This document shows, in pieces, positions 1 to 64,000 of a DNA stretch of 64,000 nucleotides. Below the pieces are notes generated by a model. The model saw only the letters and a program-made list of their open reading frames with translations. It was not told where the DNA came from and ran no database searches. The stretch's first letter is position 1. Every line of letters begins with the position of its first letter. Source of the stretch: a virus. Lineage: Duplodnaviria; Caudoviricetes. Made by a program: the position numbers and the translations under genes. The stretch is taken from positions 32,001-96,000 of IMG/VR virus record IMGVR_UViG_3300005077_000489; one strand, written 5' to 3'.

Positions 1-31
1 AGGAATTGAAAGATAAGAATGGAGGAAAATA

Positions 32-1063
32 ATGTCGGAAGTATTTTTACCAAATAAAGGTGTAGACATAGGTACATCATATATTGTTGTTGCCAAGCAG
101 AAGGATGACGGTAATGTCTCTTTCGTGTCTGAAAGAGATGCTTTTTTTACTATAGAGCCCAAGACCGCACAGCAGGCTAAGCTAATAGAGAATATGTTAA
201 TAAAACGTGGTGCATTTACTTTAAAATCAGATGGTAAATTTTACGTTGTCGGTCAGTGTGCTATCGATTTGGCTAATGAGCGTAATTCTGAGGTATCTAG
301 ACCACTAAAACGTGGGGTACTGACAGCAGATAATATTGATAGTTTCGGAATGTTGGCTGTAGTTATCGAGGCTCTAGTTGGTAGAGCAACTGTTGATGGG
401 GAGACTTGCACATATTGTTATCCTGCAGACCCTGTGGATGCTACCTACAATGTGATTTATCACAAGAATAGATTGAATGAAATTTTTAAAGATTTAGGAT
501 ATAGCCCTATAAGCGTTCTGGAAAGTGAGGCATTAGCTTACTCGGAATTGTTAGAAGATGAATTGACCGGTATAACTATCAGTTGTGGTGCAGGCATGTT
601 TAATACCACAGTGTCTTATTTAGGAGAGTCCATAGACTCTTTTTCTATTTCGCGGGGAGGAGATTGGATTGATTCCATGGTCGCTAGAAACTTTAATTTA
701 CCGGAATCGGTTATACAAGCCGAGAAAGAAGATGGTTTAGATTTGCTAATAAATTATGATAAAGGTTCCTTATCAGGTAGAATCAAGAAGAATTTAATAG
801 ACTTTTATGAGGAATTAATAAATTATTATGTGGCTGTGCTTTCAGCCAAACTTAAAAATATAGAAAATTTACCTAAGTTTAAAAATCCTCTAAATGTTGT
901 TATCTCTGGTGGTACTTCTTTAGCCACTGGTTTTATCGATAAGTTTATAGTAGCTATGAATAATAATACTTTTCCGTTCGTGATAGGGGAGGTAAGGCAC
1001 GCTGAATCACCTTTAACTTCAGTGGCTAATGGTTGTTTAATCTATAGCCAGTTGGAGTCGTAA
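32..1063 (+). CDS. Actin-like ATPase (FtsA/MreB/ParM superfamily)
   Basis: Phosphate-1 GVDIGTSYIVV, phosphate-2 ISCGAGMFN, adenosine motif VVISGGTSLA and C-terminal ANG connect motif; GGAGG RBS upstream. Confidence 0.85.
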   Translation: MSEVFLPNKGVDIGTSYIVVAKQKDDGNVSFVSERDAFFTIEPKTAQQAKLIENMLIKRGAFTLKSDGKFYVVGQCAIDLANERNSEVSRPLKRGVLTADNIDSFGMLAVVIEALVGRATVDGETCTYCYPADPVDATYNVIYHKNRLNEIFKDLGYSPISVLESEALAYSELLEDELTGITISCGAGMFNTTVSYLGESIDSFSISRGGDWIDSMVARNFNLPESVIQAEKEDGLDLLINYDKGSLSGRIKKNLIDFYEELINYYVAVLSAKLKNIENLPKFKNPLNVVISGGTSLATGFIDKFIVAMNNNTFPFVIGEVRHAESPLTSVANGCLIYSQLES

Positions 1064-1077
1064 TAAGGAGAGAAGCC

Positions 1078-1368
1078 ATGAATATAGAAGAAACTGTAGT
1101 AATAAATGGATTCGCGTGGATCGATGATGAAACTGGTGAGTTGGTGTGGGCATATAGGGAAGAGTTTGATGGAGTGAAACCCTCAGATAGACCTGCCGGG
1201 GCGACGCCGGTAATTATAGAAATTACTCCTTCTGACGAGTGGGTGACCAAACAACAATCCGGTGGTGATAAGGAATTTTTGGGAGACTTACAAAAGCAAT
1301 TGATTTATTTTAAGGATGAGTTAGATAAAATACAACGTTCTATGAGAGTGGAGGCGGAGAATGGCTAA
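1078..1368 (+). CDS. Hypothetical protein
   Basis: 96-aa ORF with AAGGAG RBS, packed in the operon. Confidence 0.7.
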   Translation: MNIEETVVINGFAWIDDETGELVWAYREEFDGVKPSDRPAGATPVIIEITPSDEWVTKQQSGGDKEFLGDLQKQLIYFKDELDKIQRSMRVEAENG

Positions 1369-1651
1369 TTATGTAAGATCAGAGAGTCTTGGAGAACCAT
1401 ATGGAGAAGACCGGAGTGAAATGACGCCTACAAGGAGAAAACATATCCATAAGCATCGGAAGTGGGCTGATACTTATGGTCCAAAACTACCGTATGACTT
1501 CGGTATTTTTAAACCTAAGTTGGGTAAACACACCAGGGAATTTATTATAGAATGCGAATGTGGTCATCATATGTATGTTAGTAAAATAACTAAAGCCATA
1601 ATATGTTCCCGTTGTAATACTCTCTGTAATGTGGAGATTGGTGATGAGTGA
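1361..1651 (+). CDS. Hypothetical protein with C-terminal zinc ribbon
   Basis: CECG...CSRC; overlaps neighbouring genes. Confidence 0.65.
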   Translation: MANYVRSESLGEPYGEDRSEMTPTRRKHIHKHRKWADTYGPKLPYDFGIFKPKLGKHTREFIIECECGHHMYVSKITKAIICSRCNTLCNVEIGDE

Positions 1652-2144
1652 AGATTATATAAAATATATATTTGATGTAATAGACGGAAAGGTTAAGTTT
1701 GATAAAATTGACCAAAAGAAGCGAGGGAGGAAACCTGGTTATAAGCACTCCGCTGTAACTAGAGAGAAAATAGCGGATAGAATGCGGAACAGAGTAAAAT
1801 CTGATGAGATAAGAGATAAGATTTCAAGTTCATTAAAAGGGAGGTCTAAACCAGAGGAAGTGAAAGATAAGATTTCTAAGGCAAAGACAAAACATACTAT
1901 TTCTGCAGATTTATTAAATCAATACACCGGAAGAATAAAAGAAAAAGACGTGTCTATGTCTACGGCAGAGTGGCTAGAAAGGTGCGGTCATAGCCGAAAG
2001 GAGATTAAGCGTTGGATTGAGGAGAACTATGAGGCATTTAATGACTGTGATGATATTTGTACCGAAAGTTATTTAAAGGCTTTATCTATAAAAGAAGAAG
2101 CGATTTTGGAAGAATATAGTCAACATCCTGAAGACTGGAGATAA
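1644..2144 (+). CDS. NUMOD3-repeat DNA-binding protein (no nuclease domain recognised)
   Basis: Repeats HSAVTREKIA / KSDEIRDKISSSLKG / KPEEVKDKISKAK. ATG 1644 has GGAG upstream; the track starts at 1629. Confidence 0.6.
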   Translation: MSEDYIKYIFDVIDGKVKFDKIDQKKRGRKPGYKHSAVTREKIADRMRNRVKSDEIRDKISSSLKGRSKPEEVKDKISKAKTKHTISADLLNQYTGRIKEKDVSMSTAEWLERCGHSRKEIKRWIEENYEAFNDCDDICTESYLKALSIKEEAILEEYSQHPEDWR

Positions 2145-2148
2145 GCGT

Positions 2149-2823
2149 ATGTCAGAGGATAAAAAAGAAAAGCGTGTTTGGTCCTATCAATTAAAGGAGC
2201 AGAAACAACGTGCCAAGAAGGCTGGTAAGAAGGTAGTTAATGAAAGTTTTAATCCTAAATCTAAGGAGAACTTGATTCAATATTCCAGACCTAAATTAGA
2301 GAAGGAAAAGGAAAAAATAAAAAAAGATATAGTAAAAGACCCCAGTATTGATATAGACGAGGAAATGTTAGAAATAATTATTCCCACCAAAAGTATATTT
2401 AGTCCAGAAGAATCCAAACGTTTTTTCTTAATGTTCAAATTACATATAAAAGAACTTTCAGAAAATGATTCAAAACTAACAGTCTCAGATATGAAGGCTG
2501 TAGCTAAATTATGCAAAAACACTATACTAGAAGATAGGTTATTGGAGGTAGCTAAGAAATCGAAAGATGGTGAGGCTATAACGAGTATGATGGCTTCCAT
2601 CGATAAGCTAAATAAGGACACAGAAAAATTAACTGAAAAACTTGCTACGGATAGAAAGCAGAGGATAGACCCTAGAGCAGGTAAAGATATAACAGTTAAT
2701 GATATTTTGTTTTTAGTGGATGAAGAGAGACAAAAAGGTATAGATAAACTTAGGATTTATAAAGAGGAAGAAGATAAGATAAAGGATAAGGTTAAGAGTT
2801 CTATAGAGGAAATGATTACGTAA
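2149..2823 (+). CDS. Probable terminase small subunit
   Basis: Abuts terL; helical, charged 224-aa protein; assigned by position only. Confidence 0.45.
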   Translation: MSEDKKEKRVWSYQLKEQKQRAKKAGKKVVNESFNPKSKENLIQYSRPKLEKEKEKIKKDIVKDPSIDIDEEMLEIIIPTKSIFSPEESKRFFLMFKLHIKELSENDSKLTVSDMKAVAKLCKNTILEDRLLEVAKKSKDGEAITSMMASIDKLNKDTEKLTEKLATDRKQRIDPRAGKDITVNDILFLVDEERQKGIDKLRIYKEEEDKIKDKVKSSIEEMIT

Positions 2824-4617
2824 ATGGGTAATTTTTTAAATGATGCAACACGGTCGGAAGTAGAGATGTGGCGTAAATTTCCGGGTTACGCTGCTAATAG
2901 ATTATTGTACTTACCCACCTCAGAGAACAGATTTGCTCAATATAATATGATACCAGTACAACGTGTAGTTGCTAATAAGGTTTGGCGTGGTACTAGTGGT
3001 ATCGTAGTGGCTTGCCGTGGTTGGGGAAAAACCAGGATGGCTGCCGTATTGGCAATACTTAAAGCATGGTTGTGGCCCGGTCGAAGAGTCGGATGCCTCT
3101 CAGCATCTTTTCGTCAGTCGAAACAGATATTTGAAGAGATAGAAAAAATTTGGGCTGGTTCACCTCTACTACAACAATCTACTACTCGTCACCCTATCAT
3201 GTCTAATGATGCTTGTAAATTAGACTTTAAGTCTATTCCAGGCTCAGACCCCTCCACTATTCGGGCTCTCCCCCTCGCAGATGGAACCAAAATAAGAGGA
3301 CAACGTTTTCACACCATCATCGTGGATGAGTGCGTACATGTGCCGGAAGACGTTTTTAATATGGTTATTCGACCAATGGCTGCTACTCATCAGGACCCTA
3401 TTAGAGCTATGTGGGTTGGTGAGGAGAAAGAGAAAATATGGGAAGATTCTTCTTTATCAGAAGATGAGAAACTTATACAGATAAAAATGTTGGATGAAGG
3501 TACAGATAACCAAATAATTATGTTAACATCCGGTTATTATTCTTTCAATTATGTATATAAATTATATTGCAGTTATAGTGATCGTATGCATGGTAGATTC
3601 ACTAATATGGATGAAAGCATACGTTCGGAGTTTTCTGGATTTCAAGAGGATAATCCAGAAGATTATGCTACTTTCCAAATCCCATACCAGGCTCTAACCA
3701 GTGATAGGTCTACGAAGCACTTCTTTGATTTAAGAGGGTTAGAGCGTGCTAAGACAGACATGAATCGGTTACAGTTCAGGATGGAATATGAGGCGGCTTG
3801 GATACAAGATACCGGTGGGTGGTTTAAAACATCTGACATAGAAGCCTGTAGTCCTACCAAATTAGGTTTTAATTTGCCAGTACAAACCAGGGGGACGCTA
3901 GGGAAAGAATACGTTTTGGGGTTAGACCCGGCTCGCCACAGAGACGCATTTGCTTTTGTAATAGCAGAATATGACCCTACTTTTGGTGCTAAGTTCGTCT
4001 ATGCTGAGCAACATTTTGGGGATGCAGCGTACACACCTAAAATGGTTAAGAGAATCTTTGAATTAGCTAACGAATTTAATATAGTAAGAATAGGAATGGA
4101 CCAAGGCGGCGGCGGTATTCAAGTTGCTGACTATTTGGCTGAGGGTACACTAGACAGTTTACCTATATATAACATGGAAGAAGAGAAGTATCGTGGTCTC
4201 CGCGGGCAGCATATTTTGAAGGTAGTAAATTTTAATTCTTCTTGGATAGAAGAAGTGCATAACCGTGCATATAATTTATTACAGAGACGCCAAATGGCAT
4301 TTCCTGCTCTTAGCATAGAGGGTGGTATAACAGATAATCAACAAGGTCTTTTTAAGTCTATATACGATACTGTAGAACGTATGAAGACACAGATATTGAG
4401 TATAGAACCTTCTCAGACACGTTTAGGCGGAAGATTAAAATTTGATTTACCTGAGGAGGGCGGTGGTCTGGACCAACACAAAGACTTATATTCGGCTTGG
4501 TTAATTGTTTGTGATATTATATATCAATTTTTAGAGAGAAAGAACGTAGCACAATTTAGAATGCCACAAATAGGGATTATTACTCCTCGTAGGGGTAGAT
4601 ATGGAATGTGGCTTTAA
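2824..4617 (+). CDS. terL: Terminase large subunit
   Basis: Walker A CRGWGKT, Walker B IIVDE, nuclease motifs VLGLDPA, GMDQGGGG and DLYSA. Confidence 0.93.
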   Translation: MGNFLNDATRSEVEMWRKFPGYAANRLLYLPTSENRFAQYNMIPVQRVVANKVWRGTSGIVVACRGWGKTRMAAVLAILKAWLWPGRRVGCLSASFRQSKQIFEEIEKIWAGSPLLQQSTTRHPIMSNDACKLDFKSIPGSDPSTIRALPLADGTKIRGQRFHTIIVDECVHVPEDVFNMVIRPMAATHQDPIRAMWVGEEKEKIWEDSSLSEDEKLIQIKMLDEGTDNQIIMLTSGYYSFNYVYKLYCSYSDRMHGRFTNMDESIRSEFSGFQEDNPEDYATFQIPYQALTSDRSTKHFFDLRGLERAKTDMNRLQFRMEYEAAWIQDTGGWFKTSDIEACSPTKLGFNLPVQTRGTLGKEYVLGLDPARHRDAFAFVIAEYDPTFGAKFVYAEQHFGDAAYTPKMVKRIFELANEFNIVRIGMDQGGGGIQVADYLAEGTLDSLPIYNMEEEKYRGLRGQHILKVVNFNSSWIEEVHNRAYNLLQRRQMAFPALSIEGGITDNQQGLFKSIYDTVERMKTQILSIEPSQTRLGGRLKFDLPEEGGGLDQHKDLYSAWLIVCDIIYQFLERKNVAQFRMPQIGIITPRRGRYGMWL

Positions 4618-4629
4618 AGGAATATTATA

Positions 4630-6621
4630 ATGGAAGAGAAAGATTATATAAATGCTAAACAAGAATTACTGGATTTCGGTGAAGCAGAATTGGTGGGTTC
4701 TTATCGAGGTTCAGAAGAGGGTCAAAGAAAGTTAGTATTTAAGAAGAAATCATTAGCATATTTGAGAAGTGAGGAGCAGCCTAATACCTTTTTCCACGGC
4801 GTGCCTCCTAATATGAAATATAAATTGAAACAGCATGCTGCTATTATGTACCGAGATACGTTGATGCGGTCTGACCTGGACTTGGCTAAACCAGATGTTG
4901 TAAATGAAGCTCCGCATGCCTTATACATGAAGGTTAGGGGTTATTATAGGTCCAAGGACGTATTCGGTGCTTTTATTGATGCTTTAGTTAATTTAACTAT
5001 ATCTGGTTTTGAAAATGATTGCGAAGACCCAAAAATAAAAGAATTCTATGACAATTGGTGCCAAGATATAGATATAGAACAAGTACTAGATTGGGTACTG
5101 CAAGAGTTTTATACCTCGGGATTAGTAAGAACTTATAAAGTTTTGGGTAAGTATGAACCACAAATAAATACATTAAAGAAGGTAGTGAAGCCGCCTGAAC
5201 CCAATGCTCCTAAGAAGGCTAAAGCTGAGAGTTATAAGGAATATCAAAAATTAAGAAATATGTGGGAAGCCGGTACTGTTCTAGAAGTACAACCCGGAGA
5301 GAATTATAAGGAATATTCGGAGCGTAAGAAAAGGTGGTCTAAAGGATATGTACCTATTGGCTATACTGTATTAAATCCTACTGAGTTCGAGATTAAGGGT
5401 GCATTGGTTTTTAATCAAACTAGGGTGGTTATGACACCTAATGAGGAACTTGTGGAACTTCTGAAAAAAGAAGATACTAGTACAGAATTAACAGACGGAG
5501 AAAAGGCTATAATAGATAATATACCTCCTGAGATAAAATCTGCCATAAGGAACAATAAGGAGTTTGAACTTGACCCTATGTACGTAGGTGAGGTTGATTA
5601 TCGTAGAATGCCTTTTGAACGCTATCCTATTCCTAAAGCCGCTAGAGCATTAGAGGTTCTTGATTACAAAGAAGCTTTACGTGAAGCGGATTATAGTACT
5701 ATAGACGGTATCACTTCTGAGGTCTTAGTAATCACAATAGGTGATAAAGATAACCCGGTTACAGATCTTGAGGAACTGCGAATTGTGGCTGAGTTATTCG
5801 ATACCCCGCAAAAGGCTTATCAAGTAGTATGGAATCACACACTTAAAGTGGAGCGGATAGAAGCGAAAAATATAGACCAGATTTTTGGTGCTAAAAAATT
5901 TGAACAAGCAGAAAAAGATCTTTCTGGTTCTCTAGGAATACCACGCGGGTTAATAGACGGAGTTATGATAGGAGAAACTAATAAAGATGCTTTGCTGCTG
6001 TCTAGCAAGTCTTTAGCGGCAGAGATATCATACGCTAGGAGGCAAGTCTCCCGGTGGATTTATAAAGAGTACAAACAGATAGCAGAAGCATATGATTTTG
6101 ATAGGTACCCGGCGGTAAGATGGAATGAAATGATACTTAAAGATGAACTGGCTATGAAGACCTTGGTACAAGGCTTAGTAGATAGACGTATTATTTCTTA
6201 CCATACAGCGATTAAACTACTAGGGCATGACCCAGAGTTCGAAAAACAAATGCTTTCTAGTGAATTAAAGGATGTGGAAAACGGTAAGTACGGAATTATT
6301 GGTTCTCCTTTCCAACAAAACAAGGGTGGCGATAATGTACAGGATACGCAGAAAGCTCCTAAGGGTTCTCCTTCTAGTGGTCGTCCCCCGAATCAACCAG
6401 CACCAAAGACACCAAGTCCCGCTACGCCAGACGGCAAGGTGAAAGAAGTTATAAAGAAAGAGACCAAAGAAGTAAAAGAGGTGCACCGTAAAGCAGCGGG
6501 GCTAGAAGAATTGGATAGCCTGACTTTGGAAGAAATAGAACGTATGCAAAAGGTTTTAGAATTAGCAAAACATAGAAAGGAAGAACAATTAGGTAACTTA
6601 ATGGAAGATACAGAGGTTTAA
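4630..6621 (+). CDS. Portal protein
   Basis: Directly after terL; 663 aa; portal-like segments (DYSTIDG, LSGSLGIPRGLIDG, LVDRRIIS); Pro-rich C-terminal tail. Confidence 0.8.
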   Translation: MEEKDYINAKQELLDFGEAELVGSYRGSEEGQRKLVFKKKSLAYLRSEEQPNTFFHGVPPNMKYKLKQHAAIMYRDTLMRSDLDLAKPDVVNEAPHALYMKVRGYYRSKDVFGAFIDALVNLTISGFENDCEDPKIKEFYDNWCQDIDIEQVLDWVLQEFYTSGLVRTYKVLGKYEPQINTLKKVVKPPEPNAPKKAKAESYKEYQKLRNMWEAGTVLEVQPGENYKEYSERKKRWSKGYVPIGYTVLNPTEFEIKGALVFNQTRVVMTPNEELVELLKKEDTSTELTDGEKAIIDNIPPEIKSAIRNNKEFELDPMYVGEVDYRRMPFERYPIPKAARALEVLDYKEALREADYSTIDGITSEVLVITIGDKDNPVTDLEELRIVAELFDTPQKAYQVVWNHTLKVERIEAKNIDQIFGAKKFEQAEKDLSGSLGIPRGLIDGVMIGETNKDALLLSSKSLAAEISYARRQVSRWIYKEYKQIAEAYDFDRYPAVRWNEMILKDELAMKTLVQGLVDRRIISYHTAIKLLGHDPEFEKQMLSSELKDVENGKYGIIGSPFQQNKGGDNVQDTQKAPKGSPSSGRPPNQPAPKTPSPATPDGKVKEVIKKETKEVKEVHRKAAGLEELDSLTLEEIERMQKVLELAKHRKEEQLGNLMEDTEV

Positions 6622-6635
6622 TATGGAGGAGTGGT

Positions 6636-7943
6636 ATGCCAGAAGTATGTGGTGCTTGGACAAAAACAGAAGACACATTTTTGATAGAAAATGCACATAA
6701 AGGTATCAAATGGTTAATAGAGAAGACGGGTCGTACTAAGGATTCTATTACTAAAAGAGCATCTAACTTGCGTGTATCTCTTAGGTCTGTTGTTTTTCTA
6801 AAGCCTTTTACTAAAGAAGAAGACCAATTTATAATAGATAATTATGATTCGCTTTCGTGGAAACAAATTAGTGAGAAATTAGGTTTTAAGATGACTACTG
6901 TTAGGAAACGAGCGAAAAAGTTGGGTTTAAGTGGTGATAGAGATAAATTTATTGATAGGGCTAGAAAAGAAAGAGATGCTATCTGGACTGAAGAAGAAGA
7001 TACTATTTTGAAAAATAATATACATACCAATTATGTGGATATACAAAGGTTACTACCCAAGAAGCGATCTATCGGTGCGATACAAGTTAGATTTTATAAG
7101 TTAGGTATAAATGTTTATAGAGGCGGAACGCAGTGGACAGAGAAGGAATTAGAAATTGTTACCAACAATTATGAGTTAATGACTTTTAGGGAAATAAATA
7201 ATTTATTACCATATAGAAGTTTTGAGTCAGTTAAATTGAAGGGACGATCTCTTATAAAAGAAAATAATGTTGATAGGTCTGCCGTAATACATAGGGCTCT
7301 TTCTAAATATAGAGTAAACAAAGATTATTTTAAGATTTTGACACGTGAAAATTGTTATTGGTTGGGTTTCATTGCAGCAGATGGTTGTGTACAGCCCAGA
7401 GATAAAGGTATAAAATTTGGTTTGTCTATAAAGGATCACTGGCATTTGGAAAGATTTTGTTATTGTGTAGATTTTAATGGCCCCGTATACACGGCAAGAC
7501 GAAGAGTTAGATTACCACAAGGAAACTACGGTACTTATGAAATATCTAGCCTAACTATTAATGCGGTTCCTGAGTGGCTGGAAGATCTTGAGAAACATGC
7601 TAATATTGTTCCCAAGAAATCCCTTGTGTTAAAAGCACCTAACATATATAAGAAAGATTTAGTTTTTAGTTACATTTGCGGTTATATAGATGGTGATGGT
7701 TCTATTACTACTGAGGAAAAGAGGGATAATGTCAAAATTCAGATAATGGGCACTGAATCTGTTATGTCATATATTAAATATTGGTTTGATAAGGAGTTTG
7801 TTACCCATAAGAGATTAGCTTCTATTTATAAACGCGGGAACATCTTCGCCTATAGTTTATCTGGTAAAAGAGCCAAAGAAATAATTTCATATATAAAATC
7901 TTTAGGTGTACCTAAATTATCAAGAAAATGGGATAAGATATAA
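6636..7943 (+). CDS. Free-standing LAGLIDADG homing endonuclease with N-terminal Myb/SANT-like repeats
   Basis: WLGFIAADGCV and YICGYIDGDGSI; repeats WTKTEDTFL, FTKEEDQFI, WTEEEDTIL, WTEKELEIV. Confidence 0.85.
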   Translation: MPEVCGAWTKTEDTFLIENAHKGIKWLIEKTGRTKDSITKRASNLRVSLRSVVFLKPFTKEEDQFIIDNYDSLSWKQISEKLGFKMTTVRKRAKKLGLSGDRDKFIDRARKERDAIWTEEEDTILKNNIHTNYVDIQRLLPKKRSIGAIQVRFYKLGINVYRGGTQWTEKELEIVTNNYELMTFREINNLLPYRSFESVKLKGRSLIKENNVDRSAVIHRALSKYRVNKDYFKILTRENCYWLGFIAADGCVQPRDKGIKFGLSIKDHWHLERFCYCVDFNGPVYTARRRVRLPQGNYGTYEISSLTINAVPEWLEDLEKHANIVPKKSLVLKAPNIYKKDLVFSYICGYIDGDGSITTEEKRDNVKIQIMGTESVMSYIKYWFDKEFVTHKRLASIYKRGNIFAYSLSGKRAKEIISYIKSLGVPKLSRKWDKI

Positions 7944-7960
7944 TTTGGAGGTAGATTGGA

Positions 7961-9262
7961 ATGAAATTAGGAAAATATAGATTTTTTGCTAGGAGTGGTT
8001 ATCTAACAACATTTGCTTCTTTAGATTTGGCTATTAATGATAAGATCTCCAGTGGTCTTTCAGAGCATGTTATGTTTCCAGAGACTATGACTCCAGATAT
8101 TGTTCCATTCTCTGGTAAGATGGTAGAGAGCGGAGCCAACCTAAATAGAGCTTATTTTGCTGTTGATGAACTTGTAAAGGCTTATGATACTATACCATAT
8201 AAACCGTTGGACCTTGAACATGATTTAGAACGTATTATTGGACATATCTGGTCCCATTCATATGTGAATAGGGTTACTAATAAAAAGTTGGATAAAGAGT
8301 ATTTGGCTGGATTATCAATGGAGGAATTAAAGAAATTACAAGTAGACGTAATGATAGGAGGTATAACCTACATAGACAGATTTCCAGAACTAGAAAGTCC
8401 AATAAAAAGAAAGAGTTATGCTTTAAGTATGGAGTGTTACTTCAACAATTATGACTTGATACTCGAAAATGGCGTGAGAGTTACATTAGATGAAGCCATG
8501 TCTCTAGGATTAGAGAGCCTTATAGATATATTGATGGGTGAATTTGATAGTGAGGAATCTCTCATAAAGGCACATAAATTAACTGTAATTATGGCAGACG
8601 GTAAGCCTACTACTATGTCTGTATTTAAATATTTACAGGAAATCATCTTCAGTGGAGTAGCTTTTGTTCTCGCACCAGCGTGCCCTAGCTGTTCGGTGGT
8701 TTTAACTGGCTATGATAACTGTGATTGTAAAGAAAAACAAGCTGCTTCCATTAATAAAGACGAACTTCCTATATTAGACCTCACAAAATTAGATAGTTAT
8801 ATGTCAAAATGGAGAGACTCAAAGGAAGGAAAACCGATGAATGTACAAGTAAAAGAAGATTTAAAGGATAAGGCAGATGTGAGTCCTGCTATGCCTACAG
8901 GTGTAGATACAGTTCCTAATGACTTTACTACGAATCCTACTCCTTGCCCTAATTATAAAGTTAGAGCCGCCGAGGCTGGCACTCCTGAGGATAGTTGGTG
9001 TACCTATGCTGATACTAAATGTGATGTTGCTGGTAATAGGACATTACATGATTGTCTGCGGTGGTCCAAGGATGCAGAAACAGGTAGGTGGTTTTATGAT
9101 ACGCGTAGTACAAAAGGGGAGACAGATTCGGTAGAAGACGAATTAGTTAATGACCCTAAAGAAGAAGCTTCTATAAAGAATAAATATAAGGCTCTCAATA
9201 ATTTTATAGATAGCAAACTCCTAGAAATAGAAGCTAGACGTGTAGCTTCCGAGGAGGAGTAA
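7961..9262 (+). CDS. Prohead maturation protease (probable)
   Basis: NLNRAYF..DEL, KPLDLEH...IIGHI, LSMEC and FSGVAFVLAPACP pattern of phage prohead proteases; position after portal. Confidence 0.7.
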   Translation: MKLGKYRFFARSGYLTTFASLDLAINDKISSGLSEHVMFPETMTPDIVPFSGKMVESGANLNRAYFAVDELVKAYDTIPYKPLDLEHDLERIIGHIWSHSYVNRVTNKKLDKEYLAGLSMEELKKLQVDVMIGGITYIDRFPELESPIKRKSYALSMECYFNNYDLILENGVRVTLDEAMSLGLESLIDILMGEFDSEESLIKAHKLTVIMADGKPTTMSVFKYLQEIIFSGVAFVLAPACPSCSVVLTGYDNCDCKEKQAASINKDELPILDLTKLDSYMSKWRDSKEGKPMNVQVKEDLKDKADVSPAMPTGVDTVPNDFTTNPTPCPNYKVRAAEAGTPEDSWCTYADTKCDVAGNRTLHDCLRWSKDAETGRWFYDTRSTKGETDSVEDELVNDPKEEASIKNKYKALNNFIDSKLLEIEARRVASEEE

Positions 9263-9263
9263 A

Positions 9264-9599
9264 ATGGGAAATTATGATTATGGCGGAAGGAAAGCAGAAG
9301 GAGCTAAACCCTTTTCCGGTTATGCTTGTAAATATGTAACTATTTCTGGGACTAGTTCTGATTACAGTTTGAGAGACAATACTACACTGTTTGATATCAT
9401 TAGTAATCCCGTACAAGTTCTGATAAGAAACGGCTCCCAGAATATTATGGTAAAATTTAATAATTTGGAGTGTGATCTAGTGAGAATTAGTGCCAATGCA
9501 GACTTTGGTGTAGATAGCTTTGTTATTAATGATATATATGTAACTGTATCAGGGGTATCTGATGCAAGCATGGATATTTTTACATTAGGCTGGAATTAG
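9264..9599 (+). CDS. Small beta-rich putative virion protein, paralogue of 12405..12713
   Basis: DYSLRDNTTLFD...VKFN...DIYVTVSG...LGWN matches the paralogue. Confidence 0.6.
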   Translation: MGNYDYGGRKAEGAKPFSGYACKYVTISGTSSDYSLRDNTTLFDIISNPVQVLIRNGSQNIMVKFNNLECDLVRISANADFGVDSFVINDIYVTVSGVSDASMDIFTLGWN

Positions 9600-9602
9600 T
9601 CA

Positions 9603-11549
9603 ATGGGTATCTATCATTCTCGTCCGATAAGCGGCAGTGGGTCTATTCCTGTAGAAGTTTTAGGGAATGCTACAGAAGAAAATCCGGTCCTTGCACGAAA
9701 TGACCCCGCCGTATCTGCACTTGTTCTTTCTCTTGGGGCTGAGTCGGTTGCGGCTACTGAAGAGGTGGCTGGTGCGTCTCTCACAGGAGGAGCTGCTACC
9801 GTTTCTGATTCTGGAACCGGCAATACGATAGAGATTCATCCGAACGACGGCATCACGGCGAATACCAATCAGATCACCCTGAACCACCTTGCTGCTATTG
9901 CCGGAAACGTAGGATTGAGTAGCTTAAACACAGTGCTTGGTATTGGAGACCTTCTCGCTGCTCTTGGCACAATGGAAAACCACACAGAAGTGCTTTGGAA
10001 CAATATGGGCGGTGGAGTTGGGGAGTCTGCTATTAAGTCGTCTGCCAGCTTCACTTGGGACGAGGATAGTAAGCAGCTTACCATTCGCGGCAAGATCCAC
10101 TTGGAAAGCCCTATCGGAGAAACAGAAGAAACGGGAAATATCCTGGTAAACACTCTTGCTCCGATGTTGACCACCGGTGAGTCAAATATTCTTGTAGGCG
10201 GGGCTGGTGCTGCCGTCACAGAGGGCAGTCGGAACGTTGTTCTCGGTGGTGATGCCTTTGCTTCTGAAGACACGGGGTCTGACAACATCGTGCTCGGGGC
10301 TGGTGCGGCTAATCAGCAAACAGGGATTTTCGGGACTGTAGCGATAGGCACGGATGCCCTTAGCTGGAATACCGCAGCCGGATGTTTTGCTATTGGATTT
10401 GAAGCTCTCAGAGAACACACTACTGGTGCATATAGTATGGGGCTTGGCTATCAAGCCGGGAAGTATCAAACCGGGGAGGGTGTTTTAGCTATAGGCTACC
10501 AAGCACTCCTCGGTGTTGAGGGCTCCAGCACTGGATCAACCAATATAGCAATCGGCAACGGCGTCTTCAAGGGGATGACAACAGGGACGGTGAACCTCGG
10601 AATCGGTGACAATGTTGGGGAAGCCTTAACCACTTCGGAGAAAAATACGCTCATTGGCATCAACGTAATGGCGAATAGTACCTCCAGTAGTTCAGAAAAC
10701 GTAATGATTGGGAACAATATTGCAGATGTATATGGCGGAAATAGGTCTTGGAATGTTTTTGTTGGTTATGGGGCTGGACACGGCGATGCAGGCGGACTCT
10801 CAAATACGGTTGTTGGACATGGTGCGGGAGCTGGTTCAGGCGCTTTGGTTGAATGTGTTGCAATCGGAAGAGGCGCAATAAATCGAAATAGCGACAGCAC
10901 CGGAGCCGTGGCAGTTGGTGCTTATTCCTGCGAAAAGTCTGCCACTGTAGTCGGCAGAACTGCCGTAGGCACGGCTACAGGGTGTAACAACACCGGTAAC
11001 AATAACACCTTTGTTGGGTATAATTCAGGTTTAGGGGTTGAGGGGTCATCCACAGGTGGAAACAATACAACTCTTGGCTTTGAGACTCTGAAGGCACTCA
11101 CCTCGGGGGCAGGTAACTGTGTCGGCGGCTACCAGGGTATGAACGCCTTAACTACGGGCGACAGCAACACTTCGTGGGGCAGTCAGGCTGGAATCAAAGC
11201 AAACGGCGATTCTGACGGCAATATTTTTCTCGGATACATGGCCGGTCCGTCGTCTGCTGCGGCAATCGACAACGCTTTGTATATCCACAACGCTGAGGGG
11301 GCACCCACGATCTACGGCGATCTGGCCAACAAGTACGTCGGATTCGGGGGGATAGAAGACCCAGCAAGTCCGGTGGACATAAACGGTATTTTAACACTTA
11401 GGGCAACTACAGAACCAGAAGAGTCTCCTGCAACGGATAGTGTTTATTTATATCTTACTGCATCGGGTACTAGTCCAAGTAAAGACTTGTCTATATGGGC
11501 TAAATTTGAGGACGGTTCTGCCGAGATAATTAAAACTGTTACGGTATAA
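9603..11549 (+). CDS. Fibre/adhesin with Gly-rich N-x-x-x-G beta-roll repeats (YadA-head-like)
   Basis: Many (S/T)NI(A/V)(I/L)G..A-type repeats; GC-rich core. Confidence 0.7.
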   Translation: MGIYHSRPISGSGSIPVEVLGNATEENPVLARNDPAVSALVLSLGAESVAATEEVAGASLTGGAATVSDSGTGNTIEIHPNDGITANTNQITLNHLAAIAGNVGLSSLNTVLGIGDLLAALGTMENHTEVLWNNMGGGVGESAIKSSASFTWDEDSKQLTIRGKIHLESPIGETEETGNILVNTLAPMLTTGESNILVGGAGAAVTEGSRNVVLGGDAFASEDTGSDNIVLGAGAANQQTGIFGTVAIGTDALSWNTAAGCFAIGFEALREHTTGAYSMGLGYQAGKYQTGEGVLAIGYQALLGVEGSSTGSTNIAIGNGVFKGMTTGTVNLGIGDNVGEALTTSEKNTLIGINVMANSTSSSSENVMIGNNIADVYGGNRSWNVFVGYGAGHGDAGGLSNTVVGHGAGAGSGALVECVAIGRGAINRNSDSTGAVAVGAYSCEKSATVVGRTAVGTATGCNNTGNNNTFVGYNSGLGVEGSSTGGNNTTLGFETLKALTSGAGNCVGGYQGMNALTTGDSNTSWGSQAGIKANGDSDGNIFLGYMAGPSSAAAIDNALYIHNAEGAPTIYGDLANKYVGFGGIEDPASPVDINGILTLRATTEPEESPATDSVYLYLTASGTSPSKDLSIWAKFEDGSAEIIKTVTV

Positions 11550-11582
11550 TAATATAATTTACAAAGAGAAAGGAGAGGAATT

Positions 11583-11897
11583 ATGTCAAAGGTTTTTATT
11601 CATTTAGTTCTTAATACTGTTGATACTGAAGGGGTAAATACTGTTTTACAAACAGTAGTAAACGAGGAAGTGGAGGAGCAAGTAGATGCTGCTACAAGTA
11701 TGTCTGCGAAGATATTGTCTATAATTGCTAATAAGGATAAATTTCTAACATTTCCAGTAGAGAATGGTCTCGCATCTGTAAAGGGTTCTACTATTGAATG
11801 GTTCCAAGTGATAAATGTGGCGGAGATGAAAGAAGAAAAAATAGAGAAGGATAAATCTTATACCGTGCTGCCGCCCCGAAGGATTTTTGAGGAATAA
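11583..11897 (+). CDS. Hypothetical protein
   Basis: GAGGA RBS, 104 aa. Confidence 0.65.
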   Translation: MSKVFIHLVLNTVDTEGVNTVLQTVVNEEVEEQVDAATSMSAKILSIIANKDKFLTFPVENGLASVKGSTIEWFQVINVAEMKEEKIEKDKSYTVLPPRRIFEE

Positions 11898-11909
11898 GGT
11901 GTTAATATT

Positions 11910-12392
11910 GTGACTGAACGTTCTGTAGGAATAAATACCACCAACGCTACTGATTATGTTGCTGCCTTTATAGCGTCTGAACAAGCGGACGGGCATTCGA
12001 GACAGATTCAAATTATTGCATTTACCGGGGGGAAAATTGATTCTACAGTTGGTTCTCAGACTCGAAGTGTAACTAGTAATGATAGTGATAATTTAGAATA
12101 TATTTCGGATACTGTCGCCGTGGGCGATGACTGTTACTTAGGTTGCTACATTAAACACTCTGAGCCTAGCGGTTCTTGTGTGGTTACCCCATTATTGTGT
12201 GACGCCGGTGGCGGGGTAATAGGCGTACTAGAACCTAAAAAGTCTGTTGCTATTCCCGTTGCGAGTGGCTCTCATTATTTATCCACTTGCTTAACTTGGC
12301 AAATTATGGGTACTGGGGCATGGCGTGTCTATCCCCATATTAATAAGTTATCGGAGTCTAATAGTGTGGATGTCTGGCTTTACAGTTACTAA
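11910..12392 (+). CDS. Hypothetical beta-rich putative virion protein
   Basis: 160-aa ORF within the structural cluster. Confidence 0.6.
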   Translation: MTERSVGINTTNATDYVAAFIASEQADGHSRQIQIIAFTGGKIDSTVGSQTRSVTSNDSDNLEYISDTVAVGDDCYLGCYIKHSEPSGSCVVTPLLCDAGGGVIGVLEPKKSVAIPVASGSHYLSTCLTWQIMGTGAWRVYPHINKLSESNSVDVWLYSY

Positions 12393-12404
12393 GAGGGGAA
12401 TAAA

Positions 12405-12713
12405 ATGGACTCAATACAAGATTATAGACGTTCTAGTATTAAATATTCCTCAGTAAGTATTACATTAGCAGAAGACGTTATAGACTGGAGTTTGAGGGAG
12501 CATACGACTCTTTTCGACAAAACGACTATAGGGCGAGAAATAGTTCTAAGAAACACTGCTCCTATATTTGTTAAATTAAATTCAGTAATCAATGATACTA
12601 TAGAACTATTTGAGTATGAAGGTTTAAATATGGTGGGGTATCCGGTGGAAGATATATATATTTCAGGTGCCACAGGAGCGATCATCAGAATATTATTGCT
12701 GGGTTATAATTAA
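12405..12713 (+). CDS. Small putative virion protein, paralogue of 9264..9599
   Basis: DWSLREHTTLFD...VKLN...DIYISG...LGYN. Confidence 0.6.
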   Translation: MDSIQDYRRSSIKYSSVSITLAEDVIDWSLREHTTLFDKTTIGREIVLRNTAPIFVKLNSVINDTIELFEYEGLNMVGYPVEDIYISGATGAIIRILLLGYN

Positions 12714-12716
12714 AAA

Positions 12717-12857
12717 ATGGCTAGACCTAAGATAGTAATCATAGATAATAAATTAGGTAAGAAACCCAAGAGGCTGGACCTTAGTGCTTTTAATAAAGAA
12801 GGTTTACTAAAAAGATTGTACTTATTCTTTAAGTTTATACTAAAGGATACTTATTAG
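12717..12857 (+). CDS. Small basic ORF (46 aa), not in track
   Basis: ATG 3 nt after the previous stop; MARPKIVIIDNKLGKKPKRLDLSAF...KDTY*. Confidence 0.4.
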   Translation: MARPKIVIIDNKLGKKPKRLDLSAFNKEGLLKRLYLFFKFILKDTY

Positions 12858-12983
12858 AGAAGTTTAATTAATTATCTCTAGGCGGTTGGGTGTTACCCGG
12901 GTATGGTTAAACCTTAGTGTTTTGCAATAATGGGAATCTCCTGACTAAAAGTCCACGATTTTGAGATCCTAGGAAGAAGAATT

Positions 12984-13904
12984 ATGAATATACTTTATAA
13001 CTTATATAAACAATATAATTTTATGGATGCTACTATTGTTCAAGGAATGAGATCTTTGGGTCATCATGTATTTAGTGTCAATGAGGTAGCTAGTAATTAT
13101 GCAGAGCCTTATAATGGAGAGGATTATAGCCTTTATTTCCATTCTGGGCGTCTACCCTTCTCACCAAATCAAGCATCAATTCCTTCCGACTTGAAGGATG
13201 TTCCACGTATTCTTGTTTGGGGGCACGACTCAGGGATAACAAAAGAGCATCAATGGTTTCCTGATATATTAGGGTGGGATGCCTGCTTTATTCGTGATCT
13301 CCGCGAAAATTGTGGATCAAATGTTTTTCCAATTCACTACGGGATAGAAGATCGTTATTATTGTGAAACAAAAGAACTACGAAAACCACTCAGGGACAGG
13401 TCTATTGATATTTTCTTTAGAGGACAGTTATATAAGCACAGAGCCCAAATTCTTGCTGAGATCCAAAAAGAGTTTGGAAATACCTATATCCTATCAATTA
13501 ATGATAGGAGTCTTGATGACACAGATGACTTATGGACCCCGCAAATGAAAGATGGTAGAGGTATTCATCAAATTTCTTACTACCAGCAGATGGCAGATTC
13601 TAAAATAGTTCTCTCACTTTTAGGACTAGGACCTGACTGTGCGAGACATTGGGAGGCATTGGCATCTGGGGCAGTACCCCTTATTCAATTTATGCCAATT
13701 ATATATGTTAAGCCGTGGTTGAAAAATACGCAGGAGTATTTTTATTTTACTGGAATTGATGATTGTCTGTATATCATATCAGAATTACTAGAAAATCTTG
13801 ACCTGGCTCAATCTGTAGCTAATGCTGGCTTTGAATCCGGCATGCAGAATCATACAACCGCAAGTCGGGCAGAATATATCCTCGGATGTTTGGGGGTTAA
13901 ATAA
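12984..13904 (+). CDS. Glycosyltransferase (GT-B, CgeB/YkvP-like)
   Basis: IFFRG..Y.HRAQIL; C-terminal SKIVLSLLGLGPDCARHWEALASGAVPL and HTTASRAEYIL. Confidence 0.75.
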   Translation: MNILYNLYKQYNFMDATIVQGMRSLGHHVFSVNEVASNYAEPYNGEDYSLYFHSGRLPFSPNQASIPSDLKDVPRILVWGHDSGITKEHQWFPDILGWDACFIRDLRENCGSNVFPIHYGIEDRYYCETKELRKPLRDRSIDIFFRGQLYKHRAQILAEIQKEFGNTYILSINDRSLDDTDDLWTPQMKDGRGIHQISYYQQMADSKIVLSLLGLGPDCARHWEALASGAVPLIQFMPIIYVKPWLKNTQEYFYFTGIDDCLYIISELLENLDLAQSVANAGFESGMQNHTTASRAEYILGCLGVK

Positions 13905-16900
13905 TGCCTTTTATTCGGGATTCTATATGGGTTTATGAATCGGTAACAACCGATGCTGGTATTACTATTCCAATGCCAGCATATCAAGAGAACGATCTTA
14001 TCCTTGTTTTTGCTGCCTCTGATACAGGTGCAACAACATGGGGTTGTTCTGGGTTTACTCAACTCTATGCACGTGCTAACACCGTTTATACAGTGTGCTA
14101 TTACAAGATTGCAACCTCTAGTGAGAGTGACGTTGCGGTAACAGGTTCAAAAAACGAAACGTACAATGGGTGTGTTATTACTATTGGTGATGTTGATACT
14201 TCTTACCCATTTGGAAACCCGGCCGTTTATTCTGAAGCGGGTCTGACAACCGGTACTCGTTATAATATGCCCCAAATTACAACTGATAGAGATAATTGTC
14301 TAATAATATATTTTATGGCTCTTGCTGTGGTGTCCGCTCCCACCTTTATTCAGGGACCGGTTAATTATTTGATCGGAGGTGATGGTGCAGCAGAGTCTAT
14401 GGGGGTAGGGTGGGGATTTCAAAAAGCCCAGGGATCAACCGCAAGTAATGTTTATTCTGCGACCTACGCTTCGGCGGCTGGTGCTAGAGCAGTTATTGAA
14501 ATTGCTGCCCCAGCCACAGGAGCATTAGTAATTCCTTCATATGTTGCTTCCGATTCTTGTAGATTATTGAATCTTATTCATGGTACTACGGCTTGGAACG
14601 GTGATACGGCATTGGCGGCTACGGCAGACTCAAACTTTGGAACCAGTCTAGGTGGGAAAACAGCGAACGATGCAACGGTAGCTGCAGCACAAGATATAGG
14701 AATAATGTCCTTTCACGCTATGGGGGGACTTACAAACGCGAATACAGTCGGACAAATCAGTGGTGCAGAGTTGGTATTTGCTGTTGGTAACCGTCCTAAT
14801 GTAGGTACAAAAAACATTCTGTGCCACGTCAGACCTACTACTCCTGCTCACAGCCAGAGATTTGCCTCGGTTGTTAGCGGACGCGGGTTTTGGTTTGGTA
14901 TGCGTTCAAACACTACCGGAACATCGGATCATATGATTTGGCAGGTTCATGGTTCTGATGCTCCTTGGTCTCCTTCTGAACACGTTCCTATTATTATCAA
15001 TTCAGCGGCAGCGAATGCAAAAGATACTGCTGGGACACTTACTACATCCGCCATTACAGCATTCGGTTTTTGGAATAGTGGAATTTCCAACCTTACTTGT
15101 CAGATGTCCGTAGGTATGCTGTGGTTAATGGATGTAACGGTCATTGCAGGAGGAAACGCGGCTTATCCAATGACAATTCCAGACATTGCTTATATTTGTG
15201 GTGCCAAAGGTAAAGAACGGTATAGTGTAAAACAGCAGGGAGTTTCCCAGATGCTCTGTTTACAACAAATACAATTTGGTAACGGGGGTACAAATCCCAT
15301 ATACCTTAAATTAGAAAATACTGCTATCGAGTTCCCCAAGCAATATGATGCTGCTTCTAAGGTTGTTAATTATAATTCTACAGATAATATGGTAGGTATT
15401 ACTTACTACCCTGGTCCAAATGATACCATTATTCATCGTAATAGTTTGGTTTCAAGTCCTTCTAAATATTTCTGGGGACTACATTCCTCAGCGACTACTT
15501 CGGGTGTCTATGATTTTTCCGGGCTTACCTTAATTGGTGCGGGTCAAATAACACTTATTTCTGGTGTTGCCCTAGATGGCTTAGTTTTTATGGGTTGTGA
15601 CGAAGTACCGGCAGTAGGGGCTGTACTAACTAACTGCGAATTTAATGCTACCGTCGGGAGCGGTTCCCTTTCTGTTTCGTCGTCCGCGGAGATGTCTTCT
15701 ATATCTTCTTGTATTTTTTCTGATAATACATATGGGATACGCCTAACTAGTAGTTCTGCTGATACGTATTCTTTCGATAATATCCAATTTAACAATAATA
15801 CTAATGACCTTTACATAGGGGCTACAACCGGTACTGTTACGATTAATGTAGTAGGGGGAGATACGCCTACATATACTTCTGCTGGTGCTGATGTTGTAGT
15901 AAACAATTTAAAAACATTAACGTTAACTGGGTTAGTTCCTGATAGTGAAGTAAGGATTTATGGTTCTTCACAAGGAGGAACCACTAGTGGTACGCTAAGT
16001 AGTTTTAGCGAAACATTATCTTTATTTGGTGAGGGACTGGGCGATATGTCCTTCCGGCAGATATTACCATTTTCGGAAGCGGGGGAGTCTGTTCGGGTTA
16101 AGGTAAAATCCCCAGAGTTAGGAATTTTGAAGATAGACCATGCTTCTATAGGGGTTCAGGATACCGGCATTAATACTGTTTCTACTCCAGTAGAGATAAA
16201 GTGGGGCGGTAGCTCTGGTGTCACGCTGAGTGGCGGTACAATGGGTGCATCCTCTTCTTCTTATAGTACCACGTTAGATACACAAGATTCGGGGTGGGTT
16301 GGAGATAGTATAAGACAAATAGTTACATTCAGTAATGGGGGAACTCAAGTACGTGTAAGGGTCATTTCTTCTTCTTCTTATGGTACTGATATAGATCACA
16401 TGTCTATAGGAGAACAGGATACCGGTATAAATACTACGGAAACTCCTACAGAATTAAAGTTCGGTGGTAGCTCGGGTGTCAGTTTAGATGCTGGCTCCTC
16501 TTCTGAGTGGAGTGATTGGACTGATTTTCCCTCATCCGGCAGTACAGCTTATGTAATCATAATCGACTATGCGTCATCAAACGGTGGAATTGCTTATACT
16601 AGTGGGGCGAGTGTTAGTAGATACTATAAGGATGCTACTGCCACATGGGACCAGGCATCCGTTACAGGCTTCACAGGACCAGGAACTTATACATATACTT
16701 TTTATTCAATTGAAGTTAGGAGTGTGACCGGTTCTGCGGTGGAATCTTGGAGCGACTGGACTACATTTAATTCTGTTGAGGGTAACCAAATAATAATTTT
16801 TGATATGGCTGCTACCAACTCTGGTATTGCTTATGCTACCGGGTCAAGTGTTGATGCTTATTTTAAAGATGAGACTGATAGCTGGAACCAGTCTAGTGTC

Positions 16901-17182
16901 ACAGGCTTCACAGGACCAGCAGATTATAATTATGGTATAAGTGAGGTAGAGGTTTATTATGAGAACACAACTACCAGCGGGGAGATAGTTGAGTTGGGAG
17001 GGGTCGAAAACTCTAGTTCTAGTTTCCAATACTTATATAATTATACTGATAATACCTATGTGGATATAGTGATACATCATTTAAACTATCAATATTTTAG
17101 GATGGATAGTTATGAATTACCAGAGGCAGATACTTCACTTCCTATAAGTCAAGTAGTAGATAGAAGCTATTTGAATTCATAG
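13904..17182 (+). CDS. Large virion structural/fibre protein with beta-helix segment and nested internal duplication
   Basis: 1092 aa, Ser/Thr/Gly-rich; beta-helix-like FSDNTYGI..FDNIQFNNNTNDLY; duplicated domain at 16050-16950. Confidence 0.65.
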   Translation: MPFIRDSIWVYESVTTDAGITIPMPAYQENDLILVFAASDTGATTWGCSGFTQLYARANTVYTVCYYKIATSSESDVAVTGSKNETYNGCVITIGDVDTSYPFGNPAVYSEAGLTTGTRYNMPQITTDRDNCLIIYFMALAVVSAPTFIQGPVNYLIGGDGAAESMGVGWGFQKAQGSTASNVYSATYASAAGARAVIEIAAPATGALVIPSYVASDSCRLLNLIHGTTAWNGDTALAATADSNFGTSLGGKTANDATVAAAQDIGIMSFHAMGGLTNANTVGQISGAELVFAVGNRPNVGTKNILCHVRPTTPAHSQRFASVVSGRGFWFGMRSNTTGTSDHMIWQVHGSDAPWSPSEHVPIIINSAAANAKDTAGTLTTSAITAFGFWNSGISNLTCQMSVGMLWLMDVTVIAGGNAAYPMTIPDIAYICGAKGKERYSVKQQGVSQMLCLQQIQFGNGGTNPIYLKLENTAIEFPKQYDAASKVVNYNSTDNMVGITYYPGPNDTIIHRNSLVSSPSKYFWGLHSSATTSGVYDFSGLTLIGAGQITLISGVALDGLVFMGCDEVPAVGAVLTNCEFNATVGSGSLSVSSSAEMSSISSCIFSDNTYGIRLTSSSADTYSFDNIQFNNNTNDLYIGATTGTVTINVVGGDTPTYTSAGADVVVNNLKTLTLTGLVPDSEVRIYGSSQGGTTSGTLSSFSETLSLFGEGLGDMSFRQILPFSEAGESVRVKVKSPELGILKIDHASIGVQDTGINTVSTPVEIKWGGSSGVTLSGGTMGASSSSYSTTLDTQDSGWVGDSIRQIVTFSNGGTQVRVRVISSSSYGTDIDHMSIGEQDTGINTTETPTELKFGGSSGVSLDAGSSSEWSDWTDFPSSGSTAYVIIIDYASSNGGIAYTSGASVSRYYKDATATWDQASVTGFTGPGTYTYTFYSIEVRSVTGSAVESWSDWTTFNSVEGNQIIIFDMAATNSGIAYATGSSVDAYFKDETDSWNQSSVTGFTGPADYNYGISEVEVYYENTTTSGEIVELGGVENSSSSFQYLYNYTDNTYVDIVIHHLNYQYFRMDSYELPEADTSLPISQVVDRSYLNS

Positions 17183-17228
17183 TCCCTAGTTCTCAGAGAC
17201 GGACAGTTCTATTCCTAGAAGAACTTAC

Positions 17229-17296
17229 AGTCTGGGGCTACAGACTGGCTACGCGAGTAGCGGAAGCCCCCACCTTTAGGTGCGGGGAGTAGTCAC
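17229..17296 (+). mobile_element. Miniature non-autonomous IS200/IS605-family element, copy 1
   Basis: Preceded by TTAC; hairpin CAGTCTG-gggcta-CAGACTG; ends GAAGCCCCCACCTTTAGGTGCGGGGAGTAGTCAC, typical of IS605/TnpB-type right ends; second copy at 39590. Confidence 0.7.
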
Positions 17297-17301
17297 TTAG
17301 A

Positions 17302-17318
17302 TTAACTATCTTTGTTTT
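17302..17318 (+). promoter_or_regulatory. Candidate phage late-promoter motif TTAACTATCTTTGTTTT
   Basis: 16/17 identical to 37631..37647; core also at 26775; all lie upstream of structural genes. Confidence 0.35.
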
Positions 17319-17448
17319 CCCTAATAGAAGTCGGGATAGGTGTCATTCTCTATTTTCCAAGGAATAAATCTAAGACAACAAGTAAATATAATTTAATATC
17401 CTGACTTAATAAAGGTATTATAATTTTATTTATGGAGGTTTTAACACT

Positions 17449-18810
17449 ATGGCGATTATTACAGACCCTGATAATTTGAATCAGCATAGTGAAGTCGGGA
17501 TTTCTACCAATAACAAAACTATTGCTTGTAGTACTTCTGGTAACTTAACTACTGATGGAGTGGGTTTGCAGTGTCTTTATTCATTTCTGAAGGAAGAATG
17601 GAAGAATGATACTTTATTAATCAAATATCCTTTTCCTATGTTGGCTATTACGGAAGAGAAATTTGAGTTAATCAATGGTTGGGATTTCGCTAACTCTACG
17701 ACTAAAGAATTGATTAGAACAGGAGGTTGGGCTCTTAAGGATACGGGTGGAAGCACTCTGGAAGAGTATGCTGGTATTATAACCCTAGGTAGTTTAGATT
17801 CCGGCGATCAAGTTTATTATCAGCAATCTGCTGCTGGGGCTGCGACTAATATGGTATTAACTGGTCCCGCAAATCAAGCAGTTAAAACTTATGGTGATGT
17901 AACGCACGGTAACTTTGATTATCGCACATATTTTAAAATTTTCTGTCGTGAGTATCAAAAGATATATGCTTCTGCCCAGCTGAGCGACATCGGTGTTACC
18001 ACCATGACATACCAAGTGTACCGTTTCCCTGTTACTAACAGTGCTGATACAAAAATTACACACAATGATGCTACTGTGTCAGGTAGTTCTCCTTATGATG
18101 GAATGAGTCTTACTTGGTCCGGTTCTGCTTTTCAAAGAGATATCGGCGGGACCAGCAGGAATTTTCATGTGCTCATCGACGGTAACGATGGGACAGCCGA
18201 GCAGATTTACGAGTTTGTTCAATATCGACTGCGACAGAACGAGGATATTGATGAAGGTACCGGGGAAAAGATAGGAAAAGTTACCAATGACCTTTTAAGA
18301 TTCGTTGGTGATACTCTCTATACGCGGTTAGATAGTAATGGCGGGGTATTTATTGATAATTTTCAAACGGTTGACCGGAACCGTTTGGTTTTTGTCGATG
18401 ATACCGGGACTGAACGAACATTCCCATATGTTGCTGTTCTTACCTTGCAGTTTGGTGATAACCTAGTAAATGATGCCCAAGCTATTTATCGTGTCTTTTT
18501 TACTAACGATGATGCTGGTGATAATAATGGTTATGATTTTGGTACTTCAAACGCTATCACTGTCGATGATAATGATGATGTTCCTATGACTGGTAGTGTT
18601 TCTGGTGCCTCTTCTACGCAGTTGACTTTTGATTATGATAACAATGATCAAAGAGGGACTGGAAGTGCGGGGACTGAAGCACCTATTACTGTTGTTGCAC
18701 TGGGGCTGTCTACAGCACAGTATGTTATTGCTACCGGAACAATTGCACGAAGTATCAGTAACACCATATCTCTCGTGTCAAGCCTTGAGAGAAACTATAT
18801 CAATCCATAA
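17449..18810 (+). CDS. Putative virion structural protein
   Basis: GGAGG RBS; 453 aa, beta-rich; LYSFLKEEWK segment resembles VYSRWKDWV in 20613..21212. Confidence 0.6.
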   Translation: MAIITDPDNLNQHSEVGISTNNKTIACSTSGNLTTDGVGLQCLYSFLKEEWKNDTLLIKYPFPMLAITEEKFELINGWDFANSTTKELIRTGGWALKDTGGSTLEEYAGIITLGSLDSGDQVYYQQSAAGAATNMVLTGPANQAVKTYGDVTHGNFDYRTYFKIFCREYQKIYASAQLSDIGVTTMTYQVYRFPVTNSADTKITHNDATVSGSSPYDGMSLTWSGSAFQRDIGGTSRNFHVLIDGNDGTAEQIYEFVQYRLRQNEDIDEGTGEKIGKVTNDLLRFVGDTLYTRLDSNGGVFIDNFQTVDRNRLVFVDDTGTERTFPYVAVLTLQFGDNLVNDAQAIYRVFFTNDDAGDNNGYDFGTSNAITVDDNDDVPMTGSVSGASSTQLTFDYDNNDQRGTGSAGTEAPITVVALGLSTAQYVIATGTIARSISNTISLVSSLERNYINP

Positions 18811-18868
18811 TATTGATATTACTAGATTTTTAGGAAATTAAACTTTTTTGGTTTTCTAAGGAACAAAC

Positions 18869-18898
18869 TTAAGCATCTCCTGTCTAATGTATTATACT
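18869..18898 (+). promoter_or_regulatory. Possible sigma70-type promoter for the endonuclease gene
   Basis: TTAAGC-18 bp-TATACT in an AT-rich intergenic region; weak match. Confidence 0.25.
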
Positions 18899-18941
18899 TA
18901 AATTTTTTTTAAAAAAAATATTATTAGGCAGGAGATAAAAA

Positions 18942-19991
18942 ATGAGAGGAAATGAATATTTCGCAGGATTATTTGATGGAGAGGGTACTGTCGGGGTTTA
19001 CGTTATTACGAATAGCAAAAAGTCTGAGAGTGGTAAAAAAAATTACTGGATGGCGAAGATGTCTATAGTAGGTACTTATAGACCCCAAATAGAAGCGGCG
19101 TACAACCATTTTAAAGTGGGTAGTTTAAGCACGCAAAAAAGGCAAGCATTACAGAAATTACCAAAGGGAAAAACAATAGACCCTAAATTATGTAGACAAG
19201 GCTGGAGATGGTCTGTTCAAGCAAAGAAAGATGTTGCAGAAGTAATAGAAAAAATACTACCTTATTTAATGGAGAAAAAAGAGCAAGCAGAAATAGTTTT
19301 AAAATTTTGTAAAGGTGAATTAGACGGAGAAATGGCAAGTAGATTATGTAAAGAGGCTAAGAGATTTGAATATAGTGCTGATTTAGGGGAGTCTCCTAGG
19401 AAATCTACAGGTTCTTGTTCTGAACACAATCCTTTAGCCAAATTAACTTATGAACAAGCACAAGAAATTAGACAGCGTGTTCATAATGGAGAAAAGCAGA
19501 TAAAGATAGCTAGAGAATTAGGTGTTAGTAAGACACAAATTAGTAGAATAGTAAATAATATTACATATGTTTATCCACCTATGTCTTACAATAAAGGTGA
19601 GAAGCCTATTCCAGATGTCTTACCGCCGCCGGAAAAGACAGCGGGTTCTGGAAGAGCAAAATTGACATATGAGCAGGCTCAGGAAATAAGATTAAGAGTT
19701 AAGCGGGGTGAAAGACAGTTTATGATTGCACATGAGTTAGGTATTACTAGAACGCAGGTTAGTAAAATAGTAAATAACCAAACTTATGTTAGTCCTAATT
19801 TTGAAATTATTGAACCTCCTGATAAGGGAGGCGTTAATATAGCGGCAAAATTAACTTATGAAGAAGCGGATATAGTTAGGCAAAGGGTAAAAAATGGAGA
19901 AAAAGTAAAAGACCTTGCAATGGAGTTAAATATGACTACCACGGCTATTTATAACTTAATAAACAGTAGAACATATATAAGGAAAGGATAA
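18942..19991 (+). CDS. LAGLIDADG endonuclease with three C-terminal HTH repeats
   Basis: YFAGLFDGEGTV; three AKLTYE(Q/E)A..(I/V)R.R...GE....(I/L)A.EL repeats. Confidence 0.8.
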   Translation: MRGNEYFAGLFDGEGTVGVYVITNSKKSESGKKNYWMAKMSIVGTYRPQIEAAYNHFKVGSLSTQKRQALQKLPKGKTIDPKLCRQGWRWSVQAKKDVAEVIEKILPYLMEKKEQAEIVLKFCKGELDGEMASRLCKEAKRFEYSADLGESPRKSTGSCSEHNPLAKLTYEQAQEIRQRVHNGEKQIKIARELGVSKTQISRIVNNITYVYPPMSYNKGEKPIPDVLPPPEKTAGSGRAKLTYEQAQEIRLRVKRGERQFMIAHELGITRTQVSKIVNNQTYVSPNFEIIEPPDKGGVNIAAKLTYEEADIVRQRVKNGEKVKDLAMELNMTTTAIYNLINSRTYIRKG

Positions 19992-19993
19992 TA

Positions 19994-20341
19994 ATGAGCA
20001 ATTACAAAATAAAAAAATTACTAACTATTCTGGGGGATGTGGCAAAATTTGATATTACTATAGGAGTTACTGAGCAGCTCCCTGTGGATTGCCTCTTTGT
20101 ATTGAAAGATAAAGAATTATATGACCGGGTAGAGGCACAAGTACAACATCTTGATGAATTACCTTATTTGTTTAAAGAGAATTTAACTACAGAAGAACTT
20201 ATTGCTAGTTTGTTGGGTACAATAGGGAAAAGTCTTAATTTGATTATTAATTTAAGCTATAATATGTTATTGGACCGCGATTGTTTAATATTGTTTCAGA
20301 GTGCTACATTAGTAGACTTAATTTATAATGATAAGATTTAG
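19994..20341 (+). CDS. Hypothetical protein
   Basis: AAGGA RBS, 115 aa. Confidence 0.55.
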   Translation: MSNYKIKKLLTILGDVAKFDITIGVTEQLPVDCLFVLKDKELYDRVEAQVQHLDELPYLFKENLTTEELIASLLGTIGKSLNLIINLSYNMLLDRDCLILFQSATLVDLIYNDKI

Positions 20342-20355
20342 GGAGGGGTAGTAAC

Positions 20356-20565
20356 GTGGAGTCAGATATCATTGCTGGGGTATTTGGTAGATTATTTAAT
20401 TTATTTGCAGAGGAACCTGAAGAAAACAGAGTTATTTCTTATGAAGTTTGGAAGATGACTAAAGATTATAACTTTGATTATTTTTTAATGGGTTGTGATG
20501 ATGCACTGATAAAGTTGGGGATAGGAGAGCGGGATATAGACGGTCTCATGAACTATAAAGAATAA
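20356..20565 (+). CDS. Hypothetical protein
   Basis: GGAGG RBS, 69 aa. Confidence 0.55.
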   Translation: MESDIIAGVFGRLFNLFAEEPEENRVISYEVWKMTKDYNFDYFLMGCDDALIKLGIGERDIDGLMNYKE

Positions 20566-20612
20566 TTTATGGGTATATCTGATATTTGATATCAAAAAGG
20601 AAGTTTTAGAAA

Positions 20613-21212
20613 ATGCCAGTTATTTTTGACGGTCCAAATAGATTAATTATTGTGGCATCAGGCACCCTTAGTATAGAGATGAGCGACGTATATTCTCGGT
20701 GGAAAGATTGGGTTCAGACTTCGGATAACTCAAAATATTTGAAGGCTTTTTCTGTCGTCGGCGGGGAACCTACTGTTCAAGGTCAAACTATTACCCCTTA
20801 TTTTTTCTTGGAAAATGATTGGAAGGTCGATGCCTATTCGCAAGACCCTTATCAATTCCACCCACTTGATGTGGAGGGTATTGTTTTATCTAGTGACGGC
20901 GGTAGCCCTTGGTATCAATCATCTTCCTGGCCCCTTACAATAGTTAGAAATATTGTTCCTATTAAAACGGAGACAGTTATTTCATCGGATGCCCAACTTG
21001 TTATTGATGATATATTCTCTTATAGCGTGGAGTCTGGCTTTTCCTTTGAATCCGCTATACGGGTTTTGCTGTCTGTTATGGTAGGAAAATCTGTTGTTAT
21101 AGATGGGGAACCTGTGGTTATGAAATTTAGAGATATAAATGATACTAAGGATAGAGTTGTAGCAGAGGTAGAAGTGAGTGATAGAATAAATGTAACCTTG
21201 GATGGTTCTTAG
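20613..21212 (+). CDS. Putative virion structural protein
   Basis: MPVIFDGPNRLII...VYSRWKDWV; related to 17449..18810; structural context. Confidence 0.55.
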   Translation: MPVIFDGPNRLIIVASGTLSIEMSDVYSRWKDWVQTSDNSKYLKAFSVVGGEPTVQGQTITPYFFLENDWKVDAYSQDPYQFHPLDVEGIVLSSDGGSPWYQSSSWPLTIVRNIVPIKTETVISSDAQLVIDDIFSYSVESGFSFESAIRVLLSVMVGKSVVIDGEPVVMKFRDINDTKDRVVAEVEVSDRINVTLDGS

Positions 21213-21214
21213 TT

Positions 21215-21493
21215 ATGCTATGTTCTTCTAGGTATATTAATATATTTTCTAGTGTTACAGTGTCTAGTGGCGGCGGACTACCGCAAGGCTTGACTCTTGA
21301 TGACATTCCAGACGGGTCTTACTATGGGCGTGTAGCTCGCTCTGAATTAACTCCAAGTGGTACTATCATAGATTTAGACATAAATGGTATGATTGTTACA
21401 TTGACTTTTCCTGACACGCTCATTAAGAGTAGTTATATGCCGGTGCTTACTAAAACTACTGTAACTGGGGTTATGATAAGTGAGGATTCTTAA
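21215..21493 (+). CDS. Hypothetical protein
   Basis: 92-aa ORF abutting the previous gene. Confidence 0.45.
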   Translation: MLCSSRYINIFSSVTVSSGGGLPQGLTLDDIPDGSYYGRVARSELTPSGTIIDLDINGMIVTLTFPDTLIKSSYMPVLTKTTVTGVMISEDS

Positions 21494-21594
21494 GGCTCTG
21501 TAATTACCCTTATTAAAGTTATATTATAGTCCTTATATAAAAAAAACTAATAATTGTTAGAATTCAGTTATTAGTTTGTTATAGGAGGATTAAT

Positions 21595-21687
21595 ATGCAG
21601 CAATTTTTATTAGGTATTGAATGTGGTTTAGCAATAGGAAGAATAATTTTAATAATAATAGAAGAATTGAAGAAGGAGACAAAATAA
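21595..21687 (+). CDS. Small hydrophobic peptide (30 aa), not in track
   Basis: AGGAGG RBS; MQQFLLGIECGLAIGRIILIIIEELKKETK*. Confidence 0.45.
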   Translation: MQQFLLGIECGLAIGRIILIIIEELKKETK

Positions 21688-21691
21688 TATT

Positions 21692-22471
21692 TTGGGATCG
21701 TTAGAAAAGGAACCATTTAGCATAATAATAGATATGATGGAGGAAGGTGTGTCTACTGTATTTTTCAGCGATTTGCACGTAGGAGATGGCAAGAGTAAAC
21801 ATAAAGAATTACTTGCCTACCTCGTAGAGCATCAAAAAGACATAGATAAAATAGTAATTGTCGGTGATTTCGTTGATACATGGGTAGCCGACCTCAATAC
21901 TATTTTATCTGAAGCACAACCTTTCCTAGAATTCTTGGCAACTAATTATAAAAACAAGGTACATTGGATTCTTGGTAATCATGACGCTGATTTCTTATCT
22001 CTTAAAAATGTCTTTCCTTTCATACATAAATCTCTTAGATTCCCCATTGGTGATAAAATTGCTGTTGCATTACATGGTAATGTGCTAGATGACAACCCTT
22101 ATTTAAAAACTCGTTTGTCTCGTTATGTTGTGTGGTTTATAAATAAATTTGATAAAGGGGCGTATGTGGATACCAGGAGGTCATTAGTAAGTTTATCTGA
22201 AAGGATACAGAATGACCCTTATGATAAAATCCTAGAAGAATACGAACATAAAATTGTTGCTGTGTTTGACGGCAAGTATGATTTCGTAATTACAGGACAC
22301 AGCCACCAACCCGCCATAAAGAAGATTAATAATTTAGTTTACTTAAATTGTGGTGATCAAATACAACACAGTACTGTTCTAATAGGTAAGCCAGAAGGGT
22401 TCTTTTTGTATGATTACATAAATCAAAAAATCCTGGCTAAATACATTTTTGATGAAAACGATAAAACCTAA
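21692..22471 (+). CDS. Calcineurin-like metallophosphoesterase (LpxH-like)
   Basis: All five motifs: FSDLHVG, GDFVD, GNHD, LHG, GHSH. Confidence 0.85.
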   Translation: MGSLEKEPFSIIIDMMEEGVSTVFFSDLHVGDGKSKHKELLAYLVEHQKDIDKIVIVGDFVDTWVADLNTILSEAQPFLEFLATNYKNKVHWILGNHDADFLSLKNVFPFIHKSLRFPIGDKIAVALHGNVLDDNPYLKTRLSRYVVWFINKFDKGAYVDTRRSLVSLSERIQNDPYDKILEEYEHKIVAVFDGKYDFVITGHSHQPAIKKINNLVYLNCGDQIQHSTVLIGKPEGFFLYDYINQKILAKYIFDENDKT

Positions 22472-23036
22472 ATATTACAGCCGCGGGGATATGGTTTATA
22501 ATTATGCCCCCGCCTATGTGGGCTTCAGCCTGCGAGATAATAATATATTCTCAAAGGGTGTCTGTCTGCTTACTGCTGACGAAGCAGATGTTATAAAAGT
22601 CTCACATACTTTTATTGTTGTTGATAAGAATAGAATTATAGAAGCCTCTACCCATGGAGTTGTTTATACCGATATAAATAGATATTTTGATGACCCACAT
22701 GTTCTCGTATTTTTTAAGAAGCCTAAAAATTTGAATGTTTATATGGTTTCTCGGATAATTAGCCGTGCGGAAAGTCATTTGGGAAAGCAATACGATTATA
22801 GTTTAATACTGTTTTATTTAACTTATTTTGAGCGCCTGGGTTTCCTACGAAAATATCCTTCCATTTTTAATAATCCTTCCTCTTTCCTGTGTTCGGAGCT
22901 GGTGGCGGACGCACTCAGTCAAGTAAAAGAATTTTCTAACCTATTCCCATTATCAGACTATCATGTTTCTAAGATAAGTCCTATGGATTTGTTTAAGAGT
23001 CCAATTTTTAAAGAGTGGAAGTTTATTGATGATTAA
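22449..23036 (+). CDS. Permuted papain-like amidase (YiiX/YaeF, peptidase C92-like)
   Basis: SHTFIV..IIEAS..GV, HLGKQYDY, FLCSELVADA (His before Cys). Confidence 0.8.
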   Translation: MMKTIKPKYYSRGDMVYNYAPAYVGFSLRDNNIFSKGVCLLTADEADVIKVSHTFIVVDKNRIIEASTHGVVYTDINRYFDDPHVLVFFKKPKNLNVYMVSRIISRAESHLGKQYDYSLILFYLTYFERLGFLRKYPSIFNNPSSFLCSELVADALSQVKEFSNLFPLSDYHVSKISPMDLFKSPIFKEWKFIDD

Positions 23037-23349
23037 TCATTTACCACAGGATATAGGGAATAACGTAATACAAGGTATAAATAATTTCGCTGATATCAGT
23101 AACTACGAATTAACGGTATCAGGTGAGTGGATACCTATTACGTTGAATACCGAAGGTTCACTACAAATACTACTCCAGCCGAGAGACCGTATAGATTGGT
23201 ATATTAGTACTATATCGGGTGGGGCGGAATATTTTAGCCCCAGGGACGGTGCTGCTCTGCAAGCACCTATAGTTACTACATCCGGTACCATCATATGTTG
23301 GGTTAGTGCTGATCAACCAACTGTTTTTGAGTTGCTTAGTGGGAGTTAA
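23026..23349 (+). CDS. Hypothetical putative virion protein
   Basis: 107 aa, overlaps the previous gene, SG-rich. Confidence 0.5.
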   Translation: MMINHLPQDIGNNVIQGINNFADISNYELTVSGEWIPITLNTEGSLQILLQPRDRIDWYISTISGGAEYFSPRDGAALQAPIVTTSGTIICWVSADQPTVFELLSGS

Positions 23350-23352
23350 TAG

Positions 23353-26300
23353 ATGGACGGGATTAAGTTAATATATCCGAGCATTTCCGATTACTATACT
23401 CGTAACCAAATAGACACATTATTTTCTACTATATCAGGTGGCACAGGAGAGGTGACCTATGTAATGCTGGTCACCACTTCTGGAGATATTGTTTCACAGA
23501 TTCCGTCCCTGTCTGGTTATGCTACCCAGAGTTGGGTTTCCACAAACTATATCGATAGCACCGAATTAACTACCACTTCTGGAGATATAATAAATTATAT
23601 AGACCAAGAAATTTCTACTATCTCGGGCGGCGGCGATGTAACTTATGAGATGTTACTCACCACCAGCGGGGATATTATAGATTATATAGACGAGCAAATA
23701 ACCGCTGTCTCTGGAAGCAGCGGTATCTCTGAAGAACAACTAGTAACTACTTCCGGTGATATTGTTGCACAGATTCCTTCTTTAACGGGATATGCAACGC
23801 AAACCTGGGTATCTGATAATTATATAGACAGTATAGAATTAACTACTTCCTCTGGGGATATAGTTGCACAGATACCCTCTTTAGTTAATTATATAACACA
23901 AGAGCAGTTAACTACTACGAGTGGAGATATAGTATTACAAATTCCTACCGATTATATTACAAATGAGCAATTAACTACTACCTCTGGGGATATAATCATA
24001 TATGTAGACCAACAAATTTCTACGATAAGTGGAGGTAGTGGGGATGTAACATTAGAAATGTTAACCACAACTAGTGGTGATATTGTGGACCAAATTCCTT
24101 CCATTACAGGTTATGCTACACAGAGTTGGGTTTCTGAAAACTATATAGACAATAATGAAATGACCACAATTAGTGGAGATGTTATCGCTTATATAGACCA
24201 GGAAATTTCCACGGTGAGCGGTGGTAGCGGTATTACGCAAGAGCAATTAACTACTACTTCGGGGGACATAGTAGATCAGATTCCTAGTTTGTCGGGCTAT
24301 GCTACACAGAATTGGGTAACTACTGTAAGTGGTGACATTATTTCTCAGGTACCAACTACTGCTTCAGAAATAAGTGCAAGACTGTCCGGTTACTATGTTT
24401 ATTCTCCAGACGGGTCTGCTAATTTACAGGTGGACAGCATTACGCCTGTAATGACCAGCAATACGGCCCCGTCCCCTTTTGTAGTTAGTGTAGATAGTTA
24501 CTATGATGCTAATTACGTGGCTTTTAAAGCGTTCAATCAGGATGGTGGCTCCACATTTTGGAATTCTCAGCACGTACTTCCCCATTGGATAAAAGTTGAC
24601 TTGGGGTCAGCAAGGAAAATAACGAAGTATAGATGGCGTGCTGTTAACCGCTCATTTCATGAGAGTAGATCACCGTCAACATGGACTATTGAGGGTAGTA
24701 ATGATAACCTTGCTTGGGATGGGCTCGATTCTCGATCTGGTGTAGGAACTCCTGGTATGAATCAATGGACTTCCTATTATACCTTTACCAACAATTCCTT
24801 TTATAGGTACTATAGGATGTACATAACAGCCAACACTCTGATGGTTGATGGCTACATCGAATTAGGTGAATTACATTTTGTGGAAGCTCACCTTGTTCTT
24901 ATTTCTACTTTTAACTATCTGGAGGTAGATACAGATACTAGTGTTTCGGGAGCCCTGATTACTTTAGATACTAATGTGTATGAACACATCATTACTACCA
25001 GCGGTGTCTTAGCAGGGCAAATTCCGTCCCTCGAAACCTATGTTACAGAAGAAAAATTAACAACTGTTAGTGGAGATATTGTTTCACAGATTCCGTCTCT
25101 AACTGGTTATGCGACCGAGAGTTATGTCTCCGAAAACTATATAGACACTAGTGAGATGACCACAATTAGTGGAGATCTACAGTTGCAGATACCCTCTTTA
25201 TCTGGTTATGCGACTGAGATCTATGTCTCCGAAAACTATATAGACACTAGTGAGATGACCACAATTAGTGGAGATCTTATCTCTTATATCGATACAGAGA
25301 TTTCCACAATATCTGGTGGGGGAGATGTAACTACAGATATGCTTACCACTACATCAGGTGACATAGTCTCCTATATAGATGCTCAGTTGTTAACAGTTAG
25401 CGGTGGTGGGTTGGCGTGTGCTGCCTGTACTTCTAGCGGATTAGTAGTTGATAATGCAATAATTGCACCTTCAGGCATATTTACTGAGGGAATACAAGTA
25501 GGGAGTGGTACAGTTAGAATTACGGGAGATGGGATCACTTTTCCAGATAATAGCATAATTACTGTGGCTCCTCCTCAGTTTGACCTATTTGATACTGGAT
25601 TGACTTTGAATCTTTTTTCTGACGCTTCTGGTAGTGAGATAGAAAATTTAGGTTACTTCGGTTCTGATGCAAATTTCGAAAAGGTAGGAACTTGGACTAA
25701 TGGGACTCAGGGGGATGCACCAGTGTGGGTTAATAGTGGTGGGTCTTCTTCCGTAGTTCGTCTTATGGCACACCACACCAACACAAATCCCGGAGCATCT
25801 TTTTCTTCAGCTAATCTATCTGATGGGTCGGCTTCTTTCGCCATAACGGACACTAATTTAAATTTGCAGTCTTTGTTTGGTATGGATACGCAGCCCTCTT
25901 CTTTGGGAAAGCGTTTTAAGATAGATGCGGGTTCTAATGCTTCTAGTAGGAACTGGATCACGGGATACATTGGCAATGTTGCTAAGGCTGGAGACACATA
26001 TACACTAGATATATATAATGGTCCCTATTCTGCTACAAGGAGTTGGCATAAGTATTCACTAGGGTCGTGGAATGGTTCAGACATTTTATGGTGGATCTAC
26101 CCAGCATTCTTTGATTATGACCATGATAATTTAAGAGGTTACGCTACTTCTTGTTGGTTTTATGAGTATGATGCCACTGCAGACTGGTCCAATTTAATTA
26201 CTAAGATGTATGCAGTGTTAACTGGTGTCGAGGACGTTGGTATAGGATTCTGTTTTCAACATACCAATGTCGATTATACGATTCAGTGGAATTCCTCTTA

Positions 26301-26625
26301 TGTAACTAATGGTCTAGATGTAATAGCTATTTCCAATGCTATTAAAACTGGTAGGTGGTTCCATTTTGCACTTATTCAGAATAGATGGCAAGCATCTAGA
26401 ACTTTGATGATAAATGGTGAAGTAATCGGAGTAGGTACAGCAAGGACATCATCGTGCTGTATGGGATTGTTTGCATTTGCAGGTCAGGGTAATGGAGGAG
26501 GTGGACTTCCCTCTGGCTCCAAAATCGCCTTTCCTAGATACTGGAAAGGAGACACTAGCCCAGCACAGATCCGAGGCGTCTATGAGTATGAACGAAATTT
26601 GATGGGGCTCAGACCTAATCACTAA
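23353..26625 (+). CDS. Fibre/adhesin: TTSG-repeat stalk, F5/8C (discoidin) domain, C-terminal LamG/ConA-like domain
   Basis: Many TTSGDI/TISG repeats; discoidin W..Q...PHWIKVDLG...SPSTWTIEGSND...W...YRYYRMYI at about 24430-24890; WFHFALI...LMING near the C-terminus. Confidence 0.75.
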   Translation: MDGIKLIYPSISDYYTRNQIDTLFSTISGGTGEVTYVMLVTTSGDIVSQIPSLSGYATQSWVSTNYIDSTELTTTSGDIINYIDQEISTISGGGDVTYEMLLTTSGDIIDYIDEQITAVSGSSGISEEQLVTTSGDIVAQIPSLTGYATQTWVSDNYIDSIELTTSSGDIVAQIPSLVNYITQEQLTTTSGDIVLQIPTDYITNEQLTTTSGDIIIYVDQQISTISGGSGDVTLEMLTTTSGDIVDQIPSITGYATQSWVSENYIDNNEMTTISGDVIAYIDQEISTVSGGSGITQEQLTTTSGDIVDQIPSLSGYATQNWVTTVSGDIISQVPTTASEISARLSGYYVYSPDGSANLQVDSITPVMTSNTAPSPFVVSVDSYYDANYVAFKAFNQDGGSTFWNSQHVLPHWIKVDLGSARKITKYRWRAVNRSFHESRSPSTWTIEGSNDNLAWDGLDSRSGVGTPGMNQWTSYYTFTNNSFYRYYRMYITANTLMVDGYIELGELHFVEAHLVLISTFNYLEVDTDTSVSGALITLDTNVYEHIITTSGVLAGQIPSLETYVTEEKLTTVSGDIVSQIPSLTGYATESYVSENYIDTSEMTTISGDLQLQIPSLSGYATEIYVSENYIDTSEMTTISGDLISYIDTEISTISGGGDVTTDMLTTTSGDIVSYIDAQLLTVSGGGLACAACTSSGLVVDNAIIAPSGIFTEGIQVGSGTVRITGDGITFPDNSIITVAPPQFDLFDTGLTLNLFSDASGSEIENLGYFGSDANFEKVGTWTNGTQGDAPVWVNSGGSSSVVRLMAHHTNTNPGASFSSANLSDGSASFAITDTNLNLQSLFGMDTQPSSLGKRFKIDAGSNASSRNWITGYIGNVAKAGDTYTLDIYNGPYSATRSWHKYSLGSWNGSDILWWIYPAFFDYDHDNLRGYATSCWFYEYDATADWSNLITKMYAVLTGVEDVGIGFCFQHTNVDYTIQWNSSYVTNGLDVIAISNAIKTGRWFHFALIQNRWQASRTLMINGEVIGVGTARTSSCCMGLFAFAGQGNGGGGLPSGSKIAFPRYWKGDTSPAQIRGVYEYERNLMGLRPNH
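25123..25277 (+). repeat. Exact 56-bp direct repeat (25123..25178 and 25222..25277, period 99 bp)
   Basis: TATGTCTCCGAAAACTATATAGACACTAGTGAGATGACCACAATTAGTGGAGATCT occurs twice. Confidence 0.9.
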
Positions 26626-26774
26626 GGACAAGTTACTCCAACCCCGTCAGGAGGGTGGACAATTCGATTGGTTCATACAGAGTTAGTTTTTATAGTAAGA
26701 TACAAAAATAAAAATTACAATATTATGTTTTAGATAGAAAATTATAGACCGAAAGCGGGATTAATTGATGTTAT

Positions 26775-26808
26775 TTAACTAACCTAATTAACTAACCTAA
26801 TTAACTAA
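26775..26808 (+). repeat. 13-bp tandem repeat TTAACTAACCTAA x2.6 upstream of the scaffold/capsid genes
   Basis: Units start at 26775, 26788 and 26801 (partial). Confidence 0.85.
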
Positions 26809-26921
26809 GGTAGAATATAGTTATATATTTTAAGGTGGAATCGGATAGGACGGATAATATGGGGGCGAATCGTAATGGTTCTAATTTTAAATGTTAGGCA
26901 CTCTATAATGGAGGGTTAAGT

Positions 26922-27662
26922 ATGAAAAGCAAAGTAGATCGCCAACAGATCAAACTCAGTGCTAAAAGTAAGGTAGCTGAAGTTTTATCTCAGGAAGACC
27001 TAGCGGCTCAGAAGGCTAAGATTGAAGAGCTCTTTGTCGAGATGGAAACTGATATGGCTGAACTTAAAGTAGCTAAGGAGGCGGCTACCGAGGGCAATGA
27101 TAAGTTGTCCCAAGTAGTTGAAGATCTAAAATCTGAAAAGAAAGAACTTGAGGCGACTGTTAAAACTCTCAATGATGAAAAAGATACTCTGCAGAAACAA
27201 TTAGATGAGTCAGCGAAGAAATTGGCTGATATAGAGTCTAAAGTTACTGACATGGAAAAGGAAGCCGCGTCTCAAAAGCGAATTAAAGAGCTTGAAGAGG
27301 CCGGTGTATTTTCTGGTGAAAAGCAAATCAGTAGAGTAAAGAATATGGATGATGAAGAGTTTGCTTCTTATAAGGAAGAGCTTTTAGAACTCCGTAGATC
27401 TTGGGAAGCTAAAACAGCACCTAAAGATAAACCATCTGAGGATAATAAAACAGAAGGTGGTGATGAGGGCAAGAAGGCGAAAGCTAGTGTTGACAACCCT
27501 GAAGATGATGACGATGAAGTAAAGTTGACAAAGAAGACCTTAGCAGAGATTATGGAACTCAGAAAGACTATGGCTTCTATGAATTTGCCTACTAATGATG
27601 CTCCTGACGCGGAGCAGGTTAAAGAGTATGCAAACATTTGGGAAGAGGAGGAAGGTAAGTAA
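26922..27662 (+). CDS. Probable capsid scaffolding protein
   Basis: Long coiled coil, acidic, ends EYANIWEEEEGK; two genes upstream of the major capsid gene. Confidence 0.65.
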   Translation: MKSKVDRQQIKLSAKSKVAEVLSQEDLAAQKAKIEELFVEMETDMAELKVAKEAATEGNDKLSQVVEDLKSEKKELEATVKTLNDEKDTLQKQLDESAKKLADIESKVTDMEKEAASQKRIKELEEAGVFSGEKQISRVKNMDDEEFASYKEELLELRRSWEAKTAPKDKPSEDNKTEGGDEGKKAKASVDNPEDDDDEVKLTKKTLAEIMELRKTMASMNLPTNDAPDAEQVKEYANIWEEEEGK

Positions 27663-28186
27663 TGTTTATTATACGTATGCCTGGAATAGAAAATTCCTTT
27701 TGTAAACATGATGCTACACAAAGCACCGCACCTGTTGCCGCTTCTCCAATCGTATGTCCTCAGGGTGCAGTAGTTACTGTTGCTGGTTGCGACGGTGAAA
27801 CCACTGTTGTAAAGCAAATGACTTCTTGTACTCAGGTTCCTTTTGGTTTCTTAATGCAAGAAATCAGGACGGAATATAATCATGAGTATATTCCTCATGG
27901 TGGGATGAAAGCAAGCGATTGGGGCAGGCAGATGACTTTTATTGGTGCTCCAGTTGGTGTTGCACATCATGGTATTGCTAGTACTAATGTCTATGATACT
28001 GATGTGCAGGTTAACGCTGGTGACTTTTTGTATGCATCAGCTAGTGGAACTCTAGTTGTTTCTGGTGGTTGGGGTTACTGTGACAGTGGTTGGAATAATC
28101 TTAATCCTATCGCTGTAGCAATGAATACTCTTACTACTACTAGACTATCGCAAGGTAGATATTTGCACATTAAGTTGCTTATCTAA
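27662..28186 (+). CDS. Probable head decoration/cement protein
   Basis: 174-aa beta-rich protein between scaffold and capsid; PFGFLMQ, AGDFLYASASGTL. Confidence 0.6.
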   Translation: MFIIRMPGIENSFCKHDATQSTAPVAASPIVCPQGAVVTVAGCDGETTVVKQMTSCTQVPFGFLMQEIRTEYNHEYIPHGGMKASDWGRQMTFIGAPVGVAHHGIASTNVYDTDVQVNAGDFLYASASGTLVVSGGWGYCDSGWNNLNPIAVAMNTLTTTRLSQGRYLHIKLLI

Positions 28187-28210
28187 TCGGGTTATGGAGG
28201 TAATGTAATT

Positions 28211-29281
28211 ATGGATCTTGAAAAGAAACGTAGACTTTTTCAAGCGACCGCGGAAGACACACCCGAAGGTAGGAAAGCTTTCAGGGCGTTTGCTGCCTCT
28301 CTGACTGGCCCGATTCTGAAGGGACTTGAAGAGCAATCTTATATGCGAAGTCTTTTTACAGTCGAGAGGTTGGGACCGGGTGCCCAGCCCACATACCCTA
28401 TCGCTGATGAATTTGATAGCCCAATTTGGATTTTACCCCATATTGGGTATGTAGCACAAGACTACATCGAATACATAGCGGAAGAGGTATCAATTCCTAC
28501 CTTTACTGTGCAAGCCGCCAAAGATTGGTTGCTTAGATATGCACGTGAAGGACGTACTGACGTTGTTCAAAGAGCTCAACAGGCTGTTTCTAAGTCGTTG
28601 GCATCTTATGAGGAAGAAGCAGGTTGGAGAACTATCATACCTGCGGCTACTTCTGCATTTAATGGTGCAGGGGTTCTTCCGCCTAGGCCAGCTCCTATTT
28701 ATGAAATGGCTGCGGGCGACCCAGCTTCGGGTTATCTTTCTAAAGAGCTCTTAAATAGAATGATTGTCGGTATGCAACGCTTAGGCCGTAATCTACAGGA
28801 GCTTTGGATTTCTCCTGAAGATATGGCTGATATTCGCGAGTACACTGATATTGATGTTGATCAGGTTACTCGCAGGGAGATTTTCCAAGCTGCTGGTTTA
28901 GGTAGCATTTGGGGAGTTCGCTTTAGAGTGGTGGATGCATTAGGTGTCCGCGGAAAATATAATATCAATGACAAAACATCTGAGTATGGTCCTTTTAAGG
29001 GCAACGCCGGTTCTAATGCTTATAATGATTATACTATCAGTAATGGTAACATTGTTGATATAAATGGTAATCTTTCGACAGCAGGCGAGACTCAGATTTA
29101 TGGATTTGATAATTCTGATATTTCTTTGGTTATGCCTATTAAGCAGGAGTACCAAGCATTTGATGACCCAACCCTACATCGTAAACAGAAACAAGGTTTC
29201 TATGGATGGATGGAGTTTGGTATGGCTTGTCTAGATGCAAGGTTCCTTTGCATGGCAGTAATCGACAGATATACTCCATAA
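28211..29281 (+). CDS. Major capsid protein (HK97 fold, probable)
   Basis: 356 aa after scaffold/decoration; LFTVERLGPGAQPTYPI and QKQGFYGWMEFGMACLD segments. Confidence 0.75.
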   Translation: MDLEKKRRLFQATAEDTPEGRKAFRAFAASLTGPILKGLEEQSYMRSLFTVERLGPGAQPTYPIADEFDSPIWILPHIGYVAQDYIEYIAEEVSIPTFTVQAAKDWLLRYAREGRTDVVQRAQQAVSKSLASYEEEAGWRTIIPAATSAFNGAGVLPPRPAPIYEMAAGDPASGYLSKELLNRMIVGMQRLGRNLQELWISPEDMADIREYTDIDVDQVTRREIFQAAGLGSIWGVRFRVVDALGVRGKYNINDKTSEYGPFKGNAGSNAYNDYTISNGNIVDINGNLSTAGETQIYGFDNSDISLVMPIKQEYQAFDDPTLHRKQKQGFYGWMEFGMACLDARFLCMAVIDRYTP

Positions 29282-29307
29282 GCGGGTAAATAAGGAGGTA
29301 CTAAACT

Positions 29308-29511
29308 ATGTTTTGGTTAGATCGTTCTGGAAAAACCCGCAAGACTGAAGTGACCGGATGGAAGTCTGGTCTACGACAAGGTCATTGGGGGAAATATGGA
29401 AATTGGGTTATGTTTAATTTGAACCCACTTACACAAGAAGTGGTTGTTTCAGATGAAGCAGTTTATATGGGAGATGGTGAATACTGGACGTGGCATATAC
29501 GCTGGTCCTGA
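29308..29511 (+). CDS. Small Trp-rich hypothetical protein
   Basis: AAGGAGG RBS, 67 aa. Confidence 0.6.
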   Translation: MFWLDRSGKTRKTEVTGWKSGLRQGHWGKYGNWVMFNLNPLTQEVVVSDEAVYMGDGEYWTWHIRWS

Positions 29512-29563
29512 TTCATTAATATATTCAATAACTTATATTAATTTATTAAAGTAAATTATAGTT

Positions 29564-29590
29564 AGGGGGACATATTTGTCCCCCTTTTTG
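29564..29590 (+). terminator. Rho-independent terminator after the capsid genes
   Basis: AGGGGGAC-atattt-GTCCCCCT followed by a T run. Confidence 0.8.
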
Positions 29591-29656
29591 TTTAACCTGT
29601 AATAACTTTCCTTCTAACTTCTTGTAGGAACTGTAACCGTTAGGAGGATTTTTATT

Positions 29657-30058
29657 ATGTCAAACGATTTTAATGATCTAGACAATAAGCCAGTAAAGAA
29701 AGACAAGGCTATATGGGAAGTGCCGGATGATGCTCCTAAGTGGCAACACTGGCTTGCTAAGTTTATTAATTCTATTCCTATTGTATTATTTATATTTGTT
29801 ACTTACTATTTAATTAATTTGTTTGGGCAAAATCCTGAATTGGAGGGATACAGAAATGCTTATATGAATTTAGTGGTTAGCACGGTCCCCTATAGTGCTC
29901 TGGCTTTTATAGGCATATTGTCTTTGACTACATGGTTATTTCCTTATTTTAATTATAAACAAATTAAAAATGATGCTCCTATAGTTAGAGCAGCATGCTT
30001 CATTTTTTGGGGCATGGTTTCTTTAGGGGTTGCCATAGTGATAGCAAGTGTAGGTTAA
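29657..30058 (+). CDS. Probable holin
   Basis: Three hydrophobic segments; directly precedes the endolysin. Confidence 0.6.
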   Translation: MSNDFNDLDNKPVKKDKAIWEVPDDAPKWQHWLAKFINSIPIVLFIFVTYYLINLFGQNPELEGYRNAYMNLVVSTVPYSALAFIGILSLTTWLFPYFNYKQIKNDAPIVRAACFIFWGMVSLGVAIVIASVG

Positions 30059-30059
30059 A

Positions 30060-30656
30060 ATGTTTAAGTACGTCTTAGCTATATGTTTTGTATGTACTTT
30101 TTCCTTAGTAACCAAGGTCACCAATCTCGCTATGCCTTACCCTACCCATGGGGAGGAGTCCTCAGTAAATAAAGTTTTGAGTAGGTTGGATTACTATTGT
30201 ACGATGTTAGAAAAAATGGCTGCACCTTATGTGATGCAAAATCAGTGGAAAGACCCTAAGAAGGGTATTGACTGCTCTGGGTCCATGGCTTTTATATTTA
30301 ATAACGCATTAAATGACGTATTTAAGATGTCCGGAATTCCTTTTCCGCGAGTAACTTCTAGAGAAATGGCTAATGGTGCATGGCCCGGTGCAAGAATAAA
30401 GGACAAGATAAAAGCATGGGACTTAGCAACTTTTCCTACTCTAGATTTCTGGACTTATAGTGCCAAGAGACCACAGGGACACACAGCCTTGAATAGGGAG
30501 AAAGAAGGCGAAGATAAGTTGGTATTTGCTGAGGCTTCTTACGGTAAAAAACACTTCAAACGTAGTAACATGTTCAGAGGTAAAGATATTTGGTATAACT
30601 GGAACGGTATACTGATTCCTGAATTAGACCCAGAGAAATGGAGGCTCCAAAAGTGA
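30060..30656 (+). CDS. NlpC/P60-family endolysin with N-terminal signal/anchor
   Basis: GIDCSGSM (Cys), PQGHTAL (His); hydrophobic N-terminus. Confidence 0.7.
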   Translation: MFKYVLAICFVCTFSLVTKVTNLAMPYPTHGEESSVNKVLSRLDYYCTMLEKMAAPYVMQNQWKDPKKGIDCSGSMAFIFNNALNDVFKMSGIPFPRVTSREMANGAWPGARIKDKIKAWDLATFPTLDFWTYSAKRPQGHTALNREKEGEDKLVFAEASYGKKHFKRSNMFRGKDIWYNWNGILIPELDPEKWRLQK

Positions 30657-30967
30657 TATTTGATTCCGGACAGATTATATCCACGCTGGCAGTATTAATG
30701 TTTTGGGTGCTAATCGCGGGCGGCGGCTACCTGTATTCTAAGCTAAAGTATTATGAGTATATAGCTAATACTAAACAAATAAGAATTGAGGAGTTAAAAA
30801 AGGAGTTAGCAGTATCGGAGCAAAAACTATTAAATTGTAATGCACAAGTTGATCTATCTAAAAAAAACTTAAAAGCAATTGAAGCCTATTATAAAAAGAA
30901 AGTTCCCTTCGTGATAACAGGGAAAGAACCGAAAGACGAGGAGTTATTTAACATTGAACCTAAGTAA
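30638..30967 (+). CDS. Probable inner-membrane spanin
   Basis: N-terminal TM helix plus coiled coil; overlaps the lipoprotein gene. Confidence 0.6.
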   Translation: MEAPKVIFDSGQIISTLAVLMFWVLIAGGGYLYSKLKYYEYIANTKQIRIEELKKELAVSEQKLLNCNAQVDLSKKNLKAIEAYYKKKVPFVITGKEPKDEELFNIEPK

Positions 30968-31358
30968 TATTATAATATTATTGGTATGTCTAGTTGTCTT
31001 TACCGGGTGCAAAAGTAATAATGGTTTTGTGAGGAATGAACCAATACCATTACAGCCACAACCTAAACGGGTCGCAGTACATAAAAATGAAGATAAATCG
31101 AAATACCCGAATACTCATTGGATAGAGAAGGACCGGGGTCCTATAAAAATAAAACCCGATGAAAAGGGCGAGGGTCTTTATTGGCGAGCCCCGAAAGAAG
31201 GTGCTATTGCTTGGCCTTATGATTCGTGGGAAGCTTTCTTAAAATCTTATCAGAACTATTTAGATTGGGCAGATAATACAGAAACATTAATTAAAAACTA
31301 TAATGATGCTGTGGAGGGGAAAACTAAAGAAGCGGAAAAACCCTGGTACAGACCATGA
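30954..31358 (+). CDS. Probable outer-membrane spanin lipoprotein
   Basis: Signal peptide with lipobox VFTG-C; Pro-rich mature part. Confidence 0.65.
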   Translation: MNLSNIIILLVCLVVFTGCKSNNGFVRNEPIPLQPQPKRVAVHKNEDKSKYPNTHWIEKDRGPIKIKPDEKGEGLYWRAPKEGAIAWPYDSWEAFLKSYQNYLDWADNTETLIKNYNDAVEGKTKEAEKPWYRP

Positions 31359-31792
31359 GCGAGGAACGTACTACTAAATTATTACATGAGTTAGAAGACC
31401 TTATAGGACTACTAGCACAACAGACAGATAGTCGTGCTACCAATCTCCAAGCTAAGTGGGAAGAAAAGTGGGATAAGTTAGAAAATTCTGTTGATAGTAT
31501 CGCGGATGAAGTATATAAACTAAAGAAGAAAAAATGGGATTGGTTTAAATTTATTGTCATAGGAATTCTGTTAATAGTTGGTATCACGGCATTTGAAACG
31601 TGGCGGGATGGAATGTATAAATTAAGTAGCTTCGACTCTGAGGTTAAGGCACTCAATTCTAAATTTGATGCCTTAAAGGAACGAATTGTTTTTAGAGGCG
31701 ACTTAATCGACAAGATTAGGGAATTGGAGAAGTCAAGGACAAAGGAGATAAAAGAGTTAATAGAGGAGTATCACAAGAAGAAGCCGAAATGA
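31355..31792 (+). CDS. Membrane protein with coiled coils
   Basis: Central TM helix WFKFIVIGILLIVGITAF; ATGA overlaps on both sides. Confidence 0.6.
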   Translation: MSEERTTKLLHELEDLIGLLAQQTDSRATNLQAKWEEKWDKLENSVDSIADEVYKLKKKKWDWFKFIVIGILLIVGITAFETWRDGMYKLSSFDSEVKALNSKFDALKERIVFRGDLIDKIRELEKSRTKEIKELIEEYHKKKPK

Positions 31793-32175
31793 AGATATTA
31801 ATTGTTGAAAATGATGTTATTGTGGGTAAGATATGGAGAAAGTGGCTATCTAGGTTACATGAAGTTAGAAGTGCTGAATCAGCAGCTACCGCTCTAGAGG
31901 CTATAGATGAGGAATTACCTGACTTGGTTATTTTAGATTTACGTCTTAATGGACCAAACCCCGCGTCATCTGGTCTTAGAGTATTTAATTATTTACGAGA
32001 GAAGGCAAATAACATTCCCGTCATATTTATTACAGGGTTAGAATATAATGTAGAATTATATCAAGAAGCGAAAAAGATTAGTGAGAATGATTCTGGTGCT
32101 GGAATAAACACGGAACTTGTTCGGAAGCCTATTTCTATACATAAGTTAACGGAATTAGTTGATAAGGTAGCGTAG
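31789..32175 (+). CDS. Single-domain response regulator (CheY-like receiver)
   Basis: MKILIVEND, LVILDLRL (phospho-Asp), FITG, VRKP. Confidence 0.9.
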   Translation: MKILIVENDVIVGKIWRKWLSRLHEVRSAESAATALEAIDEELPDLVILDLRLNGPNPASSGLRVFNYLREKANNIPVIFITGLEYNVELYQEAKKISENDSGAGINTELVRKPISIHKLTELVDKVA

Positions 32176-35036
32176 TGGACCCACTAACATATATAAATGT
32201 GTTAATTATAGACGACGAAGAAGAAATAGTATCTTTATTTTCTAAGATGCTGTCAAGGTCTACTTTTCCCTTTTTTTCTGTTACTACTTGTTACGATTTG
32301 GAGTATCTTAACTGTAATATTAACAGTAGTGTTGACGTGGTCTTGCTAGATTTGAATCTAAAATCTTCGCGGGGACTAGAAACTTTAAAACGTTTTTTAT
32401 TAATGTGCCCAAAAACCCCAGTTGTCGTTATTACAGGAAGTACAGAAGTAGGTTTAGCCTACGAGTGTTTTCAATTAGGTGTTAGTGACTTCATAATAAA
32501 ACCTAACGTAAGCGATATTCTTTTACAAAAGGTTTGTGTATATTCTATTATTCGTCATAAGGCTTTAGCAGAACTAGAACAAACGCAAGCTAAATTATCT
32601 GGATTCATGGATGCAGCTCCGATAGGGTTAGGTACGGCAGCATACAGAAGAATTATATCTGTAAATTCTTTTCTGTGTAAAATGTTGGGGTATAGCGAGG
32701 AAGAGTTGGTAGGACAAGATGCCAGAATCATATATTCTGATGAGGAGGAATATCAAAGAGTAGGGAATCTAAAGTATAATAATTTTAGAGAGCAGAAAAA
32801 AGTAGCAATAGAGTGCAAGTGGAAAAAGAAAACAGGAGAAATAATAGACATCTATTTGTGTTCAAATTTCATCAATAGTGAGGATTCCTCCGCTAACGTT
32901 ATTTTTACTGCGATGGATATTACAGAGCTTAACGAAGCAAAGAAACAGATAGAGAAGGCGAGGGATAAAGCACAGAATTATTTGAATATTGCTGGAACTA
33001 TGATATTAGCTCTCAATAACAAAGCTGAGGTAGTGCTAATTAATAAAAAGGGATGTGAGATAGTCGGACTACCACAAGAAGAGGTTTTAGGAAAGAATTG
33101 GATAAATAATTTTGTGCCTTTGGAGTCTCGTGAAGAAACCTGGTTAATTTTTAATACCTTAATGTTTTCTAAAGAGGTAATAGAAGACCATGCCCATATA
33201 AACTGGATAGAGTGCAAAGGCGGCGGTAGAAGACTTATAAAGTGGCAAAATACAATAGGTAAGACTAATGGATACATCCTCAGCTCTGGGGAGGACATAA
33301 CTGATGCTCATTATATGCAAGAAGAACTACGTAAGAGCGAAGCAAAATATAGAAGTGTGGTGGAAACTGCGGGCGAAGGAATAATTATAACACAGAATGA
33401 GGTTGTTAAATTAATAAATAAAAGTATTACAGACTTATTTGGATATACTGAAGAGGATATGGTTGGTCATAGTATGTATGAATTCTTACACCCAGATTCT
33501 GTTGATGAAGTCAAGTCTAATCATTTAAAGAGAATGGCGGGGGAGATATTAGATAGTAAGAATTATGTCATAAAGGGTTTTGATAAAAGTAGAAATATTA
33601 AATATGTGGATTACCGAGTAACAACTGTAGATTGGGGAGGTAGCCCTGCCTCCTTGGGTTTTGTTAGTGATATAACCGAGAAGTTGACATTGGAACAGAG
33701 GCAGCATCTTATTATTGATATACTGCGTGTATTAAATGAGCCTTATTCAGGCAAACAAACTGTTAAAACTATTTTGGAGAAAATACGGGAATTTACCGGA
33801 GCCGATGCTGTGGCTATACGTTTAAAAGATGGTCATGATTATCCTTATTTTGTCTACAAAGGGTTTTCTAAAGAATTTATAGATGCAGAAAACTATTTGT
33901 GTAAGTATGGAGCAGACTCGGGGTGCCTAGTTACAGAACCTAGTGGTAAGCCTGTATTAGAGTGTATGTGTGGTTGTGTAATAAGGGGGTATGTGGATAA
34001 GTCCTTGCCTTTTTTTACTGAAAATGGTAGTTTCTGGATCAATGGTTCTACTTCATTACGTCAGATAACACCAAAGGAGCTGATGGGTAACACTAGGAAT
34101 ACGTGCAATACGGAGGGCTACGAATCTATAGCTATAATTCCCTTAAAAGCCGGTGAAGAGATTATTGGTACATTACAGATTAATGATAAGAGGGAATATT
34201 ACTTTAGTAAAGAATTAATAGAGTTTATGGAGCGGCTAGCTGCTAGTATTGGTGTGGCTGTAAAGAGAGTATGGACTGAAGAAGCTTTAACAAGAATAGA
34301 AATTGCTAAGACACAAGATTTACTAGAGGCGTCACGCTTTTTGAATGCAGGAATAGCACATGAACTTAGGACTCCTTTGCAAGCTATATTAAATTCTTTT
34401 GAATACATAAAAACCGTGTCTTCGGAGGAATGTGCCGATCAAGAAAGCCAGTGTAATTGCAAAGCAGAAGTTTCTGAAATAGCTTCAGAGGGTATAGATA
34501 GAACTGATTATGCTATACAAGTGCTTGACTCATTAGCAGAATATTCAAAAATTGCCTCTAGTAGTGAAAAACATTTAATTAACCTTTTTATAGAATTGAA
34601 GACAATATTGACAACTTTAAGGTATACTGACCAGTTTAAGTCATTTACTGACGATACACTTAAATTAGAAGGTAAGCCTATCGGTTGTTCGATTAGAATG
34701 AATCGTGTTGATTTTCAGCAATTAATTGTCAATTTGTGTAAGAACGCCAGAGAGGCAATACAACACGATGACCCTGTCATTGGTATCACATTATACACAG
34801 ATAATAATGATGCCATAATAAGAGTTAGGGATAATGGTAGAGGAATATCACATAAGATAGGTAATAAGATATTTGAGCCATTCTTTTCTACCAAGGATAA
34901 TCCCGAATCACAAAGTCAGGGGCTCGGTCTGGCTATCGTAAAGAATATAGTTACCGCTTATGGAGGAACTGTAGATTATAATAGTCGCCCGGGCGACACG
35001 GAGTTTATAGTTAGATTTCCGTGTGATAAAGAATAG
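32175..35036 (+). CDS. Hybrid sensor histidine kinase (REC-PAS-PAS-PAS-GAF-HisKA-HATPase)
   Basis: REC LIIDDEEE..LLDLNL..IIKP; PAS segments; H box IAHELRTPL; N box NLCKNAREA; G1 DNGRGI; F box IFEPFFSTK; G2 GLGLAIV. Confidence 0.92.
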   Translation: MDPLTYINVLIIDDEEEIVSLFSKMLSRSTFPFFSVTTCYDLEYLNCNINSSVDVVLLDLNLKSSRGLETLKRFLLMCPKTPVVVITGSTEVGLAYECFQLGVSDFIIKPNVSDILLQKVCVYSIIRHKALAELEQTQAKLSGFMDAAPIGLGTAAYRRIISVNSFLCKMLGYSEEELVGQDARIIYSDEEEYQRVGNLKYNNFREQKKVAIECKWKKKTGEIIDIYLCSNFINSEDSSANVIFTAMDITELNEAKKQIEKARDKAQNYLNIAGTMILALNNKAEVVLINKKGCEIVGLPQEEVLGKNWINNFVPLESREETWLIFNTLMFSKEVIEDHAHINWIECKGGGRRLIKWQNTIGKTNGYILSSGEDITDAHYMQEELRKSEAKYRSVVETAGEGIIITQNEVVKLINKSITDLFGYTEEDMVGHSMYEFLHPDSVDEVKSNHLKRMAGEILDSKNYVIKGFDKSRNIKYVDYRVTTVDWGGSPASLGFVSDITEKLTLEQRQHLIIDILRVLNEPYSGKQTVKTILEKIREFTGADAVAIRLKDGHDYPYFVYKGFSKEFIDAENYLCKYGADSGCLVTEPSGKPVLECMCGCVIRGYVDKSLPFFTENGSFWINGSTSLRQITPKELMGNTRNTCNTEGYESIAIIPLKAGEEIIGTLQINDKREYYFSKELIEFMERLAASIGVAVKRVWTEEALTRIEIAKTQDLLEASRFLNAGIAHELRTPLQAILNSFEYIKTVSSEECADQESQCNCKAEVSEIASEGIDRTDYAIQVLDSLAEYSKIASSSEKHLINLFIELKTILTTLRYTDQFKSFTDDTLKLEGKPIGCSIRMNRVDFQQLIVNLCKNAREAIQHDDPVIGITLYTDNNDAIIRVRDNGRGISHKIGNKIFEPFFSTKDNPESQSQGLGLAIVKNIVTAYGGTVDYNSRPGDTEFIVRFPCDKE

Positions 35037-35053
35037 GTTAGGAGGATTTTGTT

Positions 35054-35659
35054 ATGGAGTGTAAAATAAGAAATATTACAAATGGCTACGGCTGGGTCTT
35101 GAAGCACCAAGTAGGACCTAATGAGAGCTTGGATTTAAGAAAGATTTTTGCTGGTTTCTGCCAACCTAAGGTAAGTTCCAGAGAGGATTTAACAAAACTT
35201 AAAGCTGCAGAGAAACGTGGTAGTAAGATTCCATTTAAAGCGGCGTGGTCCCCAGACCAGTTTGATGCATTCGTTGATTGGGTGCAGAATGAGGTTGCTA
35301 CGGATAGGCGTAAATGGGTATTCGAGTTTTCTGATATTGATAACGGGGAGGAGCCGGTTCAAAAGGTAAAGGCTACTAGAGCACCCGTCGATTCTACTAA
35401 GATTAGGAAATCCGAAAACAAAAAATCTACATCGGGGACTAGAGCAGTGAGGCGTAAAATCTCTAAGGATGAATATACGGCTAAGCAAATAGCTTGGTTT
35501 GAATATAACGACCAAAATAAGAAGGTTATATCTGAGTGTAGTGATGTACGCAAATTGAAAATGGCTCTTAAGTTAGCCAGAAATTTAGCGGGTCAAGAGC
35601 GTGTCAGAATATTAATAGAGGAAAGAATAGTAGATTTAGGGACAGAAGGAATTAGTTAA
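35054..35659 (+). CDS. Hypothetical protein (possible head-associated protein)
   Basis: AGGAGG RBS, 201 aa. Confidence 0.55.
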   Translation: MECKIRNITNGYGWVLKHQVGPNESLDLRKIFAGFCQPKVSSREDLTKLKAAEKRGSKIPFKAAWSPDQFDAFVDWVQNEVATDRRKWVFEFSDIDNGEEPVQKVKATRAPVDSTKIRKSENKKSTSGTRAVRRKISKDEYTAKQIAWFEYNDQNKKVISECSDVRKLKMALKLARNLAGQERVRILIEERIVDLGTEGIS

Positions 35660-36219
35660 TGACTCTTGTACCAACAGAGTTTTTGGATGCTTTTACTGAG
35701 GACCAAAGGCAATTAATTAACGATCTAAGTCGTTCAATAAAAATTGGATTGAGTCCAACTAAGGAAGATTGCCCTAATTGCTATTATGATGGTATGGCTG
35801 GGTCCTCAGCAGCTATTCATACATCTTTTGTTGGTTCAATAACTGTTTTTGCCGGGACTGCAGACGAGAGGACTTATACTGCAGTCCCTTTTAATAACAT
35901 ATGCCCAATATGCAGGGGTAAGGGTTACCTAGTTAGTTCTAATGAGAAGACTCTTTCTGCACATGTGTGGTGGTATAGTAACGATAAGGTAGGTCAGAGT
36001 TATCCAGATTCACCCGTAGGTTATTCAGGACAGAATGTTGTTAAAATAAAAAGTCATAGCGATAATTATAGTGACTTCAAAAATGCTCTCTATTTTGTAA
36101 TAGACGGGGTAACAGTGTTGCCTAGTTCTACCCCTGTCCTACGCGGGATGGGTACGTCCGAAGGTATAGTGGAAATCTTTTGTAAAACATCTGACTCCAG
36201 TAAGGATGTAAAGAAGTGA
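35659..36219 (+). CDS. Probable head-tail joining protein with zinc finger
   Basis: CPNC...CPICRGKG; position before neck/tail genes. Confidence 0.5.
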   Translation: MTLVPTEFLDAFTEDQRQLINDLSRSIKIGLSPTKEDCPNCYYDGMAGSSAAIHTSFVGSITVFAGTADERTYTAVPFNNICPICRGKGYLVSSNEKTLSAHVWWYSNDKVGQSYPDSPVGYSGQNVVKIKSHSDNYSDFKNALYFVIDGVTVLPSSTPVLRGMGTSEGIVEIFCKTSDSSKDVKK

Positions 36220-36223
36220 TAAT

Positions 36224-36829
36224 ATGCAGGCTATAAAAGAAATAACGGACGACTTAAAGAAATCGATTTTCGAATATATGCGTTCCGACGGTCCCGGCGG
36301 AATGCGTATCATAAATGCCTTTTTAGATGAATTTAAAGAACTTAGTGACAGATCTCCGCAGGATGATCCGACTAATTTAAAAAATCACATGCCTTTTATT
36401 GTTAAGCATCTAAAAGAAACGTGGGATTCCAGTCTAAATATAGCCGATGATGGAACTATATCTATCGGGGTGTGTAAAGACGAAGTTTTAGGTATAGAGG
36501 AAGATAGAGAAAAACTAAAGCATAATCCTACCCCGATAGTTTGGACAGTTTATTTGATACGTGGTATTGGGGGACGTTACGCTTTTGTAAATCCACAAAC
36601 ATATTTTTTAAAGCATGGTAGTCCTATGCCCCCGCAATACTTTGGTGGATTTCTTATAAACAGAGGAGACTGGGAGAGAGAGGGTTGGAGCGAAGCCGTA
36701 GGATCTTTTGAACAGTATGAGCATCCTGCGTCTGGTGCATCTCCTATACCTTTTTATAAGAATATATTAAGCCGCATAGATTTACGTTCCATAATTGCGG
36801 AGGCTATAGGGGCGGCGGAAAAGAGATGA
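36224..36829 (+). CDS. Probable neck/tail-completion protein
   Basis: Position in the head-tail module only. Confidence 0.4.
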   Translation: MQAIKEITDDLKKSIFEYMRSDGPGGMRIINAFLDEFKELSDRSPQDDPTNLKNHMPFIVKHLKETWDSSLNIADDGTISIGVCKDEVLGIEEDREKLKHNPTPIVWTVYLIRGIGGRYAFVNPQTYFLKHGSPMPPQYFGGFLINRGDWEREGWSEAVGSFEQYEHPASGASPIPFYKNILSRIDLRSIIAEAIGAAEKR

Positions 36830-37623
36830 AATTAACTAGACAAGAAGATATAAGTGTTTATTTATACATAAAGGATATGGTAATAGGACCGCGGTATTAT
36901 GAGTCTACCATAGGAGACTCGTTAACACAAGTAGAAACAAACCTATGGAATATAGATTATGATGAGGAATTGGATATACACCCATTTCAAAGACCCGAAT
37001 ACTCTGGTCTTGGACGTGGCTTGTTATATTTTGATCATTTAGGGGAGACATGTTTGTTTGGTATAGAACAAGTTAGTTCTCTACGAGTGTATCAGGGTGC
37101 CACTGTAGCATCTGGTTATCGTGTTAATTATTTAAAAGGACAAATTGAAACTTCACAGGATTTGAGTAACTATTTGGTAGACTATGAATGGAATTATGTA
37201 GCTGTTATAGATGCGTGGCCTTATGAAGATGTTCCTGCTCTACCTATAATCAGTATAGAAATGCAAAGCGGTGATAAATCACCTCTACAGATAGGTGGCG
37301 GAGATATCAGAAATGCATCCTGGAACCTGGAGATATTTGCTAATAATAAGGGCGAGCGGGATGATCTATTAGATACTATTTATAATGAATTATATTTACG
37401 CAGATGCAGTATATATTCCTTGTCCAAAGGTCTCCCTCTGGATATGAAAGGATTTTATAATTTAGAATTTGATAGTTCTATTAATAATGAATATAAATAT
37501 TTACATTTTGAGAATATAGAGAAACGTCTCACTGGTTTACCACGTTGGGGATTTTATAGTCAGGAACTTATAAACAGATATAGAGCACAAATTACTTTTG
37601 ATACCATTGCCTATAAGTTATAA
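36826..37623 (+). CDS. Probable tail terminator/completion protein
   Basis: LPIISIE...WNLEIFANNKGERDDLLDTI...YRAQITF; precedes the major tail gene. Confidence 0.55.
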   Translation: MKLTRQEDISVYLYIKDMVIGPRYYESTIGDSLTQVETNLWNIDYDEELDIHPFQRPEYSGLGRGLLYFDHLGETCLFGIEQVSSLRVYQGATVASGYRVNYLKGQIETSQDLSNYLVDYEWNYVAVIDAWPYEDVPALPIISIEMQSGDKSPLQIGGGDIRNASWNLEIFANNKGERDDLLDTIYNELYLRRCSIYSLSKGLPLDMKGFYNLEFDSSINNEYKYLHFENIEKRLTGLPRWGFYSQELINRYRAQITFDTIAYKL

Positions 37624-37630
37624 CAATTAT

Positions 37631-37647
37631 TTAACTAACTTTGTTTT
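37631..37647 (+). promoter_or_regulatory. Candidate phage late-promoter motif TTAACTAACTTTGTTTT
   Basis: Matches 17302..17318 (16/17) and the repeat core at 26775. Confidence 0.35.
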
Positions 37648-37795
37648 AAACAGTGAATGAACTTTCTATAAGGAAAGGGATAGGATTTCACCTTGATTAA
37701 TCGATATGGATGTCTATGCCCCCATAGCGTAAAACGTAAGTTTTTTGGCATCCAGTCTATAAATTAGGACCTTTTCGTTAGGAGGAAAAAATAAT

Positions 37796-39526
37796 ATGGC
37801 TAAACGAAATCGTATTCTTTACGCTTCCCAGGCTGTGCATGCTAATGGTCATATCCTTTATCGTGTGCAGACTTTGGGAAGTAATACGACCTTTACCTCT
37901 GAAGACGTATTTGAACTTGGACACCTTGATAGGGTTGATGTTGTTGACGATGTCCCCGCCGTAGCAGTGGCAATCGATACCAACGACTTCGGTGCACCTG
38001 AAACTATGGCAACACTAGCTGGTCTGAACCCGTCACGTATGACTGGTTCCCCTAGTTCTAGTGGGTCTTATTTACGTACAGATATTTCTTGTACCGGTTC
38101 CGGAGTTAGATACTATCATGGTGTGGCTCTCTCTCATTTTAGTGATGCTTATACCAAGATTTGGGCTCCCGTCCAAAACGAGGCTTCTTTGGGCACTCTA
38201 GATGATGACGTTCAAATGACATTATTTATGGATAAGGTTTATGTTAACTCCATGACTCTTACGTATAATGTTGGAGCCACTGCCACAGAGAATTACGCGG
38301 GTGAAACCGATAATAAGATGTGGTTGGTCAACGGCGGGAAATTTGTATCCCAGGAAGAATGGGATATTTTATCACCGTCCAACAGTCAAGAGTTGTATTT
38401 AGGTATACCCAATTCTGCTAGTATCCCAGCATTGAGTAATTGTAAGACTGCTTTCTTATGCTTTACTGATACTGGCGAAGAAGGTATTATGGTTAAAGCT
38501 TCAACAGATAAGTATGGTACTGTATACCCAGTTCGTACTGCCGCCGCAAGTGGTGTATTCGGTTATACCTCGGCTACACAGACCCTAACTTTACCTACTA
38601 ATGCTGCTACATTGTGGCCTTATGCATCCAAGGGGTATAAGATTGTGGCTGTTTATGCTGCTAGTCAGTACGCTGCTTTGAACGGTAATACTGCTGCTTC
38701 TGATCCTGCAAAGGATTCGAAAAGAGTATATGCTAAGTATTTTGAGTTAGTATCCTCAACAGATGCTCCCGATGCCCCTGCAAACTCTCTTCCAGAGGAT
38801 GTTGGTGCTGTAAGGCAGGGTCAAGTTGAAGTATATCTAGTTGACCCAGACTTGCTGTCTGGAAAGACTAATGCCGATTGGTCTATGTTACTTCGTATGC
38901 AGTCCGTTACTATTACTGCTAATCCGACAAGAACGCCATTGAATGAGTTGGGGCATTTACGTCCTTATGCTCGTCCGATGAATTTCCCTGTTGAAATTAC
39001 CACTAATACTACAGCGACTGCTTCCGACCTTGAGTTATGGGCGACATTTGCCGGTTATACCCCCGCTGATTATGACGCTGGTGGGTCCGGAACTGATATC
39101 GCCTTGACTAATCTAATGTCTAAAAATAATCTTATTCTTATAATTAAGATTTTCCAACAGACAGATGATGAGGCCGGTGGAAGTGGTATGGATAGAAAAG
39201 CTATGCTTCCTACCATGGCTGGTAAAGAGTATTATGATTGGGACGGTGCTGGTACATACCCGTCTTATAATCCGGCTAGTGCTGGAATGGTTGGTTCATG
39301 CGTTGAACCACCGAGGGAACGACCCCTTAAGACTGTTATAGTCCCTGGTTTGAAGATTACTGCCGAGAACTTCCAAAACGCAGCCGGAGGCGGCGGAGGC
39401 GGAGGTGCTGGTGCTACTCAGGAATTTAATTTCCGTTCGACCAACGAACTATATGTAGTAAAGGGTGATGTTGATATTCAGGACGTTAATTGTGTAGAGG
39501 TTAATGCTTCTGCAGACTTGTTCTAA
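37796..39526 (+). CDS. Major tail (tube) protein
   Basis: AGGAGG RBS; RVQTLG..TFTSEDVFELG and RMQSVTITAN..R..LNELG tube-like segments; followed by a strong hairpin and tail chaperones. Confidence 0.7.
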   Translation: MAKRNRILYASQAVHANGHILYRVQTLGSNTTFTSEDVFELGHLDRVDVVDDVPAVAVAIDTNDFGAPETMATLAGLNPSRMTGSPSSSGSYLRTDISCTGSGVRYYHGVALSHFSDAYTKIWAPVQNEASLGTLDDDVQMTLFMDKVYVNSMTLTYNVGATATENYAGETDNKMWLVNGGKFVSQEEWDILSPSNSQELYLGIPNSASIPALSNCKTAFLCFTDTGEEGIMVKASTDKYGTVYPVRTAAASGVFGYTSATQTLTLPTNAATLWPYASKGYKIVAVYAASQYAALNGNTAASDPAKDSKRVYAKYFELVSSTDAPDAPANSLPEDVGAVRQGQVEVYLVDPDLLSGKTNADWSMLLRMQSVTITANPTRTPLNELGHLRPYARPMNFPVEITTNTTATASDLELWATFAGYTPADYDAGGSGTDIALTNLMSKNNLILIIKIFQQTDDEAGGSGMDRKAMLPTMAGKEYYDWDGAGTYPSYNPASAGMVGSCVEPPRERPLKTVIVPGLKITAENFQNAAGGGGGGGAGATQEFNFRSTNELYVVKGDVDIQDVNCVEVNASADLF

Positions 39527-39538
39527 GTCTTGACTTAT

Positions 39539-39578
39539 TATACTAGGCTGACTGCACAAAAGTGGTCAGCCTAGTATA
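39539..39578. terminator. Perfect 14-bp inverted repeat after the major tail gene
   Basis: TATACTAGGCTGAC-12 nt-GTCAGCCTAGTATA. Confidence 0.7.
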
Positions 39579-39589
39579 TCTTGTATTAC

Positions 39590-39659
39590 AGTCTGGGGCT
39601 ACAGACTGGCTACGGCAACATAGCAGAAGCCCCCGCCTTTAGGCGTGGGGAGTAGTCAC
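39590..39659 (+). mobile_element. Miniature non-autonomous IS200/IS605-family element, copy 2
   Basis: TTAC then AGTCTGGGGCTACAGACTGGCTACG...GAAGCCCCCGCCTTTAGGCGTGGGGAGTAGTCAC; compensatory stem changes relative to copy 1. Confidence 0.7.
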
Positions 39660-39743
39660 AAGATTGCTGATTACCACGTTCTTTAACGGCGAGTAAGCAA
39701 TCACGGAACGGTAAGTGTTATAGGAAACGAGGGGAGGTTACTC

Positions 39744-40721
39744 ATGCTTTATGAATTAAACAATACAGATTTTTCATCTGTAGACCCAAATCTACCAATT
39801 ATTTTTTTACAAATTACCAAAACAGGCGGATTAGCCTATTCACAAGCACTGCAATTTATATATAGAGAAAGATTCTGGTGGGGAAACCCCGAAGAGTTGG
39901 CAAAGGCTGTTAATAAAGGTCCATGTACTGTTTTTGCTGGGCATTTTAATCTGGCTTACCCCTGTTATCAGAAAATAGAAAAAAGATTTAATCATGTAAC
40001 ATTACTACAACACCCTATTTCTAGGACGTTAGCAAATTATGAGAATATTCTTATAAATCCGAGACACCCTAGTCATAATATTTGTAAAGAGATGTCATTG
40101 AAAGAAATTTTTAAGCAAGACTATTTTAGGAAAACATTTGGGTATGATGACTTGATCGGTATCTTGTCTTCTATGCGTTTTATAGGTAATAGGACCTGTA
40201 ATTTAACGCAGCAATCCAAGTTTAATCTGTCTAATTTTTTTACCTTCTTTGGTATTGCCGATTATTATACTGAGTTCTTAGACATCTCCAACCGTGTCTT
40301 TGGTTGGCCTGAATACGATTATAAGTCCTTCGATACATTATCAGAGATGAATCACGAAGATTATGCTGATTCAGAGACCCTGTCTCTTATGTCTGATGCA
40401 TACAGGCATGATATAAAATTTTATAATTTTGCTGTGGACTTGTACGAGAAAAACAGATACGCCTGGTTGGGTAAGAGTGATTTATTAGCAGAAGATGCAT
40501 TAGAATTACGAGAAATAAATATTTTTGAAGAAAGGCCGTCCCGTATTGAAGTGGGTAGCCTTGCGTCTAATAAAGAGGAAGAGATACCAGAAGGAGAAAT
40601 AATAGGAGTGGTTGACGAAGCTGCGGCGACTACCCCGGTAGATAGTAGTAAAGTTTCGTTATTCAAACGAATTCTTCTGTGGTTTGGCAGGATATTTAAT
40701 AAGAAAGGAGGAGAGGTGTAA
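39744..40721 (+). CDS. Sulfotransferase-fold protein, possibly catalytically altered
   Basis: IIFLQITKTGG (cf. FLHIPKTGG), FAGHF, TLLQHPISR (cf. RDP..R), DIKFYNFA. Confidence 0.7.
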   Translation: MLYELNNTDFSSVDPNLPIIFLQITKTGGLAYSQALQFIYRERFWWGNPEELAKAVNKGPCTVFAGHFNLAYPCYQKIEKRFNHVTLLQHPISRTLANYENILINPRHPSHNICKEMSLKEIFKQDYFRKTFGYDDLIGILSSMRFIGNRTCNLTQQSKFNLSNFFTFFGIADYYTEFLDISNRVFGWPEYDYKSFDTLSEMNHEDYADSETLSLMSDAYRHDIKFYNFAVDLYEKNRYAWLGKSDLLAEDALELREINIFEERPSRIEVGSLASNKEEEIPEGEIIGVVDEAAATTPVDSSKVSLFKRILLWFGRIFNKKGGEV

Positions 40722-40723
40722 TT

Positions 40724-40996
40724 ATGGCACTAGAAGAGAATAAGTATCAAAAAGATAGTAGAAAAAAATTAGAATATGAATTAGAAAAGATCCAAAAACG
40801 TGCTCAAGGTCAAATACTAGACTATGTTGAAGTAGCCCTTGGAGACCCAGAAAAATTTAAGCCTACTCGGGCTAAAATTAATAGATCAATAAATGAGTTC
40901 ACAAGAGCAATCAAAAAAGAGCTAGAAAGATCTTATACTATAGAATATCAGGCTATAAGTGAAGATATAATTGTAGTGGCTAATAAGTCACGCTAA
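40724..40996 (+). CDS. Hypothetical protein
   Basis: GGAG RBS, 90 aa. Confidence 0.6.
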   Translation: MALEENKYQKDSRKKLEYELEKIQKRAQGQILDYVEVALGDPEKFKPTRAKINRSINEFTRAIKKELERSYTIEYQAISEDIIVVANKSR

Positions 40997-41016
40997 GTAA
41001 AGGAGGAGATAGGATT

Positions 41017-41703
41017 ATGGCAGACAAGAAGAATAAAGAAGAGAAAGAACTCATGGATATTTTTGAAGACAAGCGTTCATTCATCCATAATGGTGAAAAG
41101 TATTATATTGACAATGCTGATTTTAACACCATTCGCGGTGCCGACTGGCATTATGCACAGACCTTTAATGAGGCTATGTCACTCGGTATTATGACGGTTG
41201 CCCAGATGCAGAATGTTTTGATAGCCCGCGGAGTGATCGGAAAGGAGTGGGAGGAAAAGCGACAAAAGATACTTACAACTATCGATGAGAAGACTGCGGA
41301 ATTAAATGAAGCTAAAGATAGAGATTCAAAACTACAGTTAGCTACTGAATTGAAAGAGTTAAGAGATGAATTATTCAGGCACAACCAGATTGCTTCCAGT
41401 CCGACATCCCAGGCTGCAGAGAATCTAGCAGACGACGCCCGTGTAGAGTTTCTTACTTCTGCTATGATAAAGGATTCCGACGGTAAGAGTGTATGGCAGT
41501 CTTACGAAGATTTTAAGACTAGCGAAGGCGAGAAAATGGCTCTAGCAATGAGGTCTCGTTATGAGGTGATGCTTTATCTCTCTGGAATGTCCAGTAATTT
41601 CATGGACTTACTACCAGAATCTAAAGCGATGAAGGATTTAGAGGAAGAAGATAGGTTGTTGGAAGACGCACCTAAGGATGAAGGTCCTAAAAAGAAAAAG
41701 TAA
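41017..41703 (+). CDS. Probable tail assembly chaperone
   Basis: Helical acidic protein between tail tube and tape-measure genes. Confidence 0.5.
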   Translation: MADKKNKEEKELMDIFEDKRSFIHNGEKYYIDNADFNTIRGADWHYAQTFNEAMSLGIMTVAQMQNVLIARGVIGKEWEEKRQKILTTIDEKTAELNEAKDRDSKLQLATELKELRDELFRHNQIASSPTSQAAENLADDARVEFLTSAMIKDSDGKSVWQSYEDFKTSEGEKMALAMRSRYEVMLYLSGMSSNFMDLLPESKAMKDLEEEDRLLEDAPKDEGPKKKK

Positions 41704-41723
41704 TTTCTGTATGGTGTCTAATT

Positions 41724-41748
41724 AGGGTAGCCCGGGCGGCTACCCTTT
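41724..41748 (+). terminator. GC-rich hairpin (weak terminator/attenuator)
   Basis: AGGGTAGCC-cgggc-GGCTACCCT followed by only TT. Confidence 0.45.
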
Positions 41749-41768
41749 CCACATAAAAGGAGGGGCAT

Positions 41769-42878
41769 ATGTCTATAGCCTGGTCTATAGAGGAACTACA
41801 ATCGCACATTGATGAAGTTACAACGGGCGAAAAAATTATTCCTATAGAACTGTCAGGTAGGGACACCCCTCATTATATACTAGTAAAATACCCAAATAGA
41901 AAAATTTTAAGATTATCAGAAATTGAATATGATAAGTATATATATACTGCTGCCCGGTTAGGTGTAAGAACTGAAGCAGAGATGGAAAAGCTTATTCGTG
42001 AAAAGGGTATTTGGACCGAGGATGATGATGAAATTGTTGCTGAATTAATGGAGAGACTAAATAAGTGGAAGAATAAGATAGTTAATCCGGATGTGACTGA
42101 GAATACTAAAAAGCTAGGATTGGAGTTGATCGCCAAAACAGAGGAGGATATATATCAAGCAGAAAAGAAGAAAGATGTTGCGATGCAAAATACTGCTGAA
42201 CGGCGTGCACGCTCCGCTAAATATGACTTTCTAGTTTGGGCATCTAGCTACAGACCAGAGACGGATGAAAGACTTTATGATAATTATCTAACCTACTGTG
42301 AAGAGGTAGATAGTGAATTAAGGAATAAACTTTTAGGTGAATTCATAAAATTCTATCTGGTCGGTCATACGACTGAAGAAATTCGTTATATTGCTAGAAG
42401 TAATCTTTGGAGGATACAATACGTTTCGGCACAAAAGGCTAATATGCCTTTATTCCCAAATTCAATAAGGGAGCTGACTCCGTTCCAATTGAATTTGATT
42501 TGGTGGTCATCTTATTATCAGTCTATTTATGAACTGTTGCCCGATGATCAACCTGAAGATTACATTATAGAAGATGATGAATCTCTTGATAAATATATGG
42601 AAGACTTGCATAAGGAACGGTCTAAGGACAGAGCCACAAGGCGGGCGGAAAAGAAATACGGTGCTAATACGGCGATGAAGATGCAAACAGCCTTAGTTAT
42701 GAAATCTAATCCTGATTATTGGGATTATGACTACGATGCTGCTAATCCTATTACTAAAAAAGGTCAGTCCAACATTACTTTAATGGACGACCCTAAAAAT
42801 AAGGCTCAAGCCTTTAAGAAAACAAAAGGCATACAACGTAGTCGAAAATATACCGCCCCTAAAAATGAAGACGAATAG
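41769..42878 (+). CDS. Probable second tail assembly chaperone
   Basis: Immediately upstream of the tape-measure gene; GGAGG RBS; 369 aa. Confidence 0.5.
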   Translation: MSIAWSIEELQSHIDEVTTGEKIIPIELSGRDTPHYILVKYPNRKILRLSEIEYDKYIYTAARLGVRTEAEMEKLIREKGIWTEDDDEIVAELMERLNKWKNKIVNPDVTENTKKLGLELIAKTEEDIYQAEKKKDVAMQNTAERRARSAKYDFLVWASSYRPETDERLYDNYLTYCEEVDSELRNKLLGEFIKFYLVGHTTEEIRYIARSNLWRIQYVSAQKANMPLFPNSIRELTPFQLNLIWWSSYYQSIYELLPDDQPEDYIIEDDESLDKYMEDLHKERSKDRATRRAEKKYGANTAMKMQTALVMKSNPDYWDYDYDAANPITKKGQSNITLMDDPKNKAQAFKKTKGIQRSRKYTAPKNEDE

Positions 42879-42902
42879 AAGAGGTTATGGAGTTCTTAGA
42901 CT

Positions 42903-45900
42903 GTGGCAGAAGAATACACCTTTAATATAAAGTTAAAAATAGATGTGGATGATTCTAAGGTATATAAACTAAAAGAATTGTCTGACAAGACTAATGATGT
43001 ACTACGTAACATAAATATGTCCCATGTGAAGGGACTTGGCTCTAGTATGTCTTTTGGGACCAGTGATAAAGACATTCAAGTTTTTAATCGTATCAAACAG
43101 GAAGTACAGAACCTAGAGGGTTATATAGATAGATTAAAGTCTGATCGAATGTTTACTCCCGCCTATATTGATGATGCCACTAAAAAGTTTTCCAAAGATT
43201 ATGATAGAAAGCAACTCAAAGAAGATTTAAAAAAAGAAATGCAGATGGAGCGGGATAGGTTATACCACTCCATTACCCATGCTACAGACAGTATGAAACG
43301 TAGTTTAGAGCAGCAGAGAAAAGAATTTATCGACTTACATAATACCTTAAAGCAAATTAAAAAACCTACCGATATATCTACATTTTCTGGTGAGCGTGTA
43401 ACTCTCAGACCAGAAAGAAGTCTGAAGGAAATGACAGCCCCTGATATTTTTACTCGTGATCTGGAATTAATGATAAATAAATTACTCTTAAAACCGAAGG
43501 CAGAATTAGGGAAAGAAATATTAAAAGTAAAAGAATACATGGATGACGTCTATTCAGAGATTAATACTGCCTTAGATAAGGTGGGTTATGAGTCACATCG
43601 TAGGGCTCAAGAAGAGGTTGGTAGGCTCCGCTTGAAAATAGAGGGACTTGCTACCGCAGGGGATATAGACCAGATAACACGTAATGTAGAATCTTCATTA
43701 AAAAGCGGGGATTTATTAAACCAAGTTAAAAAAATGCGTGAAGAGATAGTGAAAGCATCCACCGAGTTTGCTAAGGAACTGGGTGATGAGACGGATAAAA
43801 CTAGAAAGTCCTTTGCTAATTTTCAACGTAGTATTATTTTTGCCTTTAACAAACCGCAGTTCTTTGACCCCGCTGGAGAACTGTTCAGGGATGTGCAGTC
43901 ACTCAGCCAACGTAAAGGAATTGGTTCCCCTTACGGCGGTCGTTACGTTGGTGCTCCTAGGATTAAGTTTGATGAGGGCGGAATAGCCAAATATGAACTA
44001 TTTGATGTAAAGGCATTGGCAAGAGAAACTGCTAAATTAATGTCAGTAGCCGGGTTAAAGCAAGCCTTGAAGGCTGACCTAGATAGTTCCCTGCAAGATG
44101 CCTTGAACAAATATTTGGATGCTAATAAAATTTCTAAGAAAATAGAAACACTAGTTTCTTATTCTATTAAAGACCTGCAAAAGATACAACTAGATTTGCT
44201 CCGCTTTGCCGAAAAAGAAGTGGCTAGGCGAATTGGTGATGAAGAAACCAAGAGGCGTATAGAAGTATTTAATAAATATTTAGAGAGTATAACAAAACAG
44301 GCACTAGTCCTCCCTTCTATCGCTAAAAGTTCGCGTGGTGCTTCTATTATAAGAGACCCCGAACGTGGAGAATATCTGACTCTCGGTAGATATCTAGAAA
44401 CTAAACCAGGTATTAATGAATTGGATGATAGATTTATCAGACCTTTGTTAGACTATGTTAAACGTATGAATTATCGTACACAAGATATTCCGTCGCAAGT
44501 GAAAAATATTCAACGTACTGTTAAGGATTTCTGGGTAAGATCCCGCCCACAAGAAGAGCATGGTGTTGGGGTTGGTATGGAGTTAGCCGCCAGAGAAATG
44601 GTCGGTAGGATGAAGACAGCTTTTGATACGGTTGGCTCCTTCCTGGAACAGACTAGAGGACCTAAGGCTAGAAGAGCATTAACCGGAATAGATGAACTTA
44701 AGCAGCAATTCATGGTCGATTATGAGAAAGCACTGCGAGAGGCTGTGCGTGCTACTCACGAACGTGTTGCTAAAGAAGAAATAGTTACCGGGGCTAAAAG
44801 ATTACCCCCTGATTTGGAATCTCGTTTTAGGGAAGCCTTGAATTCTTTACAAGGAAAGGGTCCTAGATACCAATTATTACCAGAGCAAGTTGTTGGTTTT
44901 CTAAGGAAGGAATCTGAGAAAGTAGCACGTCAGATAGAATCTTTACCCATTGATAAATTAGAAGATGAATTAAATCGTATTGGACAGAGAGAGAAGAATG
45001 TAGTAGGTGGTACCGATTATGATGCTAGAGCATGGCAACGTGTCCTAGAGGAATTCAGTAGATACCGAAACGTAGATTTTTACAATATGTTAAATCGTGC
45101 TGCTTCTTATTCGAAAGATAGTATAAATGAATTGGAGAAGATACGTAATAGTTTATCTTCAGCCGGTCGCTTAGGAAATGAATCTTATTTTCAAGAATTA
45201 TTGCAACAACAATTTAAGAAGGTTTTTGACCCTATAAAAGAGAAGGTACCTGAAGAGCACGAAGCCATGCAGAAGCATGAGGTCTACGGTCGCCATAAGG
45301 TAATAACAATCCAGCCAAAAATACCTGGAATAGATGCCGGGCCTAGTTCCTACGGTGTTCCTGTCGATTTACAAGCTCTCAGAAGATTTATTGTTCAGAG
45401 AAATCTTGACATGGAAGAACTCTTTGAGAAGGAATATCTGAGGGGTACTGAAGCAGCCATGCGTAAATTAGGTACAACTATTGAGCGTCTTGCTACGGTT
45501 GGATTAAACGAAGCGGCAGCCGCAGGTAAACGAGATTTTGGTGATAAATTCATGGAATCTTTTTTCAGGGGTAAGAGATTACAACCTTTTGCTTCTTATG
45601 ACCCTAGGGAGACCGAGGCTTTTGGTTATTCTATAAACCCAGCTCGCCCCACCGGGGCAGCATGGGACTCCTTGGCTGGTCCAGAGTTTAATGCTATACG
45701 TTCTCGCAAAGCTCATAAATTTATCCGTAGCGGAGAGTGGGGACCGTACGGGACTGGTTTAAATGTTACTACAGTTCTTAAAGATGTTTCTGCTGGTTAT
45801 GAAGATTTATATGAGATAGGTAAAAGGTTACAGGAATTAGCTACGTTTAAATTTAAAAAACTTGTGGTTCCTAACTTGAAAGGCACAGAGGAAGAATTAA

Positions 45901-48900
45901 AAAATAGCGTTGTAAAGTATCTGCAAGAGGTTGGTCATGATATTTTTGGTGCTCCAATTAAATCTAAAGAACTAGCTGATGAAACTTATATAAAGGATAT
46001 AGTTAAGAGATGGGCACAGTCTCCTCAGGGTCCTATAGAAGAAAATATTGTTGAATTAATAAATACCTATTTGGGTCATGAAGCACGTAAGATTTCTACC
46101 GGTCAAGTTCTTAAGGGTGTAGCCTCTACAGCCTTTACTAGATTCGGTACAGAAGTAGAGGAATCGGTCAGGGAAAAAGCTAAAAAAGGATTGTATCCAA
46201 AGATAAAATTTATGGATGTGGGTGAATTATCAGATGTTCCTAAATCATTTGAAGAATTGATATCTGAGTTATTGTTGGTTCGAAAAGATTTAGACCCAGC
46301 AAAAGTTTCTAAGGCTCTAGAGATGATAAAAGGAACTCAAAATATGATTATGATGTCTTCTGACCATTTAAAACAATTAAAAATTAGTCCTATAGAATAT
46401 GGTACTGGTAGAATAATGGGGGAGGATGCTCCGAGCCTAGAGGAGCGTCGTAATTTTGTTGGTAACTTACTTGGTATAAATTTGACCTCAAAAGAAGCTC
46501 TAAGGAGTGCAGGAGATATTACTGCTCAAGTTAAAATGTTAGAGCAAGATATGGAGAGAATAAGAAGGCTATATAAAGAATCTACTGGTGGAGATTTAAA
46601 TAAAGAGGTTCCAGTAGACCTACGGATACTAGCCTCCGGGATAGGGAAGAAGTCACGTATGATCGGGGGTAACTTAGCAGAGATTATCGCAAATAATATT
46701 ATAGGAAACCTACGTTCCAGACCTTTAGAAGGTGAGACGTTAATGGAACAGATACAAAGGTCTCCCCTTGCTAAGGTTCTTGTGGAGAACACCGCCTCTG
46801 GTCGCGAAGTTATGAAATTGGCAGAACTATATAAGGGGGCTTTAGGATTACGTGGGAAGTATGGCGAAGAGTTTATATATAAACAAAATGATGCATTAGA
46901 AAAAGCGGTTGCAGGAATGATGCATGTTATGATTATGAAAGAACCTAAAGGGTGGGTACCTAAAGGTGCGGCCGAATTAGAAGCTGGTTTGTCAAAGATG
47001 ACAATAGATCCGCATGGATGGTTTGGTCTTAAGAAATTGTTTGATCCACAAGGTGCGTTGACACGTGAATTTACCATGCGGGCTTTTCCTGAAGCACGGG
47101 AAGCTGGTGCTTTCTTATCGGCATTTCGTTCATTTGCTAAATTACGTGAAGAAGAGATGACCAGAGCAGTGAAGACGGGAAAAGTTAGAATGGTCGGTGA
47201 AAAGCAATTAGTTGATGAAGACAGAGAAGATTATATTGCTCCTCTTAAAAGAAAGGCGACGGTAGCCGATCTGTCTAGAACTATTTTTGATCCATTTAAA
47301 TACGGACCTTCTATGGCTTTGGAGTTACCGGAGCCATCCGAGGATATGAAACGTTTGATAGAGGAAGAGATTAAAGAAGGAATAAAAAAAGGTATACAAG
47401 TAATGCCGGTCAAACGTTTGGTTGAAATTCCAGAGATTAGTGCACGACAGTATGTGACTTCAGAGACCGGTGAAGTATTACCCTCTACGGTATCCAGGTA
47501 TCTCTCAGAACTGGTGGATGCCACAAGAAAGTATCATATATTAGGTAGCCGAACTAATGATATAAATAAATTAGATATGCAGCGAGAGTTCGTTGGGACC
47601 GCTATTGGAGACTTCTATAATAGGATACATCCTATCAGGGACTTGAGCGTAAAACTTGATTTGCTCAGTAAACTGGAAGAGCAGGTTTTTTCCTTAGTGG
47701 GAAGTAAACCTATGCCACAGTTTTCCGGGAAATCTTCTGTCATCGCTGACGCACAGGACCCGACTAAAGTATGGTTTCCTACTATGTACAGCCGCCTCGA
47801 CGACGAAACAAAGAAATCTTTAGAAGAGGATATGCGTAAAGGTATTTCTATAAAAGATGCTTATAATAAATATTTTAAGGAGTTGGAACAATCAGTTTCT
47901 AATATAAATTTCAGGGCTCGTTTTCTTCGCGACCTTATAACGGGACCTGTAATTTATACTAAAGGAAAAGAGGATATTGGGCGTGAAGTAAAAACAGATA
48001 TATCAGAGGGTAATGATCCCCGCTATCAAAATATTAACCTAGTCCAAGATAAGATGTTATCAGATATTATCACTAACTTCAAACAGTACGAAGCTGAAAC
48101 AGATGCCTACGGGAAAACTATCGGAATAAAGTCTCGTTCTTTATTGGACTTACAGTATAATGAAATAAGACGTAATCTAAAAGAATATTATGATGAATTA
48201 TCTAATATGATATTCGGTAGAGGTATCCTGTCTGATGTAGTTTTGAAGAAGAAGATACCTGCTCTCTACCTGACAGCTCAACAACGACCTTATGACCCTA
48301 GCGAAGCAATAAAATCTGCTATAGACAAGTTAAACAAATTCAAAACAGAGGTTCCCAATGCTGAAGAATTGAAGACGGACTTAGATAAGGCTCTTCGAGA
48401 TGTAGAAACTTTCAAAGTAACAAAACCATCCCAGTGGGTCCGTCCCGGAGAAGTTCGTATAGGCGAGAGAGACCTAAAGGAATTACAAAAAGCGGGAATG
48501 GCTACTCCTGAGTTACAAAAGAGTGTGGATAGTGTTTATGCCTTGATAAATAGGCAGCCTACTACAGATGAATTTAGTTACAAGGCGATGCGGCTTACAG
48601 TGGATGATGCTCTAAAAGACCTGTCTGGAATAGCAGTAGTTCCCGGGTTACCAATAGGCGACTATCCAGTTAGTTCTAAGATGGAAGAGGCTTACAAAGC
48701 GTTAGAGGATTTACGTAGCAAAAAAGTTAAGGCTATAGAAGAAGAACTTTCTAAGTCTAAAGGTAAAATGACTTCTACTGTCACTAAGTTGCAGAGGGAT
48801 ATAGATGAGATAGACCGAGCGTCCAAGGACTTGCGGCCTATGTACCATGAAGCCTCTTTGGGTTTAGATTATGACGGAGATATGATTTCTATTCATGCTG

Positions 48901-51900
48901 CTACTGTAAAAGAAGCAAATGAGGAATTGAAGAGAATTCATGATATGCAGATGAAAGAGTATGGAACCACTAGAAGATTTTTGCATGAACAACTTAGTTA
49001 TGTTCCAGAATCAAAACGTTCTATGGGTGCCAAAGGTACTGAATTATCCGATGAAGAAATTATGGCTGTAGAAAAAATGCGAAGAAGTGCCTCTCCTACA
49101 TGGCAAGAGATGGACATTGTGAGTGACATTTCTAAGCAAGCTAAGAAGAATTTGTTAGATATCCATGCTACTACTCTTCCCGAGATAGCAGAAGATTCAT
49201 TAAAGCACTTTGTACACAAGGTTGATATGGGACAAGGTTATGAGGCTTTTAACCGTATAGGTTTCTTGTATCGTGGTGCCACGGCTAAGGATTTGGGTAT
49301 TACCCCTAAATTACATGAAACTTATAATTTATTATTAGGAGAGTTTTTGCGTGATACAATCCAAAAAGTCATAGGTGGAAAACACGGTTCGGCTGGTTCG
49401 GATATGAGTCCTATAGTGCAACAAGCTTTTTTCACTGGAAATATAGACGCGGTAGTAGATGCCCTGGACAAAGGGGATGGCGGTTGGGGAAGTTTTAAAG
49501 GTCAATCTGGTAGTAATCAACCACTATTTCAAGAGATAGAAGATAATTTAAGAGAATATCGTTTAAGATATCTGAAGCCAATGTCTAGAGATCAAGTAAA
49601 GAAGGAAGCCGAGTCCTATGGTATTTCCACATTTATGAAAGGTAGGGAACAACTAATAGAAGAGATAGTAGGTAAAACCTCTTTCAGAGCGATGTTTGAG
49701 AATGTATTTGACCAAGTAAGACGTATGGCAGTGGCTAATATAAAAGAATTATATCGTACAGGATTGGCAGGAGATTCTTCCTTATCTAAAAAGGGCTCCA
49801 TGGGCCTCGCCAAATTATTGGCTGGTACTGAGGGGTTCGAAGGAGAGACACTACAGACCTTAGGATTAAGAACTAAATTTAAATTTAATGAAGGAGACTT
49901 TGAGGCATTTGTAGACAAACAAGATGTTACTGATAAGATAATGGGAGTGTTGAAGGATAAATTAGGTAATGTCTCCAAACAGGAGATGGCTTTTCAAATA
50001 GCCGCAGCTGGAGAAGGGATTGCCAAGGTTCTACGTGGAGAACCCGGGAAACTAAAGACAGAGATAATAGAGCCAGGGTTTAGTACCGCTGGATTATATC
50101 GCGGTTTACAACCCATGTATAAACTGAAATCTTCCGGCGGGGCGGAGATGGCTGTTAGTTCTTATTCTAAACGCTCCGAAGGAGAAAATCAGTATACCCC
50201 CGGTGGTCCTGCCCTTTCTTATGCAGAAGTATTAGATTATGTATTGCGTAATAAGGCAGGAAAAAATATAGAAGTAGGTCCTTCTTTAGGTACCTTCACT
50301 AACCCGAGAGAGCAAAAAGCCTATGAATTTGTAAGTCCTGCTATTCAAGCCTACGAGGATTTTGAAAAAGCATATAATAAGATTATGTTGGTAATGGACA
50401 AGAACCTGTATGCCTTGGAGGGATTGCTCGCACAAGTACAGACTTTTGGTAAGGAAACCGCGGGTTTTAAAGGTGAATCTGCCAGAGCTGGTCGTTACGT
50501 AATGTATGATAAGGATACGCAACAAGTCTTCCTGGATTCTGCTGTAAAGTCTGCTTTTGAGGATAATAAGCGTGCTCTTTCTTTGGCTAGAAATGCTGGT
50601 GAGGCTAAAGAGGCGGAAGATAAACTTTTTGATACTGTTAGAAGAGTAAATGAATTATTAAAAAGGGGTGCAGCTTTAAAGTTTATAGATATTGATGAAA
50701 GCAGGAGAGCAGACAACCTCAGAAGTACCATAGATAAACTAGCTGACCCTTCTTCTAGATGGTCATTAAAAGTAGATAGTCTACTAGAGAGAATGGTCTA
50801 TGATAAGAAAGAATTCGGGACATTAATACGTAAGTGGTTAGCAGATGTCGGTCGGGGTGATTTATTAGATAGGAGTAATGTGGAGATAACAGCCGAGTTA
50901 AGGAAGCACAAGGGTATAAGGAAGGAAGCTCTAGAAGAAGCAGCATCTTATATAATTTCTGGTAAGGGTAATATAGCAATTGGTTTGAGACCCTTGATTA
51001 GAGATGCACGTTCCGTGGATATAAAGGAAGAGATATCCAAGGGTCTTATAGGGAAGATAAGATCGGAGGACTTCTCAAAATCTTTCTCACCCTTATTTAT
51101 GGAAAGTTGGAAAGAAGCTGTCATGCGTAATGCACAAACATTAAGTGCTTCGGACTGGAGAAGTATTTATAAGGCTCATCCAGTGTTACGAGATATGCAG
51201 GCTCCTGGTACTTCGTCATATGAAGACGTTATTAAACAGTTACGTTCCGAGGGTATTTATGGTGGTAGTCGTGGGGTCACCCATTTTATAAATAATATAT
51301 TGAAAGAAAGACAAGGACAAATTTTAGAGCACCTTGGCGTGGAGAAACCTGAAGATTGGGAAACCCTTAGACTAAGCCAAGTGGAAAATAAAATGAAATC
51401 CGGTATATTAGAGGCGGCGGAATCTACAAGGTGGCCATTCAGACCCCGTGCCGGTGGAGGGGTATATTTAGAGGATATATTGGACAAACCGGTTCACAAA
51501 GTTAGAGAAGATGTGGAAAACATATTTGATAGTGCTTTTGACCTATCCCCGGAAGACTGGAAACAAATATTTAACTTTGATGAAAAGGCACAAAAAATAG
51601 CGATGAATGCTGAAGAGCCCCTGAAGGCTTTATATGAAGCCGGTATGTACGGTGAAAATCGTGGATACACAAGATACATTAATATGATATTTAAGAAACG
51701 TATGGAGCATATTCTAAATGAATTAGGGCAGGAAGCCCCTGATTTCTATACCATGCGTTTCCAAAAATCTAAACAAGAGTTTCTTAGTTCTCTCGAAGAA
51801 GCAGCATTGGATAATTTATTAAAAGGAACTCCGTCAACCGGAGGACCTTTTGGTGGTAAGCGGTTTACTCCCGGAGAGGCTTTTGGGGAGCGGGCACCAG

Positions 51901-54900
51901 AGAACATAAGGAGAGCATCTAGAGGTTTCGTTCCTGCTGATTACCCTCATATTAAACCTATTTATGATTTTCCTAAATTCTTAGATACAGAATCTTCGGT
52001 ACAATACAAAAGTCATGGTGACCAAGTAAAAATGAGTGCTGTACCTCTAAGGTGGGGTAATATAGAAATAGGTTATGGTACTAAAAACAAACCATTAGAT
52101 CCAGCTACAGCTAATGCTAGATATAGGCCTTTTATAGAAGCTACCCAGGACCTAGTCCCAGTAATGAAAGATTGGGTAAAAGAGAACAAGCATCGCATAG
52201 ATTTATATGGTGAGTTTGGCGGGTTAAAAGATAAATTAGTATGGTTTGATGCTAAGGTAGCAAACAAAACTTTGAGTCCTGATGATTTTAAAAAGTTAGC
52301 TGAAGAGTTAAATCTGAAAACTACTGAAGAATTATATAGAGGACCAGTAACGAAAGAGATAGTTGACAAAGTATATCGTCAAGTCACTCCCTTCAGAAAA
52401 TTAGAAGAAGGCGTTGTGGCTAAAGGATTGGAGATTGATGAAAGAACAGGCTTCCCTAGAATGGCTAAGTTTAAGACTAAGCCTTATCTAGTGGGGGAAG
52501 AGACGCGTTATCCTTGGCAAGACTGGGGTAGTGCAGAAAGGAAAATAGAGGAGAGGCATAAGAAACTTATGGAGAGAGCATTTTCTCCATTTGATAACAT
52601 TGAAGAAGGGATAGAACAGGACCCTACAAGATCTTTTACACCCACGGAAGCCCAGCGTAGAGAAGGCTTATATCCAGAAAATTGGCCGGTTGTAGAAACT
52701 ACCAAAAAACGTGTTGAAGAGTATCTTAAAGGTTTAGATGATAAATTTTATCAGTCTGCCGAGAGAGCGAAAGAATTTCCTAAAGGTACTAAGTTCTTAG
52801 TACAAGCCCCGGGTGTAGAGCCCATTCCTTCCTATGCTAAGGATGCTGTGGTTATTTCTAAAGAAGAATTAAGGAAAACCATCTTTGGTAAAGGGATGCC
52901 AGACTTACCTTATGACCCTGTTCTTGTATTAAATTCTAGAAGACAGGTTCCTAGGTACCCTGAAGCAATTCCTATTTCTAAGGAACGCGGTTTTATGTTT
53001 CCTGGCGAGGCTAAAGAGGGTGATGTAGGTAGGTTTGTCATACACCAGCATGATGCCTTAAGGGCGGGTCCCCACCATGACATGCGTATTGAGTTAGGTG
53101 GTCAATTACAGTCTTGGGCAGTTCCAGAATTTATTCCGGAAAAGATGGGTGAACGTAGGTTAGCCATAGGTCCTACGGCACACCATGCCATTGACTACTA
53201 TCAGAAGGGAGATTACGATATTCCCAAAGGTTTTTATGGTGCCGGTCATATGTCAACATTTGATACGGGTAAAGCTACTGTAGAAAGTGTAAAAGAAGGT
53301 TATGTTACTGTACGATTAGAGGGAGTAAAAGGACTAGCTGATGGTACTTATTCTATCATAAAATATGAACCTAAAGGAGAAGATACAAGAAAAGGACAGT
53401 GGTTAGTGTCTAAGGTTAGACCATTGTCAGAAAGAGACCCAGAAAGAGCAAAGAAATTATACGGTTTTAGTCCATCCATAGAGTTAGATGACGAATTGGG
53501 GGCAGGAGAGGGTAGGTATGGACAGGGTAATATAAGGTTATTTACCCCTGGTAATAGAGCAGAGATGCGGGCTTTTATGAATGTATTACAACATGAAAAA
53601 GGACACGCAGCAATAGATTTTGCAGCACCTAATATTGCTAGGGATATAATGGCTGGAAAACAATTTCCTGGTGTTGATACCAAGAAACTGCAAAGTTATT
53701 ATATGCAGAAGTATGGGGACCGCGGAGATGATGAGGAGGCAGCAGCGAATGCATTAGAAGAGGCTATTGCAGGCGGGCTACGTACAGACGAAGACCAAGA
53801 AATATTAGACGAAATTAGCAAACTGCAAGATGTCATAGGTGAAAAAGCCGGAATGGCATTTGCAGGTACATCACCACAGAACGAACTTTCCTATATTAGA
53901 AAACTATTCTCACCAGTACAACAACCGTACACAGTTTATACAGATGCAGGCTCTAGAGGTAACCCCGGTCCTGGGGGTGCTGGTGCCGTAGTATTTGACC
54001 CACAAGGTAAGAAGGTTTCAGAACTTAGTAGATACTTAGGAGAAACCACAAGTATGGCTGCAGAATATCAAGGGCTTATTATGGGATTAGAAGAAGCCCT
54101 TAAACATTCTGCCAAAAACATTCAACTTAAGTCTGATTCACAAGTAATGGTGGGGCAGATGAGAGAGGAGTTTAGAGTTAAGAATGAACAAATAAAAGAA
54201 TTAAAAAGACAAGCAGACTTACTTAAAGCACAATTCGAAGGTTTTAATATAGACTATATTCCCAGAGAACAAAATAAATTAGCAGATAAATTGGCTAACA
54301 GGGCTATGGACTCATATCTTAAGTCATATTCGCCTGCCGAAGATGACGTAGACCGTTTTGGTAGTCCTATTATTTATGATTATAATAAATTGACAAGTAG
54401 CCCTAATTGGCTTCCCCGCGGTATGACTGCTAAGGCTGTTTCCGCTGCTGTAAATGGACAATTTATAGGTGCGGCATCTTATTCAACTGCCTCTCCTGAA
54501 TACACAGGGTTTGGGGAATTATCTATAAAACCGGAATATAGGCGTAGTAGTAGAGTTGCTGGTAATTTGATGGAGAAGGTAATAATAGATTTAATCAATA
54601 GTGGTAACTTCAAACATACACGTCCTCTCACCCCAGTCGCTGATACTCCAGAAGCCATCTCTTTTTGGGAGAGTATAATAAAAAGAACACAGAAGCCTTC
54701 AAGAAATATAAAAGAGGCATTCTTAGCAAATAATGTGACTCCTGATGATCTTTCCATGGTTGCTGGTAGATTACAGGCTGAAATAGACATAACCAAGGCA
54801 TCTAAGTTTACTGATGTAATAAAGAGGATCATTGAAGAACCTCATAATTTAGGGGAAGAACTTTCTAAACTGACAGAGACTAATCAAGCAAAAGTAATTA

Positions 54901-57900
54901 GAGCTACCCAGGCAGTGTTGGCTAAAACAAATGATGCCTCTTATCCAAAGATAGGTATTAAACCTACTGCTTTTTCTGAGGGATTGGATTTTAAGTCTAA
55001 ACTCCGCTCTGAAATAACATCATTATATAATTACGGTAAAGAAGGTGCCAAACTATTTTTTGGGTCTTCTGGTTCTGGTTCTTCCATAACTGAATTTACA
55101 AAGAATATAGCAAGGGGTATATGGGATGACCTAGGTAGATTGGGAAAATTCTCATTAGGTACAATGCGCGGTTTGAGGGCGTATGCACCTGTAGAAGATT
55201 TAGTTCGTAGTGGTGAGATAAAGATTGATGACACCCCATTTAGAGCCCGGGGGCTAACGTCCGAGAGAGTCAGAAACTATTTAGGTAGAGGATATGCTGT
55301 TGGTATGGGTGGGGGCGGTAATATATATATGCCTCCTGATATTATACAATCATATCAGAATGCCACTGGCGGACTTAAACAACAGTATGGTCAATCTATA
55401 ATGAAAACTTATTTTCATGAAAAAAGGCATCTTGATATCGATGCTGCTCCAGAGAAAATAAAGGAAAAGTGGAGACAACTTGCATCTGACAAGAATACTG
55501 ATATAGGTAAATTAGTTAGTAGCTTTATAAATGAGGCTATGCTTAGCACTTCCAGGGACGTATATAAGAAACAATTTGAGGATGCTCAAAAGAAATATGG
55601 AGAAAATATAGGTTCCGATTTCTTAAATTCTTTTGCTGCTAGGTGGGAAGCCTTACAAGAGATAATTGCTGGTCATCCGGAGATGCGTTCTGCTAGTAGT
55701 AATCAACAGTTAGTACAAAAAATTCGCAGTGATTTCTATGGAGATGTAAATAAGCCTATACCTGGATTTGGTCCCAGTGCTAGTGCCTTTTCTCCTAATT
55801 TAACAGATTATAAAAATTTCAAGAACATTAAAAAGGGCTACGAAGAAGAGTCGGATACTGGACTATTACATAAGAAAAAGGTAGCTTTAAAATTTGGGAT
55901 TCCGCCATTAAAAGGTCTGTTGGGAGAAGATATCGATATTTCGGAATCTCTACAATATTTAATGCATCCGGCTATGAGGGAAAGAAGACTTATGGGACTC
56001 CCCCAAAGAATGATAGATTCAAGAAATCCTTACTTAGCTGGGATGTTACGTAAAGGTTTTGGTGCTGGTGCTGGCTTATCCCTAGAAGGAGAACTAGGAG
56101 TAGGTCCTTACAAAGTAGAATTAGGTGGTGTAGGCTTTGGCAGATATGGTAAGAAAGATGAGGAATTTTTTGCTGATAAACCCAGTGAGATAATAGGACT
56201 TTCTAGTTTGGAACCCGTCAAACGTCCAATTGATTACGTGGGTTTGAGCCCCGGTGCCGAACACGGTTTGTTGGCCGCCCTTAGGGCAAATACTAACGCT
56301 CTACTACGTTCATCTTTTATTACGAAGGATATGCCCGTTGGGTTACTTCCTACTATTATGCAGGACATAACTAAAGCGTACAGGGTTCCTGCTACTGATG
56401 AGACCCTAGGCAGTGCTTTTAGAAAATTTTTTGGCGGCACTTACGACCTTGCAAAGGGTACTATGAAAGGTGCTATAGGTCTTCCTTATACATTAATAAA
56501 ATCTCCTTTGGATATATTTAAATCCGGTAAGGATACAGATTCCAGGTTTTGGACTGGTGTTGGTCAACAATTCAATGGTATTTCTGCGGGATTATCAGAA
56601 CTTTCTACATACAAGAGTGGTGCTTTCTTGGATACAGATTTAAAAAGTGCCTATTCAACCAAATCAAAATCTATTTATGATATAAAGAATATTGTAGATA
56701 TGGAGTACGATAAATTAGTAAGAAAGTTAGAATTTGGTTTGGCAGTGATGGAACCCGCAGATTTAAAGCGTAATATATCTGATGTATTTACGGCTTATTC
56801 GGACACGATGGATAATATGTTTAAAAACCCGTCTAAAGCCTTAGCCGAGGAGGCTGCTAAACAAAAAGCAATACTGGAATCAGTATTGGGAAACCAATGG
56901 GAGACTCCCCCAGCGACACAGCGATTAATACGTGGTGGTGCAACGCTGGGTCATGGGGTGTCTTCTATTTATAATCGATTACTGAAAACTTTGGAAGAAA
57001 TAGGTTATGCTACGGGTGGTGTCGGAAAGGGAGTAGGCTATTTAGCAACACACCCTAAAGACATATTACCCGGAATTATGTCTTCTATCCGAGGACTATT
57101 ACCAGGGAAGGATATTACTGGTGTCGGGTTGTTGGGTGAAACTTCCAGACAATTAGAGCAAATCTATGGTACCGGGATGTTAAGAACTTCTGATGTAGTA
57201 AAGTTAGCCGGGTACGGTGTATCACCAGAACAAAAAGTTGGGGGGTTACTCTCGCGTGCTTCAAAATATCAACCTGTGACAGCCGCGGACCGTGCTATGA
57301 GAGAAGTTCTTGGTCTCAGGGAAACCGGTGCAATTGTGGGAGATATCACTAATACAAAAGGAATCTTGGGTGCTCTAGGGCATGTTGTGGTCAAACCCAT
57401 ATCTGCTATTGGTGAAACTATGACAGATATGGGTAAGGCGTTTGGTTCCTTTAATTTAGTAGAGATGGTAAAAGCTCCTCTAATCGGTCTCTTAAAGCTA
57501 GCCCCAGTGATCGGTCATACCGTTGCGGGTGTTCAAGAATTTAGGGAAGAAGTAGAGAAGGGTGCTTCCCCTTACACATCATTTGTTAGCGAAGTCGGAG
57601 AACAAATCATAGAGGGAATTACTATTGCATTAGGTGCCGCCGCAGGTACTAGAGTTGGTCGTCCTGCAGCCGCCGGGTTAGCTAGTATAGGTGGTAGGGG
57701 TCCTATGGCAGCCGCTAAATATTTACCAATTGCCACTGGTATAATAGGTAGTATTCTAGGAGGAATTGGTGGTGGTAGAATAGGGGAGTCTTTTGAAAAA
57801 GGTATGTTCTCTATGGTGGGACAGACCTCTCCTAAGTCTGTAGCACGTTCTATTTGGGAGCAAGAACGTGATAAGCGATCTCTAGAGGAAGAGGGTCTAG

Positions 57901-60900
57901 ATAAAATACTACCGGATTACCTGGATGAATCCAAAAAAGAAGAATTAGCCAATATGCAAAAATGGTTGGTCCGTGGTGGCGTAGTTGGCGGACTATATGG
58001 TGGTATGAAGGTTCCTCTTCAAGGTGGAACACTTTCACGTTTAGTCTCTATGGTCGCGGGTCCTACTCTAGGTTATCTCGGTGCCAAAAAATTAGGAGAT
58101 GTCACGATGGGTCGTGCTTCAGAGAAGGCTAGAGAAGACTATATGGAAAAGACTCTTGGATTTCGATCTTTTTCTCCATTATCTTCACAAGAGAAATGGG
58201 ATATTCCTAGGGAAATACGCGGGGTTACGTCTGAGAAACTCAAAGGAAAAACCTTAGATGAAATAATTTCTACTTTCAAAGAGTTACAATCTGAAACGTT
58301 TAGTGGTAGCAACTTAGATAAGCAGAAACTGTTGACATCACAGAAGGCTGTTACCCAGTTTATGTCCGAGATCTATCTTAGCAGAATTGAAGAGTTGAGA
58401 GATCAACTGAATGTCGCTGCTAAAAGTGGTAATCAGAATTTAATGGCAAAACTCCGAGCAGAGATTGATAGGTATATAGTTTTTTATATAGGGAATGTAC
58501 TCAAGTCTTCTACTGGTGCACACGCAGCCGCCGATGCTTTTAGGGTGCGGTCTATCGGTGGTTTTGTAGGTTCAGAGGACTATGAAGCACGTTCTACAGG
58601 TCGTCCCCAATCTTTCGATGAGGTTATAAGTCTCGATAAATTCTTGGAGAGGGGTCTTAGCGGTGTATCTAGGAAGGCTGTAAATCTATTAAGGAATTTA
58701 TCTGATACGGGTGCTTCTCCAAGGTCTATATATCAAGAAATAATGCCAGGAATTCTGAAGTCTTCTACGAATATCCCAAGAGACGTTACGGCTGTGCATA
58801 CATATTTGAAATCTGTAGTTCATGAACTAGGACAAACCCCAGATGTTAATATAGACCAGTACCGTTATTGGAAGTCATTGGAAGAATATTTCCGGGCCAC
58901 CGCAAAGCAATACAGAGGAAGTAGTCGGTTCGACTTTGGAGATCTACGTTCTGCTGCTCCGATAACACCAGTTGGTTTACGACCGGAGGACCAGGAGACC
59001 TTTAATGCAAAAACTGTAGATTACTATAAAAAAATGTTGCAGGCCAACCCAATGTTTAAGGAGGGTGCTACTGTACCACTAGAACTTAAAGTTACGGATG
59101 AGGCTGGTAATGCTTTAAAAAATATAAGAGTTGACTTAACAAAAACAAAACACGCGGCGGACGGCGTTTCCATGTCCATAACAGATATGAATAAAGTTAT
59201 GGCACAGAAAAACACTCTGTTTGGTGCAGTAGAACTAACTTCTAGATTTATTTTGGCGGGAGCAACTGTGGGTGGGTTAGTTAATGAACTAAGGACTATG
59301 GCTTCCACTATTGCTCAAGTAGAGTCTGGTATGATGGAACTAAGAAAGGTTATGGAACCCTCTATAACCAACTTTGACGAGATACGTAACTCTGCTCTTA
59401 ATATGGCTAAAGAAATGGGTGTTGGTATTAATGATGTCATACAATCTATGGTAGTTTTCGGGCAACAGGGTGATACACAAGCACAAGTAATAGAGAAAGC
59501 GAGAACATCTGTTATGGCTGCCGCTATAACTGATATGAAAGCTGCAGAAGTCACTGAATATCTTACATCTGCGGTAAAGCAATATGGAGAAGAGATAAAG
59601 GAAACACAACGTTTTCTGGATTCTTGGATAAAGGTTGACGTACAGCATGCCATAACGGCTACTGAATTATCCAAAGCAATGCTGCGTGTTGGTTCCGCTG
59701 CTAAAGAAGCTGGAGTCGGTTTCCATGAATTAAATGGTATTGTGACTGGTATTGGCTCTGTTACTAGACAAACCGGTAGAGAAGTTGGTACTGCTCTACG
59801 TTTTATTTTTAGGAATCTCCAAACTACTCAAGTTAAAAACTATTTGCGTAATATACTAAATATTGATACGTTGTTACCGAGCGGTTCTATAAAACCGGCT
59901 ATGAAGATATTTGATGAATTACAGGCAAAATGGCAGAATTTCTCTGATGCTCAAAGGATGCATGTTGCACAATTGGTTTCCGGTGCTAGACATTATAATG
60001 CTTTTCTAGCAATGATGAATAACTACTCAGAAGTATTAACTGCTACACAAGATTCTATACACTCTGAAGGTTATGCTCAAGCTCGTTTGAATATGCAAAT
60101 GGATACGCTAACTAAGAAACTAGCACAAGTCAGAGCGGCTTCAGAAAGATTATATGTTGACTTTGGTAAACTAGCCCTGGGTCCAATGAAACTCGTAGCG
60201 GATGCCACAACTTCTATGATTACTGCTTTTACTCTAATCCCTGATACTGTAAAACAAGCTATATTAGCATTAGGTACTTTTGCCGCTTTTTCCGGTAAAA
60301 TAGAAAGTGTTATTTCCGGTTTGCAAAATTTTGGGGTGGCTAGCGGTATGTCAGATACCTTTTCTAATTTTATGTCTTTTGCTACCTCCCCAATTTCTTC
60401 AGTAATGAAAGCGTTCTCTTCTGTTCAGGGGGTCTCTGGGTTATCAGAGGTAACAACTACATTAGGAAAGATGGCATTCATTGGTATCTCTGCTGGTAGA
60501 TCTTTTAATAGTTTGTTCAGCAGTATAGGCAAAGGCGCAGGAATTGCCCTTGGTTCTGTGTCACTACTCGCTGCTGCAGTTGGAGCTCTGAGTGATTCAC
60601 ACACAGGAATGTTTAAATTGGCTGGTGCTTTCGGGCTTATAGGAGCTTCTGCTCTTATTAGCAGCGGTATTATAGGGTCCCTAAGCGGCTCCACTACAGG
60701 TTTTATTGGTTCCTTAGCACCTCTGGCTGTAATTGCTACTGTTATCTATAAAAACTGGGATAAGTTATCAGACGTTTTTGGCGGAGTAGGAAATAGTATA
60801 GAACGTTTACAGAAACAGACTGAAGGTATAGGGAGTATCACTAGCAAGCGTTTAGAAATTAGTGAAATAACTACAATATTTGGTAAGGCGAACTTATTAG

Positions 60901-63900
60901 GGAGAGGTCTCAGGGAAGCCAGAGTATCATTATCATCTTCCCAAGGCTTAGCAGAGGAACGCGACAGAGTCTTAGGAAGTATGGGCGAAGAGAGTTCTTA
61001 TAAGTCTTTAGTGTCCAGACAGATAGAATTCAATGATTTACAGAGCAAGGCTCTTAATAAAAGTATAGAATTATTACCCCAATTAGCCGATGGTTATGAT
61101 GCCTTTGGTAATGCCATAATGAATACAAATATAAATGCCAGAATCCTCCTGGAGACTATGGATGACCAATTGCGTGTAGCACAAGACATGGAAAAAGTTG
61201 ACTTAGCTAAGTTAATGACAGAAAAATTATTTCCTGTCGATTCGGTAGGGAAAACAATAAGAGATAGTTTACGTTCTATTTTGAGTATAATTCCTAGTGC
61301 GGGAGAACAATGGGCGGAAGCATTATTCCCTTCCTCTGCCTTTGAGAAACAGCAGCGTTTACTAACAAAGATGGGTGGGCAGAGAGAAATGGCTTCTCTA
61401 TATGGTAATATACCGATGCCACCCTTTATGTCTAATTCTCTAAAACAAATGCATCGGGAATTAACAAAAGTAAATTCCGAATTAGATGTGGAACTTAAGA
61501 AAATAGGAGATAGATTACTTTCCGTAAGCAGGGAGACTTCCCCCAAACAATTCCTAGATATGTTGGCACAACCGGAGTTCGATAAATATTTAGAAGTGTC
61601 TGGTGGTAGAAATATGCATATTCAAAGGCAATTAGCTGATGAATTCTTTGGTGGAAATGTAGGAGAATTGCAACGTGCATTACTACCTACTACCAGTGAG
61701 CCAAGAGCACTATGGAGACGCCGCGAGTTTGGTATCACTGGTGGCGGTATAGCGGATGCTTTGGGATTACCTAGTTCTTATAGAGTTAAATCTCCAGTAA
61801 GAGACCCGTTTGGTAGTGCTTACAGGGAGCTATCCAGTCCTACAAGATATATGTTAGAACAGTTCAATCCACAAATAGTTTCTATTGGTCAGTGGTTAAA
61901 TGATGGATATAATGCTTTAGGGCAAACTGTTACGGAGTCTTTTATAGGGGCACTAAAAACAGCCTTCAAAGCCCTTGATGTTACTGAACGAATCTCTAGA
62001 GAAGTCGGGGTAACATTATCAATGATAGGAGAACAAGGTGGATTACGACAAACATTTGTTTTGATTGGTAAAGATATTCAAGCGATAGCACTTACTATAA
62101 AAGAGTCCTTTCTCAGAAGTATTGATGATTTGGGGGCAATGGTTTCTCGCGGTGCCAGAGCAATAGCAGGGGACGAAATAGCTAATGCATTTAATAAGTG
62201 GGTAGAAGAAGCAACCAAGAATACAAAAATTGCCATAGACTCATGGATAATATGGTCTAAATCTGCAGGACAAGCAATACAACGCTCTTCTTTTGGGAGA
62301 GAATATAGTAATATCACCGCAGGTGGTAATCTGGGAGACATATATTCCAGGGCTAGTACTAAGGGTATGTTGGGAGATGTATATGCTGGTTTTGGAAATG
62401 TACGAACTGCTATTAGTGACCAGTGGTGGACCGGGAAAACATTTCCTATACAGGGTTATAGACCACCAGAATATAATTGGTGGCGTAGTGGGTATGAAAG
62501 GCGTATAGGTATAAATAAACCTGAACAAGTTTTTAGTGTAGATGTAGCATCTCTATTTACCAAGGGTTTAGGTTCTGACTTCTTGTCTACTATTCTTACC
62601 TCAATAAGCCCGTCACTTAATTTGCTTATTCGATCTAGGTATCAAGCAACTCCGCAAGAAACATATGCTAGGGAGCAAGCGGAGATGGCACGCGGAGAAG
62701 CACCGGGTTACTACACTCCTCCTAGAGAGATGTACCTTAGAAGAGACTTGAATGCTCTTGGAGTAACCGCTGTCTTAGATGAAATAAGTGTTGCATTAAC
62801 ATCCTTCTCTACTATGTGGAGAGACTACGGCGATATAATGCGGCAAGAGTACGGTTTTATACCTGAAGGACTAAAGACATTAAAGAATATGTGGCTACTT
62901 GGTGTCAAAGAGACTGGTTATAGTGCATATGAGACAACTACACAAGAGGTTCTTCCTAATATGATGAAGATATATCCTCCACTTCATCTTACATATAATT
63001 TGATGAAGCCAATGAAAGAATTCGTAGAGTATTTGACCTTTATTCCTGCAGCTATAAAAACTGTGGCTGGTGAAGTAGTAAAAGCTGGTGGAGTATATAT
63101 GCAGGGTAGAAAAGAAGTCGGAATAGAACTAGAACCAATATTTTCTATCTTAGAGAAATATCTTGGAGGAGTTGCTGCCCCCGCTGGGTTCCTCTCTGTA
63201 GACATAATGCGACTCTTGTCCAGGATATTTGTTGATTATCCGAAGGATGAGATTACTAAAAGAATAGTGGAGAAGGAAATTGCACCAGGGGAATTTGGAC
63301 CTAGGAAATCTTTCGGTCAGCTAAGTTTCAGAGAATTATTTACATATTTAGTTACAGGAGTTCGACCCTCTGCTCCTGGTACTGTTCCTACTGTAGTAAC
63401 TCCTGGTGTACGTGCTCCTACACCTGCCGAAAGGGCGGAAGAGACGGCAAGGAGACAAGCAATAACAGATGAGAATTGGAGAAGGCGAAGAGACCGCGGT
63501 GAAAGAATAGTTGACGATTGGATGGAAAGTTGGAGAAATGCTACTGTGAGTACCAGTAGGGCACTTGCTTCTTGGTCTGATATAGTTATGGCTTTCTCCA
63601 ATGATGTAGGAATTTCTATAAAAGATGTGTCTGGTATGGCGAGAGAATACATATCGCAAGTTCAGGGTAATCAAACTAAATATACCAAACAAGTACGTTC
63701 TTTTGTAGAGCAAGCATATGACAATTTATTGAATACTTCTATTAAAGCATATCAGAACGTACAAACGGCACCTATTAGAGAAATGTATGATAAAATAGTA
63801 GGACAAATTTCTGACAGGATTTCTACCGCTACAGAAGGTATAGACACTACTGCTCTGAGAGAGGGTATAAGTAAGTATATGAATAAGGCGGTAGAAGGGG

Positions 63901-64000
63901 GTAGAACGGGTACCACGGAGCTCTCCAAAATATTACAAGAACAGGGTATAGATGTTTCTAAGTTATCTGCTGATAGATTACAACCTATAGTTGATCTTAT
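42903..64000 (+). CDS. Giant tape-measure polyprotein (at least 7030 aa, incomplete at window end) with RNA polymerase, ligase, phosphoesterase, RNase H, GNAT and zincin domains
   Basis: GTG 42903 with GGAG 10 nt upstream; MAEEYTFNIKLKIDVD start. No stop found in the many segments hand-translated up to 64000, and the track lists no terminated long ORF here. Domains are listed below. Confidence 0.9.
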   Translation, partial: MAEEYTFNIKLKIDVDDSKVYKLKELSDKTNDVLRNINMSHVKGLGSSMSFGTSDKDIQVFNRIKQEVQNLEGYIDRLKSDRMFTPAYIDDATKKFSKDYDRKQLKEDLKKEMQMERDRLYHSITHATDSMKRSLEQQRKEFIDLHNTLKQIKKPTDISTFSGERVTLRPERSLKEMTAPDIFTRDLELMINKLLLKPKAELGKEILKVKEYMDDVYSEINTALDKVGYESHRRAQEEVGRLRLKIEGLATAGDIDQITRNVESSLKSGDLLNQVKKMREEIVKASTEFAKELGDETDKTRKSFANFQRSIIFAFNKPQFFDPAGELFRDVQSLSQRKGIGSPYGGRYVGAPRIKFDEGGIAKYELFDVKALARETAKLMSVAGLKQALKADLDSSLQDALNKYLDANKISKKIETLVSYSIKDLQKIQLDLLRFAEKEVARRIGDEETKRRIEVFNKYLESITKQALVLPSIAKSSRGASIIRDPERGEYLTLGRYLETKPGINELDDRFIRPLLDYVKRMNYRTQDIPSQVKNIQRTVKDFWVRSRPQEEHGVGVGMELAAREMVGRMKTAFDTVGSFLEQTRGPKARRALTGIDELKQQFMVDYEKALREAVRATHERVAKEEIVTGAKRLPPDLESRFREALNSLQGKGPRYQLLPEQVVGFLRKESEKVARQIESLPIDKLEDELNRIGQREKNVVGGTDYDARAWQRVLEEFSRYRNVDFYNMLNRAASYSKDSINELEKIRNSLSSAGRLGNESYFQELLQQQFKKVFDPIKEKVPEEHEAMQKHEVYGRHKVITIQPKIPGIDAGPSSYGVPVDLQALRRFIVQRNLDMEELFEKEYLRGTEAAMRKLGTTIERLATVGLNEAAAAGKRDFGDKFMESFFRGKRLQPFASYDPRETEAFGYSINPARPTGAAWDSLAGPEFNAIRSRKAHKFIRSGEWGPYGTGLNVTTVLKDVSAGYEDLYEIGKRLQELATFKFKKLVVPNLKGTEEELKNSVVKYLQEVGHDIFGAPIKSKELADETYIKDIVKRWAQSPQGPIEENIVELINTYLGHEARKISTGQVLKGVASTAFTRFGTEVEESVREKAKKGLYPKIKFMDVGELSDVPKSFEELISELLLVRKDLDPAKVSKALEMIKGTQNMIMMSSDHLKQLKISPIEYGTGRIMGEDAPSLEERRNFVGNLLGINLTSKEALRSAGDITAQVKMLEQDMERIRRLYKESTGGDLNKEVPVDLRILASGIGKKSRMIGGNLAEIIANNIIGNLRSRPLEGETLMEQIQRSPLAKVLVENTASGREVMKLAELYKGALGLRGKYGEEFIYKQNDALEKAVAGMMHVMIMKEPKGWVPKGAAELEAGLSKMTIDPHGWFGLKKLFDPQGALTREFTMRAFPEAREAGAFLSAFRSFAKLREEEMTRAVKTGKVRMVGEKQLVDEDREDYIAPLKRKATVADLSRTIFDPFKYGPSMALELPEPSEDMKRLIEEEIKEGIKKGIQVMPVKRLVEIPEISARQYVTSETGEVLPSTVSRYLSELVDATRKYHILGSRTNDINKLDMQREFVGTAIGDFYNRIHPIRDLSVKLDLLSKLEEQVFSLVGSKPMPQFSGKSSVIADAQDPTKVWFPTMYSRLDDETKKSLEEDMRKGISIKDAYNKYFKELEQSVSNINFRARFLRDLITGPVIYTKGKEDIGREVKTDISEGNDPRYQNINLVQDKMLSDIITNFKQYEAETDAYGKTIGIKSRSLLDLQYNEIRRNLKEYYDELSNMIFGRGILSDVVLKKKIPALYLTAQQRPYDPSEAIKSAIDKLNKFKTEVPNAEELKTDLDKALRDVETFKVTKPSQWVRPGEVRIGERDLKELQKAGMATPELQKSVDSVYALINRQPTTDEFSYKAMRLTVDDALKDLSGIAVVPGLPIGDYPVSSKMEEAYKALEDLRSKKVKAIEEELSKSKGKMTSTVTKLQRDIDEIDRASKDLRPMYHEASLGLDYDGDMISIHAATVKEANEELKRIHDMQMKEYGTTRRFLHEQLSYVPESKRSMGAKGTELSDEEIMAVEKMRRSASPTWQEMDIVSDISKQAKKNLLDIHATTLPEIAEDSLKHFVHKVDMGQGYEAFNRIGFLYRGATAKDLGITPKLHETYNLLLGEFLRDTIQKVIGGKHGSAGSDMSPIVQQAFFTGNIDAVVDALDKGDGGWGSFKGQSGSNQPLFQEIEDNLREYRLRYLKPMSRDQVKKEAESYGISTFMKGREQLIEEIVGKTSFRAMFENVFDQVRRMAVANIKELYRTGLAGDSSLSKKGSMGLAKLLAGTEGFEGETLQTLGLRTKFKFNEGDFEAFVDKQDVTDKIMGVLKDKLGNVSKQEMAFQIAAAGEGIAKVLRGEPGKLKTEIIEPGFSTAGLYRGLQPMYKLKSSGGAEMAVSSYSKRSEGENQYTPGGPALSYAEVLDYVLRNKAGKNIEVGPSLGTFTNPREQKAYEFVSPAIQAYEDFEKAYNKIMLVMDKNLYALEGLLAQVQTFGKETAGFKGESARAGRYVMYDKDTQQVFLDSAVKSAFEDNKRALSLARNAGEAKEAEDKLFDTVRRVNELLKRGAALKFIDIDESRRADNLRSTIDKLADPSSRWSLKVDSLLERMVYDKKEFGTLIRKWLADVGRGDLLDRSNVEITAELRKHKGIRKEALEEAASYIISGKGNIAIGLRPLIRDARSVDIKEEISKGLIGKIRSEDFSKSFSPLFMESWKEAVMRNAQTLSASDWRSIYKAHPVLRDMQAPGTSSYEDVIKQLRSEGIYGGSRGVTHFINNILKERQGQILEHLGVEKPEDWETLRLSQVENKMKSGILEAAESTRWPFRPRAGGGVYLEDILDKPVHKVREDVENIFDSAFDLSPEDWKQIFNFDEKAQKIAMNAEEPLKALYEAGMYGENRGYTRYINMIFKKRMEHILNELGQEAPDFYTMRFQKSKQEFLSSLEEAALDNLLKGTPSTGGPFGGKRFTPGEAFGERAPENIRRASRGFVPADYPHIKPIYDFPKFLDTESSVQYKSHGDQVKMSAVPLRWGNIEIGYGTKNKPLDPATANARYRPFIEATQDLVPVMKDWVKENKHRIDLYGEFGGLKDKLVWFDAKVANKTLSPDDFKKLAEELNLKTTEELYRGPVTKEIVDKVYRQVTPFRKLEEGVVAKGLEIDERTGFPRMAKFKTKPYLVGEETRYPWQDWGSAERKIEERHKKLMERAFSPFDNIEEGIEQDPTRSFTPTEAQRREGLYPENWPVVETTKKRVEEYLKGLDDKFYQSAERAKEFPKGTKFLVQAPGVEPIPSYAKDAVVISKEELRKTIFGKGMPDLPYDPVLVLNSRRQVPRYPEAIPISKERGFMFPGEAKEGDVGRFVIHQHDALRAGPHHDMRIELGGQLQSWAVPEFIPEKMGERRLAIGPTAHHAIDYYQKGDYDIPKGFYGAGHMSTFDTGKATVESVKEGYVTVRLEGVKGLADGTYSIIKYEPKGEDTRKGQWLVSKVRPLSERDPERAKKLYGFSPSIELDDELGAGEGRYGQGNIRLFTPGNRAEMRAFMNVLQHEKGHAAIDFAAPNIARDIMAGKQFPGVDTKKLQSYYMQKYGDRGDDEEAAANALEEAIAGGLRTDEDQEILDEISKLQDVIGEKAGMAFAGTSPQNELSYIRKLFSPVQQPYTVYTDAGSRGNPGPGGAGAVVFDPQGKKVSELSRYLGETTSMAAEYQGLIMGLEEALKHSAKNIQLKSDSQVMVGQMREEFRVKNEQIKELKRQADLLKAQFEGFNIDYIPREQNKLADKLANRAMDSYLKSYSPAEDDVDRFGSPIIYDYNKLTSSPNWLPRGMTAKAVSAAVNGQFIGAASYSTASPEYTGFGELSIKPEYRRSSRVAGNLMEKVIIDLINSGNFKHTRPLTPVADTPEAISFWESIIKRTQKPSRNIKEAFLANNVTPDDLSMVAGRLQAEIDITKASKFTDVIKRIIEEPHNLGEELSKLTETNQAKVIRATQAVLAKTNDASYPKIGIKPTAFSEGLDFKSKLRSEITSLYNYGKEGAKLFFGSSGSGSSITEFTKNIARGIWDDLGRLGKFSLGTMRGLRAYAPVEDLVRSGEIKIDDTPFRARGLTSERVRNYLGRGYAVGMGGGGNIYMPPDIIQSYQNATGGLKQQYGQSIMKTYFHEKRHLDIDAAPEKIKEKWRQLASDKNTDIGKLVSSFINEAMLSTSRDVYKKQFEDAQKKYGENIGSDFLNSFAARWEALQEIIAGHPEMRSASSNQQLVQKIRSDFYGDVNKPIPGFGPSASAFSPNLTDYKNFKNIKKGYEEESDTGLLHKKKVALKFGIPPLKGLLGEDIDISESLQYLMHPAMRERRLMGLPQRMIDSRNPYLAGMLRKGFGAGAGLSLEGELGVGPYKVELGGVGFGRYGKKDEEFFADKPSEIIGLSSLEPVKRPIDYVGLSPGAEHGLLAALRANTNALLRSSFITKDMPVGLLPTIMQDITKAYRVPATDETLGSAFRKFFGGTYDLAKGTMKGAIGLPYTLIKSPLDIFKSGKDTDSRFWTGVGQQFNGISAGLSELSTYKSGAFLDTDLKSAYSTKSKSIYDIKNIVDMEYDKLVRKLEFGLAVMEPADLKRNISDVFTAYSDTMDNMFKNPSKALAEEAAKQKAILESVLGNQWETPPATQRLIRGGATLGHGVSSIYNRLLKTLEEIGYATGGVGKGVGYLATHPKDILPGIMSSIRGLLPGKDITGVGLLGETSRQLEQIYGTGMLRTSDVVKLAGYGVSPEQKVGGLLSRASKYQPVTAADRAMREVLGLRETGAIVGDITNTKGILGALGHVVVKPISAIGETMTDMGKAFGSFNLVEMVKAPLIGLLKLAPVIGHTVAGVQEFREEVEKGASPYTSFVSEVGEQIIEGITIALGAAAGTRVGRPAAAGLASIGGRGPMAAAKYLPIATGIIGSILGGIGGGRIGESFEKGMFSMVGQTSPKSVARSIWEQERDKRSLEEEGLDKILPDYLDESKKEELANMQKWLVRGGVVGGLYGGMKVPLQGGTLSRLVSMVAGPTLGYLGAKKLGDVTMGRASEKAREDYMEKTLGFRSFSPLSSQEKWDIPREIRGVTSEKLKGKTLDEIISTFKELQSETFSGSNLDKQKLLTSQKAVTQFMSEIYLSRIEELRDQLNVAAKSGNQNLMAKLRAEIDRYIVFYIGNVLKSSTGAHAAADAFRVRSIGGFVGSEDYEARSTGRPQSFDEVISLDKFLERGLSGVSRKAVNLLRNLSDTGASPRSIYQEIMPGILKSSTNIPRDVTAVHTYLKSVVHELGQTPDVNIDQYRYWKSLEEYFRATAKQYRGSSRFDFGDLRSAAPITPVGLRPEDQETFNAKTVDYYKKMLQANPMFKEGATVPLELKVTDEAGNALKNIRVDLTKTKHAADGVSMSITDMNKVMAQKNTLFGAVELTSRFILAGATVGGLVNELRTMASTIAQVESGMMELRKVMEPSITNFDEIRNSALNMAKEMGVGINDVIQSMVVFGQQGDTQAQVIEKARTSVMAAAITDMKAAEVTEYLTSAVKQYGEEIKETQRFLDSWIKVDVQHAITATELSKAMLRVGSAAKEAGVGFHELNGIVTGIGSVTRQTGREVGTALRFIFRNLQTTQVKNYLRNILNIDTLLPSGSIKPAMKIFDELQAKWQNFSDAQRMHVAQLVSGARHYNAFLAMMNNYSEVLTATQDSIHSEGYAQARLNMQMDTLTKKLAQVRAASERLYVDFGKLALGPMKLVADATTSMITAFTLIPDTVKQAILALGTFAAFSGKIESVISGLQNFGVASGMSDTFSNFMSFATSPISSVMKAFSSVQGVSGLSEVTTTLGKMAFIGISAGRSFNSLFSSIGKGAGIALGSVSLLAAAVGALSDSHTGMFKLAGAFGLIGASALISSGIIGSLSGSTTGFIGSLAPLAVIATVIYKNWDKLSDVFGGVGNSIERLQKQTEGIGSITSKRLEISEITTIFGKANLLGRGLREARVSLSSSQGLAEERDRVLGSMGEESSYKSLVSRQIEFNDLQSKALNKSIELLPQLADGYDAFGNAIMNTNINARILLETMDDQLRVAQDMEKVDLAKLMTEKLFPVDSVGKTIRDSLRSILSIIPSAGEQWAEALFPSSAFEKQQRLLTKMGGQREMASLYGNIPMPPFMSNSLKQMHRELTKVNSELDVELKKIGDRLLSVSRETSPKQFLDMLAQPEFDKYLEVSGGRNMHIQRQLADEFFGGNVGELQRALLPTTSEPRALWRRREFGITGGGIADALGLPSSYRVKSPVRDPFGSAYRELSSPTRYMLEQFNPQIVSIGQWLNDGYNALGQTVTESFIGALKTAFKALDVTERISREVGVTLSMIGEQGGLRQTFVLIGKDIQAIALTIKESFLRSIDDLGAMVSRGARAIAGDEIANAFNKWVEEATKNTKIAIDSWIIWSKSAGQAIQRSSFGREYSNITAGGNLGDIYSRASTKGMLGDVYAGFGNVRTAISDQWWTGKTFPIQGYRPPEYNWWRSGYERRIGINKPEQVFSVDVASLFTKGLGSDFLSTILTSISPSLNLLIRSRYQATPQETYAREQAEMARGEAPGYYTPPREMYLRRDLNALGVTAVLDEISVALTSFSTMWRDYGDIMRQEYGFIPEGLKTLKNMWLLGVKETGYSAYETTTQEVLPNMMKIYPPLHLTYNLMKPMKEFVEYLTFIPAAIKTVAGEVVKAGGVYMQGRKEVGIELEPIFSILEKYLGGVAAPAGFLSVDIMRLLSRIFVDYPKDEITKRIVEKEIAPGEFGPRKSFGQLSFRELFTYLVTGVRPSAPGTVPTVVTPGVRAPTPAERAEETARRQAITDENWRRRRDRGERIVDDWMESWRNATVSTSRALASWSDIVMAFSNDVGISIKDVSGMAREYISQVQGNQTKYTKQVRSFVEQAYDNLLNTSIKAYQNVQTAPIREMYDKIVGQISDRISTATEGIDTTALREGISKYMNKAVEGGRTGTTELSKILQEQGIDVSKLSADRLQPIVDL
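45750..46720 (+). other. RNA polymerase beta-like double-psi barrel (within the giant ORF)
   Basis: GLNVTTVLKDVSAGYEDLYEIGKR (cf. GQN..VAFMPWNGYNFEDS); KISTGQVLKGVA (cf. KMAGRHGNKGVI, both Lys, same spacing); VPVDLRILASGIGKKSRMIGGNLAE (cf. [22 protein letters not shown]). Confidence 0.8.
47400..48900 (+). other. RNA polymerase beta-prime-like barrel with catalytic aspartates (within the giant ORF)
   Basis: LSNMIFGRGILSDVVLKKKI (cf. [21 protein letters not shown]); LINRQPT at 48543 (cf. LLNRAPT); LGLDYDGDMISIHA with DYDGD at 48867-48881 (cf. YNADFDGDQMAVHV). Confidence 0.88.
51920..52500 (+). other. ATP-dependent ligase-type nucleotidyltransferase, RNA-ligase-like (within the giant ORF)
   Basis: Motif I QYKSHG (Lys at 52008), III LYGEF, IIIa VWFD, IV EEGVVAK, V MAKFKT; no OB domain recognised after motif V. 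Confidence 0.8.
53025..53420 (+). other. LigD-type 3'-phosphoesterase domain (within the giant ORF)
   Basis: FVIHQHDALRAGPHHDMRIELGGQLQSWAVP...RRLAI..TAHHAIDY...IPKGFYGAG..STFDTG aligns with the LigD PE consensus FVVQKH..RLHYDFRLE..GVLKSWAVP..KRLA..EDHPLDY..IP.G.YGAG.V..WD.G. Confidence 0.9.
53430..53800 (+). other. Zincin-like metallopeptidase domain 1 (within the giant ORF)
   Basis: VLQHEKGHAA at 53592-53606; downstream EEAAANA. Confidence 0.55.
53925..54315 (+). other. RNase HI domain (within the giant ORF)
   Basis: YTDAGSRGNPGPGGAG, AEYQGLIMGLEEAL, KSDSQVMVGQM, IPREQNKLADKLAN; four acidic residues at 53943, 54063, 54135, 54285. Confidence 0.93.
54400..54700 (+). other. GNAT-like acetyltransferase domain (within the giant ORF)
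   Basis: VNGQFIGAA..., LSIKPEYRRSSRVAGNLM (motif A-like), EAISFWES. Confidence 0.55.
55250..55680 (+). other. Zincin-like metallopeptidase domain 2 (within the giant ORF)
   Basis: GNIYM strand, then TYFHEKRHL at 55416-55430; downstream EALQE. Confidence 0.45.
59230..60240 (+). other. TP901-family tape-measure core (within the giant ORF)
   Basis: VESGMMELRKVM..FDEIRNSALNMAKEMGV..DVIQSM..FGQQG..., ELSKAMLRVGSAAKEAGVGFHELNG, VGTALRFIF, AQLVSGARHYNAFLAMMNNY; further TMP-like LLPQLADGYDAFGNAI near 61070. Confidence 0.88.

Follow-up and report, generated by a model that had tools for sequence, protein, structure and literature searches.

Introduction

The accepted functions of tail tape-measure proteins are those of a ruler and a channel former. 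To our knowledge, the only tape-measure-fused enzyme shown in virions is the RNA polymerase of Thermus phage P23-45. This virion RNA polymerase is the enzymatic N-terminal extension of gp96, a giant tape measure of 5,002 aa that also has a metallopeptidase and membrane segments; the N-terminal enzyme part was detected in virions, and the DNA entry pore was proposed as its site of action (PMC10770324). The same paper makes no mention of a ligase, a phosphoesterase or an RNase H in gp96.

In bacterial LigD, a 3'-phosphoesterase (PE) domain is combined with a ligase (LIG) and a polymerase (POL), and NHEJ is the sole established biology of PE domains (PMC8656161). The LigD ligase favours a nick with a 3'-ribonucleotide, and PE trims ribonucleotide tracts (PMC8656161). 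The LigD ligase is a family A enzyme with an OB domain.

T4 Rnl2, of the Rnl2/REL1/Rnl5 clade, seals nicks in which the 3'-OH strand is RNA, on an RNA or a DNA template, and it requires its C-terminal domain (PF18043) for full nick sealing. A 3'-end healing enzyme and an RNA ligase also occur together in phages, in T4 Pnkp + Rnl1 and in jumbo-phage RNA repair systems (PMC7824862). In those systems, the healer is a HAD, 2H or calcineurin-like enzyme, and the ligase is Rnl1-like and expressed after infection.

Results and discussion

An array of enzyme domains in a giant tape-measure ORF

The window is a 64,000-nucleotide stretch of a 211-kb uncultured phage record, which is linear, has no end repeats and is 86% complete. 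An earlier note on this DNA had described a heal-and-seal pair, namely a ligase followed by a LigD-type PE domain. Both enzymes were found where the note had placed them. The description as a pair was too narrow, as they are part of a longer cargo array, and a predicted ASCH/PUA-like domain between them had been missed. The array lies in a single ORF of 13,616 aa that encodes the tail tape-measure protein, as follows.

42903..64000, plus strand: the first 7,032 codons of the tape-measure ORF of 13,616 aa; the start is the GTG at 42903 and the frame is open past the window edge
59388..59972, plus strand: tape-measure core, PF10145 PhageMin_Tail, aa 5496-5690, from Pfam and PHROG

Beyond the window, the ORF continues for 19.8 kb and ends at base 115753 of the record. 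PF10145 was matched with 90.8 bits (Pfam cut-off 33.2), and aa ~5400-6850 are covered by matches to 14 tape-measure PHROGs, with phrog_4211 at E 1.3e-60. The protein has a Gly/Ala-rich hydrophobic segment at aa 5800-5900, and terminase, portal and head genes are found upstream of its ORF. Its core homology, hydrophobic segment and gene-block position all point to a phage tail tape-measure protein. The ligase, ASCH/PUA-like and PE domains are three consecutive domains of this one protein, not separate genes, and the enzyme domains are located in its front half, ahead of the core. Megablast and tblastn searches with the window and with the ligase-PE pair found no match in 50,697 phage records.

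The ligase domain

The features of the ligase region are listed here.

51840..51911, plus strand: Gly/Pro-rich linker element GGPFGG...EAFG..AP.NI, aa 2980-3003, immediately 5' of the ligase, from comparison with relatives
51960..52547, plus strand: predicted Rnl2-family RNA-ligase nucleotidyltransferase domain, aa 3020-3215, from Pfam PF09414, PHROG RNA ligase families, fold matches, motif residues and relatives
52008..52010, plus strand: codon for Lys3036 of motif I (KSHG), which is predicted to accept the AMP; the lysine is kept in every relative whose sequence spans motif I

Pfam RNA_ligase (PF09414) matched aa 3033-3176 with 29.8 bits within a long piece and 35.4 bits when the domain was scanned by itself (cut-off 27). 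The family was found in all three relatives scanned (best E 6.7e-12), and the ligase of the relative P0152 gave a sub-threshold 20.3 bits. Motifs I, III, IIIa, IV and V, all named in the earlier note, were recovered in order and are invariant in the relatives: K3036-S-H-G for motif I (K3036/H3038), E3104 in LYGEFGG for motif III, F3115/D3116 for motif IIIa, E3169...K3174 in EGVVAK for motif IV, and K3189 + K3191 for motif V. They were matched by eye to K35/H37, E99, F119/D120, E204/K209 and K225/K227 of T4 Rnl2. The lysine that the note had placed at nucleotide 52008 is Lys3036 of motif I.

The AlphaFold model of the ligase is poor, with a mean pLDDT of 56 and core blocks at 70-89. Its top 27 Foldseek PDB matches are all RNA ligases, and its top 31 VIA matches are all ligases. 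The alignment to T4 Rnl2 (2hvr) had a VIA-align Z of 9.1 and an rmsd of 2.5 over 99 residues, and the fold matches include NgrRnl (Z 8.1-8.8) and TbREL1. Searches of PDB sequences with phmmer and with a three-sequence profile returned nothing relevant and no solved ligase. A profile comparison with T4 Rnl2 by hhalign was not significant (probability 0.3); motifs III and IIIa were nonetheless superposed. A word-indexed search with the ligase alignment gave no scorable relatives. A capping-enzyme identity for the nucleotidyltransferase was rejected, with no match to PF01331 and with RNA ligases leading both structure searches.

The Pfam and fold matches agree with the motif assignment and place the domain in the ATP-dependent, Rnl2-like RNA-ligase family, with enzymatic activity predicted. 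It shares with T4 Rnl2 and its clade the KxHG motif I, the order of motifs III-V and the Pfam family, and T4 Rnl2 is its best structural match. It differs from Rnl2 and Rnl5 in its short span of ~155 aa over motifs I to V, in having neither the Rnl2 C-terminal nor the Rnl5 N-terminal domain, and in being embedded in a structural protein. After motif V, no Pfam match to the Rnl2 C-terminal domain (PF18043) was found, and a helix and then the ASCH-like domain stand there instead. The earlier note had also seen no OB domain, and none was found after the ligase.

The domain between the enzymes

52674..52952, plus strand: predicted ASCH/PUA-like small beta-barrel domain, aa 3258-3350, putatively nucleic-acid binding, from AlphaFold and VIA-align

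This block has neither a Pfam nor a PHROG match. Its AlphaFold model (pLDDT 64-89) gave VIA-align Z values of 9.9 to YqfB (9kyf), 9.0 to PH0355 and 8.7 to the ASCH structure 3iuw, with 87 of ~92 residues covered, and an ASCH/PUA-like fold is predicted from these matches. Its dN to the closest relative is 0.11.

The 3'-phosphoesterase domain

53025..53432, plus strand: LigD-type 3'-phosphoesterase domain, aa 3375-3510, from Pfam, phmmer, fold and residues

The LigD-type PE domain with its catalytic residues, as described in the earlier note, was borne out by several methods. Pfam LigD_N (PF13298) matched with 59.7 bits against a cut-off of 31.1, and phmmer matched the solved PE domains 3p43 (E 2.4e-16), 3p4h (5e-15) and 3n9b (5.8e-13). 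The model has a pLDDT of only 50-72 here; it shows the eight-strand beta-barrel fold, its top 7 Foldseek matches are all PE domains, and the VIA alignment to 3p43 had a Z of 12.0 and an rmsd of 3.2 across 117 residues, with Z values of 11.4 for 3p4h and 9.9 for 3n9b. H3383, H3391, D3393, R3395, H3428 and Y3432 correspond to His42, His48, Asp50, Arg52, His84 and Tyr88 of Pseudomonas LigD, the roles of which have been given (PMC3300020), and these six core catalytic residues are invariant in seven sequences. The domain is therefore placed in the LigD 3'-phosphoesterase superfamily (PF13298), manganese type, with its activity predicted.

The note had also pointed out TAHH in place of the canonical VEDH, and this change is real. 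The equivalent of Glu82 is A3426 in every member of the clade. Among the ~90 closest PE relatives, VEDH is found in 44, TEDH in 36 and TAHH in none. In Pseudomonas LigD, Glu82 is required for the 3'-phosphatase (monoesterase) activity and not for ribonucleoside removal (PMC3300020, PMC8656161). Other peripheral residues that tune specificity are altered as well, with Asp83 changed to His, Lys66 to Glu or Gln, and Gln40 to His. Since the two papers disagree on Gln40 (PMC3300020, PMC8656161), no inference was drawn from the last change. LigD R14/D15/E21 were tentatively mapped by eye to the segment LNxR[RK]xxPxYPEA; an earlier candidate counterpart, KERGF, was dropped in favour of this segment, which is better conserved and fits better.

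With PE alone, tblastn found no match at E up to 1 in 50,697 deposited phage genomes, and there is no PE match in PHROGs. The 135 closest PE relatives include 51 with DNA_ligase_A_M, an ATP-dependent DNA ligase domain, and 32 with a LigD Prim-Pol domain. Like LigD, the present protein combines on a single polypeptide an ATP-dependent ligase and a PE domain that is homologous to that of LigD and retains the six core residues. An Rnl2-type ligase would also be compatible with the heal-then-seal logic of LigD and with its preference for 3' ends that carry ribonucleotides. The two differ in that the present ligase is of PF09414 and comes without Prim-Pol and Ku, the peripheral PE residues are changed, an ASCH-like domain precedes PE, and the context is a phage tail.

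Further cargo domains and candidate processing sites

The rest of the array includes the following features.

48867..48881, plus strand: DYDGD motif, aa 1989-1993, assigned to a putative RNA polymerase of the two-barrel type within this protein; the motif is invariant in three relatives
52581..52589, plus strand: F-S-P tripeptide, aa 3227-3229, at the border of the ligase and ASCH-like domains, a possible processing site whose position is kept in relatives
53466..53474, plus strand: F-S-P tripeptide, aa 3522-3524, 3' of the PE domain, from [FY]SP enrichment and relatives
53592..53606, plus strand: HEKGH (HExxH) zincin-like motif, aa 3564-3568, from the motif only
53925..54305, plus strand: RNase HI domain, aa 3675-3801, with D3681/E3721/D3745/D3795, from Pfam RVT_3 (84.3 bits), RNase_H (46.9 bits) and phrog_531

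The RNase HI domain has an intact DEDD set and begins 165 aa past PE. The tripeptide [FY]SP occurs 11 times in the giant protein against 2.4 expected, and it is found at domain borders. The giant protein carries two HExxH motifs; the HEKGH region has no family match in Pfam or PHROG.

The part upstream of the ligase is putatively an RNA polymerase, as judged from its motifs. NRQPT and D[YF]DGD are invariant in relatives, and P0152 has a weak RNA_pol_Rpb1_2 match (E 0.0068) at the place of the DYDGD motif. No similarity of this part to P23-45 gp96 was found by hhalign, the ESM Atlas gave no usable match, and tblastn found no match in 50,697 phage records. The overall plan is like that of gp96, with the DYDGD motif in the part that corresponds to the gp96 polymerase. 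The present protein differs from gp96 in its length, in at least five further cargo domains and in having no detectable sequence similarity to it.

Conservation among relatives

A search of 1.8 billion proteins returned only five same-family fragments and ordinary PE proteins. All five members of the family that were found, namely the window, G001, G002, L010 and P0152, have the ligase-PE pair, and the giant ORFs of two relatives encode 14,712 and 12,316 aa. In comparison with two relatives, the ligase has an amino acid identity of 0.64-0.71, PE one of 0.62-0.85 and much of the remainder one of 0.1-0.5, so the pair is among the best-conserved parts within the first 7,000 residues. The catalytic residues of both enzymes are all invariant, though the members share just 56-74% identity in the region. 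The dN of the pair is low, among the lowest in the cargo. Since dS was saturated, dN/dS was not quantifiable and only dN is informative.

P0152 has two PolyA_pol/CCA-type nucleotidyltransferase domains inserted immediately 5' of the ligase, and the element GGPFGG...EAFG..AP.NI also stands ahead of this inserted cassette. PolyA_pol is found in the giant ORF of one of the five members, apart from a weak sub-threshold match in G002.

Virion carriage and possible roles

The position of the array within the N-terminal extension of a tape measure suggests that it is built into the tail, and carriage in the virion, as assumed in the earlier note, can reasonably be inferred from the tape-measure homology and the P23-45 precedent. 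The array would then leave the virion upon infection, immediately before the DNA, as in P23-45. With a ligase, an RNA-binding-like domain and PE in the front half of the protein, it is probable that the virus injects, along with its DNA, a kit for the repair of nucleic-acid ends. Such a kit is undescribed for any phage.

We tentatively prefer a role in which 3' ends that terminate in ribonucleotides, on the entering phage DNA or on the first transcripts, are trimmed and sealed. PE would trim 3' ends with ribonucleotides or a 3'-phosphate to a clean 3'-OH. The ligase would self-adenylylate on Lys3036, hand the AMP to a 5'-phosphate and seal a duplex nick with a ribose on the 3'-OH side. The logic would be that of bacterial LigD, in which the polymerase adds ribonucleotides, PE trims them and the ligase seals, with an RNA-type ligase in place of the LigD ligase. 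Since a virion has few copies of its tape measure, and few molecules would thus enter each cell, the likeliest substrate would be the single entering phage chromosome, or the first RNA-DNA hybrids on it, with ribonucleotide-ended nicks, gaps or ends. Several points speak against this role. Folded enzymes have no obvious fit in the tail tube, and the polyprotein may be cut before assembly, in which case the cargo may never be packaged. In addition, the ligase model is of low confidence with no sequence-level match to solved ligases, and the specificity-tuning PE residues are changed.

If the array is delivered, phages would introduce into the cell repair enzymes for nucleic acids, active before any phage gene expression, which would add a new layer to the contest with host nucleases or to genome establishment. 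The locus also shows a conserved end-healing and sealing module in the same tape-measure position in proteins of 12,000-15,000 residues, and it would provide a phage context for the LigD phosphoesterase, whose partners here are an ASCH-like domain and a ligase of RNA type. The natural Glu82->Ala, Asp83->His variant should be useful for dissecting PE specificity.

A possible but doubtful alternative, and one of the two given in the earlier note, is injected RNA repair, in which the ligase, PE and helpers would restore host tRNA or mRNA after cleavage by abortive-infection ribonucleases and ahead of phage gene expression. Jumbo phages often combine RNA ligases, end-healing enzymes and nucleotidyltransferases (PMC7824862), and the RNA-ligase family with its Rnl2-type KxHG motif and no OB domain, the ASCH/PUA-like fold, whose superfamily has RNA-binding members, and the two PolyA_pol/CCA-type domains right ahead of the ligase in P0152 all fit such a role. 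The present module differs from T4 Pnkp + Rnl1 and the jumbo systems in having no kinase, a LigD PE as healer and an Rnl2-like ligase for which particle carriage is inferred. Ends cut by RNases need a 5'-kinase, and the giant protein has no Walker A motif and thus no P-loop 5'-kinase. The record does encode a stand-alone 182-aa P-loop kinase (AAA_33; record bases 9995-10543, minus strand) with a weak PNK match (phrog_505, E 1.6e-6) and homologues in G001, but this candidate is a generic AAA_33 protein, lies outside the tape-measure ORF and is missing from the 97%-complete relative G002. Glu82, which the 3'-phosphatase of Pseudomonas LigD PE needs, is Ala clade-wide. Rnl2-type enzymes seal duplex nicks, not anticodon-loop breaks. 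Moreover, a few injected molecules would be unlikely to refill the cellular tRNA pool, and no tRNA genes were found in the phage record.

It is unlikely that the pair acts as a Ku-independent stand-in for LigD in healing and joining DNA ends of the injected chromosome, by circularisation or by resealing of restriction breaks. End-healing, circularisation or repair of the injected DNA was the other alternative of the earlier note. The established biology of PE domains and the 51 of 135 closest PE relatives with DNA_ligase_A_M would favour this role, as would the entry of the cargo directly before the DNA, as suggested by P23-45. No other DNA ligase, of family A (PF01068) or NAD-dependent (PF01653), was detected in the 86%-complete record. 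However, the present ligase belongs to an RNA-ligase family, not to family A, and is without an OB domain or any other C-terminal domain of DNA ligases. Ku (PF02735) was not found in the record and Prim-Pol had no match in the giant ORF, so that membership in a Ku + LigD NHEJ system is not indicated at the sequence level. The record, moreover, is linear and without end repeats.

A more elaborate form of genome repair, which we consider quite unlikely, is a virion-borne, Ku-independent RNA-patch repair or closure of the phage genome by the front half of the tape measure, as a polyprotein that is cut at the recurring [FY]-S-P borders and enters ahead of the DNA. The two-barrel RNA polymerase or, in one relative, poly(A)/CCA-type transferases would add ribonucleotides at chromosome breaks, gaps or ends. 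The LigD-type PE would trim them, the Rnl2-type ligase would seal the ribo-ended nick, and the co-delivered RNase HI would later mark the patch for replacement. The polymerase-phosphoesterase-ligase logic of LigD would thereby be rebuilt out of mostly unrelated parts.

There is only a slim chance that the ligase, PE and RNase HI, with the poly(A)/CCA-type transferases in one relative, mature, release or tail the first RNAs of the co-delivered polymerase. Poxvirus cores carry their own RNA-processing enzymes, which such a role would resemble. Every cargo enzyme would act on RNA 3' ends or RNA-DNA hybrids, the putative polymerase is in the same chain, and a low copy number would suit a task in cis. 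Against this, no known bacterial or phage transcript requires ligation or PE trimming, the polymerase is only putative, and PolyA_pol is restricted to P0152, apart from the weak match in G002.

Equally slim is the chance that no enzyme pair is injected and that the domains either work while the particle is assembled in the producer cell or are structural remnants without activity: presence in the virion is argued by analogy, and the enriched [FY]SP at domain borders and the two HExxH motifs suggest a proteolysis that could remove the cargo before assembly, but the catalytic residues are invariant among the diverged members, few parts of the cargo have a lower dN, and the N-terminal cargo of P23-45 was found in virions (PMC10770324).

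A ligase and a phosphoesterase within a giant tape-measure protein

The earlier note placed a ligase and a LigD-type 3'-phosphoesterase (PE), as a pair, at 51920-53420. Both domains were found there, but they are not separate genes, as a single frame encloses the whole interval. This frame opens at GTG 42903, continues beyond the window end and has a length of 13,616 codons in the whole record (record bases 74903-115753). The parent record, of which the window covers bases 32001-96000, is a linear IMG/VR record of 211,229 bp with an estimated completeness of 86%, and ARAGORN found no tRNA genes in its 211 kb. The window genes are all co-oriented. Upstream of the giant ORF are genes for a large terminase, a portal and tail or virion proteins, together with one that weakly matches a major head protein. 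PF10145 was matched at aa 5496-5690 of the giant protein with 90.8 bits (cut-off 33.2), and 14 PHROG tape-measure families cover aa ~5400-6850 (best E 1.3e-60), with a hydrophobic Gly/Ala-rich segment downstream of this core. Since the ORF contains a tape-measure core, the ligase and the PE are domains of a tape-measure N-terminal extension of ~5,400 residues.

The ligase (aa 3020-3215) matched Pfam RNA_ligase PF09414 at aa 3033-3176, with 29.8 bits in the long query and 35.4 bits as the domain alone (cut-off 27). The same family was found in 3 of 3 full relatives (best E 6.7e-12). Two PHROG RNA-ligase families matched the ligase piece weakly, and a language-model look-up, taken as a lead only, grouped it with small viral PF09414 proteins. 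Sequence searches of the ligase against solved structures found nothing. Motifs I, III, IIIa, IV and V, on which the earlier ligase call was based, could all be matched by eye to T4 Rnl2 as drawn from the T4 record.

Ligase motifs of the giant protein and of T4 Rnl2
Motif I: K3036-S-H3038-G; T4 Rnl2 K35-I-H37-G
Motif III: E3104 in LYGEFGG; T4 Rnl2 E99 in VFGEFAG
Motif IIIa: F3115-D3116; T4 Rnl2 F119-D120
Motif IV: E3169...K3174 in EGVVAK; T4 Rnl2 E204...K209
Motif V: K3189, K3191; T4 Rnl2 K225, K227

The position of T4 Rnl2 R55 is occupied by K3061/K3063. The ligase thus retains the full set of residues that lysine adenylylation and nick sealing would require. The AlphaFold model of the ligase, made from a six-row alignment, was poor (mean pLDDT 56; core blocks 70-89). 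The first 27 Foldseek matches of this model in the PDB were all RNA ligases. VIA-align gave Z 9.1 with T4 Rnl2 (rmsd 2.5, 99 residues), 8.1-8.8 with the Naegleria RNA ligase and 7.4 with TbREL1, and DNA ligases scored lower, at about 5.

The PE call was also borne out. This domain (aa 3375-3510) matched PF13298 with 59.7 bits (cut-off 31.1), phmmer related it to the solved PE domains 3p43, 3p4h, 3n9b, 2lj6 and 5dmp (E 2e-16 to 2e-10), and its fold matched solved PE domains with Z 12.0, 11.4 and 9.9. Both identifications are well above chance. H3383, H3391, D3393, R3395, H3428 and Y3432 are the counterparts of six Pseudomonas LigD PE residues needed for both PE activities (PMC3300020). The unusual TAHH segment had been read correctly, with A3426 at Glu82 and H3427 at Asp83. 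In the Pseudomonas PE, Glu82 is required for the 3'-phosphatase and dispensable for ribonucleoside removal (PMC3300020, PMC8656161). Should the effect of E82A in the Pseudomonas enzyme carry over, this PE would have a weak 3'-phosphatase. The metal and phosphate ligands are kept and the periphery is altered: Lys66, which affects the diesterase, is Glu or Gln, Gln40 is His3381, and Arg76 is kept as R3419. An invariant LNxR[RK]xxPxYPEA segment upstream can be aligned by eye with LigD KRDxxxTxEP, tentatively suggesting that E21 is kept, R14 mostly kept and D15 lost. Given the complete ligase residues and the retained PE ligands, the chemistry of the module is probably intact, and with the altered periphery either of the two LigD activities may predominate.

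Additional cargo domains and border motifs

The domain between the two enzymes was missed by the earlier note. Residues 3258-3350 form a confident AlphaFold block (pLDDT 64-89), which superposes over its full length on ASCH/PUA-like proteins: YqfB (Z 9.9, rmsd 2.4, 87 residues), PH0355 (9.0), an Enterococcus ASCH protein (8.7) and Zymomonas ASCH (7.5-7.8). Because no Pfam or PHROG family matched, the ASCH-like call is made at the fold level only. Other ligases have an OB or C-terminal domain, whereas the giant protein has the ASCH-like domain in that place. Also missed was the RNase HI domain (aa 3675-3801; RVT_3 84 bits, RNase_H 47 bits), which follows the PE and an HEKGH motif (aa 3564) and has the catalytic residues D3681, E3721, D3745 and D3795.

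The tripeptide [FY]-S-P was seen 11 times in the giant ORF versus 2.4 expected. It lies at cargo-domain borders (aa 2728, 3227, 3522, 3669, 3809, 4296 and 5090), and these are conserved in the relatives. It may be a polyprotein processing code; cleavage would then yield one product of ~295 aa holding the ASCH-like domain together with the PE. Two HExxH motifs are present, and a similar ..ID.AAP segment comes after each:
53592-53606, HEKGH at aa 3564
55416-55430, HEKRH at aa 4172
Neither motif region had a Pfam or PHROG family match; they may be processing peptidases. No Walker A motif, and hence no P-loop kinase, was found in the giant protein.

Conservation among relatives

Five family members were found, including the window record. 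Apart from these, only short same-family fragments and ordinary PE proteins came from a search of 1.8 billion representative proteins.

Members of the tape-measure family (identity over the ligase-PE region unless stated)
G000, window record: IMG/VR, 211 kb; ORF 13,616 aa; reference
G001: IMG/VR, 545 kb; open frame 14,712 aa; 74%
G002: IMG/VR, 256 kb; open frame 12,316 aa; 62%
L010: 82-kb metagenome contig; locus open throughout; 56% (ligase part only)
P0152: Logan contig; 6,667-aa fragment, collinear with the window protein starting at residue 1; 64%

The order ligase, linker domain, PE, RNase H was found in all five. Within the N-terminal 7,000 residues, conservation is among the highest in the ligase (identity 0.64-0.71) and the PE (0.62-0.85), on a par with the putative polymerase core. 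Identity drops to 0.0-0.5 in the GNAT-like region (aa 3800-4000) and across most of the ruler part. Residues ~3810-4300 (54330-55800), the GNAT-like region after RNase H, are the cargo's least conserved part (0.15-0.32 to G001, about 0 to G002) and had no Pfam or PHROG match. Against the closest relative, dN was 0.09 for the PE, 0.11 for the ASCH-like domain and 0.31 for the ligase, with dS saturated.

P0152 has an insertion of ~800 aa (aa 3072-3876) exactly before the ligase, preceded by the same Gly/Pro-rich linker element (GGPWGG...EAFG..AP.NI) and containing two head domains of the PolyA_pol type (PF01743; 58 and 44 bits). G001 encodes a PolyA_pol enzyme in a gene of its own, and none was found in the window's record. 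The cargo array is modular.

Proposed virion carriage, and the PE in phages

NRQPT and D[YF]DGD motifs, ~105 residues apart (48549-48881), are invariant in the relatives, and P0152 gave a weak RNA_pol_Rpb1_2 (Rpb1 domain-2) match at DFDGD (E 0.0068). A two-barrel RNA polymerase in the giant protein is likely but unproven. This region has no detectable similarity to P23-45 gp96 and gave no lead from Atlas. The 5,002-aa gp96 is the sole studied tape-measure fusion of this kind. Its N-terminal RNA polymerase was detected in virions by antibody and is proposed to sit at the tape-measure-formed pore, transcribing during DNA entry (PMC10770324). By this precedent, the module would be carried in the virion. 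A ligase, a phosphoesterase and an RNase H, all three present in the window protein, go unmentioned in the gp96 paper (PMC10770324).

The PE alone gave no tblastn match at E up to 1 in 50,697 deposited phage genomes and matched no PHROG family. A survey of jumbo-phage RNA repair covers RtcB, Rnl1, Rnl2, kinases, 2H, cRec and HAD enzymes, with LigD and its PE domain unmentioned (PMC7824862). Among the 135 closest PE relatives, a family-A DNA ligase domain was present in 51 and a LigD Prim-Pol domain in 32, and PF09414 was matched only weakly, in 9. The tetrad was readable in about 90 of these and was VEDH or TEDH in 80 and TAHH in none. No family-A DNA ligase, NAD-dependent ligase or Ku was found in the window's record (86% complete). 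The module is related to three known kinds: enzyme cargo fused to a tape measure, heal-and-seal in the manner of LigD, and the Rnl2 of phages. It is a conserved Rnl2-like ligase/ASCH-like/LigD-PE array inside phage tape measures of the largest class. A literature search found no description of such an array.

Possible substrates

The identity, order and conservation of the domains and their inventory of residues were observed, and what the module might do is inferred. The common denominator of the cargo would be RNA 3' ends and RNA-DNA hybrids, a theme covering the Rnl2-type ligase, the ASCH-like fold, the PE, RNase HI and, in one relative, poly(A)/CCA-type transferases. As substrate we tentatively favor the chromosome of the phage itself as it enters, or the first hybrids formed there. 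Only a few copies of the tape measure are present per virion, a number suited to a task on a single molecule. Rnl2-type ligases can seal a nick with a ribo 3'-OH although its other strands are DNA, and PE biology, DNA-end repair with ribonucleotides, also counts for this substrate, as does the lack of Ku and of a family-A or NAD-dependent ligase in the 86%-complete record.

Repair of host RNA cut by defense RNases would fit the RNA flavor of the domains, the PolyA_pol cassette and a stand-alone 182-aa P-loop kinase with weak PNK similarity (record bases 9995-10543). However, this kinase is generic and absent from G002 (97% complete), the PE lacks Glu82, and so small a number of molecules could scarcely replenish a tRNA pool. 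This role is less likely than the first. Plain DNA end joining or circularization is unlikely, being disfavored by the ligase type. Transcript processing and non-injected or inactive roles jointly share the remaining probability. The earlier observation was confirmed and extended, and its interpretation, repair of cleaved RNA or of the injected DNA, was supported only in part.

Other observations

A sub-threshold PF09249 match (tRNA nucleotidyltransferase second domain; E 0.016-0.036) at aa 4554-4631 (56562-56795) may point to a divergent nucleotidyltransferase within the giant protein of the window itself. Other very long ORFs (4,741, 3,141, 2,187 and 1,892 aa) lie downstream of the tape measure in the record. 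Further genes seen were:
32175-35036 (+), hybrid sensor kinase of 953 aa among the phage virion genes (Pfam receiver, two to three PAS, GAF, HisKA and HATPase; PHROG 'kinase')
6636-7943 and 18942-19991, and 4198-5154 of locus L003, homing-type endonuclease genes (HNH-like, LAGLIDADG-like) scattered among structural genes

Follow-up and report, generated by a model that had tools for sequence, protein, structure and literature searches.

An RNase H domain in a phage tape-measure megaprotein: an RNA:DNA-hybrid-cutting enzyme probably injected along with the phage DNA

The tape-measure protein gp96 of the Thermus phage P23-45, which carries a virion RNA polymerase at its N-terminal end, provides a precedent for the delivery of an enzyme by this class of protein (Chaban et al. 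2024, PMC10770324). The fused polymerase is present in virions and transcribes the pre-early genes. Enzymes are also predicted to accompany the DNA into the host, and to act immediately, as parts of the polyvalent proteins, a hallmark of which is the presence of zincin-like peptidases interspersed among the cargo domains (Iyer, Burroughs, Anand, de Souza and Aravind 2017, PMC5512222). In phage Goslar, the RNase HI protein Rhc supports transcription by the phage polymerase, and probably resolves R-loops at places where translation is not coupled to it (PMC13648698). We found no paper on an RNase H of virions or tape measures, in keeping with the remark of an earlier note on the DNA analysed here that a virion-delivered RNase H would be unusual.

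The window analysed is a stretch of 64,000 nt, positions 32,001-96,000 of IMG/VR record IMGVR_UViG_3300005077_000489, a 211-kb metagenomic contig from an uncultured phage that is 86% complete; the features given window coordinates below are all on its + strand, and coordinates are those of the window unless the genome is specified. A giant open reading frame starts with a GTG codon at 42903 and continues with zero stops to position 64000, giving the first 7,032 of its 13,616 codons; on the genome it spans 74903-115753, ending 19.8 kb beyond the window. Its product is identified as a tape measure by a TP901/PhageMin_Tail core at aa 5496-5690 (59388-59972; PF10145, 7.3e-26), with matches to the tape-measure family phrog_4211 (4e-61) and to 14 more tape-measure PHROGs. 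Some 3,500 residues before this core is the sequence LDYDGDM (aa 1988-1994, 48864-48884), a motif of the beta-prime type that binds metal in a fused two-barrel RNA polymerase. The motif LD[FY]DGD is present in 43 of the 44 closest giant tape-measure proteins, and one relative, P0003, gives a faint PF00623 match at the homologous place. A major head protein gene (phrog_2522, 2.4e-9) is located 13.6 kb upstream of the giant frame; seven of the eight ORFs scanned between the two have no PHROG match and the other matches only unnamed families and 'kinase'. The earlier description of the host protein as a giant polypeptide with a fused polymerase and a phosphoesterase is thus supported by the PF10145 core, the beta-prime-like LDYDGDM and a LigD-type phosphoesterase domain (Pfam).

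The RNase HI domain occupies aa 3675-3803 of this protein (53925-54311), with a well-modelled core at aa 3670-3809 (53910-54329), and the earlier note was right to place it in the giant frame, since 53925-54315 translates without a stop. Its identity is a match far beyond chance. RVT_3 (PF13456) scores 5e-25 (88.2 bits against a cut-off of 21.6) over profile positions 3-123 of 123, and RNase_H (PF00075) scores 1.5e-12 (48.4 bits, cut-off 25.8) over the full profile length. A phmmer search of PDB sequences gives full-length matches to the N-terminal RNase HI domain of Rv2228c (3HST, 1.5e-26, ~40% identity) and to LC11-RNase H1 (4e-24). An AF2 model built from a 72-sequence alignment has a pLDDT of 91, and in Foldseek it superimposes on 3hst with TM 0.92 and an rmsd of 1.1 Å, on the Halobacterium RNase H1 with TM 0.95 and on the hybrid-bound LC11 RNase H1 (4h8k) with TM 0.88; the best 50 of its 439 PDB matches at E<=0.001 are all RNases H. 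The four catalytic acids are D3681 (53943-45), E3721 (54063-65), D3745 (54135-37) and D3795 (54285-87); none of their columns varies across the 72 aligned sequences, and each of the four phage copies retains the complete set. By alignment and model the domain is a type-1 RNase H of the archaeal and actinobacterial RVT_3 subtype, having neither a hybrid-binding domain nor a basic protrusion, and it is apparently catalytically competent. The 211-kb record contains no second RNase H.

The claim that the RNase HI signature is full and intact stands for the tetrad, which is complete, but not for the family motifs TNN and DG, which read TSM and DA. The T-S-M sequence (aa 3716-3718, 54048-54056) is at the start of helix A; the further clade-specific changes are A3682 (53946-48), which turns DG into DA, and V3748 (54144-46), which replaces Leu. 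These are among the least variable positions of the family: in 281 homologues with an intact DEDD tetrad, the Gly of DG is present in every one and the second Asn of TNN in 278, and the three positions concerned (3682, 3718 and 3748), 99-100% conserved in the 281, differ from the family residue in each of the four phage copies. DG and TNN align with G11, N44 and N45 of the E. coli enzyme, residues that we take to be substrate contacts, and the second Asn of TNN adjoins the DNA-strand phosphate pocket. Since neither motif is catalytic, membership of the family stands, but a deviant subgroup is marked. The changes suggest retuned substrate binding, and canonical hybrid binding may be weakened or altered.

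Could the domain instead be a weak or inactive relic, with a place in the ruler only as a spacer that binds nucleic acid or serves structure? Elsewhere, the second Asn is typically missing from copies without the DEDD tetrad (21 of the 33 that lost it), and a short metagenomic relative, L003, has frameshifts in the domain, but all four acids and 30 of the 35 positions tabulated at >=85% family conservation are unchanged in the window copy, most of them in all four lineages, despite divergence to 39-70% identity, and L003 is frameshifted in the next module too, as expected of poor sequence, making a relic very improbable.

The RNase H does not stand alone. It is contained in an insert of ~1,900 residues that separates the ruler part of the protein from the fused RNA polymerase, in the order RNA ligase, linker domain, LigD 3'-phosphoesterase, zincin-like module, RNase H and zincin-like module. 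The RNA-ligase-type nucleotidyltransferase domain (aa 3033-3176, 51999-52430; PF09414, 6e-7) is conserved in the relatives L005 and P0003, and the LigD-type 3'-phosphoesterase domain (aa 3381-3485, 53043-53357; PF13298, 2.6e-16) is 84% identical in a third, L001. In all relatives that have it, the RNase H is accompanied by the ligase, the phosphoesterase and both zincin-like modules, in the same domain order. Duplexes that contain ribonucleotide tracts or 3'-ribo ends are substrates for all three kinds of enzyme, RNase H1, the LigD phosphoesterase and Rnl2-type ligases. The distance from polymerase motif to ruler is 3,444 aa in the window protein compared with a median of 1,522 aa in 43 cassette-less relatives. 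The RNase H is followed by a 278-aa insert specific to the window (aa 3812-4089, 54336-55169), which is absent from L001, P0003 and L005 and has no Pfam match at E<=5; its GNAT look-alikes in the Atlas reach only 0.77-0.81. Joint acquisition of the RNase H and a 'GNAT' from an RNase H-GNAT fusion was considered and rejected: the similarity to P0158 ends with the RNase H, and the 278 aa that follow have neither a Pfam match at that threshold nor a counterpart in the three relatives.

The two modules that bracket the RNase H each carry an HExxH motif, and these are the sole two in the 13,616 aa. Module 1 (aa 3525-3660, 53475-53882) has HEKGH at 53592-53606 and a downstream ALEEAIAG, and both motifs are invariant in four orthologues; module 2 (aa 4120-4300, 55260-55802) has HEKRH at 55416-55430 and a downstream WEALQEIIAGHPE. 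The AF2 model of module 1 has a pLDDT of 85, and its best neighbours by VIA-align are all zincins, though weak ones (Z 4.2-4.9: PprI 4.9, ArdC 4.8, anthrax LF 4.4, and SPRTN). Compared with each other by hhalign (probability 69.5%, E 4e-5), the two modules are probably paralogues. Among the Atlas look-alikes of module 1 are LPD23/LPD1 at a score of 0.94, LPD23 occurring in 18% of one look-alike cluster and the LPD1 cluster scoring 0.89, a likeness that is of the language-model kind only. No LPD or MPTase model of Pfam scores on the window protein and the modules have no Pfam match; a PDB profile search returned only two chance-level HEAT-repeat rows (E 0.4-0.5), and Foldseek nothing below E 0.4. 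The assignment of the modules to the zincins is weak.

The distribution of the cassette is narrow. It was found in only four or five relatives, the protein searches reaching lengths of up to 12,000 aa, and 43 other giant tape-measure proteins have the polymerase motif and no RNase H cassette. The RNase H domain, with its DEDD tetrad intact, occurs in the window, in L001 (a 545-kb contig, 70% identity to the window copy), in P0003 (58%) and in L005 (a 256-kb contig, 39%). Between the window and L001 the non-synonymous divergence of the RNase H is 0.185, close to the values of 0.23 for the polymerase core and 0.26 for the ligase; synonymous sites are saturated (pS ~0.8), so that only the pN values are comparable and no numerical dN/dS is given. 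Comparison of the aligned copies shows the domain to be under purifying selection. A metagenome scan added only the 2.8-kb contig L003, with its frameshifts in the RNase H and the next module; it was taken to be either badly sequenced or decaying and left out of the conservation analysis. Searches elsewhere added no relative: tblastn of aa 3000-3960 found the cassette in no GenBank phage, its sole match, in the 9.6-kb record of a faecal phage, being to a small and unrelated RNase H, and a profile search of genome contigs with the zincin and RNase H alignment gave zero relatives.

As to origin, the window, L001 and P0003 copies group together with SH-aLRT 98. L005 stood apart in a quick free tree, but a second acquisition is not claimed, since a tree constrained to hold all four copies together has the better likelihood and is not rejected (p-AU 0.91); the four copies are compatible with one origin. 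The earlier note had looked to phylogeny to find the donor lineage, but the best cellular relatives, which are standalone RVT_3 enzymes, RNase H-GNAT fusions of ~300 aa and actinobacterial RNase H/acid phosphatases, are only 45-50% identical and point to no donor.

What would an RNase H do in such a protein? On the evidence taken together, the phage probably injects an RNA:DNA-hybrid-cutting enzyme along with its DNA. The best explanation, which we put forward tentatively and at somewhat short of even chances, is that the megaprotein is a 'polyvalent' tape measure and the RNase H one of its cargo domains, ejected with the DNA to clear RNA:DNA hybrids. Here we infer virion incorporation, ejection, proteolytic release and the substrate. 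The megaprotein would be synthesised late and incorporated in the tail, and at the next infection would exit the tail just before the DNA. The two zincin-like modules could then free the RNase H by cutting, or else keep it anchored at the entry pore. Its targets would chiefly be R-loops and RNA tracts from the co-injected polymerase, which would transcribe at a stage when ribosomes are not yet coupled to it and the phage has made no protein. The neighbouring phosphoesterase and ligase might trim and then seal the resulting RNA-tipped 3' ends.

Clearance of R-loops behind the fused polymerase was among the roles suggested by the earlier note, and it survives only in part, as a candidate role in this lineage: such polymerases do not in general require an RNase H, because the 43 related giant tape measures with the polymerase motif, and gp96 of P23-45, have none. 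A second suggestion, that the domain removes ribonucleotides together with the phosphoesterase, falls away for single embedded ribonucleotides, since their removal is the job of type-2 enzymes and a type-1 RNase H requires about four consecutive ribonucleotides (PMC4132731). It also counts against the proposed clearing of hybrids that the host would normally have an RNase HI of its own to do this. R-loop priming of replication was considered as the main role and is weakened by a DnaG-type primase gene (genome 184440-184661); a DNA polymerase of family A or B was not found, but nothing follows from that in a record that is 86% complete.

A different target, also named in the earlier note, is offered by host immunity. 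An injected RNase H could destroy, before phage gene expression, the hybrids that host defences need, whether retron msDNA, the template:cDNA hybrids of defence reverse transcriptases or the RNA guide-DNA duplexes of Argonaute and CRISPR systems, and the altered contact residues would then be an adaptation to them. The cassette is variable and lineage-restricted, as arms-race cargo should be; the changes to TNN and DG are clade-specific; and the tape measures of sister lineages carry other conflict-type domains (ART-PolyVal PF18760, cpYpsA SLOG and an RNase_T exonuclease). We nevertheless consider such a role unlikely. Hybrids within Cascade, Cas9 and Argonaute are largely shielded by protein, the cutting of retron msDNA is expected to trigger the retron toxins rather than disarm them, and there is no sequence link to known anti-defence proteins. 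Polyvalent proteins, for their part, are predicted to counter restriction and CRISPR upon entry (PMC5512222). The more specific proposal that the retuned domain, with its DEDD tetrad, is the first injected anti-defence RNase H, cutting the hybrids of immunity or else hybrids or dsRNA that are poorly handled by ordinary RNase HI, within seconds and ahead of phage gene expression, is more unlikely again.

The RNase H might also serve the producing cell, with the abundant, late megaprotein, or a fragment released from it, removing primers or R-loops from replicating or packaging DNA and the tape-measure location being incidental. The phage makes RNA primers, judging from its own DnaG-type primase, and has this as its sole recorded RNase H; the flanking zincin-like modules could release the domain before assembly, as has been proposed for DdrB of P1 (PMC5512222). 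Replication enzymes, however, are normally encoded by early or middle genes and not as domains of late structural proteins, the tape measures of 43 related phages manage without the cassette, and delivery accounts better for a fusion to an ejected protein that is found at the same position in four lineages. We regard a producing-cell role as improbable.

The cassette could, finally, be an injected kit for RNA (tRNA) repair, in which the ligase and phosphoesterase mend RNAs of host or phage cut by anticodon nucleases and the RNase H is an accessory that acts, possibly, on dsRNA. Members of the Sulfolobus tokodaii/LC11/Rv2228c subtype are reported to cleave dsRNA too. P0003 has two PolyA_pol/CCA-adding-type head domains (PF01743, 1e-15 and 3e-11) inside the same cassette, directly before the ligase, but Pfam finds these domains in none of the window, L001 and L005, and detects no polynucleotide kinase or known tRNA-repair partner. 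RNase H is not known to take part in heal-and-seal repair of the T4 Pnkp/Rnl1 kind. The changed DNA-strand contact residues would fit a relaxed need for DNA (PMC4132731), yet on balance repair is a decidedly improbable purpose for the cassette.

The domain itself is an ordinary RNase HI, and the interest lies in its location and its travelling partners. If it is delivered and active, RNA:DNA-hybrid cleavage would be a new enzymatic activity among phage-injected functions, and the single published tape-measure-borne enzyme, the P23-45 polymerase, would be extended to a whole cassette of nucleic-acid enzymes. The 43 cassette-less and four or five cassette-bearing relatives form a natural experiment on an injected RNase H, ligase and phosphoesterase, which can address the problem that genome entry poses, be it R-loops, RNA-tipped breaks or host immunity. 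With near-invariant contact residues consistently replaced in an otherwise intact active site, the domain offers a testable handle on substrate recognition by RNase H1.

Compared with known systems, the domain is closest to Rv2228c/RnhC (3HST), LC11-RNase H1 (3U3G, 4H8K) and the enzymes of Halobacterium (4E19) and Sulfolobus tokodaii (2EHG), with which it shares fold, subtype and DEDD tetrad. The model matches these RVT_3-type enzymes with TM 0.92-0.95, and they and the phage domain alike lack the basic protrusion and the hybrid-binding domain. Those cellular enzymes, however, are free-standing or fused to PF00300, whereas the phage domain is at residue ~3,700 of a tail protein, has no PF00300 partner and has DA, TSM and V in place of DG, TNN and L. 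PF00300 (His-phosphatase, CobC-like) gives no match in aa 1-7032, and the nearby LigD-type phosphoesterase lies upstream.

The second likeness is to P23-45 gp96, also a giant tape measure with a two-barrel RNA polymerase and its DxDGD motif (PMC10770324), the two proteins being likened by architecture and motif. In the description of gp96 (5,002 aa), the only domains are polymerase, metallopeptidase and membrane domains, and RNase H, ligase and phosphoesterase are absent (PMC10770324). In Rhc (RNase H-clamp) of the Chimalliviridae jumbo phages, an RNase HI-type domain is needed beside phage RNA polymerases (PMC13648698, a 2026 preprint). Rhc, however, is a soluble nuclear protein of 508 aa, a sliding-clamp-like fusion and a DNA-polymerase subunit, which the paper does not call virion-borne or ejected (PMC13648698).

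The polyvalent proteins (PMC5512222) complete the comparison. The survey text mentions neither RNase H nor a tape measure, and its carriers are head-packaged (MuF- or portal-linked) or conjugative, whereas the window protein is a tail ruler. Both have unrelated enzymatic domains on one polypeptide, the giant frame combining the polymerase motif, RNA ligase, LigD phosphoesterase and RNase H in one chain, and the two HExxH modules beside the RNase H are candidates for the interspersed zincin-like peptidases.

The giant tape-measure protein holds, by both sequence and model, a folded RNase HI domain with a complete active site. As the earlier note had proposed, window positions 53925-54315 (residues 3675-3804) are in frame and stop-free and encode an RNase HI. 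The Pfam profile RVT_3 matches here over its whole length (5e-25, 88 bits against a cut-off of 21.6), and RNase_H matches at the same place (1.5e-12). The top PDB sequence match is 3HST, the N-terminal RNase HI domain of M. tuberculosis Rv2228c (1.5e-26), followed by LC11-RNase H1, Halobacterium RNase H1 and Sulfolobus tokodaii RNase HI, with E. coli RNase HI far weaker. For residues 3650-3830, AlphaFold2 with a 72-sequence alignment gave a model of mean pLDDT 91 and a confident core at ~3670-3809; this model superposes on 3HST with an rmsd of 1.1 Å (TM 0.92) and on 4E19 with TM 0.95. All four catalytic acids, D3681, E3721, D3745 and D3795 (DEDD), are present as claimed, in columns invariant across all 72 sequences. 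Together, the profile and PDB matches, the model and the invariant tetrad confirm the domain and make a chance match impossible. In itself the domain is unexceptional, belonging to a very large family; a library search gave 15,202 matches at E<=0.001, the best at 50% identity.

The carrier gene begins with a GTG at window position 42903, runs open past the window end (window 42903-64000 and onward; genome 74903-115753) and totals 13,616 codons in the whole record, which is linear, 211,229 bp long, 38% G+C and 86% complete (CheckV), the window being its bases 32001-96000. Fifteen PHROGs tape-measure families match the protein, the best at 4e-61. In its first 7,032 residues Pfam places, besides the RNase H, an RNA-ligase-type domain (aa 3033-3176, 6e-7), a LigD 3'-phosphoesterase (aa 3381-3485, 2.6e-16) and the PhageMin_Tail tape-measure core (aa 5496-5690, 7e-26); a Pfam scan of the C-terminal 6,584 residues gave no domain of note. 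A beta-prime-type motif, LDYDGDM, lies at aa 1988-1994. A major-head-protein gene lies upstream of the giant gene, and the ORFs in between mostly lack a PHROG match; the seven consecutive ORFs directly upstream (window 35054-42878, 186-576 aa), none with a match at E<=0.001, are presumably tail genes. Tape measures usually span ~0.15 nm per residue, and phage P23-45 uses a 5,002-residue protein for a ~0.8 µm tail; at that rate 13,616 residues would give a tail of up to ~2 µm, if the entire chain counts. Beyond the window, a 374-aa ORF encodes a DnaG-type primase zinc ribbon (genome 184440-184661); the 211-kb record, at 86% completeness, gave no detectable DNA polymerase of family A or B.

A homologous RNase H, likewise within a homologous giant protein, occurs in four further sequences: a 545-kb IMG/VR contig (L001, L002, L004 and L009; 70% identity in the RNase H domain), the 6,667-aa fragment P0003 (58%), a 256-kb IMG/VR contig (L005 and L010; 39%) and a 2.8-kb metagenome contig, L003, with a phosphoesterase-zincin-RNase H-zincin stretch at L003:1283-2405. 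L003 is frameshifted in its RNase H as well as in its second zincin module and is either poor sequence or a decaying copy. The entire tetrad is kept in the three good copies (L001, P0003 and L005), and the relatives share one module order: polymerase, ligase, linker, phosphoesterase, HExxH, RNase H, HExxH, ruler core. The RNase H is inherited along with the ligase, the 3'-phosphoesterase and both HExxH modules, in a tape measure bearing a polymerase motif. P0003 adds to the same cassette two PolyA_pol/CCA-adding-type nucleotidyltransferase head domains (aa 3080-3210 and ~3343-3482) and two HExxH modules (3718 and 4758); each extra enzyme seems to be accompanied by its own HExxH module. The window alone has a 278-aa insert directly after the RNase H (54336-55169, aa 3812-4089), which the relatives lack; its language-model look-alikes among GNAT proteins are weak (0.77-0.81), and Pfam gives no GNAT support at E<=5.

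Between the window and L001, non-synonymous divergence is 0.185 for the RNase H, 0.23 for the polymerase core, 0.26 for the ligase and 0.155 for the first HExxH module, with synonymous sites saturated throughout. Since the RNase H resembles its neighbours in this respect, it is under similar constraint, that of purifying selection. In a tree of the phage copies and 93 of the closest homologous domains, the window, L001 and P0003 form a clade (SH-aLRT 98), and a tree constrained to group all four phage copies outscored the unconstrained one in likelihood (p-AU 0.91), which is compatible with one acquisition. The L005 RNase H (L005:15497-15916) is only 39% identical to that of the window, compared with 63% for ligase and phosphoesterase and 48% for the zincin module; it is either faster-evolving or replaced in place, and the AU test did not reject its common origin.

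The earlier description of the domain as intact holds for the tetrad and fails for three near-invariant positions, changed in all four phage copies. In a set of 281 DEDD-keeping homologous domains, every one has the Gly that follows the first Asp, a position that is Ala in all the phage copies; the second Asn of TNN, before the catalytic Glu, is present in 278 and is M/M/V/S in the phages; and the Leu after the second Asp, present in 277, is V/V/V/S. The first Asn of TNN is also replaced in three of the four. Elsewhere it is typically in copies without the tetrad that the second Asn is missing (21 of 33 such copies). By alignment, the Gly and the two Asn correspond to E. coli G11, N44 and N45, located where helix A begins, next to the pocket that holds a phosphate of the DNA strand. 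The requirement that the uncut strand be DNA is believed to come from the side chains of this pocket (PMC4132731). The changes are stable across lineages 39-70% identical, which suggests retuned substrate binding rather than decay.

Only two HExxH motifs occur in the 13,616 residues, one on each side of the RNase H (aa 3564 and 4172). The orthologues keep both, in each case with an (A/W)EAxxE(A/I)IAG helix downstream, and the two modules are related to each other by profile-profile comparison (probability 69.5%, E 4e-5). The model of the first (pLDDT 85) has three strands and then the HExxH helix. Foldseek gave nothing significant with this model; in exhaustive structural comparison zincin peptidases rank first, every Z being below 5 (PprI 4.9, ArdC 4.8, anthrax lethal factor 4.4, SPRTN 4.2, PPEP-3 3.9), and its language-model look-alikes include LPD23 and LPD1 clusters. 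The modules are probably peptidases.

With the tape-measure core as query, 71 giant proteins (3,900-8,000 aa) came up, their contigs reaching 325 kb. None has an RNase H annotation, and phmmer with each module of the window protein matched only their ruler core. The motif LD[FY]DGD...H is present in 43 of the 44 closest, at a median of 1,522 aa before the core (range 1,065-1,712), compared with 3,444 aa in the window, an excess of ~1,920 aa. L006, a somewhat closer relative, has motif and core, and ligase, phosphoesterase and RNase H are all absent from its first 5,827 aa. Polymerase-bearing giant tape measures are thus a large family, in which the ligase/phosphoesterase/RNase H block is an add-on insert found only in the window's small sub-clade. 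P0272-P0315 (P0287, for example, on a 325-kb contig) represent this family of tape measures of 4,300-8,000 aa, in which 43 of the 44 closest have the polymerase motif ~1,500 aa before a TP901 core, and uncultured jumbo phages seem to have such fusions far more often than one published example would suggest. Other giants carry an N-terminal RNase_T-type (DEDDh) exonuclease (P0275, aa 198-314), a circularly permuted YpsA (cpYpsA) SLOG domain (P0274, aa 1145-1297) or an ART-PolyVal ADP-ribosyltransferase domain (P0332); cargo appears to be swapped between lineages.

What might an RNase H do in a tape measure? By analogy with P23-45 and tape measures in general, the protein would sit in the tail and exit ahead of the DNA. 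Its enzymatic part would have to pass in an unfolded or extended state, since a 15-kDa domain, once folded, hardly fits a tube lumen shared with other chains. On the likeliest reading, the substrates would be chiefly R-loops or RNA tracts made by the co-injected polymerase, and the RNase H would act together with the phosphoesterase and ligase, both of them known to act likewise on duplexes with 3'-ribonucleotide ends; removal of single embedded ribonucleotides by a type-1 enzyme is unlikely. What speaks against it is that P23-45 and 43 relatives get by with no RNase H. Counter-defence cargo, also raised in the earlier note, is a minority possibility; action in the producing cell is less probable, and a role as accessory to an RNA-repair kit marginally less so again. 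A relic is very improbable beside the kept tetrad.

That a virion-delivered RNase H would be unusual is borne out, as we found no published account of an RNase H in a tape measure or virion and, among GenBank phages, no ligase/phosphoesterase/RNase H cassette. A recent precedent for a phage RNase HI that aids transcription by a phage polymerase is Rhc of Goslar (PMC13648698). Polyvalent proteins have zincin-like peptidases set among their cargo domains, which these peptidases are presumed to process (PMC5512222), a description that the putative peptidase modules flanking the window RNase H would fit; that text mentions neither RNase H nor tape measures. The published precedent for such a motif is P23-45 gp96, a 5,002-aa Thermus phage tape measure whose N-terminal part serves as virion RNA polymerase and bears DFDGD; its authors add metallopeptidase and membrane domains only (PMC10770324). 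Both gp96 and the window protein are tape measures with DxDGD towards the N-terminus, whereas gp96 has no RNase H. The location of an RNase H in a tape measure is new; it extends two known ideas, the tape-measure-fused virion polymerase and the polyvalent injected protein, and the comparison of cassette-bearing with cassette-less relatives is informative.
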